This document shows positions 1-64,000 of a stretch of DNA of 64,000 bases, in pieces. The position numbers were made by a program, and so were the translations under genes. The stretch is from contig RSEE01000040.1 in assembly GCA_003971905.1 (NCBI GenBank), forward strand, positions 496,001 to 560,000, in the 5' to 3' direction. Position 1 is the stretch's first letter, and each line of letters begins with the position of its first letter. The notes beneath the pieces were generated by a model, which was not told the DNA's origin, searched no databases, and worked only from the letters and a program-made list of their open reading frames with translations. The DNA comes from Moniliella sp. 'wahieum' (taxonomy: Eukaryota).

Positions 1-304
1 GGAGGGGTGACCAGCCGAGTTGGTGGTGCGGAAATGGATCTGGTAAGATTGCCCACATCGACAAGACCAGTCATGGCAGGCTTGATTTCGCGCATCTCAA
101 TGATGTCACCAGGCTTGTAGTGGCTCAAGTTGTGAGGAGCCCGGTAGAAAGGATCCTGGAGAGGAGGAGGGAAGTCCCGAGCGAACACCTGGTGCCGGTT
201 AGCCCGAGACAACCCACGACGGTTCGAGGCGGCGTCGACACCGTTGGTGAGAGCCGCCAAGATCGTGGCCACCCCCACAACGGAGAGGAGAAGGTAAACT
301 TCAT
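1..304 (-). CDS. Secretory lipase (LIP / CalA-like family), 5' part only, frameshifted
   Basis: ATG at 304. Joining frames gives a signal-peptide-like MKFTFLLSVVGVATILAAL, then PPLQDPFYRAPHNLSHYKPGDIIEMREI and YQIHFRTTNS, matching the DPFY..P......PG.I..R and YQ..YRTT motifs of fungal secretory lipases. Runs off the window edge. Confidence 0.7.
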
Positions 305-1335
305 GTTGAGAGAAAGAGCGTGGGTGTAGCGAGGGAAAGAGGGTGAATGGAGGGTGGTGGGGGTGGGTGAGAGGAGGGAAGAGGAGGGAGGGGGGAAGGA
401 GGAAGTGTTCGTGGGTGAAATCAAAATGGTCGGGGTTTGTGTGCCAGTCATATTTATCTGTATCCGGAAATCACAATACAAACCCTCTGTCGAGGTACGG
501 AGTAATAGGCACAAATATGGGTGGATTGTGTACAAGAGGAACACGGAAGGTGGGATGCCCCACATTCTTGATTCGCTGGAAGCTCTGGCCCTATGAATCG
601 ATCGCTTTCCCCCATCATACATCACCGGTCGGCATGTGATCAGGCTGCACGGGGAGTGTGTCCATGGTGTGCTTATAGTCGCCAAAGATCGGCACCACTA
701 AGTACTAATACCACTGTGGCTGTGCCAAACTGCTGAACTGTGAGTACTCAGACTGCGTGCTGAGTAGTACGGAACGTCACATATGCGTACCTGCCTTCCT
801 CCCAGCGCTCTGCAGGCCAATCTTCAAGCTTCCAGTTTCAGAGCTTCATCTAGGATCATCGATTGTTATACGTGGTGGGGCCCAGAGCTCTCCTTGGGGG
901 ACCGGCAAGAGTTGCCTCGGTGTTCGGGTTCGATTGCTCGGCGAATAAGACGGTTGTCCCCATGATGATCTGCATATGATCGCCGAGAGCCACCACAAAA
1001 AATGCCCACAACGGTGTATCTGCGGTTTCGGGAGCCCAGCGTCGCTTTTGAGAGAAACCCCATATGGTTCCGTGTGACACGAAGCTTTCAGAACTTGTAC
1101 CGCACTGCAGAGCTCGCATTTGCCCCCACCCGACGGATAGATTGAAGCGGACAGGGAATAGGCCAGCTATGGCATGCAAATGTGGGTAAAGCGTTGACAT
1201 AGTACACGCTGCCGCCACCTTGTCTCTGCGGATGCCTGATCCGGGAAATTGGTTGTTGCGTATAACAAGCAGTAGACGGTGTCCACAACAGCTGGTATTA
1301 CGCTTTCAGCTTTCGGCACCATGGCATCGGGCAGA

Positions 1336-1415
1336 ATAGCATAGCCTAGCCTAGCATCGAATAGCATAGGATGCCATAGGATAGCAATGGATACCATAGC
1401 ATAGCATAGAATAGC
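1336..1415. repeat. Degenerate pentanucleotide (ATAGC)n microsatellite
   Basis: atagc atagc ctagc ctagc atcga atagc atagg atgcc atagg atagc..., about 16 units. Confidence 0.8.
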
Positions 1416-2099
1416 AGGGGATGTCTAAGGTGCGGCATGGGATACTATTGCACAGCATCGCTTGCGTGATATGACCGGTAAGCGTAAGCGCAAGCGAAAC
1501 CCCACAAAGACTCAAACACCAAGGGAAGAAAAGGCACTATCGACGATCCCCAGGCGTACACACTGAAGTATAGGCTCAACCACTTCGTGAGCACTGAGTA
1601 CGGAGCGCTAATAAGCGGAAGCGCAGATTTCCCTAATAAGCGAAGCAAGTATTAAGTGCAGACTGATGTGTGGGTTCTCTAAGCAAACGAACCAGAGCTG
1701 TACAAGTAGCTTTGAGTTTGAGCGCCTAGCGCCTCGCACCTATCGTATTGTGTCACCATAATGTCAACTCGCCAAGCGCGCCCGAGGGTGTGTGTACTAG
1801 ATCATTAACTAGCTTAACTAGATTAGATCGTCTTCGCCCACAGCATCGTCGCGGCGTGAGCGTGACGTGGGACTGTCGGGCGTGGCCCGAGACCGCGGGT
1901 GGCCTCGTCTGATTGCCCCGCATTTTGCGCGTGACGCGCAAAAGCGCAATTCAGCACCAGCCCACAGTCGACGTGCGTTGGCATGGACCTGTGGTGCCCC
2001 ATCGACCTCGAGCCCGAACGACCTGAATCAGTTAATGACATCCGAGAGGTCTGGAATCCAAAACTTTTCAACCGGCCAATTGCGGTTTGTGGGGAAGGT

Positions 2100-2240
2100 G
2101 GTTAACTGAGCGCTCACGCGATCACCGGTCACCCGGCTGTGCCTCAGGCCCTCAGGTGCGTCTTAGCTACGCATCATGCATCATGCATCATAGATGCAAC
2201 CGGTGTGTGTGACGGGCGGCACGCATGCGACATGTGACAG
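2100..2240. repeat. 7-bp palindrome-spacer cluster (AGCGCT, ACCGGT, ATGCAT, ACATGT cores)
   Basis: ctgagcgctcacgcgatcaccggtcacc; gcatcatgcatcatgcatca; gacatgtgac. Confidence 0.75.
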
Positions 2241-2604
2241 GTATGTGAGGCCAAGGTCGGCGCTTTACTAGGAACGGGATGTGGCCAGTAGCACTAGGTA
2301 ACAGTACTCCGTTTCTAGGGACGCCAGGTACGTGTATCCTGAGACATACGGAGTACTCATTTGAGATTCGGGACAAGTCTCTGCGACAAGCACATGCACT
2401 GCTCTGAACACATTGATCTGGTGGGTGACCAGTGACATATTTGTGTTCTGAGAGTATGTGACACCGCGCTGTGAAATGTGACACCCAGCTGTGAGGTATG
2501 GGGTGTGTGGGGACGAAGCCAATGAAAGGGCGATGGTCGATGAGATCCAGGGTCGATAAGGCCGGTAATCGATACTCGACAATCGACAACGGACAATCGT
2601 CCAA

Positions 2605-2666
2605 CGACGTTCAACGTTCAACGTACGCGTTCAACGTTTTGCGCACTGTGAACGTTGAACGTTGCA
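2605..2666. repeat. 7-bp palindrome-spacer cluster (AACGTT core)
   Basis: acgttcaacgttcaacgtacgcgttcaacgtt ... gtgaacgttgaacgttg. Confidence 0.8.
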
Positions 2667-4834
2667 TGAGAAAAGTCGTCAAGATACACACAAGATGCAC
2701 CTGCATCCAAAGGGGGTGTAGTTCCACGCTTTAGTGGCATCGGTAATAGTCCAGTTCCCTTCAGTGCATACCTTTCTATTGTCCCTCATGCAGTCTCCAG
2801 CCTCTGCAGTAGCTCATGTGTAAAGCAATCAATGTTCATCGTGTTCAACTACCATCTGGAATTGTGAATTCCAACAGGTTATTGAGCCGGATTCTTCCTC
2901 TTGAGCGCCTGCGCATGCCTGCGACAAGATCAACAACAGGAACAACGCAATACCCCGATGACATTGTTTGGCGGATTTCGCTCCCATTTCCAATTCGTTC
3001 GAAGCGCCTCGCTCTCCTCTTCTTCTTCTCCCCTTCGCACAGTGTCCTCTGCTCTTGCTTCTTCCGTACCAACGATTGATACATTCATTACCATTGGCCT
3101 ATTAGTTTCGCCTTAGCACCTACTGTGACACCCGTAGGATGGCTAGTAGTTACTTGGTATACTTGCCGTGGGTATCTCCGACCAAATCTATTTCTCAAGC
3201 GCATATGTCAATGCACCACGCGCCACTACATATCATCGCAATCATCGATTGACCACTTTTCTGAGATCTCATTGCAATGAGATTAGATCGATGATCTCGA
3301 TGATCTCGATGATCGCGCTGACAAGTTCTACTCCTATAAATTTACTTCCCGTTGTGATAAACAAGCGCCAAGCTCCAGATCGCTTGGAAGGGAAACGACT
3401 TTCCGTATATGATTCCCCGCCGGCGCATGCCAATGTGGCAAAACTTCCGAACCAAGGAGCTGTATGTGATGCGTGACGGGGTTCCACGGCACATGTGATG
3501 AATCATGCATTGGGCTATTGCCCCATGCGACATGCATGTGACACGTGATCGCGTGCGCGCGACCCCGGGACAGGAACTGGTATATTGTAACGGAGAACGT
3601 CGTGAAGTTGTGAACGACTGAGGTACTGAGAGGCGCAATTAGTAGTTAGTGCCCAGCACTGGACGCTGAACACGTCGACGCGCTGACGTTGAAGCACTGA
3701 ACGTAACGCTGAACTTCAGCGTTGAACGTGTTGAATGTAGTGGACATTGAACGCTCATTGAAGCTTGAAGGTTGAATATTGAATCCCTCACGTTCATCCG
3801 TTTCCGTATAGCCATCGATGGATTGATTATGCGATGAGTTCCGAGCCGGTAGTGGCCTTCAGCGGTTAGCGTCTCCAGCGCCACCCAAAGGATCAGTACT
3901 CAAAGTTTCAACTGAGGATGGCGACGCCAATGATGAGGTCTAACGCGTCCGCCACAGGAAAAAACGATGGATGAAACGCGGTTATATCTTCTTTTTCACA
4001 TCAGGCTGTGATCAATCTAATGGTCATCGCATTGAAGCTGAGCGCGCTGAGCGCGCTGAGCCTCAGCCGTTGACAGATTGAGTAGAAAGATCGACATGTG
4101 CCACTGAGCTCAGTCGGTCCGGCCGGTCATCGATCATCGGTCACCTGCAATTGGGCTGGAAATCGACAGAGGAAAAGCGATGAGGTGCTGTTAAGCGTCG
4201 AGGGAAACCCGATTGACATATTCGATGTGGGGCATCATGCATCATGCATCGTACACGCGCGTACACAGGATCCGCTCACCCATCCTCGAGTCGAAACTCA
4301 CCGGTGAGGCTCATCGCTCACCCATGCCGGACCCTGCGGCAACCCCGCATGAGGCATGCTCCAGTACTAAGGATTGGGCCCCATTACCGCCGCGATAACA
4401 CACTCTTCACGTTGCCTATGCCAAGTCCGACACCCACAGCACTTGGCACTTGGCGGTCGCCGAGGGTTCGTAGTCCTAGTCAGAATCGGCCGCAGTACCA
4501 GTCGAGATCTGAGACTAGAGATGCTCTCGTCACATAATATGAAATGGCATCCTGTTCGGTGTGCGTATCCACCCCAATGTTGCCTTTCGTGTGTGGTTCC
4601 TGCTAGACCTGACTAAGACCAGCGATTTCCCAGGAACGATGACAAAAAAATCAACGATGGCAAATGCTGGGTTCTACACGTTACAACGTTACAATACTAC
4701 CCATGCTATTACTTGGGTTACTGGAGCGTTTTGCCCGACTCATAACCACCACCATCTCACAACAGCTCGACACATACCTTCACCGCATCGTTTGAGCCTG
4801 TTGTTCGTATCGGGTGGGGGACTCCAACACAACC

Positions 4835-7800
4835 ATGAGCGACCCGGAGAACCGGAAGTACTACAACAGCGATTTCAGCGGCCTCACCACCAATGCGTAC
4901 ATCCTCGCCGCAGGCGGCACCCTCTGCATCGTCTTTTACGAGTTTGCAAGGCATGTTCGTCGCCTTCCGCGCTCCCGCCTCGCCTGGGGTTCCTCACCGC
5001 CACGAAGAAAATCCGCGTCGGGGTTGGGAAAGCAAGAGGGAACGGCCGACGATGTGGGGGTGAGGTGGGACGCTATTGCAGGCGAGACAGTCTACGCCTC
5101 GCGCCCAGATACCACCCCCGAAGAATGGGAGATGGCACACCTCTACACGCCTCGCGAGTTTCACCCTGTTACCCCATCACCGCCATTAACGCGATGGCCT
5201 GTGCTATGGGCGTGGCGGGCACTGATGCTAAAGGACTCGTGGTACACGAAGCACGTTGGACTGGATGCGGTCATTTACGTGCGCTTCCTACGGGCGGCAG
5301 TGTGGTGGATGGTGGTGCAGCTGCTGACGACCACGCCAGCATTGCTCGCTCTGCACTTCCGCTTCAGTTCATGCAGCTCGCGCTCCAACATGGCCTGCGC
5401 AAGCTTGGCATACTTTGTGACCAGCCCAGCGGATTCGACCCAGTGCTCGTCCTTGGGCAACATCAAGTGCCCGCGAGTCAATAACATGGCGGGCCGGCGG
5501 TGGCTGTGGGTGCACCTGGTAGCCATGTATTGGCTCACGCTTACTTGGTTCGCTGCCCTCGCTTGGGTTGCCCACGGCTTCATCAAGATCCGCCGCGACC
5601 TCATCCTCGCCACACGCACCCGCACCATCTACCCGCGCAAGTCGCGCCCATCCACCCCTGACCATACCGTCATTCCCATTGATCCCCAACTCCAGCCCCA
5701 TCCCCATTCCCCGCTATCACCCAACATCCACGCCCCTCACCACTTGGACGGCTTGCACAACGTTATCGACTGCCTCACTGGTCGTGCTTCCGACGGTGCC
5801 CACCCCTTTTTCTCGACCGATGCGGCAGAAAAGGACCCGGCACTGGCGGGATGGCGCCAACGCACGTTGATGCTCACCAACCTGCCTAAGCGGCTGCGGA
5901 ATCCCACCGCTTTAGCATCGGCGCTTGAGCAGCACCTTGGCCTGGGAGGCAGCCCTGCTGGCAGAGCCACCGCAACCATGGGCCCAAGCTCCAGCATACC
6001 CACAGGTTTGGGCTCAAGCACCAAAAGCGCCCCCTCAACCACCAACAAGAGCAAGCGCAAGCGCAAGTGCAAGCACAGGCACATGCGCCAGCACAGGCAC
6101 ATGCACAAGTACACGTATGAGTGCAAGTATAAGTGCAAGCACATCTGCCACTCTCCTCTCCGCACCCTCTTCCTTCCTTCCTTCCCCCATCCAGCACGTC
6201 GAATTAGTGCGCAAGATGTCCGGTCTGAGCAGCTTGGTGGAGCGGCGCGACGCAACTTTGGCCAAGCTTGAGATTGCCCACCTTGAGCTGGCACGGAACG
6301 TGTTAGCCGCATTGGGCCACAATGAAAAGGATGGGGTACGTCGTGGCGAAGCCACCGGAGGATACGGCCCTCGCGCAGCGTCTCTCCCGCTTCATCAAGC
6401 TACCCCAGCCCATGCGTGGCTCCTCTTCGGCGCCCACAGATGGTGAATCCGAGGCTCGCAGCGGCCTAATTTTTGGCCTGAGCTCTTCAACGTACCGCGT
6501 GCCTGCCTGCTTGATCGGTATCAGCCCATGACTCGCATTAGTTCAGGGCCCTACAAAGGAGAGACGGTGCCAACGATCGATCTGCTGCTCACCAAGCTCA
6601 ATCTTTTGACAGCTTTGGTGGATGCGGCTCGGCAGCTTCCCGAGTCGGATTGGAGCCCGACCCCGGTTGCGTTTGTTACCTTCCGCGACCCGCGGCAGGC
6701 CCGCCTGGTTTGGCGCGAGTTGAGCGACCAGTTGATGCCTGCGGTCCATCTCGCTCCGGAACGCAGGGATCTGATGTGGGACCGACTGATGCAGACCACG
6801 TTTGCTAGTCGCGTGGTACGTGAGCCGTGGAGCCGGGGGGTTGGCTTCTTTGGGCGTTTACGGTGTTCTGGATGATTCCGACCCAAGCGGCGGCTTCCGT
6901 GTTGGCCAACATTGGAGGGATTTCCCGAGTCTCGGGACGAGGGTTGCATGTCTTGGAGAACCACAGCCACTGGATTCGGTTCGTGTCGGGCACCTTGCCA
7001 ACGCTGTTGGTGTCGGGCATCATGCTCCTGGTTCCCGAGTTTATCTTCCAAGTCAACCTGCGCGCCCATCGGTTCCTGACTCGAACCGAGTTATACGACC
7101 AGTGCCTGTGCCGGTACTGGAAGTTTGTCGTCTGCAACACCGTCATCCTGTTTTCGGTGGGGTCAACCACATTGCAGACCATCTTGGTCCGAGTCGGGAG
7201 CCATCACCAAGGCTCGATTTTGACCTCCATTGCATTTGCCTTTCCTTCGGCCGCGCCCTTCTTTTGCTCCTATCTTATCTCAACATTGTCACTCAGACCG
7301 GAGCCGAGTTGATTCAGGCCGTGATTGGTTTGATCCAAGCCGTGCAAGCCATGGGTTCGCGCTCGCCGCGCGATCGTGCGTTCAAGGTTCTCCCCCGCAA
7401 GTTTGGCCATGCGATCTGGATGCCGCTCCACCTCACAGCCTTGACCATCGTTTTCGTCTTTGCCATCTTCAACCCGCTTGTGGTTTGCTTTGCCGTGGTT
7501 TACCTTTGGATGGCACTGTACGTAGCTTCCCTTTCCCTTCATCATATACCAAGCAGCTACTGATCCCTCTGACTTGCTGCAGGATTGTGTTCAAGAAAGA
7601 TCTGGCGTACGTCTACGTCTCGCGCTTTCATGAGAACCAAGGAGAGATTTACTTTAAACGGATGCTCCGCTTCTCGCTCGATGCTCTGGTTGTCGCCCAC
7701 GTTGTGCTGACCATCTTCTTCGCGGTAACCAAGGTCAAGGCAGTGTACATTGCTCTCACCATCCTTCTCATCCCGCTCACCGTGCTTGCCAAACTGGTCG

Positions 7801-10312
7801 GCACGCGGTTCTGGCTGTCCCAAGTCCGCGCATTGGATGACGACGAGGCCAACGCGGTGTGCGGGGTCAACGAGACCCCTTCCTGGCTTCGTCTCCGCGC
7901 CGAGTACGCCCATGCCGGGGTGGGCAACGACGTTCCCCTTCACCTTGCTGCCCACCTTGGCAAGGAGTCCCACCCCTACCATCCGCGACCGGTCATCTCC
8001 GGGCCCCTGCGCCATTTCCCCCCTCCCTCGCCCAATCCAGGGGCCCCACAGGATGCTCGCGCCCGCGGTCGGTACCCGGTGCGGTTGCCTGCCCCGGTCG
8101 AGTCGGACAGCGTGTGGTGGGGTCGGCTTCACTGGCTTTTGGACCGGTTCTGTGCAGATGGAAACGACATGCCAGGCTGGGTATCGCTCCTGTACTCGAA
8201 CGCGCGTCGGTCTCGGCTAGAGCAGCTCGACATCAAGTTGGATACCAGAGCACCGGCGGTGCTGCAAACTTGGATCGCCACCTGGAACGCCGCATGGGCG
8301 TTTGTCCAGTCCAAAACTAAGAAGGCCAAGAAAGATTCCGAGCGCCTGGCTGCGGCCGGGGCACACTCTGCCTCGGCCCACGCCAAGCGGAAGGACCGCA
8401 AAGCCCAACGATCGTCCTGGGTCACCATCGATGACGGGTACAGCGTCCTAGGCTTCAATTCGCCATTTCCTTCACATCCTTTCTCCCGCCCTCCCCTTCC
8501 GTCTCATCCCAGCAGGATGTGGAGTCTGGCGGTGCAGTGGACACCAATCCACTGGGTATCACGTTATCTGCTTTGCCTTCTCGAGACCGAGGAACAGGGG
8601 CGTTGCCTGCTCTCCCAGAGGCTTACAACAGTACCGACAACCTTCCTGAGGCACCACCGCTGGCGCACGCTCCTTCTTTTAGTTCTTCGATTGGAAGAGA
8701 TAAGGAGAAAGGGTCCACGTGGCTGTCCCGTCGCGGATTCTCAACCAAAGACTTTTTCTGGACGGGCCAGGACGCGCACCTGCTCAATTCCGGGAGCAAG
8801 TTTGATTCTTCCTTCGATTCTCCCTTTTTGTCGGAACGATCGCTGCCGTCTGGGCAGGAATCGCCTAGTAACTTGGCTCTGATGCTACCTTCCATTCCGT
8901 ACGATCAGAACCAAAGTTATGCGCTTGACCCTCGCTTGGAGCCCGGCCTGCCTCTGCCCTTGCCACAGGACTCTGAACCCCGTCATCCTCCCTCTTCCTT
9001 TCCCTCGCATCGTACCCGTCTCTTGACTCCCCATCCAGAATGGTCTAATTCCCTTCCTCGCAACCACGACCATGAGCACAACACGATCATGGTCACGGTC
9101 ACAGCCACGGCCACGGCCACAGCCACGGTCACGGTCACGGCCACGTCTATACCCACGGAAATCTCTCCATCCCCATCTTTTCCAAGGACGTGCGCGCCCT
9201 CAGCCAGCACATCTGACGCTGATCTCCCTCGCAAGCGAGCCATTTCCGAGTCTTCAGAGGAAAGCCACAAACTTCCTTCCGGTTTACCTATTGACCGTGC
9301 GTGTGGCGATCCGTACGACGAGCGCTTCCCCCCCGTTACCTTGGCCCAGAACCTCTTTGGTCCGCCCCAGGCGCAGGGGGTGACCTCGATCCCGATCTCG
9401 CCTCTTTGCACGCTGTCAGGCGTCGAGAACAAGAACGAGAGCGAGGGCTTGGACCATGCATCCCTTCTCTCCTTGTGCAAGTGCCGACGAACGAGGAGCG
9501 GCTGTTGCCCGTGCCGTACTACGAACCCAGTCCGACGACGCCGGGCTGGGCGGATGGCAAGGCGGACGTGCCGTCGCCCAATTTCGCAAAGTGCGGATGG
9601 CTGCCGATCCAAACGCGGCTGCTGACCACCGACAGCGGAGTAGGGTGGAGAAGAAGGACGGGTTCAATCCCGATGGGTGGAGCTGGCGCGAACCGGGGCG
9701 GGGGCCGAACACGGCGCTGGCGGTACCGCACGCGCCCATCCTATGGGACGACCGCAAGGACGATCTGGCGCATTACGGCGCCCCGGCGTACGTCGCGACG
9801 CTGGATCGCCAGCTGTGGCTGCCCCGCGATCCCCGCAAGCGGCTCGACTTGGGCGATACGATCGATTGGCTCGGGCCGGCACTCGTCTCGTCTCACTTTG
9901 GGGGGGCGGGATGTTGCGCTGGCAGGGCGCGGTGCCCGGGACGGACAAAGCGTGGAACGAGGGAGACTGGGACCGGTCGGGCTGTGGGTTGCCCATGACG
10001 GGGCCCGGCGAACTTTGCTGCAGCCCTGTGTGGCCGCCTGCTCGGGGGATGCGCCGGTGGCGGGGCGCGTCGAGGGCAGGAGCCGGGCGCGTCGGGGCGG
10101 AAGCGGGTCGAGTGTGAGGCAAGGGCCGATAGGCGGGGCGGGCGGGGCCGGGGGCGGGAGCACGGGCTGCCGCTGGGCGTGCTGCTGCGGCGAGTGGTGC
10201 TGGAGGAGGAGCGCGGCGGCGGCGGGAGTTCCGCATGGCGGAGGCGGCGCGCAACATGCTGGCCAAGAAGCGCGCAGGCGCTGGACGCACTGCGAGGGAA
10301 GCGGCCCCCTAA
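4835..10312 (+). CDS. CSC1/OSCA/TMEM63 (RSN1/PHM7 family) mechano/osmosensitive cation channel with long low-complexity insertions; frameshifted, at least 1 intron (about 7518-7582)
   Basis: Family motifs across successive ORFs: GLDAVIYVRFLR, LWVHLVAMYWLT, RTLMLTNLP, AFVTF, LAPERRDLMWD, FAFPSAAPFF, FAIFNPLV, KKDLAYVY, and C-terminal LWLPRDP. The end coordinate is approximate. Confidence 0.85.
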
Positions 10313-10893
10313 CAATACTATACAAGTAGTACCTGTTGCAACGAGAAGCACCGTATATATAGCACTGGTAGATATTAGTCCCTGTGCAGCTTGCCGCGCA
10401 GAGCGGCCGTCCGTCGGCCGAGGCAGATCGCGAGCTAGCCAGCCCAGAGAGCGGGTGGGTGCGGCCAGCCACGGCCAAGAATGTGCGGGGACACGAGGCG
10501 GCTGCACATCCATTGCCCTGCGCTTTGGCCGCGCCGGGCAGCAACCGTGGCAGCTTGGTTCCACCCGACACGCGAAAAACATCAACCCAGTGGGTTATAC
10601 AGCCGACGTCGTCTACGCAGCCACAGGCCAGCACCAGCACTAGCCGAGTAAGGAGCAGCGCAGACAGACGGGCTGACATGTGGCATGCTCACAGCTGACA
10701 CACCATGCATTGCATCACCCATCGACAGCGCTCCCGCTCTGCGATTGCTCAGCGCTGATCTCAGCATCACCGGCCACATGACAGCTCACCGGTGAAATAT
10801 GCGGCTGCCGTTGGAACACGCAAACTCCATCACCGGTCATTGGTCCTCCTCGCCCCCCCTCCCTCCCCTGCTCCGCCACCGCCACTGCCGTCC

Positions 10894-12484
10894 ATGTCGT
10901 CGCCGCGCGAGGTGCTGGCGCATCTCCGCGCCACGCACCACAGCGCTGTCCTTGACCGCGTCGCGGCCGCCGATGTGCCCATCTGGGGCCGCATCGTGCT
11001 GCCCATCGCGGCCGTGCTCGCGAGTGTCCTCCTCCTCAGCACCTGCATCCCGTCTCTCCGCCGCCTCGTGTGCCATTGCAGCCGCGTGCTTCTCAACGCC
11101 AAGCATCCCCTTCGCTGGCTCGCCGGCCTCCTCTTCGGCATGTCCCCGCCCCTGGTGTGGACATTTGCATTCAAGCAGGCCCGCCGCATCCCCGACCACA
11201 TCCGCCCCCCCCATACCACCGTCTTGCCTGTGCTCGAAACCTTTCTCCTCTCGCCCCTTGGTGTCTTTCTCTCCATGGTTTCTTATCGCCCCGCTCGCAC
11301 TCCTTATCTGGATCCGCTATGCAGGCCGCAAGCCTCACCAGGCCGTATTCTACCCGACCGTCCTCATCATGTTCCCCCCCACCCTCCGCATCCTCAACGA
11401 CCTAGCCATCGGCCTCGACCCGTCGCCGTTCCAGGACGTTGCTGCCTGGATCTTTTAACGGCGTGCTTCACTTTGCCTCACCCTTTTGGCTGGCTGGTGG
11501 ATTTGGTTCTTTGGTGCACCGGTGCAGCAAACGGTTTTGGCTGGTGCCTGCTTTCTTTGTTGGTCTGCTCCTCCATATTCTCACACCGCATGCCGCCCCT
11601 TGGTTCCACGACGTCTATCCAGCCGGTACAGTTCCCGCTACTCTTTCCCTGGCAACGCGGCGGGTCGGTGCGCGTGGATGAAGTACTTTGGCACCCACTT
11701 GTACTCGGAACGGCTTCCGCCGTGGGCCCGTTTTTTGGTGCGATCCCTTCCCTCCACGCGGCCACGGCTGCATGCTGCGCGCTTTTTTGTGGCGCGCTAC
11801 GGAGGCGCGGCAGGGACTGGGTTTATGGTGGTGTACTTTGCTCTCATGTGCTGGTCTACCATGTATTTCCACCATCATTTTGCCGTGGACCTGATCGCAG
11901 GCGCTGGAATGGCCATTCTTTTTTTCTCCGTCTTTGCTCACTTTGCTCTCCGGCCCCTGGACCGTGCGCATGTCCTCGATGCGACCACGCGGGGTGGACC
12001 GGCTGTTTGGCTGGGGAGCCCCCATTCATTGGTCTAGGGGCTACACTTCCCTCTTGCCCCCTGATCACCGCGAGGGGAGCACTTGCCCCCCCTGTTTTCT
12101 TGATGTGGACGAGGAAGTGCAGCTGGTCAAGGTCTTCTCCCATTCGCAACCCCTGATCGGCCCTTGGCGTCTTGGCCGGCATTCCCATCGTCCGCGAAAC
12201 AGCCAAGGTCGGCCAACTAAGCGTCGGTCTCCTTCTCCAAGAACGAGGCAGGAGGCAAATCCCTTGTAGCGAGATGCATGGTCCATCTTCCTCCACCATC
12301 TGTCCTGCCTCCGCTGCGACCTCTGTCTCCTCCCGCCGCCTCGGGACTCAGCTCAGGCCCCTCGAAAGCACGCCCACCACGCTCTCGCACTCTGGACGCC
12401 AACCTGACTTGGACTGGAAGAAGAGGGGTGGTTGACGGCGCAGACAACCCCGGTCTTACCGGTACGAAAGCGTTCGTACAGTAG
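10894..12484 (+). CDS. Inositol-phosphorylceramide synthase family (Aur1/Ipt1, PAP2 superfamily); frameshifted
   Basis: DVAAWIF.GVLHFASPF, PHAAPW, PGNAAG..RVD...GTHLY, FGAIPSLHAA and WSTMYFHHHFAVDL catalytic motifs. Confidence 0.85.
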
Positions 12485-12888
12485 TCATGCCTCTAGGACA
12501 CTTGTTTCCCCGTCCAGCTAGGCACCGCACCCTCCTCTCTCTTATCCTTCCTCCACCCTTCTCCCCCCTCTGGACTTTTGCATTCCTGGGCCCTCGCCAC
12601 AACCCTGTTCCCTTCAATTCCCTTCATCTCCCTGTACTTTTCTTCTTCCAATCCCTCATCTTGCCTAGGCACTCCCGGAGGACGTTTGCGTGGCGTTCTA
12701 TCATTTGCATACCTATATACTCTTCTCTTGTCCCCCCCCCCCCCCCACCCTCGGTGCGCCTCCACCGTTCGCCTTTGGATGCCTGCCCATGCTTTAATAT
12801 CGGATACCTGGCACCCTTTCGTGCCACAGATCGGAGTGCTTGAATGATGATGGTGTATACAATGATTACAATTGGGCACATCAACAGC

Positions 12889-14250
12889 TCACCCCAACTT
12901 GTTGGCCTTCTTTGCTAACGAGTCAACCACGTCGCCCACATGCTTGAGGGTCTGTAGCGCAGCCTCGTATGTCTTGTCCTGTGGTGCCTCGTCAAAGACA
13001 ACCAGACACCCATTCCCTTGGTCCAAGATCCCATTGAACATCTTGTCCAAGATCATCTGCGACAGTTTTTGCTCCACCTCCCGCTCGGGCTGACGCACCC
13101 GTTGCGCCACATATCCAATCTCCACCCGCGAGTAGGGCTCAATCACTCGTAGCAAGTTCTGCTCCAGCAACGTGTCGTACAGCTCGGCGAGGTGATTGCG
13201 AATGATCGGATCATTGGACAGTTCCGCTTGGTACTTCTTCAATGCGGTTTCAAATGCCTCCAACGACCGTTCTTCGTGTGCCTTGGCCACGGCCGACATG
13301 GCCTCCACATCCCGCTCTGTCGCCTTCTCCACCGCAGCACCCTTGGCGCCCCATCCCTTGGCTCCCTTGACCGCCTTGGATTCGGCCACCAATGCCGTCT
13401 TGCCTTGGATAATCGCCGCCACATCCTCCGGCAGGTTAAGCATAATTTTACACAGCAGCATGTACTTGAGCGCCAGCCCTGCCCGCGGATCGTTCTGCCC
13501 AGAGAAGCCCTCCAGGGTTTCGAAAAAGTATGAGTAGGCAGTCGAGTAATCCTTGTCTTTCGCATGCAACACACCACTTTGGAGATCCAGTTGTGCCTGC
13601 AGCAAAGGCGGCGTGTACATCGCGTTGGCCGACGTACGAGCCGAAGTGAGGGCTGTCTTTGCCTTGGGGATGTTGGAAATGGCAAAGTTGACCTTCGATT
13701 CCAACAGGTGAACCTCAGTCAGGATCATCTTGTCATCCAGCTTCTTCAGTTCCTTGAGCAGTCGCTCAATTAACGGAAGCGCCTGACGGTAGTTTTTCGC
13801 CTCGTAGTACAGCGAAATCAGCTTGGTCTCAAGACTCTGCTTGAGGAAAATCCGTTTTTCCTCCTTGGCCCAGTCAATGTTTTCCTCGGTAATCCGGATC
13901 TGGGCAGCGCGGGCTGCATCGCCAGGAATGTCGCCAAACAGGTCAATGAGCTGGCGGATAGTTTTGCCGTCTTGGCCTTTGCCAGGTGTGCAAGTACAGC
14001 ATGCGAGTCGCGCACAACGCTTGCCAACGCATCCACGTCGGCCTCGTCGCAGTACAGCTGGCCAAGACGGAGAAGAGCGAGTTCCTGCTCCCAGCACGGC
14101 CTCGCCGGTGGCCGAAGACGCCTTGTCGGCCGGCGGCTGTTGCGCGAGCACAGCCTTGAGCTGCGCCTCGCCCCCGGCGCGGTCTCCGGCTTCAAACGCA
14201 GTTTCGGCAGAGGCGACGGAAGGCAAGGTGCCGGATGCGGGGGTGGCCAT
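12889..14250 (-). CDS. RPN6: 26S proteasome lid subunit Rpn6 (PSMD11)
   Basis: KAKTAK, EEKRIFLKQSLE, LKELKKLDDKMILTEVHLLESK, LDLQSGVLHA.DKDY.TAYSYFFE, LLEQNLLRVIEPYSRVEI; frameshifts in the 5' part. Confidence 0.95.
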   Translation of the reverse strand: MATPASGTLPSVASAETAFEAGDRAGGEAQLKAVLAQQPPADKASSATGEAVLGAGTRSSPSWPAVLRRGRRGCVGKRCARLACCTCTPGKGQDGKTIRQLIDLFGDIPGDAARAAQIRITEENIDWAKEEKRIFLKQSLETKLISLYYEAKNYRQALPLIERLLKELKKLDDKMILTEVHLLESKVNFAISNIPKAKTALTSARTSANAMYTPPLLQAQLDLQSGVLHAKDKDYSTAYSYFFETLEGFSGQNDPRAGLALKYMLLCKIMLNLPEDVAAIIQGKTALVAESKAVKGAKGWGAKGAAVEKATERDVEAMSAVAKAHEERSLEAFETALKKYQAELSNDPIIRNHLAELYDTLLEQNLLRVIEPYSRVEIGYVAQRVRQPEREVEQKLSQMILDKMFNGILDQGNGCLVVFDEAPQDKTYEAALQTLKHVGDVVDSLAKKANKLG

Positions 14251-14521
14251 GGTGGTGGGGGAGGCAGCAGCGGGGCCGAGCAGTGGGCCCAGCGCATCAG
14301 CCAATCGGGTGAGCCCTAGCCCACGCAACGAGTGGCCGCGTCACGCGGCCCACACTGGCGCCCCGCCGGCCGCCGCGATTCCGCCGGCGCGGATTCCGCG
14401 CCGCTGGCAGCAGCAGCAAGGACGCGTGTTGCTTGCCAGTGCTACGGGCCGTGCACGGGCCGGACGAGGGTAGGTATACCCGTCGCAGCCGCCCGCGCTC
14501 GCCCCCACCACCATCGTCATC
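14251..14521. promoter_or_regulatory. Putative bidirectional promoter between RPN6 and RPN7
   Basis: 271 bp between divergent ATGs; contains the 17-bp dyad GGCCGCGT-C-ACGCGGCC at 14334-14350. Confidence 0.6.
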
Positions 14522-15797
14522 ATGTCCGCCGACGAGGAGAGCATCCAGCCCATCCCCAACCTGCACTGGCAGCAGCTTCTCTTCACTGTCGTCACGGTGG
14601 GTATGCGGCTGCGCCCTCGTCTGCGCTCGCTGCTTCGGAGCTGCTCGCTGGCATCGAGGCCGACGAAATGGCACCCTACTATGCTGCTTTGCTCGCCGAC
14701 CCGCTCATCAGCAAGAAGTTGCCTTCTCCGGTAGAGAGCACCAGTGCCCACCACGCGTCTTCGCCTCAAGATCTGCTGGCCAAACTCGAGGAGCGGAACA
14801 AGGAGGAGCTCGCCAAGTTTGATCAGCAGCTTACCAAGGCCACCGAGGAGGAGGGCGAGATGGAGATCAACGCGGTGCTTAAGAACAAGGCGAGCTACTA
14901 TGCCAAGATCGGGGACCAAGTATGTGCATTCCTTTTTCCCTCTTTTTTCTCTTGGTTGCTGACTCGTCCCCTCTGCAGGACAAGGCGATTGCTACTACCA
15001 AGGAGGCCATCGAAAAGGGCGCTGGGCTCGGCAGCAAAATCGACTTGACTCTCGGCCTGATCCGCATCGGGTTCTTCTTTGGAAACACGTCACTTGTTAC
15101 CTCCTCGATTACAGAGGTTAAAAAGTTGGTTGAGGAGGGGGGCGACTGGGACCGGCGGAACCGGCTGAAGGTGTACGAGGGGCTCCACCTCCTCTCCGTT
15201 CGGGACTTTAAGCGGGGCGGAGAGCTGTTCCTCGAGGCTCTCTCCACGTTTACCGCCACCGAGCTGCTGGACTACCATGCGTTCGTGTCGCTGGCTGTGA
15301 TTGCAAATATGCTCGCATTGCCGCGGACCGAGCTGAAGAAGAAGATTCTGAATGCGCCCGAGGTGCTGCAAGTGATTGACGAGCTGCCGCATTTGAGGAC
15401 CTACACCCAATCCTTGTACAATGGCAATTACAAGGCCTTTTTCGAAGCGCTGGCCCAGGTCGAACAGACCTACCTCCTTCCCTCGCGCCTTCTCAATGCC
15501 CACGCACGCTACTACGTACGGGAAATGCGCATCATTGCGTATGCCCAACTACTCGAGTCCTACCGCTCCGTCACGTTGCGATCCATGGCGGATGCATTTG
15601 GGGTAACGGACGAATTTATTGACCGCGAGTTGTCCCGGTTCATTGCGTCGGCACGGCTGCCCGCAGTGATTGACAAGGTGCACGGCGTGATTGAGACCCG
15701 GCGGCCCGATTCCAAGAACGCACAGTACAACCAGATCATCAAGGATGGCGATGTGCTCCTGAACCAACTGCAGAAGCTGTCGCGGACAGCACTCTGA
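14522..15797 (+). CDS. RPN7: 26S proteasome lid subunit Rpn7 (PSMD6); intron about 14920-14979
   Basis: EMAPYY, EEGGDWDRRNRLKVYEG, STFTATEL, RYYVREMRIIAYAQLLESYRS, IETRRPDSKNAQY. Confidence 0.95.
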
Positions 15798-16393
15798 TCC
15801 GTTGCGCCGAGCAATCGCATACCAAAGGCTGCCAGGTTGCACCGTTCCGGATAGCTTGTAAAGCGAGGGGAGGATAGACAGGGCACAGACAATGCGATCA
15901 TCGCTTGCAGGCTCTCGTGGATTAACGATTAACGAACTGAGAAAAATGTTCCCGATTCAGACCTATGCATTTTCTTACCGCTGGGAGATGTGTGAATCGG
16001 CCTACTAGCGGGGCTCAGGGACAGGAGGGCGGCGCTGCAAACCCCACCAACATCACTTGCCAGGCCAAAAGAGCCCCATCGAAACAGGACTGAGCCAGCA
16101 CGTGCACCTGACCGCCACATACCACGTAGTGTATTAGCAAACCAAAGAGAAGAACACACCACTCATCTGTGCCATTGCTGTCAGTTGACAATGATGCGAC
16201 CAGTGGGGTGCTGGCCCTATTTCTCCTGTCCCCTCGTCATCTTCCACTCCATCTGGTATCTCGGGCAGAATGGGCTGCGTCTCCCATATCGGGGATGGCT
16301 ATGCACTGCCTATCCTACTCCCTGCAATGTCCTGTGCATACCAAGTTGGTAAAGAGCAAATTTCGATGTGCTGGAACCAAGGTGCGCCAACCC

Positions 16394-17632
16394 TCAGGCA
16401 GGAATGCGAATGACAACCGACAGCCAGCCGTCGGGTCCAGTAAACGCCAGCCCGAGCCAGTACAGCTGCGCTTCGAGCGGGAGTTGGACACCATGGGCAA
16501 ATGCACATGCACGTGGATGCGGACCTGCTCGTGGCGGCTCGGCCGACGCGGGAGGAAAGAGAAGCGGGAAGAGCGTGGTGAGGACCGACTGCAGCGTGGC
16601 GGGACTCTTGCCGTCCTCAGCGAGAGGCGAGACGGCTTCCTGTGCCATCCCGGCATGGTCTGGAAGATGAAAGCGCATGGGAATCGCACGCACTCCACCC
16701 ACTGCGCCGGCTCCTGGACCTGCTCCTGCGGCACCAGTGGCGGAAGGGGCCATACTGGGCGCTTCGCTTACAGCCACACTGTGCAGGGAAGCCGTGATGG
16801 AAGCTTGGCTCTCATTGGCATGGGTAGTAAGCGCGGAAGAGAGGGCGGACTTGTCTTCCAACGAACCAGCTGCGCCGCCTGCTGTAGCACGTCGTGCTGG
16901 CAGGCCCACACCCAAGGAAAACGAGGGAGGCGGATACACTTTAGCAGCCACGGCCCAGTACTTGTCAAAGTTGTCTGCCACACAAACAGCGGTCAATCCC
17001 GCGCCCGCGAATGCACACACGAGCTACAGCAAGAGAAATAACAGGCACAACGTACACTCCACAATCGCCTCCCACAGCGAGTCCTGTTCCTGGCGGCGCA
17101 AGTTGACCACCCGCTTGGTGGAGCCGTAGTGGACAAAGTCGGCCTCCTTGAGCATGGACATGAAGTGTGTCTTGCACAGTTCGGCCGTGGGCGGCGGATG
17201 CAGCGTGTCCTGCAACTTGTCCTGCGGCTTGTCGGCAATCTTGAGGGTCAAGCGCCAGGGCAGATCAGGCGGGGCCGCCGGCGCGGGCGGGGCGTCGGGG
17301 GCGGTGGGCGTGGTGGGCGTCGTACAGGACACCGACGGGCCAGTGCCACTTGAGTGGCTCGCCCGCCGCCTCGAATGAGATCTGGCGGTCCTGGATGCCA
17401 TCGAGCAGCGCCTGGGCACGACCTGCGCCAGCAGGAAGCGCCGCACCTGGGAGCAGCGAGAGCGGGAGGTAGGAGATGCGGGGAACGGTGGGTGGTGTAG
17501 TAGGCGTCGATGCTGGGGTCGCTGCCGGGCGGCAGACGCGCATCGTCACGAGGATGGCGACGGGGAGGCGGGCGTCCCAGACGGCGCGGCGGAAGAGGAA
17601 ACGTCGGCGGCGGCGGCAGGCGCGCTGGCCAT
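16394..17632 (-). CDS. ATG5: Autophagy protein Atg5; 1 intron (about 16975-17055), frameshifted
   Basis: FRRAVWD, PRISYLP, LKWHWPVGVLYD, LPWRLTL, FMSMLKEADFVHYGSTKRVVNL, IPMRFHL, HGVQLPLEAQLYWL..FTGPDGWLSVVI. Confidence 0.92.
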
Positions 17633-17821
17633 GGAGCGACACGGGGCGGGCGAGGAGATGGAGAGGGTCGGCGGGCGTCCGAGGGAGCGCCTTGGCGCCA
17701 CAGTGGGCCTCGCCTAGCCTGGCTCATGCCACGCGACCGCAGCGCCCGACTATCGATATCACTGCCACATCACATCCACACCCGCCTCCCATCACGCATC
17801 ACACACGGCAACATGCAATCC

Positions 17822-18998
17822 TTAATCCAATCCACCCTGTGGGTTCTGGTGATCCAGACACATCCCCAACCAGCGCACGGGCCAGTTTCTACGCCTCTCG
17901 GTTGCCCGCCCCACCTCGTTGCCCTCGCCCGAGCCCGGCGCCCCGCGGATGGCAAACACCTTGACTAGGTGTGTGCGCTGTGTGAACGTGTTGTCCTCCA
18001 CACGTAGCCCGCTCCCTTGAGCTCCACCATCGCCGGCACCGCGCGACCGCGCCACGCCGCCATCGAGCGTGTTGCCCGCAATCACGCCCTCGGACGTGAA
18101 CTCCTTGATATCAATTGCCTCGACGCTGGTGTTCCAGATGCGGTTGTACAGCAGTACCCGCACCCTTGTCCGATCGGTCCGGCACCAATTGCCCCCGTGC
18201 GTCGCGCGGCGTGTTGGACAGCGCCGTGCCCACATACACGCCCTCGCCATCGTCCGCCTGGGTGCGACCGTGGCCGGCGGCTTGGTCGCCGCCGAGCCCC
18301 GTGTCGTGAACGAGACAAAACTGGAGCGAGCAGCGCTGGCTTTGGTTGCGAAAGTGGACGGCTTCCATGCGTGTTTGACCGACATCGAGATGGTCAAACG
18401 CAGTCCGACGAGCCATCCACCATCAGCCCTTTCTGCCCGCCCTGCAGCACCAGACCGCGAACAGTACAAGCCTGACAGGATTGCAGAGCAACACGGTTTG
18501 CCCCCGTGGGTCGTACGCAGCACCGCGCCCGCTCCTTCGCCAGCCCCCGGACCCAGCCCAGGACCCGAGATGGTGATCCCCGTTTGGCCTCCACCGTCCA
18601 AGGTCCGCGGTACTCGCCAGGGGCTAGCACCAGCTCATCGCCCGGCTCGGCACCGAGTAGCGCCGCACGCAACTCGTCGCTGCTGCGCACGGGCACCGTA
18701 CGCACCACCGCTTGCACCGGCACCGCTGTCGGGGGAAAGTTGGTCATGAGCGACAAGCTCTACGTGATGGGCAGGGCGGGGCACGAGAAGGATGGTCGAT
18801 GGCGCGCCAGGGTGTCGGGGGACCGGGGGCGATGAGATGGTCGATGGGGCAGGGAAGGCGAGGCGGGGGTTGCGCTGGGCTGCACAGCAAGCGCTGGGTT
18901 GTACCGATGTGGCCATGCCAGCGCTCCGGGGCGACGGTGGCAAATAGGATCGACAAGCACGGCGGGGGGGCAGTGTGATCAGCGTCAACGCTCCCCAT
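17822..18998 (-). CDS. Right-handed parallel beta-helix (pectin-lyase-like fold) protein resembling bacterial polysaccharide-degrading enzymes; frameshifted
   Basis: Joined frames read ELRAALLGAEPGDELVLAPGEYRG, GGQKGLMVDGS, MEAVHFR, HDTG, GEGVYVGTA, PDRSD, EAIDIKEFTSEGVIAGNTLDG, MVELKG. Start is 18747 or 18998. Confidence 0.75.
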
Positions 18999-20200
18999 TG
19001 TGTCCCGAGCGTCCGCCTAGTTTGACCTTGAAGCGTTGAAGCTTGCCCGCTTGGTTGGAGATGGGAGAGGAGTAGGGACGAGAGACGCGAGCTAACGTTA
19101 AAAGCAGGCTGCTAGTTCCAGTTCCACGCCACTGCCTACTACTGCCTGTGCTGTCCATGCTGTCGGACCATGCCTAGCACACCCGGTCACATCGGCGACA
19201 CATCCGCCTCGAGCTGGCACAGCGAGAAAGCGAGAAAGAAGACACGTGGCACCCCCGATTTCCTGCTAAGCCGTCCACCAAACAAGAAAATATGAGGCTG
19301 GCATCGTTGTCATCCCTTGGACCAAATTGGCATATCGACGGCGAGGGTTGCCTTGTAGTAGCAGGATCATCTCCGTTTTGGGATGGGCGGCAGCAAAATG
19401 CTCCTTCGGGCGACCAAGCAAAAATGTGGAGTTATAGATGCACAGTTATTCATTATCCACTGAAGAGCTGAGATGATATTCGATGATTGGGGAACTTGCC
19501 AAACCTGTGGGCATGATACGGGGCGCATGTGCTACGCCTCGGACAGTCGTTTCGAGTTCGAGCAAAGCTAAACATTATGCACCCAAGGACCATGGTGATC
19601 TGGCCGTGGCCAAAAGCGGCCGCAATGCTATGGTCCCTACTGAGTGAAAGAGCTAGGGAGCTGATCGAGAGCTGATCCCGAGCACGGAAGGGGAACGAAA
19701 CCTTGAATGGAAGTGCTCTCACGTTAAAAGACAGGGGAGAAGCGAGCACGGGAGCACAAAGGAAGATGCAGCGCGCCGACATGAGAGCATGACGGATCAC
19801 ACACACATTCCCACAGGATGTGGGTATGATCCTTGTTCTAGATCTTCCTTGCCCCCTTTGTGTCTCTTTCCCCTCATCACGCGTCGTCTACCGTGTGATA
19901 GCTTCTCCTTCTCCTCTGGTATATAAGGCGCCATTCCATGCAGCCTGAATGAATACCTGTCGGCATCCGAAGCAATCTCCCTCCTACAGAGCAGTGTGGC
20001 CTATTAGTAGTGCTGACAGAGTTACACAAGGACTGTTCAGAGAAAGTAAGCATCTCCACAATAGCGTCGCAGCAGGCCTCCCTCCCCGAAAACTTCCCGA
20101 AACAAGACAAGGATGAGGAGAATTATAAGCGCAGGGTCGATCAGGACGGCCGCATGGCGAAGGGCAAAACGAAAGATCGCATCTAACAGCAGAGGAAGAT

Positions 20201-20716
20201 GGGCGAAAGGATGAGGATCATATTCATCGAGGAGAAAAGGGGCGAGGTATATATTACCTCGGAGAAGATGCATGGAAGTCAGGGCTGCAACACATATATG
20301 ATCATCCCCGTCTCTATGCGCACTCGCGCACTGTCCACTCGAAGCGACGGTCTCATTGCGTGGTGCGCTGGCGAGAGCGCCGGCTGGAACACTGATGGTG
20401 TTTTCTCCTCTTCCCTCTTCCCTCTTCCCTCTTGACCATAACTGATGCTGCTCCTTTGGGTTTCCATTTTGTCGTTCGGTTTCCTTTCGTTTTTTTATTG
20501 CTGCCGTCCTGGGGGCGATGTTGTCTGGACCAGACCCACATGATCACACATAGTCACCAGGTGTGCTGGACCCTGATTTGTTCTAGACCCTGTTTCTCCT
20601 TGTTTAGGCTCCCCTTTCCTTCTCCGTGTGCCTCAGATTGCATGTTCTCTTCTTCTCCGAGGCATATATACCTCGATCTCTTTCCACTCGACGAATTTGA
20701 TCCTCATCCTTTCCCC
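20201..20716. repeat. Imperfect inverted repeat, arms about 67 bp (20201-20268 and 20651-20716), spacer about 380 bp
   Basis: gaaaggatgaggatcatattcatcgag...cgaggtatatattacctcggagaaga versus the reverse complement of the right arm gaaaggatgaggatcaaattcgtcgag...cgaggtatatatgcctcggagaaga. Confidence 0.8.
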
Positions 20717-21980
20717 CCAGCGGGGCGAGCCACACGTGAACAAACAGCTTCACCTCCAGCCTGGCCGAGGCGAAAGGCAGGGAGGGCGGCCAGCCTGATG
20801 TTCGGGCTTGGTGCGCGCAGCGCTCAAGCAGCATCTACTGTAACACATTCGAGCGTTGTACACCGTGCTAGTCGCCTGCTTGAGTGCTCACTGTCCAGCG
20901 GGGATGCGCTCGGAGCAGGAGGTATATTATACAGCCTTTTATGGCGGTCTGGGCTGTTTGGGGGCCTTGGGCCTTTCCCATCGGGTGCTCGGTCCTCCTT
21001 CTCACGCGGCGCACGGACCTGAGCCAGGGCGAGCAGGAACAATGGAACATGGAAAAGACTGAACTGGGGTGGACGAGAGAGAGAGGGAGGAAGCATGCAT
21101 TAGCACTACTAAGGAATGAGAGGGAAGAGCAGTGTACAACAGCGATGTGCATGGGAGTGTTGATGCCCGTCTGAGGAAAGGCACGACACTGCTCCATAAA
21201 TCTGTTGTGCCGGGGGTGATGTTTTGGACGAACAACTGGCCGTCGTCTGATAACCCCTCGGTGGTGGTGATGATCACCATCAGCTCCCAGCTCTTGGGGT
21301 CGGGATGGGCCATCTGAAGGCAGCCACAGTGGGTCATGAGGCGCACAGCACACTGTGTTTTTTCTTCTGGATCGCTCTCTTCTCGGCACGGGTCTAGCCC
21401 AGGCGGTGTGTCTCTTAGCGGGGGAGGGTATTCGCAGCTTGCACATTACAGGCAGCGGCAGGTGCGTGCGTTTGCATTCCTGCCGCCCACGGCTGCGAGG
21501 GATGCATCCCTCGACTATTGGCTGCTAAACGAGACAGAAACGGGCCAATGTGGGTAGGCACGGCGGTGGGGTAGCATCGTTGGAGCGAAGCGTGAAGGAA
21601 GAGCGAAGGTTGTTGACATTATTGACACAAGCTGATGAGGCGGGGGGGAAGGCAAAGGTGTGCGCGCCCCAGCGCCCATGTCGATCGGATGACTGATTGA
21701 AGGGCGTCAGCAGTGGCGCCCAGGAGGGGGCGTGGGGCAGCCTGCGGCGGGCTGCGCATCACGCGCGTCACGCGTCAGGCGTCCCCCAGCGGGCTGGCGT
21801 GTGTGGGCTGGTGCTGCGCGCACACGGAGCGGGTGGAGCAGCTGGAGATCGATGCATGATGCGGCTGGCCTGCCAATCGCACACAGGCCGTCTGCCCCGG
21901 GGGGCGTGATGCATGATGGGCGGATCGGCCAGGGACGAAAGCTGGGTGAAGCTCTTCAATTAGGAAAATAGTTCACTGTG

Positions 21981-22090
21981 CTTGAAGCTTCAAGCTTCAA
22001 GCTTGAAGAGGGCGTTGGATGTGTTGATCTTTAGAGTGGGTTGCTGACTAGACTGCCTGCTGAGCGCTTGAAGCTTGAAGCTTGAAGCGT
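21981..22090. repeat. 7-bp palindrome-spacer cluster (AAGCTT core) upstream of the Num1-like gene
   Basis: cttgaagcttcaagcttcaagcttgaag; tgagcgcttgaagcttgaagcttgaagcg. Confidence 0.8.
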
Positions 22091-22332
22091 GCACCCGCCT
22101 GGTTGCCACAGGAAGCTTAATGGCCATTGCGGCGCACAGACGCCAGGGGCCGCACCGCACGGCACAGCACAGCACCGCATCTGTGTGCTGCGCGTGCATG
22201 CCAGGGCGCCTCGGCCGCGCTGCAGCCTGCGCTTATTGCAGCCAAACGCCCGCAGCGCAAACACCCGCAGCAGCGCTTGCCCGCCACCACCCCCCCCTCT
22301 CCCCCTCCCCCCGCCTACCCAGCGTCGCGGCA

Positions 22333-25300
22333 ATGCCGCCGGCAATGCACTGGGCCAGCGACGCCGACGCTGCTGCCAGCGTCCGCAGCAGCGCCACCAG
22401 CAGCAGCAGCAGCGCCAGCAGCCACTCCCCCACCCAGGACCACTCCAGCAGCCCCCACGCCGCCGCCGTCCTGGCCGCTGCGGCCCAGTGTCGCCGCCTT
22501 CTCGAGCACCACCGCTCCCACGTCGCCCAGCAAGCCCGCCCCGCGCTGCCCTCGCCGCCATCCTCGAGCACCAGCAGGCCGCCGCGAACCATGCTGGATG
22601 CGCTCGCCAGCCGGCTGCAGGCCTTCCGTCTGTCCTGCCTCGTTGCCGAGCAAGACGTACAGCGTGCGCACCAGTATGACCAATACGCATCCGCCTCCTT
22701 CTCCTCCTCCTCCCACCCTCCTCTTGTGGATGTACCGCCTGCGCTGGACATGGATGCCCCTGGGCTCATGACGCAGGTGGCCGAGCTCGAGGCCCAGATT
22801 GCCTTGGAGCAAACCCAATTCGCCCGTCAGCGCCAAGCCCTGCTCCACCGCCTCACTGTTGCCGCCCAAGCTGACACCCATGTCCCTACGGACGATGCGG
22901 ACTGGCTTGCTAGGCGGAGCATCGAGCAGGCCGATGGGCGTACCAAGGTCACCATTCACCTCCCTCCTGATTCCACCGACGAAGCAGAAGGTGACAAGAG
23001 AACCAAGCGGCTCGGCGAGCCCGCAACGCCCCCCCAATGTCTTCCCCAATGCTTTCGTCTGGTCGTGCAATGGCCAATCCCAGTCCTCTGCCAAGTGACA
23101 GCGCTAGTTCTCCCTCCCTTCTGAGCCAGCCAGCTTCGCGCGGCAAGCCGACCGCCCAGCTTGAGCTGGACAGCATCTTTGCCCGTCAGCTGCAGGACCA
23201 GCTTCTGGCTGAACTGCGCCGACTACAAGCATACATGCAGTCTTGGTCACGGCATTGGCCGACCTCAAGCAAAAGTCAGAACAGTCCATTTCCCAGCTTG
23301 AAGGTGACCTCGTAGCAGCGCGCGAGGAGCGGGCAAAGACGGCTGAGGGCTTGCAGCGCACCGTGGCAGAGCAGCAGCATAAAATCAAGGTGATCCAAGA
23401 AGGCAAAGGTATGTTCTGGTCTCTAGCACACCCATTGGGGGCATTCTATTGGTGCTGACCCTCTGCTAGAATCTGTTGTAAATGAGCTGCATGACTTGCA
23501 GCTGGCTCATCAGTCGACCCAGGACGATTTATCCGCCATACGACCCGCTCTGGCTCGGAGCGAGGCAAACATTGCTCGATTATCATCTGAACTTACCGTT
23601 ACCAGCCAAGCCGCTGCTCAGACCCGTGCTGCTTACGAAGACGAGCGCAACACGTTAAGATCCGCATTGTCTCGTCACCAGCAGCGAGCAAGTGAAGCGG
23701 AAGACCGAGCCCGTGAGGCGCTGAGAGAGGCACATGTGATCATGGGTCAGAGGGATGAGGCCCAACGTCTCCTTGCCCTCCATGCCACAACCTCTTCCCT
23801 TGGCGATACCCATCGTCTTTCCACAGGCACGCATCGGCAGAGCCGGAAGTCTGATCCTGCCGATTGGGCCACCGACACCTCCTCCCTCCGTCGAGCCATC
23901 TCAGGCCAGCGTCCCAAAACCGTTCGCATCTTCCCCAGAGTTCGTCGTCCCCAGCTATTCCAAGGACGCGTGCCAAATCGATCAAGCCTAAGAAGATGCG
24001 CCCCGCACTGTGCCATGCTTTGGAAGATGTACTTCAAACCGCACCTGCTCCTCCACCCTCTGTTTCTAAGACCATCAACCTAGGCGAACGAGACGCCCTC
24101 AGCCACAAAGAGGACATACCACAAACCGATCTATGTCCCACATCGCCTCCATCGGAAGGGACAAAAGGACCCAGGCCCAGTCCGGATTCCAACCCCGACC
24201 CGGCTCTTTTCTCGGCAGCAGCTGAGAATCTATCAGAGCAGCTCGAAGCAATCGTTAAGCAGCACGGGGCGGCACTGCGTATGCTGCTCGAAAAAGACCA
24301 GAGCGACAAGTCTGGTGTCTCGGCTGTTGGGATGGAAGGACCGAACAGCTTGGCTCTGGAACCGCTACAACCTCCTTCAGAGGCTTCGGGACAGTCGGAA
24401 GGTCGCTTTGTGGATGCCTACGAGGGTTCACGGCTTTCATCTCTGGACATTGGCACTCCCCTTCAACTGGATACCGACTCTGGATCAGCCCTGCATCTAG
24501 GCCGACAGTCGGCTGCCAGCCTTGGCTCACCCCAACAACCTCGTCCAATGAGCAGGCCCTGGACAATGGGACGCAGTATCCCCATCGGGTTGAGGAAAAT
24601 GTTGCGACGGACCAGATGGCCCGGCTTGACGAAACAGTCCAAACTGAAACGTGGCCCGTGATGCCATCTGTGTCCGTCACTCCCTCGTGTCCGCCCAATT
24701 CCCCACCTGAATTGGTGCCATCGGCATCGCATACCTCTACTGCTGGCTCTCTTCCCCCAACGCCCTCGCCGGCGAACCGCCACCGTCTTCCCTCCACCTC
24801 CGGGAAGCCATTAGCACTTCGTCCCTTGCATGCCGCCGCACAAGCGCGTATTCCCAGAGCAGAAGAAAGTTCAGCCGACGACGGTGCTGAAGCCGACGTT
24901 GAGCCTATAGGATCCCGGGCTTTCGATGATGCCACTCACCTAAGGCCCCGGCATGAGTCTAGTACTCGCAGCTCAACCGCTCGCCATGAGCACCGCTCTT
25001 CTCACGGTACCAAAAGTCTTCCTCTCATTCAAGCGAGTGCACGCCAGCAGCGCGTTTCTCACCGCTCTCTCTTCCTTCCCCCGTCACAACCATCACCAGC
25101 GCCACCAGTCCCACCGTCATCGCGATGATACCCACCCTTCTCCATCCCAACCAGATCCGCGCCAGGCGCAGATGTCTACCCCCCACGTGCTCATGTTCCA
25201 AGGAGCGCCTCGGCGGCCGAGGCCATCCTCCATGATGGTTCACGCCACTTCTCATCCAAGGGGAAACAGTCCCCTGCTCAACCCACTTTGTCGGGACGGC

Positions 25301-27213
25301 ACACCCGCATACCTTCGAGTTCGCGTTCTCCTACCGGTGCGGTCTCTTCGCTCACACCGATGGACCACGAGAGTCCCCCGTTGCACTCCACTCCTACATC
25401 GGCGCCTCCCGCACCTGAGGGTAGCCATGCTGGCTGGAATGCAACTCCGTCGCCTCGCCCAACCACCACGCTCGACCTCATTCTCGTTCATCCATCTACT
25501 TTACCCCGCGGGCCAAGGCTCGCAGCGTGGTTTCGCCACCTGTTTCACCGGCGTTTGCGCAGGACATTGGCTCTCCCCAAGCTCGGGCCCCCTCGTGCCT
25601 GCCCTCCTTTTCTATCCCACGACGTCCCTTGTCACCTCCCGCTTGCCGCAGCCGGAGATGGAGGCCATCTCGCAGGCAATGATCGGATGTTCATGGTCAA
25701 GTATACCCGCCTTCCCCGGGGCATCGGAAGCTTGGCCCGTTCCTTTTCGCGCGGGCCGGATTCGAACGGCGAGGGGAGACCGAGAGGACGCAGCGGACGT
25801 CGCGGCAGCGCAACAAGTTGTTCGAACGTCGCCATCTGCGGTTCGTCTGGCTGCAGCCCTACACGATGCGCATCTATTGGAGCCAAGGCCATCCGTCCCC
25901 TACCCCGAGCCAAGCGGCCGGCGACCTGAACCAGTCCAAGTCGGTGCAGTTCAGCGGGGTGAGGAGGAACGCGCGTATGATCCCGATGGCGTGCTGTACG
26001 GCGGGCCCCGTGAGATGGGGGAGCAAAGTGTCAGTCTGCACACCCAATCTCTCGTTCTGACCTGTGCCAATGGCCAGGAACTGCATCTGACTGCCCCCTC
26101 GGCCGAGGCACACCGCACTTGGCTCACAGCCCTGCGGTTTTTGGTCCAACGAGACAAGCTGCGCCGCCTGCAAATCCAGGATTTGCCGCCGCTCGAGCTA
26201 CCTACCCTTAGCCCTGTCCTCGCGCCCATGTCGCTGGCGCCATCCTCAGCGGCGGGGGGCACGACCATGGCGTCGCCTCAGCCCCTGGACCGTGCGCACT
26301 CGCCTCTGCCTTCCCGAATCGGGGAGAGCCCGCAGCTCTTGTCGACCAGCATCCTCGCCCGCTCTTCCTCTGAGCGAAGGTCGCGCTGGCCCGAACGCAG
26401 TCCCTCGCTCAGGTTGTGGAAGGTGCCGTGGCGAGCAGCGGGGCAAGCTAGTTCCCATGCGTCTCAACCGTCGTTCCAACTCGGCCATGTCGCATCAACC
26501 CTCTCGTTCCAATTCGGCCATGTCGCATTCAAGGTCAAGTCAGGACCCTTCCCATCCATGCCTCTCCCGACTCAGTCCTCAGCCTCCAGCGCCAACGCAG
26601 TTGGACGGTGGGAACCCGTGTCGCCCTGGGACGTTTTGCCAAATGAACCTGGGAAGGGGGGGCAGCGCCGTACGGCCGAGGCGATGATCGAGGAGGACGA
26701 CGGGAGCAGTAGCAGCACCGGTCCGGGTTGGACAATGTGCGTGTTTGCTGCGACGGCGAGCACGATATTGGTGCGTTGGCCCATGCTCACCATCGCACGT
26801 GGACACTCCATTCGCCATCCCCAGCGCGCGGAGCCGAGGCGACCCACGCGAGATCGGTGAGCGCCTTGAGCCAAGACCGACGTCGGTCCACATTTAGCCT
26901 CCGCCTGCCCGACAGCCAGAGAAACCTGCATTCCCGCCGCTCGTTTTGCCGTGCTGCCACGCCGTCGTCGCTGGCGCACGCGCACGCGCACGAGGCTTCG
27001 TCATGCACCACCGTCCCTGCCCTGCTCGCGCTGGCCGCACCGCCCTGCCAGCCCCAGTCCGCGCTCACTTTCTCCTCCCCCTCCGCCCCGCTCGTTTCAC
27101 GCTCCCATTCGCCGGTGCCTTCGACACTCCTTCGTCCGCGCTCCCCACGTTCTCCCGTTCTCCGCGTTCTCCCCCTGGGCCGCACCCTGAGTCGGCCGCT
27201 GATTGGGGGATGA
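22333..27213 (+). CDS. Num1/ApsA/Mcp5-like cortical anchor protein (N-terminal coiled coils, C-terminal PH domain); frameshifted, intron about 23409-23469
   Basis: AISQAMIG..MVKYTR, RHLRFVWLQPYTMRIYWS, ELHLTAPSAEAHRTWLTALRFL and DNVRVCCDGEHDIGAL match the Mcp5_PH region and the NVR.CCDG.HD motif. The start codon is uncertain. Confidence 0.75.
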
Positions 27214-27670
27214 CCCCTGCTCCCCCGCTTTAGACCGATGGCAATCCTGCCTTTTGGTCTCTTTGCGCGCTTGGTTGGCAACGCTTCTTGCACTTGCCAC
27301 CGACCCTCTGTCTTCTCGCCTTGCTCGGCTCCCCCATTATGACCCACCTCACTCTCCTTTCTTTGGTGCCCTGATCTGCCCACGATACCTGTCTCTCTCT
27401 TTGGTTCTCGCTCTCTATACACTTCGATACTTCGATGTCCTCCTTTGCTCCCCCGATGGGAGAGACCGCGGAGATGGACTGCCCTAGCTACTAGTGTACA
27501 CTATTACCCGCCCAGCGAATGGCCTCCGACAGATGCAGATGAAGTGGGCACGCTGACCAACAGAACGCACGAGGGGTAGGTGCAGTACAGGAGCAGGAAG
27601 AAAAGACAATCGCGCGGCGGCCACCATAGTGATCGGTCATCCAAAACCGGACGTTGGCCACGCCACTTTT

Positions 27671-31628
<3,958 letters not shown>

Positions 31629-32000
31629 ACCCTGAACTGAACACCGACAGCCGCGTGCTGCGCCTGCCGTTTCTCCTCCCGCCCACCCCACCCCGCGCCC
31701 TGTCCTTCCCATGGCAGCGGGCACATGAGGAGTGGCGTGGTGCTGTCTCAAAACGTTCCCTATTCATGTAGTCTAATCCACTTCTGCTCGGCGCTCGGTG
31801 GGCGTTGAACTTGAACTTGAACTCAAGGTTGAGCCTCAACTCAACGCCCTTGATCGGCTACAGAGTCGGTGTAGATCTGCAGAGTGTGTCTGTCGTGCTA
31901 CCCATTCCGTGCAAACCCACCAGACCCCCCGCGTGGCGCTCAGCCTGAGCGCTCAGGGAACAAGTAGGAAGTGAACCGGTGCCCGTGGGTGAGCGAGCGG

Positions 32001-32230
32001 CTGGTAATAGCAGGAAATAGCAGGAAACGGCAGGAAACGGCCGGAAACGGCAGGAAACGGCCGGAAACGGCTGGAAACGGCCGGAAACGGCAGGAAACGG
32101 CCGGAAACGGCAGGAAACGGCCGGAAACGGCAGGAAACGGCCGGAAACGGCCGGAAATGGCCGGAAACGACAGGAAACGACAGGAAATGACTGGAAACCA
32201 CTGGAAACCACTGGAAACAGCTGGAAACCC
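32001..32230. repeat. 10-bp tandem minisatellite, consensus C(A/C/T)GGAAACGG, about 23 units
   Basis: caggaaacgg ccggaaacgg alternating, with degenerate units at both ends. Confidence 0.95.
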
Positions 32231-34315
32231 TACCGCTTTCCGGCTGCGGCAGGTCCCTTGGGCCCAACAACCCTACCTGTCGCTGCTACTGCCAGCCACG
32301 GGTTCCCCCCCCACTTGCCTGCACTTCTGCCCCACTGCCCGGCCCCCCATCCCCCAGCCCTCTTTCCAATCTATTCAAGTCCTATCCGGTTGAGAGAATA
32401 GACCAAGGGCGAATCAGATGACGTAGGGACATGTAAATGAAGCGGGCGATGGGTTTGGTACCCCTATTAGTTGGCATTCTGCCCGCCCTGGGCGAATTAT
32501 TACACAGCTCGGAGTCATAATAATGTTGTGTTTTGCCTTACGCAGCACTCTCGTCAGGGAGATGAATATCACGGTGGGTGCGGTGCCGGCCAAGAACTGC
32601 AACCAGGGCATTACCATTTCCTGGAACAATTCAGAGGCGTCGTTCTAGGGCCTTGTCCGGCGGTTCACCCAAACGCGAACGAGCCACTTGAGATGGACTT
32701 CGCGTTTCACTGTCTTTTTATCGTGTTGTTATATGATACGAGGAGCCCACCGGGCCTACGGCCCGGTCAGCTGGGGCTTCGCCCCAGCTTGATGCTGCGT
32801 CGCCACCTTAGCCACCGTTCCCGCTTCGCCACCGTAGCCACCGTTCCCCTGGTCCACCATCGCCACCGTAGCCACCGTTCCACCGGCCACCGTTCCAGGC
32901 TGGAACCCTTCCACGGTGGAGAGACAAAATAATATCACCGATGCTTGCTGGTGGCGCAGCCACCGGGGGGGCTTACGCGATGCTGACCTAAACTGTTGGT
33001 GCAGAAGTGGTACACTTGGCACGCCAGTAGGGTTAGTAATTTTTGTATGGTATAGGGATCTGTACTTTTGAGCAGGAGTGGGCTCATCAGTCGACACCCC
33101 CTGAGGGCCCGAGCGTGCCAACGCTTATGAACTATAGCTAGCAATTGTCACTCGCGTGCACCCAGAACGGAGAGGAGGCTTGAGGGGGTTGGCTGAGCCG
33201 CAGCGCTCAGGCTGAGGGCACTGCAATGACAACTGTTCAAGCAAGGCGTCGTCGAGATCGCAGAGCGTTATAGGTGCAAAAAGGGGAGGGGGTTCTGGAC
33301 ATTTGGACCCGAACACACGAAGAATGGATCGGTGTGAAAAGGAGTTTGGCAGGCTGTGGCTTTATAGTTCAGTGCTACTGATCAAATGGTCCGATTGGGA
33401 TTCCGTTGGTCCAATTCGCAAAGGGAATCTCTCTCAGGACTCATGCATCTGAAGAACATCAGGCACTATGGTGCTTGATGTTGGTAGTGGGGCCTCTGTC
33501 CTGAGATGTATGAACGCATCCGAGCGGGACATTTGCGCCCTCAGCGAGGGCTCAGCTCGGCGCTGAGGGCCAGTAGCGCCCAGGCTCTGACTGAGACCCG
33601 TGCGAGGGGTTTCTTGAGCCCCCTATCAAACTAGTTCGCGAGGGCTCTCTGCCCATATGAGGAGAGAGAGCGTGGGGTTTCCAATCAAGAACTTTTTTAG
33701 GAGACTGTGGGTTACCGGTTACCCGGCTACGGACCGAGAACGAAACGAAAGTGCATACTAAACAGGGTGGCGCCCAAGGTCAGGCCGTGGAGGTATGCGA
33801 ATACGGACCCAGACAGAGAAGATGAAAACAAAGTGACGAACGGAAAAAGGGCGCAACCCGCAGGACGGGGAACGGGTCGGGAGGGCGGACTTATAGAGCC
33901 CCGTACCCTGTCCCATGTCCGTCTGCACACTGAGATCCTCGATATGGACGCGCGGGATGGGGGTCTTACTAGGAAGGGCTACAAGGGGAGAAGGTAGTGC
34001 AGACTGGCTCAGACTGGAGCTGCTCTGCCCGTGCGTGATTTGAAGCGTGTGGGGCCTGACTAGTGGTGACTGGAGAGGTGGGCTCGTGCTGAATGTGGCA
34101 ACCCTCCTCAGCAGCACGCCAGGCGCGAGTTCAGACTGACGCGCTCATAACAGATGCGCTGCGCTGAGGGCGTGACGCGGTGAGGCCTGAGGAGCGGCAG
34201 CTCAGGTCTAGTCGCGAGGCTGACACGGGGCGGCTGACGCTGTCGGGAGTGTGGATGAGGCCGAGGAGGGCTGGGTGCTGTGGGCGAGGCAGCGGAGGAG
34301 GCAAAGCACAGGAGG

Positions 34316-34407
34316 GTGACTAGGTGACTAGTGACTAGTGACTAGTGACTGACTAGTGACCAGTGCGGCCGGTGACCGGTGACATGGTGACATGTGACAT
34401 TGACATG
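34316..34407. repeat. 7-bp palindrome-spacer cluster (ACTAGT, ACCGGT, ACATGT cores)
   Basis: gtgactagtgactagtgactagtgac ... ccggtgaccggtgacatggtgacatgtgacat. Confidence 0.85.
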
Positions 34408-34703
34408 GCGCGGCTAGGGTTGTGAGTTCGGCCTGCAAACGTACGAATTGGATGCGCGTGACGTGTGACATGTGACGCGCGACGGGTGCCTCGGTGGTGC
34501 GTCCTGCATCATGCATCCACATCACGCGTCATGCGCGTCATGCCGTCTGACGCGATCTGCAATCTGGCGATGCTATATTCCACTCGCCTGCCCCGACGCT
34601 CGGCCGGCAGCGTGTGGGAGGTCTCCAAGCGCGCTTTGCTCTCTGCTCCTTCTGCCCCTCCTCCTCCCATGCTGCCGCCCTGGCCATACGCTCTGCCACC
34701 GCC

Positions 34704-36224
34704 ATGACCGGCATCTCCTTCCCCCTCTCCAAGCCCATCGCCACCCGCGCCCCTTCCACCCGCCCAACGCCAGCCCCGGGTCCGCGCTCGGTACTCTCTC
34801 GTCTACCAGCCCGTCTTCCGCCATCATGTCCATCCGACCTACACCAGCCGCCCCTCCACCCCCCATAGCCACTTTTCCCGTTCACCCTCCCACTCGCCTC
34901 CCCCCCCCCCGCCGTCCTCCCCACCCCCTTTCTCCCATTTCCCCCACCATCCGCCGAGGATGAGCGCCATTCCCTGCTCGACTTGGAGCACTCCCGCTCC
35001 ATTCAAGCGCTCCAGTCCGTCGGTCACGAGCTGGCCGAGTACCTGACCAGCACCAACTCTCCCTTGGCTGATTCGGACTCTTCCTCCCCCGCAGCGTTAC
35101 CAAGCGTGAATGTCGAATGCGTCTCCATCCTCCCCGCCTCCTACATCCGTTCTTTCCACCACACTTTTTCGCAGCGGCAAAAAACCACCATCTCCCGCCC
35201 CACCTCGCCGGGAGACCGGTCGCGGCGTACTAGCTTGCTGAGCACCGTGCGTGCCCACAGCCCCGAACGAGAGGGCGGAAATTCTTCCGACTCCATTCGT
35301 TCGCTGCGCGACCGAGCGACGCACTCTCGTGCCGGAAGTATCTTTGCCTCCATGATCCATTCGTCCCACCATGCGCCGAGCTCCTTTCCCAGTGGTGAGG
35401 GGAGTGCCACGCCCTCCGTTCTCTCTGGCACCGAACAACTGTTGGAGCTGACGGACGATCTGCGGATCGAGGATGAGGCGGGGGAAGAGGCGCGCGAGCA
35501 ACTTCTTGATCGGCTCATTGTCTTGGCTGGGGAACTGGAAGCGCAAGTCAGTGCCCCGGACAAGGCGGGATTGTATGTGGCGACAGAGGTGCAGCAAGCG
35601 CAAGATGGGGACACGTTGGCGGAAGCGATTGTGCGTCTGGCGCACGCCAAGCACTACAGCGAAATTGTCGTGATCAACGATGTGGATTGGTCACCCCAGG
35701 CCGGCACAGCAGGGCCCCAATTACATTTTGCTTCGGATCTCGACGAGCACGACCATGCCGACTGGCTCACCCCGTTGCCCGTCTCGGGGCATACAACACC
35801 CAGCAGCCCACTCGCCCGCTCTTCCTCCCGCGGCAGTGAGCGCGAAGGGAGTGGGTTCCCCTTTCCGCACGTTTCTCAAGGAGCTACCCCCCCCGCCGTC
35901 GTCTCTCGTCCCATGGGAATCATGAACATCGGAAACAGTCGTTGGGTCGGCTATTTGGCCACGCACATCCCCGCTCTCACCATCCCGGCGACCACCACCA
36001 CCCTCACATCCCGACGTTTTCGCTCGGCATCCCAACCCCTCTCTCTCGCTCCGGACGTACGCGCGACCGACACGAGCAGGCAGATATGCGGCGCGTGCTC
36101 GTCCCTCATACCCTCTCCTTGGCTCGACGATTGGGCCACGATATCAAGGGGGTCCAGGTCACCATTTTTTAACGCCCCTCCCTTTGCCTCAGTCCTCAGT
36201 TCTCGCCTACCCCCATCCATGTGA
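34704..36224 (+). CDS. Hypothetical protein, possibly a divergent universal-stress-protein (USP) fold with low-complexity insertions
   Basis: 413-aa ORF with coding-like composition. GDTLAEAIVRLAHAKHYSEIVV and IGNSRWVGYLATHIPALTIP loosely follow the USP pattern. Both ends are uncertain. Confidence 0.5.
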
Positions 36225-36464
36225 TCAAGTGTTGCTACGCGCACGCTTTATTCCCTCAACCCCCGTTTCCATCGGTCGGCATGGCATCGCCTCTTGGGCA
36301 GTCCCATACATGTGTAACATTGGTTGCCACTGTTATTGAGCAGACACGGCGTGGCTAGTGTATCTAGCGGTGTATACAGTTTCAATGAGAAGTGGCTCCA
36401 ACGTGAACGGAGACTATAGGTTGCTGTGGTCCGATCCATCGTGTGTCGCAGTATAACGCATCAC

Positions 36465-36564
36465 GGTCGGATGGTCTAGCTGGTCATGACGTACGCTTCA
36501 CATCCTGGAGCAACAGGTCTCGTTGAGACGCGTAAGGTCCCCGGTTCGATCCCGGGTTCGATCA
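36465..36564 (+). tRNA. tRNA-Val(CAC) with 26-nt intron (36503-36528)
   Basis: Acceptor GGTCGGA/TTCGATC, anticodon arm TACGC-TTCACA|C-GCGTA, T arm CCCGG-TTCGATC-CCGGG, followed by a T5 terminator. Confidence 0.92.
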
Positions 36565-36824
36565 CTTTTTGTTTCATGTTTCTTTTCAACCCATCGTGCA
36601 TGGTGCAAGCTCATGGCGCTCGGCGAATGCCATCCACCAGCCCCCACTTCTCCGATTGTCCATCGTTGTGAGCGAGGACGCTCCGATGGGGGACTCAAGA
36701 AGCGCAAGAAAAGATGGGAGTGGAGTGACAAGTGATAGAGGAGGAAGGATGACAAAAGAGCGTGCTAAGATGGTGGAAAAGGCGCACGTGATACAGAAAC
36801 AGTGTTCGCCTTCGACGCATCAAG

Positions 36825-36896
36825 GGGCGGATAGCTCAGGGGTAGAGCGCTTGCTTAGCATGCATGAGGTCCGGGGTTCAATTCCCTGTTCGTCCA
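36825..36896 (+). tRNA. tRNA-Ala(AGC)
   Basis: GGGCGGA...TTCGTCC-A with G3:U70, anticodon loop TTAGCAT, GGTTCAATTCC B box, downstream T run. Confidence 0.95.
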
Positions 36897-37044
36897 TTTT
36901 TTTTTGGCGCGGGATCTACCGGGGCGGATCAGCACCGCGCTAGGGCATAGCGTGCTTACGTAGCGCGCCCGCCGGCCCCACCTTGGGCGACGCGCTGCCG
37001 GCATGTCTGGGCCATGGACACGCCAACCATCACCACCACTTCTG

Positions 37045-37544
37045 ATGAGCAGCGAGAAAGCCGGCGCCGAGGGCACGCCACAAGGCGTGGTCGCTCCTGA
37101 TGCCCCCCCACTGCGGGCAGTAATCAAGAACGTCGACATGACGGCCGAGATGCAGGCCAGTGCAATTGCGCTTGCGCAAGAAGCGCTGCGCACCCACACC
37201 TCGAAAAGGACATGGCCGCCTTTACCAAGAAGCGCCTCGACGCGCTCTTTGGTCCTACGTGGCAGAGCGTGGTGGGACGAGCATTCGGTTCCTATTGTAC
37301 ACATGGTACGTCTCTCGTCGGCGTCCTTTGCTTCCAAGACACGTGGCGGGCTGGACACTTTACTGACTCACTCTTCGTCTTTCGATGGCGCCCGGGAACA
37401 GAGGTGCGGCACTTCATTTACTTCTGTACGTCGTGTCGCCCAACCCAGCACACCTCGCTCACTTGTTTTGTGTGTACAGAACCACTAACGAGCACTCGTT
37501 TTCCAGATTTGGGTGACTATGCGTTCCTCTTTTGGCGCGCCTAG
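37045..37544 (+). CDS. DYN2: Dynein light chain LC8 family (divergent); introns 37306-37401 and 37426-37506
   Basis: AVIKNVDM..EMQ, EKDMAAFTKK.LD..FGPTWQSVVGRAFGSYCTHE.RHFIYFYLG..AFLFWRA*; one frameshift. Confidence 0.85.
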
Positions 37545-38246
37545 ACGTACCTGCTCCCCCCCACTGCCCTGCTGTGCTTGCGCGCCTGATCAGCTCATGA
37601 CTTCTCATCTCAGTAAAGATCGAGTCTTTCTGAGCTCCACTTGCACCGTGTCCAGTGTTCTCCTGCACGTGCTTACCACGTCTGCGCTCTGACAGGAACC
37701 AAGACAGCGAGATGAAGGATCTGGATCCAGATGGCAATGACAATGATGGCAATGACAATGATCGAGACACAGATGGAGCTGGGGCTGCAACTTATATATA
37801 GGTACGGTTGCTTCAGCACGCGCTACACACCAGCCAGCCTGGTGACCACTAGGCCCAGTACCTCGTACTCCCGTCTGCTTCGGCCTGGCGCGCGACCGGG
37901 CGGCACAGCCCAAAAAAAAACCAGGACAGCAAAACAGTAGCCGGGAGCGAAGGGTGCCGAACAGCGTCGGGCGCAAGACAGGCCAGGCGGCTCAGAGGTC
38001 AGGGCAATAGGTCAGGGCCAGAGGGTGGACTACCTGCTCGAGATGGACCCCACATTCAAATACCAACAAGATTATCTTCTGTACCCTCTCCCCCCCCCGC
38101 CCACTTCAGCCCCGATCTACGCCCGAATCTACAAGCAACATGATATGCACACATACCCTTTGTTCACCCTATGCACACACACCCTTTATTCACCCCGTTT
38201 TGAGGGCTGGACGGGGAGTAAGAAGAGAAGCGGGCCAGGAGGCGGT

Positions 38247-38250
<4 letters not shown>

Positions 38251-38335
<85 letters not shown>

Positions 38336-38362
38336 CTGTTGCTGTTGCTGTTGCTGTTGCTG

Positions 38363-38443
<81 letters not shown>

Positions 38444-38450
38444 GTTGCTG
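38251..38450. repeat. (CTGTTG)n / (CAACAG)n hexanucleotide microsatellite, about 33 units
   Basis: About 200 bp of tgctgt repeats with three 1-2 nt interruptions. Confidence 0.97.
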
Positions 38451-40411
38451 TCAGATCTGTGCAATCGCCTCCGCCATGCGCATGACGACCAGTCGTGCCG
38501 ACGGATGGCCGCTCCAATCCTTGCTCCTGGTACTGCCGTTTGTAGGCAGAGTGAGTGGGTCATTGCTAATCTCAAATTCGCACTTCGTTCCTTCCCATAG
38601 CATCTGTCCCAGCTCCAGACTGGGATGGAAACCCGATCAGTGACCCTCCTGGATGCGCGACAGGGAGCAAATGGCTGAGGTGTTAGGTGCATGCACGTAC
38701 CGCTCAGCGGCAAGGGTGAGAGGGTCGCGTAACAAAGACACTGCCTTGAGTCGATCGAGGCGGGTCAACGGCAGCCACGCCGTCGGCGACGGAACGTGGT
38801 TGGAGGTGTGGTTGCCTTGCACCTGAGCCGGAGTGGGCGCGTCGGCGCGGCGTAGGCCGAGCCAGTGCACAGTCTGTGCCGTGCCAAGATGAGAACGGTA
38901 CACGCGCACAATGTCTAGCCCGTGGGGATCGCCATCGGTCAACGCAAAAGTGGGAGCGCTATCGGCCGAAGAATCGAGAATATAATACACACAAAAGCAA
39001 TGGAGGCATTCAGTACTCAGACGTTCTCATCACCCCACGTAGGGTCTGGGAGAGAAGGTACACTGACCACGGGAAGGTAGTCTGTAGGTTGGCAAGAAAA
39101 GCACGAGCTGCCAAGTCTGGGTACCCTCGTCCCTATATATACACAACATCGAATGCAAAGGTCAGGCGTCACCGTATACTTACGCGGCACGGTCAGTCTC
39201 GAGGGGGAGGGGGGAATAATGGGTATATGCATACAGTGAGAATGGCGCCGGGGCCAAGGAGACCTGGCACGCCAGCCGCCAGGCGGGTCTCGGCCATGGT
39301 GTGGAAAACAGCTTCCTTCTCGATGACCAAGATCCATTCGATGGGCGCCCAGGCTTCCAAATGGGAAATGGCGCCATCATCTGGGATCAAGGCCGGCGCG
39401 GGAAGATAGACTTCAGCTGGAAGGAGGGGATCCGGGACGGTGTTGAGGTGGCAGGGGGGTAGGGGTGCATTTATTCGCGGGCCGAGGGGAACGATGTGGA
39501 CTGGCCCGTGGAACAGACTTTTCGGGGCGGCCACCACGCCCAGCGCGGGGCGCTGCACCTGGAAGGCCACTTGAAGATGCTGGACGATGCGTTCAACAGT
39601 GCGTTGGTTGCCAAATAGGGGAACATCCGAATAGAACAGATCACGGATAGTAATGCTCATCCCTCGGCAGAGGCTGTTGTGAATCTCCTTGAGTACAGCT
39701 ACCCAACGTGCTGCAAATGAGTAAATCGATGCAGCCGCGGAAGCGATCGGCGGATGATGTGGGAGTGGACCATATACGTCAGTCATATCTGTTCTGTCGG
39801 CATGCGGTATGGGCTTCTCTTGCAGCGCTGGATGGATGGCGTGGATGGATGGCGTGGAGTCAGCTGGGAAGGAGGGAGCGACACGTACCGAGCTTCACTT
39901 GCCCTTGGGCGCTGTTGTGGAATAGACCTAGCGCGACCTGGTGAGGCCCGGGAGTTCCACTGTACCGCGGGCAAAGAGAAAAAGAGACACAGGAGTCAGT
40001 ATGCGCCCCGATGAATCCAGTTCTCGTCTTGTGCGTGACAGGAGAGATTACGGTGTGGATGCAGGCGGGCAGGTACAAAGGGGCCACACAGTTCCCACGA
40101 TAGCATCTCAGGAGGAAGGATACCCACAGGATCAAGGTCACTTGACGTCGTGGGGCAACGGCGTGATCCGAGGGAGGTGCTCCTGGAGGGGCATTTTGGA
40201 GCTGGTAGAGCTGGCGCATGAATGCACGCCACGAGGAGGTGAGCAAACGCAAGACCCGTCGTTGCTCGTGAGCAAGCTGCTGCTGTTTGGTAGCAGCTGT
40301 GGCTGGTGTGGTCAGTGCTTGAGGTGCTGCTCGGTCGGTGGCATTCATCTGCATCCAAGGGGTCGCGTGGGTGTCGGTGGAACAGCGGGCTGGGCTAGCA
40401 GATGCATGCAT
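38451..40411 (-). CDS. SPO11: Meiotic topoisomerase-VI-A-like endonuclease Spo11; several introns
   Basis: TIRDLFYSDVPLFGNQRTV (catalytic Tyr), LGVVAAPKSLF, ILVIEKEAVF, GYPDL, LTDGDPHGLDI (Toprim DxD), ELGQML..TKCEFE; stop TGA at 38453-38451. The start is uncertain. Confidence 0.9.
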
Positions 40412-41674
40412 CAGTGTTCTGTGGTGCAATGCTTTACGTGATACGAAAACATGTAGGGTTCCCACCCGCAAGCAACCCTCCGTTAGACAGGGATAGTGGA
40501 ATTGTAGGACACACATGCAGACCAGAACGCAGGTAAGACACAGCAGAGTCTTTATAATACGAGCGACAGCGAATGTGTTGAAGAGATGGAGGAGGAGTAT
40601 CGATGAGTTGAAGCGAAGTGCGAGATACAGGTGGTGGCAAGGCAAAGCCAGAGGCGTAAGTTGTGTTACAAGAACAAAGTAAACCTACTTTTGAATAGAT
40701 AGTTATACTCTGAACTGAAGAAGACCTAATAGCTCCCACCACGTTGGAACAGACTGATATACGGATGAAGCTGCTAGGTGATCACATAAGGTCACGGTGA
40801 CCCTTCTCTCACTACCACGGCAACCTCTTCTACCAGTTGTCATGCACAACTCTTCAATGCTGGGGCGCTGGGGCAATGCGCCAATCATTAATCACGCCTC
40901 TCATCTCCTGCGCGTGTTGATAATATAAGCATCATCACCCCTCTTATCCTCGCGGACGCTCCTCTGCTCTTCGGCGGTACCCTCTCTGCTTGGAGCCACA
41001 TCCTTTATTCTCCTTCTTCGGCATACAAAACTCTTTTCCGGCCTGAGCGCCATGAGCACCTGAGCACCCTCCGCTATGCAACAAAAACGCTATACTTTTT
41101 TTGCTCTCCGCCAGCGCTCAACAGAGCTCAGGGAAGAAGGGTTTTTGTTCGATATTACCACAGGATTGCTATACAAGATCCCTCTCTATAGATGCAACGC
41201 TCGTTAAGACGTGATCGTGCGATTGTGCAAGATAAGAACATCATCCAGTAGCACTTCCTCGAAAGGGAATTGTCCGAGAGATAACTTCTGGTAAGCGCAG
41301 AGAGGCTATCACATATCATCGATGAATCACATCGACATCGACAATCGACGGCCATTGATAATCACATCGATCATCCCGAAGTCTAGTATATAGTACCCAA
41401 GTACTCAAGCCCTCGGGAAACCTCAGGCTAGCCACTAATAATGATCCTGGTGACCCAGCGACGTCCTAAGTGCAGTTATGCAATGGCAGAGAGAAGACAG
41501 GAGCTGGGTTGAACCCAGACTGAGGATCAGAAGAAGAAGGAGATGAAGGAGAAGAAGGAGAAGAAAGGAGAGCGGCACTAGGCCAGGGGATAGGGATACT
41601 GGTGTGATGCCCGGATGAGTAAGATGGTCAGGAGTGCCGCGGAGGTGGCTGGCCCATAGGACCCTGGTCAACAA

Positions 41675-42215
41675 CTAAGCCTTAGGCTTAAGCCGCTAAG
41701 CCTTATGGGCCTAAGCCTTAGGCCTTAGGCCGCCACAGGCTTTTGGCTTGAGGCCAAGGGCCTAACGCTAGTGACATTGTTGTGACATATATGTGACATG
41801 TGACACGGCAACATGCAACATGTAGCACTAATAGTGACTAGTGACTAGTGATGCATGGTGCATCTTGCAAGTGATGCGCGATGGGTGACATGTGACACAT
41901 GTGGCTTGGTCCGAGTGCGTTGTACGTTGTTCGGGTTAGTGCGGCTTAAAGCTTAAAGCTTAACACCCGTTACGCGCTGCTAATTACTAGTTACTAGTTG
42001 CTAGCTATGCTAGTTCCTCGCGTTGAGTCACTATGTTTGCGTGTGGGGTATCGTTGCTACACGTGCGTTAGGCCTGACATCCCCTCAGGCCTGAGGGATA
42101 GCTGAGGGATAGACGTTAGGAGCCTTTTTGTAGGAGGCAGCAGTGAGAGACAGTAGGACATATCCTCTGCGCCCCCCGCGGATGTTCTGTCACATGTCAC
42201 ATGTCAACGTTCAAC
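41675..42215. repeat. Dense cluster of 7-bp palindrome-spacer arrays (AGGCCT, ACATGT, ACTAGT, ATGCAT, AAGCTT, AACGTT cores)
   Basis: ccttaggccttaggcc; gtgacatgtgac; gtgactagtgactagtgatgcatg; cttaaagcttaaagctt; ttactagttactagtt; ccctcaggcctgaggg; tcacatgtcacatgtcaacgttca. Confidence 0.85.
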
Positions 42216-43064
42216 CACGAAGACAAGACATTACTATTAGGTACAAGTTCGTAGTTACTCGTTTTATTACCAGAGTTATTATAGTTCCCTGCTTTTTTGC
42301 GTGGCTGGCGGGCTGGGATAGGGAATGGATACTAGTGCAGGTGCCAACATAGTCGGACTCGGCGCTCTCACATCTCTGCTACTTCCACCCACAGTCTGTT
42401 ATTGCACCCGCAGGCTCCGTCTGGCACTCCGTGCTCCTTCTCAGATCTCATCTCCCATTTCCGCCTCTCCACATTCGTTCAGTTGGGAACTGGAGGATCG
42501 GATCCCAGACTTGCAGCTGGTAGTGAATTGCATTGCCCCTGTCCTGCCTTCCAGGAAGGAATACCTGAAGCTCTGAAGGAAGACACCGAAAGAACAGGGT
42601 TTGGGCTACCAGTGTCACCATGCCACTACGCCAGTGTGACGCCACATGCACCGCACTCAGCCTGAGCGAGGAGGCACGATCACCCGTCGCCGGTCACAAA
42701 CATCCACTATCCAATAGTCAATAGTTCAATGCATCATGCATCATGTCCATCGATGCTCGAGATGATCTCCGACCCCTTGCTCCTGGTTCATGATTTTGCC
42801 GCTTCGGTCTAATTACCTTCTGGGGGTCTGGCAGTCAGAGTCATCGATTATCTTTAACGAGAGGCCGCGGCCAAATATGTTCGGCTGGCCCTTAGGAGGT
42901 TAGGCCGGTTAGGCCTTAGGCCTTTTCAAGTAAGGCCTCCTCCTGGAGCATCCCGGAAAAGTTCCGCATCCCACAGCCACCATTCTCGCTCCCGCGGATC
43001 TGCTGGAACGCGCCACAGAGGTATGGGTTACCACTTTTCGTGATCCCCTCAGAAGGTTGACGCG

Positions 43065-43330
43065 TTGAACGTTGACGATCGAGATGATCGATCATGATGA
43101 TCGATGATCCGATCTATGCTAGTCACGCGTCACGCGTCACGCGCCACGAGGCTTCAAGCTTCAAGCTTCAAGCTTCACGCACTTCATGCTTCAAGCTTCA
43201 AACTAGCTTCAAGCTTCAAACTAGCTTCAAGCTTCAAACTAGCTTCAAGCTTCAAACTAGCTTCAAGCTTCAAACTAGCTTCAAGCTTCAAGCTTCAAGC
43301 TCTTCAAGCTTCATGCACTTCATGCCGCTC
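43065..43330. repeat. 7-bp palindrome-spacer arrays plus five copies of the 18-bp unit GCTTCAAGCTTCAAACTA (43188-43277)
   Basis: tgacgcgttgaacgttga; tgatcgatcatgatgatcgatga; tcacgcgtcacgcgtcacgcg; (gcttcaa)n. Confidence 0.9.
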
Positions 43331-44463
43331 AGGCGAGTCCTCAGTACCTCAGTGAAGCTTGAAGCCTCAGGTCATAACTCTACCCCAAGCCTCGAGCCCC
43401 TGAGACCCTCCTGAGGCCTGAGGCCCAGTACTAAGTACTAATCGTTGAGATCCTCAGGTCCTCAGGCGCAGGGGTGCCGAGCCGCTGAGGAGAGCCGCTC
43501 CGAGTAACGGGGCTGTATTATACTCTCTGTCTGGATCCCCACCTGGGCGAAGTACGGAATAATATACGTACTGGATCGGCGGGGTTAATTGTTGAAGCAG
43601 GAGGTTGTCAAGGTTTTTGCCTGAGCCTTTTCAGTTTCTTGAAGCCGCCGGCGTCGGCTCCGCGGACTATGTTGCACTCATGTCGATACATACAGAGGGT
43701 CGATGTGCGACAGAGGCTTCTGTGAAGGTGAGGCGTGAAATGTGAGATCTGAGATCTGATATTTGAAGCGTGTAATTGCGATCGGGGTGTATACGCCGGC
43801 CTGGATGCGCTCCACCAAAAGCTTCACGAGCGGGCGCAGGTCGGCGCTCGCCCCCACCAGTGTGGCAGGCAGCGGCGATACGTAGCACACGTTAGCACGA
43901 CCCACAGGGTCTGGGGCTTGGCGGCTGCAACGTCGAGGACGTTGAGGCCTGAGGGTGGCACCTCTGTGGCTCCCTGTCGCCACTGACTAATGGATGCGGC
44001 CACCGAAGGCTCGCTCAAGGCGTCAGTACTCAGTACCGCCAGTACTCGGCCTCAGTACTCGATGTCCTCTCTCAATCTCGAAGCCAGGCCTCAAGCTCTC
44101 ACGCAATAAGCCGGGGATAACGAGTACCTAGCAACTGATGGTAAGTAGGGCTGGTAACCTACAAGACGGGAGCGAACTGGTCACTGACTAAGAATATCAT
44201 GCATCAAACTTACACAGCTTACTCTTCTGCGCTCTCTTCTCCGTTTCACGACCATTGGGATCCTCTCGTCGGGGGCTAACGTTAAAACTCGCTCTCCTCA
44301 TCGACGACCCCCTTTACCCTTCCCAACCACCCCCACCAACCCTCCACGCTCCTCGACGACAAGTCCTAAACACACCACCTCATCACGATCCCTCTCTCCA
44401 CATATCCAGTTCTTTCTACCTCCAGCCCCGGCCCCTGCCTCTCCCTCTTCCCGTTCCTGCACC

Positions 44464-45768
44464 ATGGTGTCTGTCGCCCATACCACAGGCTACCTGCTGA
44501 TTGGGCTCTATGTCAACCTCATCCTCTTTGGCATCACCATTTGCCAGCTGTGGCTGCTTTGGACCAGGTTCATGCGTGACCCCTGGGGCTTGAAGCTCGT
44601 CGTTGCGCTTGTAGCCATGGCTGAGATCACGAACACGGTGTGCGCTTGCAATTCCTTGTCGGGGTGGCTTGTGACGCACTATGGAGAGCCTGAGTATCTG
44701 GCTTATATTGGTTCCAGCTTTATTGGCTCGATGGAGTCGGGCGCGATTAGCTGCTTTATTGTCGAATGTTTTTTGGCATGGAGGATTCACTCTCTACGGC
44801 GCCAGTGGTGGCTCACCTCTATCATTCTCTTTTTGGCCTTTGGCGGCATTGTCGGCTGTACGGCCACCGTGGTCGGCTGTGGTATTCTCAAGCGGTTTGA
44901 TGCTCTCGACACGGTTCAGCCCGCAGTGCTGGTCATGAGCTGCTGCGTCGTCACCTGTGACTTGCTGGAAACCATCGCGCTCTACGTCACCCTCCGCCGC
45001 GCCTTAACAGGTTTCTCTGCCACCGACTCGCGCGTCTATGAACTCAAGAACCTCATTCTGCAGACCTCCGTGTTGACCCTGATTTGCGACGTTTGCCATA
45101 TGAGCATTGTTGCATCTCATGTACGTATCTGTCCCACTCATTGTGTCCCCTGCAAACGGGGTACCTTCGTTGGACGAAGCAGCTAACATTACTGCCCTCT
45201 CTTCCTACCCAGCCCATGTCGGATGTGCACTTGATGTTCAACCTCATTTCGCCAAAGCTAGTGAGCAACTCGCTCCTGTCGACGCTCAACACGCGGAGGA
45301 CCCATCAAGAATTGATTGGTCAAGAAGCTTCCAAGCCTTTTCTCCGGGGAACAGCATGTTGGGCACCTTCCGCAAGAGTATGGCCAAAGAAATTGGTTCC
45401 TTTATGCGGCCCTCCGCAGCGCCCAAAGACGGCTCGGCCTTTGCCCCCCCTCTCTCACGCCAAGCCATAAGGAAGGCTTTGGCTTCCCCGGTCACACACG
45501 CGAGACCCAGAGCAGGGGACCACCACCAGGCGTCATCCAGATCACCACCGTCCAAGAACAGTTCAGCCTCCCCGACCCAGTCGAGTTGCGCGGCAGCCTC
45601 AATCCGTCTCGGCCGTCGCTCGAGGCGTTTGAGGCGGACAAACCCAAGGCCGACACGGAGGCCGAGGAGGAAGAAGCCAATCTCCGACTCGGCCCCGCCC
45701 GATCGGCGCTGTCTACTCAGGACCTCGCTTCTGCCTCTAGCGCGGAAACCGCGGGTCGGTATGCTTAA
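44464..45768 (+). CDS. Multi-pass membrane protein of the basidiomycete DUF6534-like family; intron about 45121-45211
   Basis: GYLLIGLYVNLILFGITICQ...RDPWGLKLVV, IVECFLAWRI, KLVSNSLLSTLNTR; about 7 hydrophobic segments. Confidence 0.8.
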
Positions 45769-46925
45769 TTTCATCTGCTCACGGTAACACTACACACTCA
45801 CTATATCCTTTCGCTTCTTGTTCCTATTCTGTTTTCTTGTCGTTAATTCAATAACACGCACAACCCCGGGATTGTGTGATGTACAACAGAACTCGCAAAG
45901 TCCAGCCCCTTTCTCAGCCTCTGCATGACTATCCCTCTGCCCCCTTTGCAGTTGATGGACTGGTGTTGAGATATACGGCACCTAGTTTCGTTTGCCAATT
46001 CGTATACATTGCTCTGAATCTGATATCTTCTTGGGAAACGGAGGCGGGCATCGGCGCTTGTGGAATAGCGTCTCGGGATGAAGACACATCGCCTCTCCTT
46101 CTCCCCAAACGCAAGAGTGTGGCAACGAGTGTGGCAATGACTCAGGGACGATGGATCCGGGACGTTTGAGGAGCAATGATAATCGATCATCGTCGGACTT
46201 GTGTTCGGGGGGATTAGGTGCGCCACACAGAGCTGCGGCAGCACATGCTCAACTTGGATAGCGTTACCCTTCAAAAGGGCGTCTTTTGAGGAGGTTATAC
46301 TATACTCAGATGAGGCTTCGTCACCTGCTTCGCTCCGTGCAGTTGAAAGGCGAGAGCGGGATGAGGTGCTGTGGCAGCCATTGGAGTTGCCTTTGTATGG
46401 GGTTCCCACTAATCTGTGGTAATATGTGGACCTACGTTGGGCTAGCAAGAACGACTTTCGACGTGCTCATTCCGAGCCTGCCCCTTCTTCAGCATTAGTG
46501 GGGGGATGAGAGTTGGCTTCCATGTAGTGTTGCTATCGTACATGCGTGTGGCTCCGATTGGCTGTCCAATAAGCGCTTGTTCTCCTAAAGTACAGGTCGG
46601 GGCGGGTTCGGGGTTCGTCTCATGACAGACTGCATGGATGCCCGTCTATGAGAGCTCTGCCATCAGTGGCAAAGAGGTAGTGGTGTCTTCTTTCCTGGCC
46701 GATCCGGATTATATAGACTAATAGTATAGGTCCATCGTTTCCAGTCTCCTCCTGTCGCACCCGCTCCTTGGCCCTCATGCCACGTGATTGACGGTCACGT
46801 GCACCACCCGCCTTTTTCTTCCCCTTCCGCCCTGCCGCGTTTCGTGGCCCGAGCAGCCTCCAGCAGCCTCCAGCCCGCACACCCCTCCCCGTCTCCCTGC
46901 TCTCTTCCGCTGCCTCACCATCGCC

Positions 46926-47515
46926 ATGGCCAGCGCTACCACCACCGCCACTGCCCCCCTCCCATCCTCGGGCAACGATGCGCTACGCCAGCGCCCTGGC
47001 GCTGCCAGCCTCGATGTGTCTCCCACCCCGTCCGCCGACGCGTCCGCCCCTTCCGCCGCGCCCGCAGGCAACGGCGGTGCAGCTGATGCCGTCATCCAAT
47101 CTCTCTTCCAGCCCGGGCTCAACACGCCGCTTCGCAGGGTGATGGACCTTACGTTTGTCCTCCTCCTCCTCACCCTGACGGCGCTCTCCATCTTGACCCG
47201 CGGCAACCCTCACTTTCTCGCTCTCCTCGCCATTGCTTCTTGCCTTTGGGCGGCGGTTTCCTGGTACGCCCGCTCCCCCGCTCGCTTTGGTTCGGTGCCG
47301 AGCCAATGGCTGATGATCCCCCTTGGGCCTGCCCCAGGTTCCTTAACGAACTTGCTCAGCTTCCTCCCTCTGCCTTCCAAGTCCAGGCTCAGCCCGACGT
47401 CCAGGATGCCCTGCCCACTGTCACCGACGATCCCTCGCCCCAGCCCGAAGCTGAAGCCGGGACCAAAAGCGCCCTGCCCCCTTCCATGCCCACCGTCCCT
47501 CTTGATACCCAGTAG
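46926..47515 (+). CDS. PKR1: ER V-ATPase assembly factor Pkr1; intron 47264-47337
   Basis: SLFQPG, two TM segments, HFLALLAIASCLWAAVSW|FLNEL. Confidence 0.8.
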
Positions 47516-47586
47516 GTCCCTCTTTTCTATAGGGGAGCGTTTCCTCCCGTTGGTCATGGCCGTTCTCGGCTGTTGGTTATCGCATT

Positions 47587-48723
47587 CTATCTCTGCCTGG
47601 TCTCCATCCACCTTGACCACCACATGCGCCGAAGCGAGGGATGGATTAGGTGTGTGAGCAAGAAGGAGAAAGAAAGAAAAAAGAGAGTATGTGTGGGGAG
47701 GAGAGAGAAAGGGAGAGAGGCGACACAAGCAAATGATCCATCGACCAGAGCAGAACATCGAGGTAGATCATTGTTGCTCGCTACGACCGCTTTACGAAGA
47801 TGTCCCGGCCCGCTCTTGGGCACCCACGGCTTGGCACGCGGGCCAGCACGCGCGAAAGCGTACGATGCGCCAGCCAGCACGTTGCCCACCACGGCGCCTG
47901 CCAGCGCACCCAGCACGGGCGGGAAGGGCCACGCTTGCCACGTCCGGTCCCAGTCCAGCGCCAACGCTGCCGAGCCCAAAATCGCCCCCGCCACAACGGA
48001 AAAGGATTGCAACGGAAGAATCCGTTCCCGAGCGTTTTCCGGCCGCAGCAACACGAACAGACGCACCCACGCCGCCCAGTCGTCGCCGAGGATGTGCAGC
48101 GGGGCATAGAGCGCCAAGAGGTGAGGTACGCACCCAGCACAACGGTCTGCAGCAGTTCGTACGGGACCCAGGACACGGGCGCCCCGAACAAAATCGCACC
48201 CACTGTTGCCGCCACCAGGGGCACCGGCAAGGCAAGCGTCGTCAGCACCATGTTTTCACCTTGCTTCATCAGCCCTTCGTTTTTGCGCAGACGCGCAATG
48301 CTTTCGTCCTTGGCGATGCGGTCGCCGACGGCAAACCGCCAGGCCAGGCGGTTGACCACGAGCGACTGCACAATGAATGCAAGTTGGAGCGAGAGCAGGA
48401 AGCGGTAGCGCAGCGACTGCACCTGGGCCGCGCGGTCTTGCTCGGGGACCATGCCGGTGGAGAGGAAGGCGTGCACGCCCGAGAAGAGGGTGGGCTTGGG
48501 CCCATTGGCACGGAAGATGCCCTGGGGCAGGTAGAGCGTGGTGAGGACCAGCACGACCGGCTGGAAAAAGAGGATGGCGAGCAGCTGGAAGGTATGGACC
48601 TTGGCACTGGGCAGCCGCTGGAACGCATGGGGCTCCAGTGGTTGGCGCGCGGCGCGGCGGGCGCGGCGGCGGACGCGGCGCGCTGGACGAGCGGGACTGG
48701 GATGGCTGCGCAGGGCGGGGCAT
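47587..48723 (-). CDS. GPI11: GPI biosynthesis protein Gpi11 / PIG-F; frameshifted, 3' end uncertain
   Basis: ILFGAP and GAILG....LDWDRTWQAWP.P..LGA..G PIG-F signatures. Confidence 0.85.
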
Positions 48724-49086
48724 CGCGGGTGGAGGCAGAGGAGCGGTGGCGGCGCACGCAGCACCGTTCGGTTCAAGTTCCCGTGTGAAGCTTGAAGCTA
48801 GAAAGCGCGCCCAAGGTGGGACGAGGGGAGGGTCGGTGGCAGAGCGGAGCCCCCCTACGTAAGCGCGGCGGCGCCGATGCTGCAATCTGAAATGTACAGA
48901 CAAGACCAGCGGCTGATCCACCGTCCATATGATGCCCCTGCCACCGTCGCGCGTAGGCCTACGGCTGGGACAAACAAATACCCGCGCCGTCGGCCTGCCG
49001 TAGGACGTACGTCGCGACAGATCTACCCAGTTGGGCGCCCGCAGCGCGCCCTCGCCTCGCTTCCGCTTCCCGCCCCATCGCCCACA

Positions 49087-50276
49087 ATGGCAACCACCGA
49101 TGAACCTGGCGACACGCCCGCCCCTCACGACGTGCAGGTCACCATCCCGGGCCCCTTCACCCCCGTCCAGAACCTCTTCACCATCGACCTGTTCAGGGCT
49201 TTGGTCCTTGATGAGGCGAACGCGCACCCCTTCCTTGAGAAGCCCGACCTCTGCTGACCAACCTCCACGCGCCGACCGCCGCAGCGCCCGCACCCGAACC
49301 CGCTCCTCCGGTCGCCCCACCCGGCGTTCCGGCTGTCTTTGCGCCATGGTTCCAGCTCCACAACAAGCCCATGATCCCCGATGGCAGCCACGCACACACG
49401 GACAACGTCATGATCAGCCGCGCCACGCATGTCCGCCTCCCCGAGTGGTCCCAAGAGGCGCTTGAGCTGCCCTACTGGGCAAACAACGTCGAGACGATCT
49501 TTGCGGCCTATGGCGTTAACCAGTTCTCCTTGCTCTCCGCCGCATTGGCCCAGGAAGCTATTGGGCGCATCGGCATCACCGTCTCCATGATCATCCAGCC
49601 CGGTGTCAACAAGCCGTGCTGGCACAACATCAAGATCGCCCTCGCGTCTGCCGTCGACCCCCTGGCAGCTCCCGAGAAACACCGGACCAAGGTCCTGAAC
49701 GGTAAGCACTACAGAACCCTCCCGCCTCGACTTGGCTTCCCAGGCTCGCAACGACTTTTACCTCCTGGGCGAGGCGATGGCCACGACCATCATGAGCCAT
49801 GTCAACCGCGAGCTCCCACAGTGGCTGGCACTGACTCTGGCCAGCAGTGACTATCGGTACAAGTTCTGGGACTGGCACGCGCAATTGACCAAGGACATCC
49901 AGAGTGCCCTCCGTCTGGAGCAGCCATGGGTCATGCGCAGCCCGCACGAGAGAGGCTCCTGATTCAGCGCACCCGGGTCCCTCTCTCCAACATGTGCGCC
50001 AAGTGCACTGGCCCTGCCAGGGTGGTTGGTCCCTCCGACAGCCTGACTTATGCCTCACTGACGTTCATGGGCTTGTCGTCGACGGGGCTGCACACGGTAA
50101 GTGGCTCCGTCCCCTCCCAGACGAACATCACTTCCCACCCCTGTCCGAAGGCCCACCACCACTACCCCCCCTCCTTCTCCCTCGATGTCTGTCTCCTACG
50201 GCAGCTTACGGGGAGGGAGATCTGTTGCACCGTGGCTGCTGGGAGTGGCACTGCCCGAGTTGGACATTTGGTCTAG
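49087..50276 (+). CDS. Hypothetical protein of about 395 aa (frames joined) with weak retrotransposon Gag/capsid-like segments
   Basis: Strong C-ending codon bias. LPEWSQEALELPYWANNVETIFAAYGV and WHNIKIALASAVDP resemble Gag CA helices. No pol or LTR seen. Confidence 0.45.
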
Positions 50277-50897
50277 ACTTGGTCTGCGCCGCGCTCCCAC
50301 ATGACGCCTCTCCACCTTGTTCTTGTTCCGGTTGAAAGTCGCACGTGTAGTACACACGATGGCGCATTCCTCTATTCTTCCTCACTAGCGCCACCTCTTC
50401 GCTCAACTCGATACCACCTTGCTCATCTACTGCCTGCCGTAGTACGTTGGTACAGCTACCCTTTTTGTCAGCATACAGTTTTTCGCCCTCACAGCCTCAC
50501 CGGTCACCATTGAAGTTGAATGCCATCGTCTTGCTCGTCTTGCTCCAAATTACACTGCTATGACTAGGGCAGGTTAGAATTGCGGTCCATCATGGCCGCT
50601 ATTCCTATTCGCTCGCAGACAGAGAACTGGGAGGGAAGGGAATGGGGGTGATCTAGGCCGGCGAATCGCGTCGAGTAACCACAAGACATCGCTCATTCCA
50701 ACAAGGAAAGCGTGAGACAAGAACTTGTCGATGCGAAGATGCCCAGCAGGTTGGCTGGCCAAGCCGCCACATCAATCCTTTGCGCATGTCCATGCATATT
50801 TTGCACATCAGAAGTACCTTGTCACAGTCATGATGCCGTCTCCAAAGCGTCCCGCCCCATTGGTCCGGATGGCGGGCCTAGGTATGCCGCACGAAAA

Positions 50898-52271
50898 TTA
50901 GGCCTCCGAAGGGGCGTTGGCCTCGCTGCGTGCTCGTGCCTCGGCTTCTTCTTGCTCCTCGCGCTCCACAACCTCAATGTCCAACGGGTAGGTGAGAATG
51001 GCAGCCATGCCCGTCAGGCCATTGAGTTGCCTCCCCGTCTCATGCATCGAAGAGAAATGGCCACCTCGCCTCCTTGGGCTTTGACCTGGTCGACCAAGTT
51101 GACAAACCGTTTTCGCTGCGCTGGGTCGGCGGAGCGGAAGAGCGCATCGCTAATGAGCAGTGCGCCCACCGCGCCGCGCTCCACAGCAAGAAAGACATGG
51201 TCCACGCCATACCACGCGCGCAGTTCATCGGCCGAGAGCATTTTGAGAAACTTGTCCAGCAACAGCGCTTCGCGGGCAAACTTGGTATCCTTCAGCTGCG
51301 CCATCACTTCCGGGCTGCGCAACACTTCCTGCAACGCATGAACATGCGGCGAGTTGACATGGATGCGGAGGAACTTGCGTTTGGTGTCGGAGCCGAGCAA
51401 GAGCTTGTCCCCGCGCCGGGTCGCCTCGGCAAACAGATAGTCGTACACGGCATCCTTGGTGAAGCCTGGGCTGGCCAGGATGATCAGCCGGATGGCCGGC
51501 AGCTGCAGCAGCTTGCCCACGGCCGTGTACACTTGATTGTAAAATCGCTGTGTCGCCTTGTCGGTCGCAGTGCTCGGCATGCCCTTGCGTTTCCTCGGTA
51601 CCGGCACCTCAATCCGCTGTCGCACCACCGTCATGCTCTCCGTCAACAAACATACCACCGCCGTCCCTTCGCCAGCACCACCGCGCCCACCTCAGCCCGG
51701 TGCCCGACATCCGCACTCTCTGACAGCGTTGCCAGATGCACCGCGTCCCACGTCTCCTTCCAAATTGTCACGGCGCGGTGGGCTTCAATGTCGAGGGTGT
51801 GGTACGCGCCGAGCTTGACATGCTTGTTCTCCTCTGCCACCTTGCCACTGATCGAAAGCGTTGCGCCATCTGCGCCCGATCCGCCGCCCAGGCCCCCGGC
51901 GGTCGTCGGCGTTGCGGCGCCCGACCCGGCCGCCTCGGCACCCAGGGCCGGCGTGCTGGAGGAAGAGGAACCGTTGGCATCAAACACCACCCCTCTCCAC
52001 TGCCAGCGTCAAGTCCAGGCGCACACGATGCGACTCGATCGAGCCCGTGGTCGACTCGGACTGCAACCGACGCACGGTAGATGCCTTGACACGGTCGCCT
52101 CGCTCAATCAGGTTGTAGAGCTGGTACATGTCTTCGCTAGCGTGGTAGCCCACCCAGGGTCAGCGCGGGCGCAAGCGCAAGCCGAATGCCAAGGCGCACG
52201 TACTCCTCTTCCGGGATAATCTTGATCGTGCCCGACCCATCCTTCTCCACATCTTTGCGCAGAATCTTCAT
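50898..52271 (-). CDS. DOM34: Pelota/Dom34 ribosome-rescue factor; 1 intron near the 5' end, frameshifted
   Basis: [79 protein letters not shown]. Confidence 0.95.
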
Positions 52272-52638
52272 GGCTGGCGGATGAGCAGGGCGGTGTGGTG
52301 GTGGTAGTAGTAGTGTAGGGGGTGGGGCATGACTGGCTGCGAGGCGAGGAGGCTGCCCCAGCTGCCCCAGCCTGGCCGGCGCGGTGATCGGAGGATCGAT
52401 GATCCCATCCTCAAATCATGACATGTGGCATGTGACATGTGACATGCGTGCCCTATGCGGTAAGCATTACATAAGCACGGCCAGACTGGCAAGCTTGCCG
52501 GTTGAAATTTGAAAGTCAAGGGTTGAATGTTGCACGTGCACGATTGACTACGCCGTCTGTGCTGCAATCGCTAGAGACAGTGTCGTCCCAAGGCCCCACC
52601 TAGTCCTGCTGCCTCGCCAACTGCCGACTGCCCTTCCT

Positions 52639-52662
52639 CACACACACACACACACACACACA
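52639..52662. repeat. (CA)12 microsatellite
   Basis: cacacacacacacacacacacaca. Confidence 0.9.
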
Positions 52663-52962
52663 TGCAAATAAGCCATGAAGAAGGAAGGTATACATGCTCG
52701 CAGCCGGGAGAAGAAGCATGGGCTGGGCGGAGGACAGCGCCCACGCCAGCGCGGCGACCCCCGAGGGAGCACGGAGAACGGGGGGCAAACGCAGAGGGGG
52801 CGCAGGGAAAGAGCAAAGCAGACGCACAGAGGACAGGCAGCCCTCGCAGGAACCACGCAGACAGATGATGCAAATGACGCAAACGAGGCGCGCGGGGCAA
52901 GGCAGAGGCACAGGCACAGGACCACGCCCAGCAGAGGGGGGGGCACTCGTGCCCACTCACGC

Positions 52963-55900
52963 CTACGCCGTCACCAAGGCTATGCGGCCTCGGCATGGGG
53001 TTGTCAGTTCCCGTTCCCGTCGGACAGCAGCGCGGCGGGCGGGCGGGGAGAGGCCCTGCGGGGGGAGGAGTAGGGCACCAGGCGCTGCGACTTGCGCGTG
53101 GACGAAGGTGGGTGAGCGGGCGTACCATGGCGTGGGTTGGGTCCTGGGGCGCCAGGCGCCGCGCTGCCGGCGCCATCGTCGGTCTCCATCCAGCCGGTTG
53201 GCCTGCGGCCAAACGAGCGGCGTGGCGACCTCATGCGGCGTGGGATTACCCGTCCCTCCCGAGAAGGCCTGCCCACCAGTCGACACGAGGGAGGGCATGG
53301 ACCAGCCCGCATTCGCTTCGCGCGGCCAGTCCTGCAACAGGGCCGGCGTCACGTTGGTTCGCCCGCACCCATGCCCATCGACATACCACCCAGGCCCAGC
53401 GGTGGTAAGCTGATGCCCATGCCATGCCCATGCCCATGCCATGCCCAGACCAAACGCACGCGGGTGTGGCCACCAAACGTCCTCCGGGCGTGGTGCCCAC
53501 GCCAGGCGTACGCCCAGTCCGGTGGGCGTGGCGCCAAACGAAGGGAATCCGCGAGGGGTGGCAAACGCGCCGCCGGGCGTGCCCATATCCAGCCCAAACT
53601 CGCGCCGGCCACAGCCATGGGCGTGTCGAGGCGGGAAGGCGTGAGAGCAGCTCGGGCGGACGAGGCGGAGGCGAAACGGAAGCAGGGCCAGCGCGCCCCT
53701 CGCGTCGGGGAGGAGGTGGGTGCTGGGGATCCCCCTTGATCCCAAACCAACGGGGGGGACCGACCACCCAGTCGAGGTGTGCCTAGTCCTGCTGCCTGCC
53801 GCGCCTGGCCCGACCACGTAAACAGCCGCCGCTGCTTTTCGCCAGCACCTTGGGTCGTCAGGCGTCCAGTTACTGGCCCGGCTCGGAGATTCGGCCAAGC
53901 ACCGGCCCATCCGAGGCCCCGCCGCGCTCGGCGAGGCCACGCTCGCATCCGACAATTTCTGCGCATCACCGACAAGGGCAACTCGAGCGAAAACCCAGAT
54001 CCACGGCGTGGCGAAAGGCCGTCGCCCTTGGACCAGACGTCCACCTCGTCCCTATCGCCCTGTTGCTTGTCATGCGAGCCTTCCTCCCCTCCAAGCGACC
54101 TCTTGCTTGGGCGAGGCGTAATCATCGCCGGTCCCGATAGGTAGGAGAGGTGGCTTTCGGCCCGAAGTCAGCACCCCCGTGGGCGAAGACAGCATGGTCC
54201 CCGGGCCCGACTTGCGTGCCAGCGGCGAGCCTGGATCGAGAGCACGCATCCCGTACCGATGGGCGCGAGCACGCGACGGTGCTTTTTGGGCAGGCGGCGT
54301 ACGCAAGCCTGCCCGCCCTCTTGGCTGGTCGGGGGAGTGGGATCGGTACTGGTGCGGGCGCTCATCCCGCCCACGAAGAGCCAGAGGCGGCCGCACCCGA
54401 TCGGGCAGGCAACGCCAACGCGCGTGGATCGCCCGAAAACTCAGCGACAACCTCCACGTCCCCCAACGGTTTGTCCAAGCTCATTGGTTCGTCCAGAACC
54501 GTGCCGGGCTCGGGCTCAGGCTCGGCACGGACCTGTACCGCCGCCGTCGCCGGGGTCTTGCTTCGACTTGACACGCGTGTCGAGCGGCGCAGACCTGTTG
54601 CTCGAGTCGCCTCTCGGCCCCGCGAGCGGCGAGGGGCAGTGGGACCAGGCACCGCAGACGCATCTGTTTCTGCCTCGGTCACTTCGGCTTGACTCGACGT
54701 CGGTGTGCCCGCAGCCAAGCGAACGGTGCAGGCATGACAGACCCACTCCTTCTTGCTTCGCACGGCACGGTACCCCACACACGGCTGATGGTACACCCGC
54801 TTGCACGATCCGCACTGTACCTCCGGCCCGCCATCGGCGCCCAAACCACAGAAGCACGATGCGAGCGCAGGCGAGTCGCGCTTGCCCGTGCTGGAGTGGG
54901 AAGCTGGGCCGGGCAAAGTGGGAGCAGGTGCGGGAACCGCGCACGGGGTCCTTTGACTTGCGTGGCAGGCTGCGCCGCGGTGGAGCGGGAAGCTGAAGCT
55001 CTTCGGGCCCGACGGACAAGCGCATTGGCACCTCCGCCACCAACTCACTGGGGGTAGTCGTCCGGCGTCGTTTGGCCGCGGAGGAGGACAAGAGAAGCTG
55101 CAGGAGCAGCGGATAGGATCGGAGTCGACTGGCGTTTATGCTTGGCCTTGCTTTTGTCCTTGTCTTGGTCCTGGTCCTGGTCGGTGGTCCGGCTAGGACC
55201 TTGCCTTTGTCCTTGTCCTTGCCCTTATCCTTGTCCTTGTCCTTGTCCATGTCGGTGTCAGTGTCCGTACTCCTCCTCATGCCCGTGTCCTTGTCCTTGC
55301 TCTTTCTTGAGAGTCCGGCTTGTCCTGGCTGGCGGTAACGGGCACAACGGGCATTCTGGCGCTCAGCTCCGAGGCGAGCGGAGGGGCGCTTTCAGAACCG
55401 GCAGCATTCAAGCCTCTTGCATTCTGGAGCAAGGTCATTGCATCTGGCGGGAGATGCATGCCTGGCATTTCAGCGAGTTGAAGCACAGACATGGGGGGCA
55501 CCAGCGGCAGACCACAGCCGATGGGGAGGGGGCAGCATCGTTGCGCCCTCCGCCAGCTGCTCGGACGTCCAGGCAGGCTGCGCCGATCCGGGGAGAGGAG
55601 GGAATGCACGCGGGTGGTCGGGATACGTCGTGGCTGCCGCTAAGGCAGCCGCTGCATTCGACTGGGACCATGCGTTCCAAATGGTGAACCAAGAGGAGAG
55701 GGAGTGGCACGCCAGCGCGCGCTGGCGCCCCTTCCAAGCGCGCTGGGACAAGGCACAGCGGACCATCGGGTGGGTACGAACGGCCGGGTCGAGTGAGGAA
55801 CGAGATGGGTAGCGGCGCGACTCAGATCGGGGCCAGCGGGAGTCGATCCGGCGTCCCTGCCGCCGCCGCTTCCTTCTCCTCCAACGCCGGCGACAAGTGC

Positions 55901-56969
55901 AGCCACTGATCTTCCTCCTTGAATGTGCGCGTCAAGCCTTGGGATGGCCCCCCGGCGGCTCCCCCTCGTCCTCTTCGTCGCTCTCCGAGGGCTCGTCCAG
56001 CCACCGCAGAAGAATTCTCGTTTTCGCTTCATCTTCCGCCTCTGAAAGTGGAGTGGTGGACGAAGTGGGGGCGGATGCGAGGGGGCAGCAGCGGGCGCGG
56101 GCGGCAAAGGTGCGCGGCGGGCGGCGGGCTTGCCAAGGGCCATCGGCAAGGTCTGGCCAGTTCAACAAGGCAGCACCAGGCTCGGTGGTGGGTGCACGAG
56201 CCGCTTGTGCTCCTGCGCGCGCGCGGGGACCAATGCCTTTAGCGCCGCAGCATGGTGGGCTAGGTGGGCCGGAATCTCGGGATCCAGCGTGGTGGGGCCA
56301 GAGGTGGGCTGGCTGGAAGAGGACGAAGCGGCATCGGACGTGGAGGCGCGCGAGTCGCCATTGGACGAAGAAGAAGAGGCAAACGGGAGCAGCGGGGCCC
56401 TGGCACTGGGGCGGGCAAGAAGGCCCGAAAAGGATCGACGGGGCGGACAGAAAAGGAGCAAGGCTGCGGGGGGAGCATGCTCGGAGGGGGCGGTGCGTGC
56501 GGCTGCGGATGGGTTTTGGGGGGGCAGAGGTTTTCTTGGGGTGGGCGCTGGCATAGAGGGCAACGAAGGCAACGAGGGAGAGCGCGCAGGCGGGGCTGTG
56601 GGGGGCGCGAGAAAGAAGGGAAGATTCGGGGGTTGGAAGGAGGCGGCGGGCGGGAGCTGCGGCTGCGGACGAGGAGCAGGAGGACGCCGGCGGTGCTACG
56701 GCGGGGCAAAGAGGGCGGGCGCAAGGGCGCGGACGGGAGGACGGTGGTGGGGGGGAGTGGAGGGAGAGGAGGCAGAGGCAGAGGCGAGGCGGGCGGAGAC
56801 GGCGACGGCGAGCTCGGGAGCGACGGCAACACGGCCCATGCCAGCAACGGTAACGCCGACCAGGCGGCGGCACGGAGACGAGTCGGGCACGACAAACTCA
56901 TCGAGCAGGCGGTGGAAGGTGCGGTCGGCGCTCGAGGGTGGGGGGGGGTGGGGGGGGGGGCGGGGACAT
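52963..56969 (-). CDS. Large low-complexity protein with a PHD finger (about 54730-54860); boundaries uncertain
   Basis: CFCGLGADGGPEVQCGSCKRVYHQPCVG....KEWVCHAC is a C4HC3 PHD finger. Flanks are heavily frameshifted and include a DKDK hexamer tract at about 55150-55300. Confidence 0.65.
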
Positions 56970-58472
56970 GGCGGGCAGGGCCGCGGGGGGAGGGGGAGGG
57001 GGCAGGCGGGAGAGCGGCAGGCCGACTGGGCTCCGTCGGCGTGCTGGGCAAGGCGGGCGGGAGAAAGGCGGCTGGCGGGTGAGGCTGGCCACCGCCTGGC
57101 CAGGCGGTGATCACTGGCCACGCTTCCGCACTTGTGCGTTCCCGGTTCTACGCCCAGCGCCCCGCCGGCGCCCATACATCACATCACGTGGCCGCTGGCC
57201 TGCGCTCGCCTGCCCGGCTGGTTGCACATTGGATGTTGCAGCGGGCAGCCCCACCGCCATTCCAGCCGGGCACGGCGCGGCTGCTTGCCGCCTGCTGCCG
57301 ACGCACAATCCGCTCAGGTCTCAGCGCCAATAGAACCCCCGCCAACCCCCCAACCCTCCACAGCCATCCACACGGGCACTCTCTTCTTCTAGGCTTTGTC
57401 TATCGAGATGGACGCGCCTGGGCCAGTGTGGACGCCTCGTCGGCTTCTCTCTCCTGTCAAACAACACCCGACCGACTCTGGCCACATGAAGGTCGAGCAC
57501 CCAATTGTACAATCGACGTATTGTCGCCTCCTTTTTTGCCCCACACACCCAAAGGGTGTGCCAGGCAGCAACATCGAGAGGGAATTGGCAGCCCATGGGA
57601 ATTAGATTGGGTCAACGCAGGCCCACGACTTGATTGGCTGTAGGCCGGGAGGAAGCGCCCCAGTCACAAGCGCATATCCCGCGTACACCAACCACATAAC
57701 AAAGGGCAGTCACGCGTCATGGCTGGTCACGCTGTCACGGGGGTTAGCCGGTTAGGCCTTACGCCCGCCGCACGTCAGCGCCCATTTCCAGCCACAGCCT
57801 CGCGGCCATGGAAAGGGTCTTGGCCAGATGGGAGATCCGAGGGGGCCACCAATCTATAACTCAAAAGACGCTGTGCTGGCAATTGCGACTCCAAACACCA
57901 GAGACCTATAGAGGAAAGCTGCCGCACAGAGTTTAGCCTTCCAAGCCCCGTGCCGCCAAGCTCGGGATCCAGCGCGTTGTGAGCGCTGAGCGCCCTGTGG
58001 GATGTGGGCCTTGCCCAATGAACGTGAACGATGAACCAGAGCTGTCGCGAACGGGCTTGCTTACCAGAACTGTCGATGTGCCCGATCTGCTCGATCTGCT
58101 GGGTGGTTGGCTGGGAGGCCTCCACCGCACGCGCACAAAAATTGGTTTCACAGTCGCAGTGGTGCACATGCCGCGCTCGCATTCCGCCCGAACCCAGCTC
58201 GTTCCGCCCATGGAGGCGCACAGTGTCACGTGGCTCCAGCAGGCAGCCTTGGCCGGGGCAGCTCGCGTCGGGGAAGGCCGGGGGGCGTCAGCGCGCGTCA
58301 GCGCCCAGCTGCGGTAGCTGCGGTGCGGCGGCGAAACGGCCGCCACGTGTCACTTGGCTCTCGTCACTTGGTCCCGCGCCGCCAGCCAGCGTCCAGCGCC
58401 AACGCCAGCGCCAGCGCCACCACCACCACCACCACCACCACCACCTCCTCCTCCCTTCCTCCCATCCCCACC

Positions 58473-59113
58473 ATGGCGCAGCTGCTGGATGCTGCACGCA
58501 CGTACGTTCCTCTCCTCCCCCCGCCTGCTGCGTTGCTCCATGCGGACCACTCACCCCCCCTGTCCGCGCCTTGCCCTCGCTCCTGCGCCTCCTCCAGTCC
58601 CAGACTTGCTTCGTTCGGCGGGGGCGAATCACCTTCGGATATCGTCCGGCACGGGATGGTCATGCGCGCCAAGTCCATCCTGATGGGATTCCGCAGTCCG
58701 CGCGAGTTCCTCGATCCCAACCGCATCAGCCGTCCCAGCGGCGCTACCGAGGCCGCCCAGCGCATCACCTACAACACACGCTACTTTGCTGGCAACTACT
58801 TGGCCATCGTGCTGGTGCTGGGGGTGTACGGATGCTGACGAGCGAATTGCTGCTGTTTGCCATGCGTTCCTCGTCGCTGGCTTTTGGGCGATCAACAAAT
58901 TCGCCCCAGAACCCTTGCAAGTAGGCAGCCATGTCGTGACCCAGCGCTCGCTCTACACGGCCTTGCTCGTGATTGGCATCCCACTGCTCTGGTGGGCCAG
59001 TCCGTTTGCTGGTGTTTTGGTTCATCGGATCCTCCGCCTTGCTCGTGCTCGGCCACGCGATCTTTGTCGAGCCCCCGGTCAGCTCCGAGTATGCGGCGGT
59101 CGAAACGGTCTAA
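58473..59113 (+). CDS. YIP3: Prenylated Rab acceptor (PRA1/Yip3); intron about 58502-58603
   Basis: EFLDPNRISRP.....A.QRITYNTRYFAGNY, IGIPLLWWASP, LVLGHA..VEPPVSSEY. Confidence 0.9.
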
Positions 59114-59442
59114 GACGGCAAGCGTCGGCTGGGCTTACCTGTTCGTGTCCCTGTTTTTGTCGTTGGTGCAGAATAGGAGCCCAGAAGGGCCACCGCTCCT
59201 TCCGCACCCAAAGAAGACACGCATCACGTAGTTTTCAGTCCACCCTTCCCCCCACATATGAAAGTGGCTGCGCCAACCGCGTCTCGGATTCCCACCGGAA
59301 CGCTGCTACTCGGGCGGGAAGACGCGCACCAGTGCGCCGGCTAGCGGAGCACTTGACATTTTGGCAGGGACAGCCGAGAAGATAACATGCATGATGGGCA
59401 TGCAAAATGGCAAAGGAAATTGGTAAACCAAAAAACAAAAAA

Positions 59443-59535
59443 TGGACGAATAGGGAATCGAACCCCAGACCCCAGACCTCACACAAGCACAAGGAAGATG
59501 CGAAGCGTGCGCTCTACCAACTGAGCTATCCGCCC
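59443..59535 (-). tRNA. tRNA-Ala(CGC) with 13-nt intron and an extra 7-nt tandem duplication before the T arm
   Basis: Reverse complement GGGCGGA TAGCTCAGTTGGTAGAGCG CACGC TTCGCA [tcttccttgtgct] T GTGTG AGG TCTGGGG TCTGGGG TTCGATT CCCTA TTCGTCC A; G3:U70; T-run terminator. Confidence 0.85.
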
Positions 59536-60534
59536 ACCTGCAGTGTATGTAGACACATCCAACATGGTCGTCTCCATCATGTGCATCATGTGGGCTGGCA
59601 ATGCACCAGGTATAGGCAAGGTGATCTTCGTATAGCCGTGGTTTCGCAACACGCATCGAACTTGCACGTACGCACCCACCATTCACATCTGGCGACACAC
59701 ATGCTCGCCAGGTGGATTCTCGGCCCTTGGTCTGTTCTCGGTTCGGATTTCCCTTTGTGTCGGTACGCTCCCAGCACTTGAAGTTCATTCACCGGACGGT
59801 GAATTCGCCGCTTATTATGCATGGCCGTCTTCTTCCAGATAATCCGCCGCATCTCCTCTCCTGCGATTCCGCACAGGTATATATGGCAAGTTTACAATCG
59901 AGCGAGACAGCAACTGTTAGAATGACGGCAACGTACGAACGGAAATGATATACCGCAAGACGTGGGGAAGAGGCAGAATAACATATGCATGCGAGTGGAG
60001 ATGGCAGAGACAAATGACAGGTGACAATGGTTACCGACCGGAGAAGACCGAGGACTTGCAAGGGAAAAAAGGTAAGGCAGAGAGAGGGATGAGCGCAATG
60101 ATCGATGCGAGAGCGAGGGAGAGGAGACGGAAAGAACATAAAAAAGATAAACACCATGACAGATATCAACCGGGGACGTGCGAGGGGGGAAGAGAGACTG
60201 GCCCCAGCCTGCGTCCCTCGAAACGGTGAACGTGAGACGGATCCATGAACGAAGAAAAGGGCATTTCTGCCCGAACCAAAACCCGTGACGAAAAACCATT
60301 GCAAAATCCAGTTCGCCTTGCCAAGGGGAAAAGGATTGCAATGCAAGATCAGACCCGCCTTGAACCCAAAGTAAACAGAGAACGTACAACCCTATACGGC
60401 AAAGAAAGGGAACGACAGGAGAAACGATAGATACCAAAAAAACGAATTGACTGTGGATGAGACCGAGCTCCCCTGCCTCTGTGCTAACCACGCATGGCGC
60501 CAGGGGGGGAAACCGGGAGAGCAAGGAGGGAATA

Positions 60535-62099
60535 TCAAGCGACCGAACCCGTTTGTGGAGGGGAGCCAAACTCGGGCAGCGGACACGCTACTGCAAGGGC
60601 GCTGAGTGGGCTGAATGGTGCTGGAGTGCACACAGGAAGGAGCCGAACCAATGCAAGTAGATCGTACGCAACTCCCTCCGACCGAACCAGGCGAGGTGAG
60701 CTCATTCTGCTGAGCCTGTTGCCAACCCACCACACCATTTGAGGGGACTCTCCTTGCTGTGCCGCATAGGGAGGGAGCAAGCTAGGCTCCTCTTGCTTCA
60801 GCGCACCACTCCCAATGCCCGAGTCCGAGGCGCAGAGCAAATGTGCGGGTGCGAAACAAAGGAGAGCGCCAAGGAAGAGCTAGACACAAGGGGTTGCTGC
60901 AGATGCTGCACCATTGGCGGGAGAGCGATAAGCAGGACTGCCAGCAGTTCCATTTTCCGGGAGCGACATGCTCCTCGTCTTCTTGTCTGGCAGCTCGGCT
61001 GGAGCGACGAAAAGCGCAAGACTGGACGCCAACGACGATAGATCCGCTGGGACGGAAAGAGTGGGATCGGTTTGATGGCGGTGGAGGCAGAGGGTGGCGG
61101 TGGCCAGGTGGCCAACGATAATCTGCATCAGCTTGCCCTGGTGCACCAAATTCTCTTGCACCTGCACGATGTCCGTAACCACCATCTCGTACAGCTTGGA
61201 GAGCGTGCCGAGATGCTGGACCAAGTGGTCCTGGACCTGTTGCAACCCGATCAGTTGGTGCTTGAGGTCGGACATTTTCTTCCGCACCACACTCGGTGGC
61301 GGGGGGGATCAAGGTGGGAAGACAAGCGGGTCGGAAATGGTTTCGGCCGCAGGGGCAAGAGGGGATGCCGTTCCGTTCCGATCCAGACGCGGTAGTCGTG
61401 ATAGAAGGGGCAGCGACCGAATTGGTGGGAGGCTTGCGCTGGATCAAGTCGAGCAGGTCTGGTCGACCAGCACAGAACGAATGGTGTTTAAACTCCCACA
61501 TTTGCTCAAACATGGCCGGCTGGGCCTGGTCTGGCTCCATGTCAAAGAGCTTTGCCAGCAAAACTGGGTTCTTCTTCACTTCACCTTGTGGAAGTCGTAC
61601 TTGTTCAGTTGGCGGACAAAGCTAGAAAAGTTGGAATGCTTAAGTGATGGGGCAAGGATATGGTTGTTAAAGTTGTCCATGCTCTGTGCCCACACAACCC
61701 CACAACACAACAAAAAGTCCCGCCCAACGTCAGTTCTCTAGTTGATTTGTACATGTCTCTCGCAACACGCAGATCGGGGAAGGGGGGGACGTACCACGAT
61801 GATGAAACTGTCGCGCGCGTAGGACCATCGTACCACATCATTCCATGATCCGTCCTCCAACATATAAAATAGCTTGGTAACAAAGTGCGGGTTGCGCTTG
61901 CTGGACTTCCTGACGCCTTGCTCCCTCGCCGGATGGGGATGGGGTTGGATGGGATGGATGCGAGGAGACGAGATAGGCTCGCTTGGAGAGAGAGAGAGAG
62001 GGTGGGGGTGGGACGGGGGAAGTGAGTGAGTTCTGTGGCTTGCGGGTGTGCGAGGGCACCACGCGAAAGATCAGCAGCCATCGGACCATCGCGGACCAT
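60535..62099 (-). CDS. HSF-type DNA-binding transcription factor (Skn7/Prr1-like coiled coil, no receiver domain seen); 1 intron, frameshifted
   Basis: FVTKLFYMLED...VVRWS...SFII|..HSNFSSFVRQLNKYDFHKV, WEFKH.SF..GRPDLLDLIQRK, then a heptad-repeat segment. The 3' end is uncertain. Confidence 0.85.
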
Positions 62100-62854
62100 G
62101 AAGAAAGAAGTGAAGCTCGTCGTGGTCCTGCTGAGTGTGGGGGGAGGTGGGAAGTGCAGAAGCGATGGCGGCCGAAGCTGGTGGTGCCGTTTGCGCAGAG
62201 GGAGAGGGCGGGAACAAGGCAGCGAGGGAAAGGTAGAAGGTGCGAGCGACTGGTGCATTTGAGGCAGGAATGTTGGGTGTGGAGGAAGATGTCGGGCAAG
62301 GTGGTTGGCTGGTGGTGGTGGTGCGGTGATTGTGGCGGCGGGAGGGGAGGAGGGTAGGGCAGGGGCAGGTCCGCAACGTATGCGTGGCGGCGGATGGCTG
62401 CTGCATCATCCCACAAAGGAGAAAGAAGAGGGGGGGGTGGCGGTGGTGTGCGGTCGAATGGAGGCCAGGACGAGGTGGGAAAGAGGGTGGAGGTGACCAG
62501 AGGCGGCAGCGAGGGAAGATGTTCGGGCAGCGCCTGCCGTGGGCCTCAACGACTCGCCTATAACCGCGCGCCAACCGAGGCTGGACAACAGCGATCAACC
62601 GTAGGACTAAGCACGTCCAACCCCGCCTTGTTTTTTTGCTGGCCCCAAGGCGCAACTGCGGGTCAGCGACGGCGGTGCGACGGCACAAACGCCGGTCGTG
62701 TGGTTGTGTGAGAACAGGCGGGCAGCGGGCCAGTGTCCGGCGCCCTCCCGCCGCCGCACGGCCTAGACCGATGGGCGGCTCGGCCCAGACTGGGCCCAGA
62801 CTCCGGCCCGCCAGGCGCGGTACAGTCGCCCCCCGCTGAACCTCGGTTCTCTCG

Positions 62855-63112
62855 CATCATGCATCCCCTGTCCCAAACGATGCATCATCCATCACTCGCA
62901 CTCTTCTCAGACGGCGGTCTCAGCTCAATCTCAGCCCAGGCGCCGTGCGCCCGCCTGTCGCATGATGCATGATGCATGATGCATGATGCATGAGTACGAG
63001 TTGCAACAGTGCCTCAGCCTCAGGCAGGTCTAACTCAGTATTGGTACTTGACAAGCTTGACAGTACTCACCGGCCCCAGATCTCAGATCCCCAGACGCAC
63101 TCAGAGATCTCA
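62855..63112. repeat. 7-bp palindrome-spacer cluster (ATGCAT x4, AGTACT, AAGCTT, AGATCT) upstream of the HSF gene
   Basis: gcatgatgcatgatgcatgatgcatgatgcatga; caagcttgacagtactcaccgg; cagatctcagatc. Confidence 0.85.
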
Positions 63113-63884
63113 GAATAGGAGTCTCCGACACTGCCAAGTGCCTGGTCCTGAGGAAGGCGATGGCAATGCCTCCAATACCCCGGAGGACTGACTCAGTACG
63201 TGGGCAGTCACTGCATCCTCGCCCCATCGAACCCCGCAGGAACATTCACCGTCCGCTGGCCTCTGGAGGCAGACGCCAGGACATGTGTGACATGTGACAT
63301 GGGAGTGACAGATGCAGTCCAACACACTAATCATCAACATCAAATATCAATCACAATAGCACTTGAGAGCTTGAGAAGGAGGCACCGTGGCAGGAGTGTG
63401 GTGCTCTTTATTGTGCCCCCATTTTGGTCGCTTTTCGTTCTCCTTCCTTCCGGGTCCTCTCTCTGTCGTGCAGAGATCGTATCCCACATATCATACACAT
63501 ATTTACGGCACACCTTGCTCATTCCCGTACATCAGATTCTCAGAGCCAACATTCTCCACACTCGTTGCATCTTCGTCGCAGCCACGACAGTCTGTCGGTG
63601 CCTTGGATATCGTCCCAAAACTATAGGACGTGCTGAGAGGCGTGCGGACATGAGAAACACAACAACGGCGAAAGAAGACTTGATTAATGCAACTGAATGC
63701 ATGCTCCGCTTAGCCCATTTCATGCCGGCGCTTTCCTTTTACCCTCGGGCTCCTTTCCGTACGTCTGCTCGTAGTTTTGTAGTCCGCGAGGGAGGTGTGT
63801 GGGGAGTGTTCTATCTGAGATATATATCAGCGCGAGTGTCTCACTTCCACATTGCGCGTGTATTGTATGTTCCTGTATGTTCGG

Positions 63885-63980
63885 TCAAGCTTCAGCTTCA
63901 AGCTTCAAGCTCAAGCTTCAAGCTTCAAGGTTGTCGGAGCCGCACTTGCCTTCACATTTGTCACATGTGCATGTCACGAC
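63885..63980. repeat. 7-bp palindrome-spacer cluster (AAGCTT, ACATGT)
   Basis: tcaagcttcagcttcaagcttcaagctcaagcttcaagcttcaag; tgtcacatgtgcatgtcac. Confidence 0.8.
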
Positions 63981-64000
63981 GGACAATGGGATCGTTGACG

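Follow-up and report, generated by a model that had tools for sequence, protein, structure and literature searches.

Seven-base repeats of TNA plus a 4-bp palindrome in intergenic fungal DNA as possible scars of templated insertion

The window, by which we mean the whole 64,000-nt stretch of DNA that was analyzed, is nuclear fungal DNA carrying proteasome, adaptin and RuvBL genes with introns, as found by examination of its 150 ORFs. The host is a basidiomycete, a smut-related fungus of the Ustilaginomycotina. Repeat runs total 968 bases across the whole window. Forty-nine of the 56 repeat loci fall within the ORF-free 17% of the window; the loci are concentrated in a few intergenic islands, and several lie 20-300 bp upstream of likely start codons. 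Runs account for 22.4% of the bases in the densest zone, 41675-43480. Rfam matches in the window consisted of two tRNAs elsewhere and none within the reported arrays, and a scan of 40600-44300 for bacterial-type promoters and terminators gave a signal at shuffle level. A 54-nt inverted repeat at 20201/20664 is unconnected to the arrays. The features are listed below, where xy is any dinucleotide, y'x' or rc(xy) its reverse complement, X the bases copied in the general form TNA.X.rc(X).TNA.X, and z the folding of a sequence relative to shuffles.

2107..2191: TGA GCGC TCA CGCG, the 12-mer TCACC GG TCACC, then (TCATGCA)3
2607..2664: inverted array pair (ACGTTCA)n / (TGAACGT)n with a gap of 12 nt; fold z -2.8
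3759..3784: chain TGAAGCT TGAAGGT TGAATAT TGAAT, a design matched in metagenome locus L033
4037..4061: the sole period-9 case, (TGA + GCGCGC) x 2.8, that is, TNA plus a 6-bp palindrome; the |X|=3 locus
4127..4250: 12-mer TCATC GA TCATC and (TCATGCA)2.7
21764..22088: (TCACGCG)2, the 12-mer TGATG CA TGATG, and an AAGCTT inverted array pair (TCA then TGA type, gap 63 nt); fold z -4.8
34181..34531: TGAGG CC TGAGG; (TGACTAG)3.9; GGTGA CC GGTGA; (TGACATG) units; TCA CGCG TCA
39196-39894, minus strand: ORF with a Spo11-type domain, adjoining the 40685..44187 stretch
40685..44187: 3.5-kb stretch around the dense zone, without an ORF of at least 120 aa in any frame; 13.1% of bases in runs
41675..43480: densest zone, holding numerous short TNA + 4-bp palindrome arrays; cores GGCC, CATG, CTAG, AGCT, TGCA, TCGA, CGCG and GTAC
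42188..42215: mixed chain tg/TCA CATG TCA CATG TCA ACGT TCA/ac, the sole exact mixed chain, with both flank extensions
43188-43291: 18-bp higher-order array inside the densest zone
43943..44060: 12-mer TGAGG CC TGAGG and (TCAGTAC) units
52394..52514: (TGACATG)2.6 and the 12-mer TGAAA TT TGAAA, in a gap of ~400 bp between divergent ORFs
62854..62993: single TCATGCATC-type copies and the longest array, (TGATGCA)4.9, 34 bp
63286..63929: (TGACATG)2.3 and two (TCAAGCT) arrays

Period 7 had 53 exact tandem arrays of two or more copies, against 10, 13 and 9 for periods 8, 9 and 10. The 53 period-7 arrays are each at least 14 bp and at most 34 bp long, with copies arranged head-to-tail as in a microsatellite; most hold 2-5 copies, and many different units stand side by side. 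In 39 of the 53 the unit is a 6-bp A...T palindrome plus one base, which upholds the claim of a preliminary description that such units fill the intergenic DNA; random 7-mers of the window show this symmetry in 11.1% of cases. The palindromes of those 39 units are all of the A..T type, with none of the C..G, G..C or T..A types. All 21 hexamers that had been named were present within 5 bases of their reported positions, and 15 of the 16 possible A-xy-y'x'-T cores were found as TNA-core-TNA, ATATAT being the missing one. A cluster of transcription factor sites has a fixed core, and a fixed-sequence motif cannot explain the pattern because a single context holds 15 of the 16 cores, as the preliminary description had argued. 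Its second argument, that plain slippage is inadequate, also holds, since the symmetry is limited to period 7 and to T-N-A: at periods 4-6 and 8-12 symmetry was at or under random rates. In an ordinary microsatellite the sequence and symmetry of the unit are free and neighboring periods behave alike; here the contrast of 39/53 with 11% appears at period 7 only.

The context of the palindromes was evaluated by counting TSA-N4-TSA in the window and in 200 dinucleotide shuffles. The window contains 137 such sites, 85 of them with a palindromic N4, far above the shuffles, which gave 58.0 +/- 7.5 sites and 3.7 +/- 2.0 palindromic sites with a maximum of 10. Sites with a non-palindromic N4 were at chance (52 versus ~54 expected). 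When all 64 trimers were compared as XYZ-pal4-XYZ, TCA (39/56), TGA (34/51), TTA (5/10) and TAA (4/5) stood out, with each remaining trimer giving at most 8. Within the window, 73 of 152 TNA-N4-TNA sites were palindromic; in a control of 454 kb of unrelated metagenome DNA chosen by the presence of one such array, the figure was 88 of 1517 (5.8%, the chance rate). The repeating unit of the preliminary description is better expressed as TNA plus a 4-bp palindrome than as a 6-bp palindrome plus a spacer. The spacer was said to be mostly C or G, and counted per run it is C 28, G 26, T 4 and A 3 times; the preference is nevertheless only about threefold over availability, because TSA already outnumbers TWA by 377 to 150 among available sites in ORF-free DNA outside the runs. 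This weakens the idea that the middle base has to be C/G, which a lesion of the APOBEC-like or Top1-like type would demand. In 46 isolated cases of TNA-pal4-TNA, the two middle bases were identical in 32, complementary in 10 and mixed in 4. An xy or y'x' extension was present on at least one side in 23 of the 32 same-N cases and in 61 of 79 chains, the latter compared with a chance rate of ~12%.

The location of the repeats raises the possibility of a selected element of gene-flanking DNA, either recognized by its structure or bound at TSA sites recurring at 7-bp intervals, with a role in promoter architecture, nucleosome exclusion or all-frame stops. Every TNA is TGA or TAA on one strand and the 7-bp period spreads TNA over all three frames, and the 49 of 56 loci in ORF-free DNA, several of them shortly before likely start codons, would agree with such a role. 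However, insertions that bear stops and whose length is not a multiple of 3 should be just as restricted to non-coding DNA. No protein can read "any palindrome", folding is weak (see below), no Rfam family was matched, and TSA sites 7 bp apart are no commoner than chance when the N4 between them is non-palindromic. That last result rejects a lattice of protein bound to TSA only, which would also leave the self-complementarity of the core unexplained. The flank-copy rule and polarity described below are predicted by a copying error and not by a binding site. We consider a selected element very improbable; because the loci sit in gene-flanking DNA, the arrays may still have a function.

The elementary form of the pattern is a 12-mer, TNAxy + rc(xy) + TNAxy. 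With the same N in both copies, TNA.X.rc(X).TNA.X occurred 102 times on both strands at |X|=2, compared with 0.53 in shuffles. Counts at |X|=1 were at chance (4 versus 4.7), |X|=0 was not enriched (72 versus 68.8), and |X|=3 gave 3 matching segments, all at one locus, versus 0.05. Other outer pairs in the same 12-mer scheme were nearly absent, with 1 for CNG, 2 for GNC and 0 for ANT. An unbiased search for any 5-base word W5 in the form W5+rc(last 2 of W5)+W5 returned T at position 1 (111/156), any base at position 2 and A at position 3 (114/156). Site preference is consensus-like, with TNA well ahead of CNA/TNG and others. Among 30 isolated pairs of TNAxy placed 7 apart, the filler was rc(xy) in 18, half-matching in 10, rc(TN) in 1 and other in 1, and filler polarity is thus fixed to the xy side (18 versus 1 on the TN side). 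Isolated 12-nt runs fell into a single phase class, T..y or its mirror, in 10 of 12 cases, a pattern that was spotted post hoc. Because phase and polarity are fixed, the isolated 12-mers were rejected as decay remnants of longer arrays. The mixed chain at 42188..42215 shows the same rule on both sides: its left units copy the upstream TG, its right unit copies the downstream AC, and all four of its TNA are TCA.

With moderate confidence, we propose that the repeats are not sequence-read elements but were left as scars by a 7-nt templated insertion that recurs at specific sites, a minimal direct-inverted-direct triplication whose products were later lengthened by slippage, and that they are a mutational by-product. 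At T-N-A before any xy, 7 nt would be added so that TNAxy becomes TNAxy-y'x'-TNAxy, the added piece being an inverse copy of the flanking xy followed by a direct copy of TNAxy. Equivalently, TNAxy would be triplicated in direct-inverted-direct order, with the inverted and third copies overlapping on the self-complementary T.A. A mirror event would take the two upstream bases. Repetition of the event at the regenerated TNAxy, together with slippage, would build arrays, and events on both sides of one TNA would give chains with different cores and the same middle base. The event could start with a nick or 5' end at TNA followed by strand-displacement synthesis of a few nucleotides, after which the polymerase would turn back onto the displaced or complementary strand. 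Return to the original template would occur when the new T.A end pairs with the TNA site, and the central mismatch would usually be corrected to the template. On this mechanism the core is free in sequence yet always symmetric because half of the palindrome is copied from the flank, and the period would be 3 + 4 = 7. The preliminary description had offered three candidates, of which a fold-back or template-switch process is favored by the isolated TNAxy + rc(xy) + TNAxy forms, with TNA duplicated and its middle base the same; a mini-hairpin read as structure finds little support, and a protein lattice on TSA does not stand.

Several observations bear on this proposal from the other side. No ancestral or empty sites for the 7-nt insertion were seen, and for this reason only the phase statistics would point to insertion as opposed to deletion or decay. 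Arrays of at least 14 bp have mixed boundary phases and lengths that do not follow 5+7n; slippage or other processes must be added to explain these arrays. The T..y phase at array boundaries is not kept in the long arrays of the window, and is also unsupported among 124 AAGCTT-type arrays listed from metagenome loci. The complementary-N class predicted by an uncorrected inverse copy is a minority (10 versus 32 with identical N). The polymerase model by itself explains neither the two-base ruler nor the use of TNA over the equally self-complementary CNG, and TNA specificity looks enzymatic.

Slippage-like features of the long arrays would also be expected if the repeats were structure-driven microsatellites, in which nearly self-complementary 7-mers form slipped hairpins that escape repair and expand, with intrastrand templating between neighbors keeping the symmetry. 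The arrays are indeed nearly self-complementary, and the random boundary phases of the long arrays resemble slippage. Metagenome contigs, whatever their GC class, commonly carry AAGCTT+S arrays of at least 3 copies (at least 121 stretches). Inverted array pairs fold better than shuffles (z -4.8 at 21764..22088 and -2.8 at 2607..2664), but single arrays barely do so, with a slight gain of z -1.4 to -3.1. Hairpin stability would also not predict A..T palindromes in 39 of 39 units, as the stronger-pairing C..G and G..C are absent, and other periods have no excess of symmetry. The isolated 12-mers contain fewer than two copies and have a fixed phase and polarity, unlike the products of slippage or random decay. 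Structure-driven expansion is therefore quite improbable as the source of the pattern.

The enzyme-like rigidity of the geometry, with enrichment at |X|=2 only, could instead reflect footprints or aborted cuts of a TNA-targeting cut-and-paste transposase. A staggered break would duplicate the target, a flank hairpin would be opened two bases off its tip, and local re-insertion would build the arrays. IS5 and PIF/Harbinger elements duplicate TNA/TWA. The direct duplication of TNA with the same middle base in 32 of 46 isolated cases agrees with this reading, as do the consensus-like preference for TNA over CNA/TNG and others, the grouping of loci in a few intergenic islands, and a filler templated by the flank as P nucleotides are. 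The details of the filler fit less well. With 15 different cores present, it is not a constant remnant of an element end; its palindromic bases derive from beyond TNA 18 times and from the TNA side once; and the duplicated 5-mer has TNA off center at positions 1-3. A symmetric transposase cut is disfavored because neither the one-sided filler nor the off-center TNA is expected from it, and the fixed polarity would fit a directional polymerase step better. Filler-less duplications of 5 bp or 3 bp are not enriched (72 versus 68.8 at |X|=0). No transposase domain was found among the 150 ORFs of the window, nor was an inverted-repeat element flanked by a TNA duplication, a scan with 2-9-bp duplications returning only chance pairs and array self-matches. 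PIF/Harbinger-type excision is, moreover, described as generally precise in the available text of one study (PMC4561436). We regard the transposase reading as unlikely.

An assembly or sequencing artefact was also considered. No error mode of sequencing known to us would produce flank-templated palindromes at TNA alone. Dozens of different units lie inside unique sequence between well-conserved genes, and the same design is present in independent metagenome assemblies at two loci, L033 and L086, so the likelihood of an artefact is close to negligible. The rule is not strictly private to this genome: other fungal contigs, a Russula-like one among them, show the same design at low density. On the basis of two loci and a fivefold excess, the sparse Russula-like occurrence suggests that the process is older and wider than this lineage.

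Templated 7-nt insertion at T-N-A would be a site-specific mutation process not previously described. The literature searched, whose coverage was incomplete and excluded supplements, held no description of the TNA/7-nt rule, and five exact 14-mers had no match in the full-text literature searched. If the proposal is true, one simple copying error yields conserved symmetry with free sequence without selection, which warns against accepting apparently compensatory changes as proof that a structure exists. A further outcome would be an exact mutational signature, TNAxy to TNAxy-y'x'-TNAxy, that is countable in any genome and usable to find the responsible enzyme or repair defect. Up to a fifth of some intergenic regions in this fungus would have been written by the insertion process, which would therefore shape promoters and supply hypervariable markers. 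More tentatively, it is possible, though doubtful, that basidiomycetes have an endogenous site-specific DNA "writer" at T-N-A that inserts flank-templated 7-nt palindromic units, at a very high rate here, and that ranks among the chief origins of fresh intergenic sequence, inverted repeats and stop-rich spacers, leaving a new mutational signature that follows a defined sequence rule. Such a writer might take the form of a domesticated transposase, a nicking enzyme or a pathway of lesion repair.

Duplicated short targets around a tiny, fixed-length palindromic filler templated by the flank are shared with transposon excision footprints. Hairpins of the hAT, Transib and V(D)J type leave flank-templated P nucleotides, possible at either flank; in the window the filler is one-sided (18 versus 1) and the 5-mer is asymmetric about TNA, unlike those footprints. 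A PIF/Harbinger footprint would carry a 3-bp TNA/TWA duplication; in the fungal form TNA is duplicated with the same N in 32 of 46 cases, yet on one side the copied stretch runs on to 5 nt, and no element with terminal inverted repeats or transposase lies within the window. Extra bases are present here, although such elements excise precisely as a rule, and Mariner/Stowaway excision footprints retain element ends, according to the available part of the same study (PMC4561436).

The closest resemblance in order of copies is to the small inverted triplications (DUP/INV/DUP) that the available sections of one report link to FEN1/Rad27 loss and Okazaki-fragment ends and ascribe to Okazaki-flap errors with two template switches (PMC13334657). 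Both have the direct-inverted-direct order (here TNAxy / y'x'T.A / TNAxy), both would involve two template switches and short junction homology at the return, and both products are slippage-prone. As described in those sections, the small inverted triplications measure approximately 148/160/148 bp, have a spacer of 30 bp and a junction of 6 bp, and show no site specificity (PMC13334657). The fungal copies are 5 nt with no spacer, a T.A junction, a gain of exactly 7 nt and occurrence at TNA only; the known triplications are about thirty times larger.

Four-point template switching, as presented in the available text of PMC5453318, likewise makes a reverse-complement copy of adjacent sequence, which matches the rc(xy) filler in 18 of 30 isolated cases. 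Short template-switch or quasi-palindrome mutagenesis also creates perfect small inverted repeats de novo and compensatory-looking change without selection (PMC5453318). According to the same text, comparison of human and chimp revealed none of the four-point classes in which point 4, the return, precedes point 1; the fungal event belongs to this class, its return falling 2 nt short of the departure point, as xy is copied twice. The fungal event is also far shorter than the four-point switches described there, adds sequence, uses a single trinucleotide and is reiterated into arrays.

Two further systems resemble the arrays in form. Bacterial intergenic heptamer arrays (Rehm et al. 2015, PMC4692102) share the 7-bp period, the intergenic location and some inverted pairs, of which the window has two (2607/2649 and 21985/22066). 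As far as the available portion of that paper goes, the bacterial arrays are long, opposed and made of one arbitrary non-palindromic heptamer, unlike the units of TNA plus palindrome in a fungal host reported here. The palindromic microsatellite-like repeats of Fusarium mitochondria are also fungal, non-coding and palindromic, and are thought to be mobile or mutagenic (PMC7218506). Those repeats are mitochondrial, and the available part of that report shows no TNA or 7-bp rule; the repeats described here are nuclear.

Direct reading of positions 41500-44200 showed the array-filled sequence of the preliminary description, and the hexamers it had located were recovered in 21 of 21 cases, within 5 bases. 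Its claim of a free core also held, as 15 of the 16 possible 4-bp palindromes were found as TNA-core-TNA. Period 7 had 53 exact arrays of at least two copies, whereas period 8 had 10, period 9 had 13 and period 10 had 9. The unit was a 6-bp palindrome plus one base in 39 of the 53, with the palindrome of the form A....T in all 39; the same symmetry occurred in 11% of random 7-mers of the window, and no symmetry excess was seen at any other period from 4 to 12. The test proposed beforehand, a count of TSA-N4-TSA (TSA being TCA or TGA), gave 137 sites with a palindromic N4 in 85, compared with 58.0 +/- 7.5 and 3.7 +/- 2.0 in shuffles. The 52 sites with a non-palindromic N4 were at chance level, so the suggestion of a TSA lattice as such was dropped. 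When all 64 trimers were compared, the only trimers that stood out as flanks of palindromic 4-mers at this spacing were TCA (39/56), TGA (34/51), TTA (5/10) and TAA (4/5), every other trimer giving 8 or fewer. Where the same 4-bp palindrome recurred across a 3-base gap, the linker was TCA or TGA in 45 of 99 cases, with nothing comparable at gaps of other length. The spacer had been described as mostly C or G, which is true per run (C 28, G 26, T 4, A 3), but the preference is only about threefold, since in comparable DNA there are already 377 TSA sites to 150 TAA and TTA sites.

Runs cover 968 bases of the window, and the zone singled out as densest in arrays (41675-43480) indeed has 22% of its bases in them. 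Of 56 merged loci, 49 fall where no frame has an ORF of at least 120 aa, which is 17% of the window; stop codons within the units make this placement test partly circular. Window GC is 50-67%, and the domains found in the ORFs are of eukaryotic housekeeping type (RSN1/CSC1 channel, proteasome RPN6 and RPN7, ATG5, adaptin, RuvBL/TIP49, Spo11-type, Pkr1, PIG-F, eRF1-like, PHD finger and PRA1); several genes are broken across frames in the pattern of intron-containing genes. The RPN6 ORF is 65% identical to that of Tilletiaria anomala, the best among named matches, with other Ustilaginomycotina next; two further relatives show 83% and 79% identity, and the protein collection compared held no close named relative. 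On sequence grounds, these domains and matches mark the window as nuclear and its source as a basidiomycete in the smut/Exobasidium subphylum.

Genes and other repeats of the window
1336-1416: degenerate pentamer array, (ATAGC) x 16, outside the TNA + palindrome rule
12892-15794: proteasome lid subunit genes RPN6 (-) and RPN7 (+), head to head, ORFs overlapping at about 14320-14340
20201-20254 and 20664-20717: 54-nt inverted repeat, 83% complementary, arms 409 nt apart, surrounding a (CCTCTTC)3.9 array; no target duplication seen at the repeat
32010-32228: 10-bp unit GGAAACGGCC x 20.6, alternatively a 20-bp unit x 10.9; GGCC/CCGG palindromes, without TNA
36825-36896, plus strand: tRNA gene
38251-38451: hexamer microsatellite (TGCTGT) x 34, nearly perfect (96% matches), adjoining the Spo11-type ORF
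39196-39894, minus strand: Spo11-type domain ORF (domain match)
43188-43291: perfect 18-bp higher-order repeat x 5.8, one TCAAGCT plus the 11-bp unit TCA + AACTAGCT, whose core lacks one base of the 8-bp palindrome AGCTAGCT
59443-59535, minus strand: tRNA gene, probably with an intron given its 93 bases, overlapping a short (ACCCCAG)2.4 repeat (59462-59478)

Among 46 single TNA-palindrome-TNA copies outside arrays, 32 had the same middle base in both TNA, 10 had complementary middle bases and 4 were mixed, indicating that TNA is copied directly and not mirrored. A two-base extension was present in 23 of the 32 identical singles, one-sided in 20, giving the 12-mer TNAxy-y'x'-TNAxy or its mirror image. 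This 12-mer occurs 102 times on both strands compared with 0.53 in shuffles, while the pattern with one copied base is at chance (4 vs 4.7) and that with three is confined to 3 windows, all within the single period-9 array. Replacing TNA by other outer pairs gave CNG 1, GNC 2 and ANT 0. In 30 isolated TNAxy repeats the 2-nt filler was the reverse complement (rc) of xy in 18; of the other 12, 10 were half matches, one was rc(TN) and one was different again. Isolated runs of length 12 fell into the single phase class of the 12-mer or its mirror in 10 of 12 cases, a result spotted after inspection of the data, whose nominal probability is to be discounted. When any 5-mer was allowed to recur 7 positions on, provided that the two bases in between were the reverse complement of the 5-mer's final pair, this unbiased search yielded 156 windows, their logo reading T (111), N and A (114) at positions 1-3. 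Other 5-mers in this pattern also exceeded shuffles (54 vs 10.8); about 19 of these come from reading ATGCAT and ATCGAT arrays a second time, and several others begin CNA or TNG, so the site rule looks consensus-like rather than absolute. Of 79 chains, 61 extend into one flank or both, and the sole exact mixed chain (42190-42213) does so at each end: the TG preceding it corresponds to its left core, CATG, and the AC that follows to its right core, ACGT. Longer even palindromes following TGA lie beside 4-bp ones at 41781-41800, 41886-41903 and 43072-43082 (CATATATG, CACATGTG and CGATCG); their outer bases are common to the adjacent 4-bp core, as if growth also occurred from the centre.

Formally, the smallest members resemble a 7-nt insertion at TNAxy made of an inverse copy of xy followed by a direct copy of TNAxy. 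This rule explains four features: a core free in sequence yet symmetric, the period of 7 bp, a middle base that stays constant in chains with differing cores, and the polarity. The initial observation is confirmed and sharpened to an exact rule.

When metagenome contigs were scanned for a single unit, AAGCTT + C/G, in three copies, at least 121 stretches came up, some on contigs that are probably bacterial or marine. GC of the listed contigs spans 0.28 to 0.67, with arrays common in every GC class and, among the matches listed, random boundary phases. In 454 kb of these listed loci, used as a control with the seed core AAGCTT + C/G left out, 88 of 1517 TNA-N4-TNA sites had a palindromic N4 (5.8%, as expected by chance) compared with 73 of 152 in the window; the palindromic TNA grammar therefore belongs to this genome and does not come with just any DNA that contains one such array. 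Non-seed 12-mers numbered 14 in the 454 kb against 5.4 in shuffles, compared with 70 in the 64 kb of the window; among the matches listed, 11 of the 14 fell in 163 kb of mid-range GC contigs. Two metagenome loci read as follows.

L086 (621 bases): TGAAGCT x3, then TGAAATT TGAAA; separate TCTCA GA TCTCA
L033: ct, TGAAGCT x3, TGAATAT, TGAAT; flank extensions on both sides

L033 carries eukaryotic genes and a BCS1 fragment with 90-92% identity to Russula species over 43% of the query. These sequences point to the same design, sparsely, in at least one mushroom-forming basidiomycete, a lead rather than a survey because the sample was small and chosen on one array type. Recurrence of the design in independent assemblies makes an assembly or sequencing artefact unlikely.

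Both the direction (insertion) and the mechanism of the 7-nt event are matters we infer, and the best reading, to which we give about an even chance, is a site-specific templated-insertion process plus slippage. The event would start with a nick at TNA and strand displacement over a few bases, after which the polymerase would turn onto the displaced strand and switch back by pairing at T.A, the self-complementary ends of TNA. If the central mismatch were then repaired in favour of the template, identical middle bases would come out in excess, as in the 32:10 ratio. The event would be a minimal, site-specific version of a small inverted triplication. The two-base ruler and the choice of TNA over CNG do not follow from this scheme and both look enzymatic, and a transposase-type break with a one-sided hairpin is therefore kept as the main rival. 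IS5/PIF-Harbinger elements duplicate TNA, and transposon footprints would fit both this duplication and the rigid geometry. However, the filler changes with the flank, the asymmetry between rc(xy) and rc(TN) is 18 to 1, transposase was found in 0 of 150 window ORFs, and the window showed no element carrying a TNA duplication. Tourist/PIF elements are moreover reported, in the accessible part of the source, to excise precisely (PMC4561436). Hairpin-driven slippage explains array growth, consistent with random boundary phases in long arrays of the window and in 124 arrays of the listed metagenome loci and with good folding of inverted array pairs, but it leaves the A..T-only rule, the period-7-only excess and the phase of forms below two copies unexplained, and single arrays fold weakly (z -1.4 to -3.1). 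A selected element is conceivable from the sequence, although no protein reads "any palindrome" and the arrays matched no Rfam family.

In the literature searched by full text, with incomplete coverage and supplements outside it, no description of the TNA + palindrome rule was found and five exact array strings returned 0 papers. Among the nearest published items, as far as the accessible portions of these sources go, are bacterial heptamer arrays (PMC4692102) and palindromic repeats of Fusarium mitogenomes (PMC7218506). The templated insertion proposed here shares with the four-point template-switch model, as set out in the accessible text, a reverse-complement copy of adjacent sequence, but differs in that the return point lies before the departure point, a class that the authors did not see between human and chimp (PMC5453318). 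Small inverted triplications, in the part of the 2026 report available, have the same direct-inverted-direct order at about 150 bp per copy, with a 30-bp spacer and a 6-bp junction, and are ascribed to two template switches together with a failure to process Okazaki flaps (PMC13334657). The process is related to these known kinds, template-switch mutation and inverted triplication, and to microsatellite birth.

Follow-up and report, generated by a model that had tools for sequence, protein, structure and literature searches.

How can a tandem array change its palindromic core and still hold exactly the same 7-bp register? This question is raised by a short array at 42188..42215 in the 64,000-nucleotide stretch of Moniliella sp. 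'wahieum' DNA analyzed here (the window; G000:C40:496001-560000, in an assembly of 69.5 Mb and 223 contigs). The array reads TG-TCA-CA / TG-TCA-CA / TG-TCA-AC / GT-TCA-AC, in which we recognize two left-type scars, an original site, and one right-type scar. A sequence-only reading of the window had pointed to this array and three others (its strings start at 42190, 41835, 3759, and 34374) as runs of concatenated palindromes. All four strings are present at these positions, although one of the proposed cores, AAGGTT (3768-3773), is not a palindrome but lies one substitution off AAGCTT.

The window carries fungal housekeeping genes, and the best named relatives of its RPN6 gene belong to Ustilaginomycotina (Tilletiaria, 65%). 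The region is found in four copies: contigs C40 and C7 are ~93% identical, C30 and C49 are ~92% identical, and identity between the two pairs is 65-83% in matching stretches. Judged by sequence, these four homeologous copies, arranged as two pairs, could mean that the assembly is hybrid or polyploid, or that it mixes haplotypes.

We find that the motif TSA-N4-TSA occurs 137 times in the window, against 51.8 times in 60 local shuffles. With a palindromic core it occurs 85 times, against 3.5 in shuffled sequence. The triplet-plus-palindrome build accounts for 39/53 exact 7-bp tandem runs in the window, compared with 10% of random heptamers. One 18-letter version of an array has 511 matches in the genome, while its reversed control has none. 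In a 534-kb sample (C40 with 264 kb, window included, C30 with 70 kb, and twenty stretches of 10 kb each), ~400 arrays occur above chance, which extrapolates to roughly 50,000 in the assembly, the sample being non-random. Analogues with period 5 or period 9 (2- or 6-bp palindromic cores) are at or near chance (194 versus 221.5 and 20 versus 15.5, respectively). Within the window, the units concentrate in an intergenic hot spot at 41680..44100, with 36 T-N-A/palindrome/T-N-A units per 169 T-N-A triplets, compared with 82 per 2226 in the whole window; 27 units lie between 42 and 44 kb.

If different palindromes are joined in phase, unlike neighbors should peak at a spacing of exactly 7 bp. Counted over all palindromes, as the sequence-only reading had framed the test, they do not: heterotypic pairs in the window number 21 at lag 7 (17.9 ± 6.1 shuffled), compared with 17 at lag 6, 28 at lag 8, and 25 at lag 9, and the 534-kb sample has 149 at lag 7 against 126.8 ± 13.1 shuffled, without a 7-bp peak. 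A peak does appear in the sample when the test is limited to palindromes of the form A-NNNN-T, with 39 pairs at lag 7 and 3, 8, 9, and 6 at lags 6, 8, 9, and 10 (3.5 ± 1.3 shuffled). The same limited test in the window alone gives 2 pairs at lag 7 and 0, 3, and 2 at lags 6, 8, and 9, counts too few for a peak.

The cores follow a simple flank rule. Each unit consists of a duplication of up to 7 bp, centered on T-N-A, plus 2 mirror bases; at a site xy-TSA-uv, left cores read y'x'xy and right cores read uvv'u'. The cores thus mirror either the left or the right flank pair, and mixed cores require no coordinated mutations. Moving from one core to another had been thought to take 2-4 coordinated changes. 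This is not so, as each core is newly written from the flank of one original xy-TSA-uv.

Several counts from the 534-kb sample define this rule. The arrangement xyTNA-y'x'-xyTNA is found 289 times, against 3.5 in shuffled sequence (non-palindromic sites only). Duplicated bases beyond xyTNA number one in 55 cases and two in 33, and three, four, and five in only 3, 2, and 1; the collapse past two further bases indicates that the duplication ends at 7 bp. When palindromic sites are counted too, the mirror point lies 2 nt from T-N-A in 581 cases; distances of 1 and 3 nt account for only 26 and 22. A 7-bp copy, 2 mirror bases, and a second 7-bp copy follow one another 114 times, against 6 in shuffled sequence; at 8 bp, T-N-A occupies positions 3-5 in only 3/33. 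Among single units, 271/338 match at least one flank and 67/338 match neither, against 16.5 by chance. Of 185 single events, 83% have C or G as the center base, and all 16 flank dinucleotides occur.

Unambiguous joints in the sample fall into few classes. Most carry a single 4-nt palindrome (86 and 100). Plain 7-bp duplications number 36 (against 1.2), joints of +8 bp number 11 and 8, and those of +9 bp number 11 and 9. Joints with both palindromes whole number zero.

Mixed arrays make up 19 of the 78 multi-unit arrays (0.2 shuffled). Each of them combines two core types with a single switch; only 10 of the 19 have at least three cores and are thus able to switch twice. Both flanks fit in 10 of these arrays, one flank in 6, and neither in 3. 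A single switch is expected from stacking on a single site, because all other heptamers of an array are palindromic and have the same core on either side.

Comparison of the window with its sister copy on C7 shows how individual arrays differ. At the focal site, C7 has only ...CTG TCA ACCAC, and the window is longer by a single 21-bp indel. The heptamer TG-TCA-AC at 42202..42208 is identical to this empty allele, and we infer that it is the original 7-bp target. Its left pair would give the core CATG (two copies, y'x'xy), and its right pair the core ACGT (uvv'u'). A second mixed array, at 41833..41858, fits the site AG-TGA-TG, in which the left pair accounts for the CTAG cores and the right pair for a TGCA core. 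In the window the array closes, after TGCA, with the triplet TGG; C7 has an intact TGA at this position and is shorter by one CTAG unit. At 34371..34399, the site GG-TGA-CA is combined with a CCGG core (left pair), CATG cores (right pair), and one extra G, and a CTAG array lies directly upstream (34325-34348). In C7 the extra G is missing, the CTAG array is shorter by 21 bp, and another 7 bp are absent at the CCGG unit. The array at 3757..3784 (TGA AGCT TGA AGGT TGA ATAT TGA AT) has the same sequence in C7 and is evidently older. Its right core, ATAT, agrees with the right flank, while the left flank (AT) disagrees, and AGGT is one substitution off AGCT.

Indels between sister copies follow the same rule. 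We examined 1264 pure indels within 256 kb of exact-match chains, as length differences in which gain and loss look alike. A 7-bp duplication plus 2 mirror bases, with one palindrome whole, fits 16/34 indels of 7 bp (12 of them TNA-centered), 6/11 of 8 bp, and 2/8 of 9 bp, compared with 5/58 at 4-6 bp and 0/11 at 10-13 bp. In empty alleles such as AC-TCA-TA and AG-TAA-GG, the mirror bases are absent, appearing only in the longer allele. Four 7-bp events and one 8-bp event between sister copies obey the mirror rule at the near-miss centers CAA, CCA, and GGA, and the T of T-N-A is thus not absolute.

We propose that the arrays are very probably stacked excision footprints of a cut-and-paste DNA transposon, likely the CTCACTG...CAGTGAG family described below or its relatives. 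Insertion would take place at xy-TSA-uv (S being C or G, less often A or T) with duplication of 7 bp, as is seen at surviving copies. At excision, the flanks would be sealed as hairpins flush with the element end. This step is suggested by RAG and Transib as analogues, and by the even palindrome, whose center falls exactly where the duplication ends. A host nuclease would then open each hairpin 2 nt past its tip, leaving 4-nt 3' overhangs, uvv'u' and y'x'xy. End joining would mostly retain one whole overhang and lose the other, which adds 7 bp and leaves a 4-bp palindrome between two TSA triplets; partial retention would give the +8 and +9 bp products that we observe. Each scar would remake TSA-centered targets, so that revisits in intergenic hot spots stack further units in phase, and slippage probably extends some same-core arrays. 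Since only the original site can yield both cores, an array should hold at most two core types and one switch, which is the pattern found.

The candidate element came to light by chance. The type copy (G000:C34:500340-505284) lies ~10 kb from a Transposase_21 locus on the same contig and is separate from it. It is 4945 bp long, with 78-bp inverted ends (90% identity) and tandem arrays inside both ends, and is flanked on either side by GT-TGA-TG. A genome search with the element end identified at least 17 places, and an 18th end lies in another stretch of the genome that was examined. All 18 ends begin with CTCACTG, and 17/18 stand directly against NN-TSA-NN. Perfect 7-bp duplications flank 5/7 two-ended copies: GTTGATG on C34 and C29, CATCAAC on C35, GATCATG on C23, and GATGATG around a 378-bp copy on C20. 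The element sites include C34:500333-505291, C35:43984-48853, C29:72151-77134, and C20:546804-547195. Independent element sites are TSA-centered in 12/12 cases, while TSA occupies 2.8% of positions. Over 2 kb, the copies on C34 and C11 share 99.3% identity, which indicates that the family moved recently.

A few copies depart from this pattern. The two-ended copies on C11 (G000:C11:228241-233089) and C38 (C38:472882) have unlike flanks, both TSA-centered, possibly as a result of adjacent deletions or inter-copy exchange. One end on C8 (G000:C8:478694) has two extra bases after GA-TGA-AG, whereas its twin site (G000:C23:153503) is flush. The extra bases could be mirror bases of the flank that were joined again to the element, or its end may have stuttered by 2 bp. 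The only sister flank available for an element-to-scar comparison (C8 against C23) is rearranged on its left side, which leaves the joint unreadable. The other end of the C66 copy is absent from the stretch examined. The element also carries two right-type units (L121:1166 and 1383), and seems to have been struck itself by the scar-forming process. Telomere-type repeats are found ~45 bp from the C29 copy (L131:1-14) and as single units inside the element (L121:921-958); on C149 they open the contig and recur where its truncated copy breaks off (L138:1-30 and ~392-405).

The coding remnant of the element is split over three frames in both copies read. These two copies share their frame breaks and have no visible N-terminal catalytic part, and we found neither an autonomous copy nor an intact partner transposase. 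The element's own frames match no transposase family in Pfam, hAT included. Two weak database matches were obtained (E 3e-4 and 7e-4), one of which, P0121, aligns to the element in two stretches. P0121 in turn matches the frame adjoining the C34 Transposase_21 match (E 1e-16). In the Atlas, the element piece falls under the tool's recognition threshold and P0121 exceeds it; among the neighboring entries, 11-25% of members carry DUF4218, Transposase_21, or Plavaka, and other neighbors have no family. A metagenome scan with the element protein piece detected no relative, and word-index protein searches with this piece and with P0121 yielded nothing beyond these matches. Motifs resembling D, CxxC, E/DxxH, and E occur in order across the three frames, as they do at two Transposase_21 loci, although a second H and the first D were not located. 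These loci, C17:557095 (L116) and C34:514908 (L117), are the only two found by a genome search for Transposase_21; both have frame breaks, and a search for their ends and duplications found none.

Subterminal tandem repeats are a trait of EnSpm transposons, and the element has inverted ends with such repeats. We read the element, on weak homology, as non-autonomous and CMCT/EnSpm-like. Its ends are not CA..TG and its duplication is not 2-5 bp, and it is thus named CMCT-like rather than a member of EnSpm. EnSpm-type enzymes would, by analogy, form hairpins on the flanks.

The CMCT clade comprises EnSpm/CACTA, Plavaka, ESTA, Mirage, Chapaev, and Transib, and has motifs in common with Transib and RAG1 in the account of PMC12730594. 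The element resembles this clade in its inverted ends, in D-, CxxC-, H-, and E-like motifs in the same order, in weak homology to Transposase_21-associated proteins, and in CACTG 2 nt inside each end. It differs in its CT..AG ends and 7-bp NN-TSA-NN duplications, as the clade mostly has CA..TG ends and 2-5-bp duplications, again by the account of PMC12730594.

The closest parallel for the joints is V(D)J recombination. In vitro, Artemis:DNA-PKcs is described as opening RAG hairpins mainly at +2, to give 4-nt 3' overhangs (PMC2175297). P nucleotides in V(D)J joints, like the products of Transib, resemble the scars in the even palindrome at the break, the main opening 2 nt past the tip, and the joining of trimmed ends. 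In the fungal arrays, however, a 7-bp target duplication places one copy on each side of the joint, a single overhang is usually retained in full, and the products are genome-wide and heritable. Transib itself is reported to be absent from fungi (PMC5751038), and the statement of flank hairpins in PMC5499845 names hAT, Transib, RAG, and MULE only.

Other precedents concern footprints as such. Hairpin footprints are already textbook knowledge (PMC5873905), and duplications left by excision have been proposed before as seeds of tandem repeats (PMC9659126). In Ustilago maydis, "10-bp repeats" have been suggested to be transposon footprints (cited in PMC4081816). Like the units described here, they are small dispersed repeats of a smut lineage read as footprints, and TSA-N4-TSA is also 10 bp long, a comparison by length and description rather than by sequence. 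A term search of PMC4824034 found no mention of them. In the openly readable text that was searched, with the supplement of PMC12730594 covered by term only, we found neither an account of the array grammar nor any CMCT element described with duplications of 7 bp. A matching family could already be in print.

If the scars are excision footprints of a flank-hairpin transposase, each joint should be bordered by a target duplication of fixed length, should carry P bases copied from the flank, and should have a counterpart in a resident element with matching duplication length and target. All three are found here. The family of 4.9-kb CTCACTG...CAGTGAG elements, or relatives with the same kind of CMCT/EnSpm-like transposase, is the likely maker of the scars, to judge from these sequence features. 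We lean, with some reserve, to a broader view: that a CT..AG-ended CMCT-type lineage with 7-bp NN-TSA-NN duplications, as yet undescribed, has moved in and out of intergenic DNA on tens of thousands of occasions while its copy number stayed at a handful, writing palindromic heptamer arrays that propagate themselves.

The footprint mechanism could be correct and the agent different. Other lost or undetected elements with 7-bp duplications (sister CMCT families, hAT7, or Kyakuja) might have made the scars, a reading that overlaps with ours in everything but the agent and that we regard as possible but tentative. Surviving copies show a narrower flank bias than the scars, with TGA-TG at 7/12 sites compared with 41/277 (p=0.0006), so that either other families or a retention bias must be invoked. 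The two Transposase_21 loci, with ends not found, offer further candidates. In addition, hAT7 and Kyakuja make 7-bp duplications in basidiomycete hosts (PMC12730594). Their transposases are of other kinds; Kyakuja has CA..TG ends without inverted repeats, whereas the element here has long inverted repeats and CT..AG ends, and one hAT7 consensus starts with CAACGG, in a comparison of transposases, ends, and duplication lengths. No hAT (PF05699), KDZ (PF18758), MULE, or PIF domain was matched in genome searches, although the hAT domain was not matched in control genomes either and the KDZ search had no positive control, so that for these two absence is not implied. A hAT agent of the Ac/Ds type would also be expected to leave other joints. 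Ac/Ds excision does produce hairpin-derived palindromic insertions, with short deletions, at the donor site, and short palindromes dominate in Candida albicans, but as PMC5873905 describes it, the palindrome is centered on the complement of the element-adjoining base and the hAT duplication is usually 8 bp, whereas the joints here are even palindromes with 7 bp. The family that we found already agrees in duplication length and in its TSA center.

A host process without any element is unlikely. In such a process, the DNA would be nicked 2 nt 5' of T-N-A, the strand displaced, and the growing end folded back onto the 5' end of the flap and ligated; this would likewise predict exactly 2 mirror bases and a direct copy. 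Such a process would also suit the excess of scars, extrapolated to tens of thousands against about 18 element ends. Furthermore, the large indels between sister copies (9 pure and 39 complex) contained no inverted-repeat element with a 7-bp duplication, being mostly LTR-like or unresolved, and a search of 974 kb (partly redundant) for inverted ends with flanking duplications returned only the arrays themselves and chance pairs. The host process nevertheless leaves the hard stop at 7 bp and the left-right symmetry unexplained, demands a T-N-A nickase that is not known, and has to contend with an element in the same genome that makes the predicted duplication.

We consider it very unlikely that the arrays arose by ordinary 7-bp slippage and point mutation, with mixed cores as chance neighbors. 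Same-core pairs at lag 7 (132 in the 534-kb sample) do far exceed the mixed A-NNNN-T pairs, plain 7-bp duplications are enriched, and short alleles might be deletions between repeats. Some long arrays resemble the products of slippage, such as the AGCT-core array at 43151..43313, which has grown as an 18-bp higher-order repeat (a 118-bp indel relative to C7), probably by secondary slippage or unequal exchange. Slippage likely caused the length of such arrays. It cannot, however, make the first unit, as the empty alleles gain mirror bases that are new to the site, and it does not explain why units center on T-N-A, why joints of +8 and +9 bp occur, or why every mixed array switches just once. 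This bears out the earlier conclusion that plain slippage is insufficient. Among arrays with identical triplets, 7/48 two-unit arrays and 8/13 three-unit arrays are mixed, where a revisit-only model (our own arithmetic) gives 25% and 38%; slippage is thus not required, and is still compatible. As an origin it is contradicted by the flank rule, and as a secondary process it is plausible, having probably lengthened same-core arrays further.

Selection for TGA/TCA half-sites with 7-bp spacing and symmetric spacers, as protein-binding sites, is the least credible reading: the units are intergenic and clustered and avoid coding stretches (0/82, though the 11.1 kb of listed coding sequence holds 369/2226 T-N-A triplets), but this avoidance follows from the frameshift that a 7-bp insertion causes, every flank dinucleotide is in use, sister copies of 93% identity differ in the presence of whole arrays, and selection would not yield the flank rule. 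The arrays vary freely between sister copies, and of the "constraint or generative mechanism" first suggested for them, the generative part, tied to symmetry and T-S-A, stands, while a constraint on palindromes is unneeded. We also rejected a 3-bp T-N-A duplication with two element bases retained per end, in the style of Tc1 or PIF; the cores track host flanks in all their dinucleotides, and the element's own ends could give CTAG alone.

We thus consider the pattern real and largely explained by stacked excision footprints. The odd repeat grammar can now be treated as a mechanism open to test, and a candidate agent can be named. If this mechanism is correct, the CMCT clade would be widened to 7-bp duplications and CT..AG ends, and there would be in vivo evidence that an EnSpm-like transposase cuts as RAG and Transib do. 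The arrays would then record, across the genome, how an EnSpm-like enzyme forms flush hairpins and how a fungus opens hairpins and joins ends, and they would continually supply new promoter sequence. Transposon traffic would, by this route, build tandem repeats without leaving any element sequence. With thousands of natural repair products, the arrays would also allow the opening of hairpins and the joining of ends to be studied in a basidiomycete. When repeats are annotated or motifs sought in this lineage, such scars could otherwise be taken for binding sites.

The neighborhood of the focal array contains other features of interest. A 235-bp dispersed repeat with TA...CA ends lies at 41439..41673 (+), has a 5-bp duplication (ACTAA), is missing from C7, and has 43 matches in the genome, most copies with 5-bp duplications; by its sequence, we read it as a solo LTR. 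It was ruled out as the source of the palindrome arrays, since duplications of 5 bp make it unrelated. A gene with a TP6A_N domain (SPO11-like; 39193-39786, minus strand) lies ~2.4 kb from the focal array. Elsewhere in the window, the proteasome lid genes RPN6 and RPN7 are arranged head to head (12889-15797), as are a beta-adaptin-like gene and a TIP49 gene near 28590-30959. The window also has ordinary long tandem arrays, TGCTGT x34 (38251-38451) and GGAAACGGCC x20 (32010-32228), both of which differ in length from their counterparts in C7.
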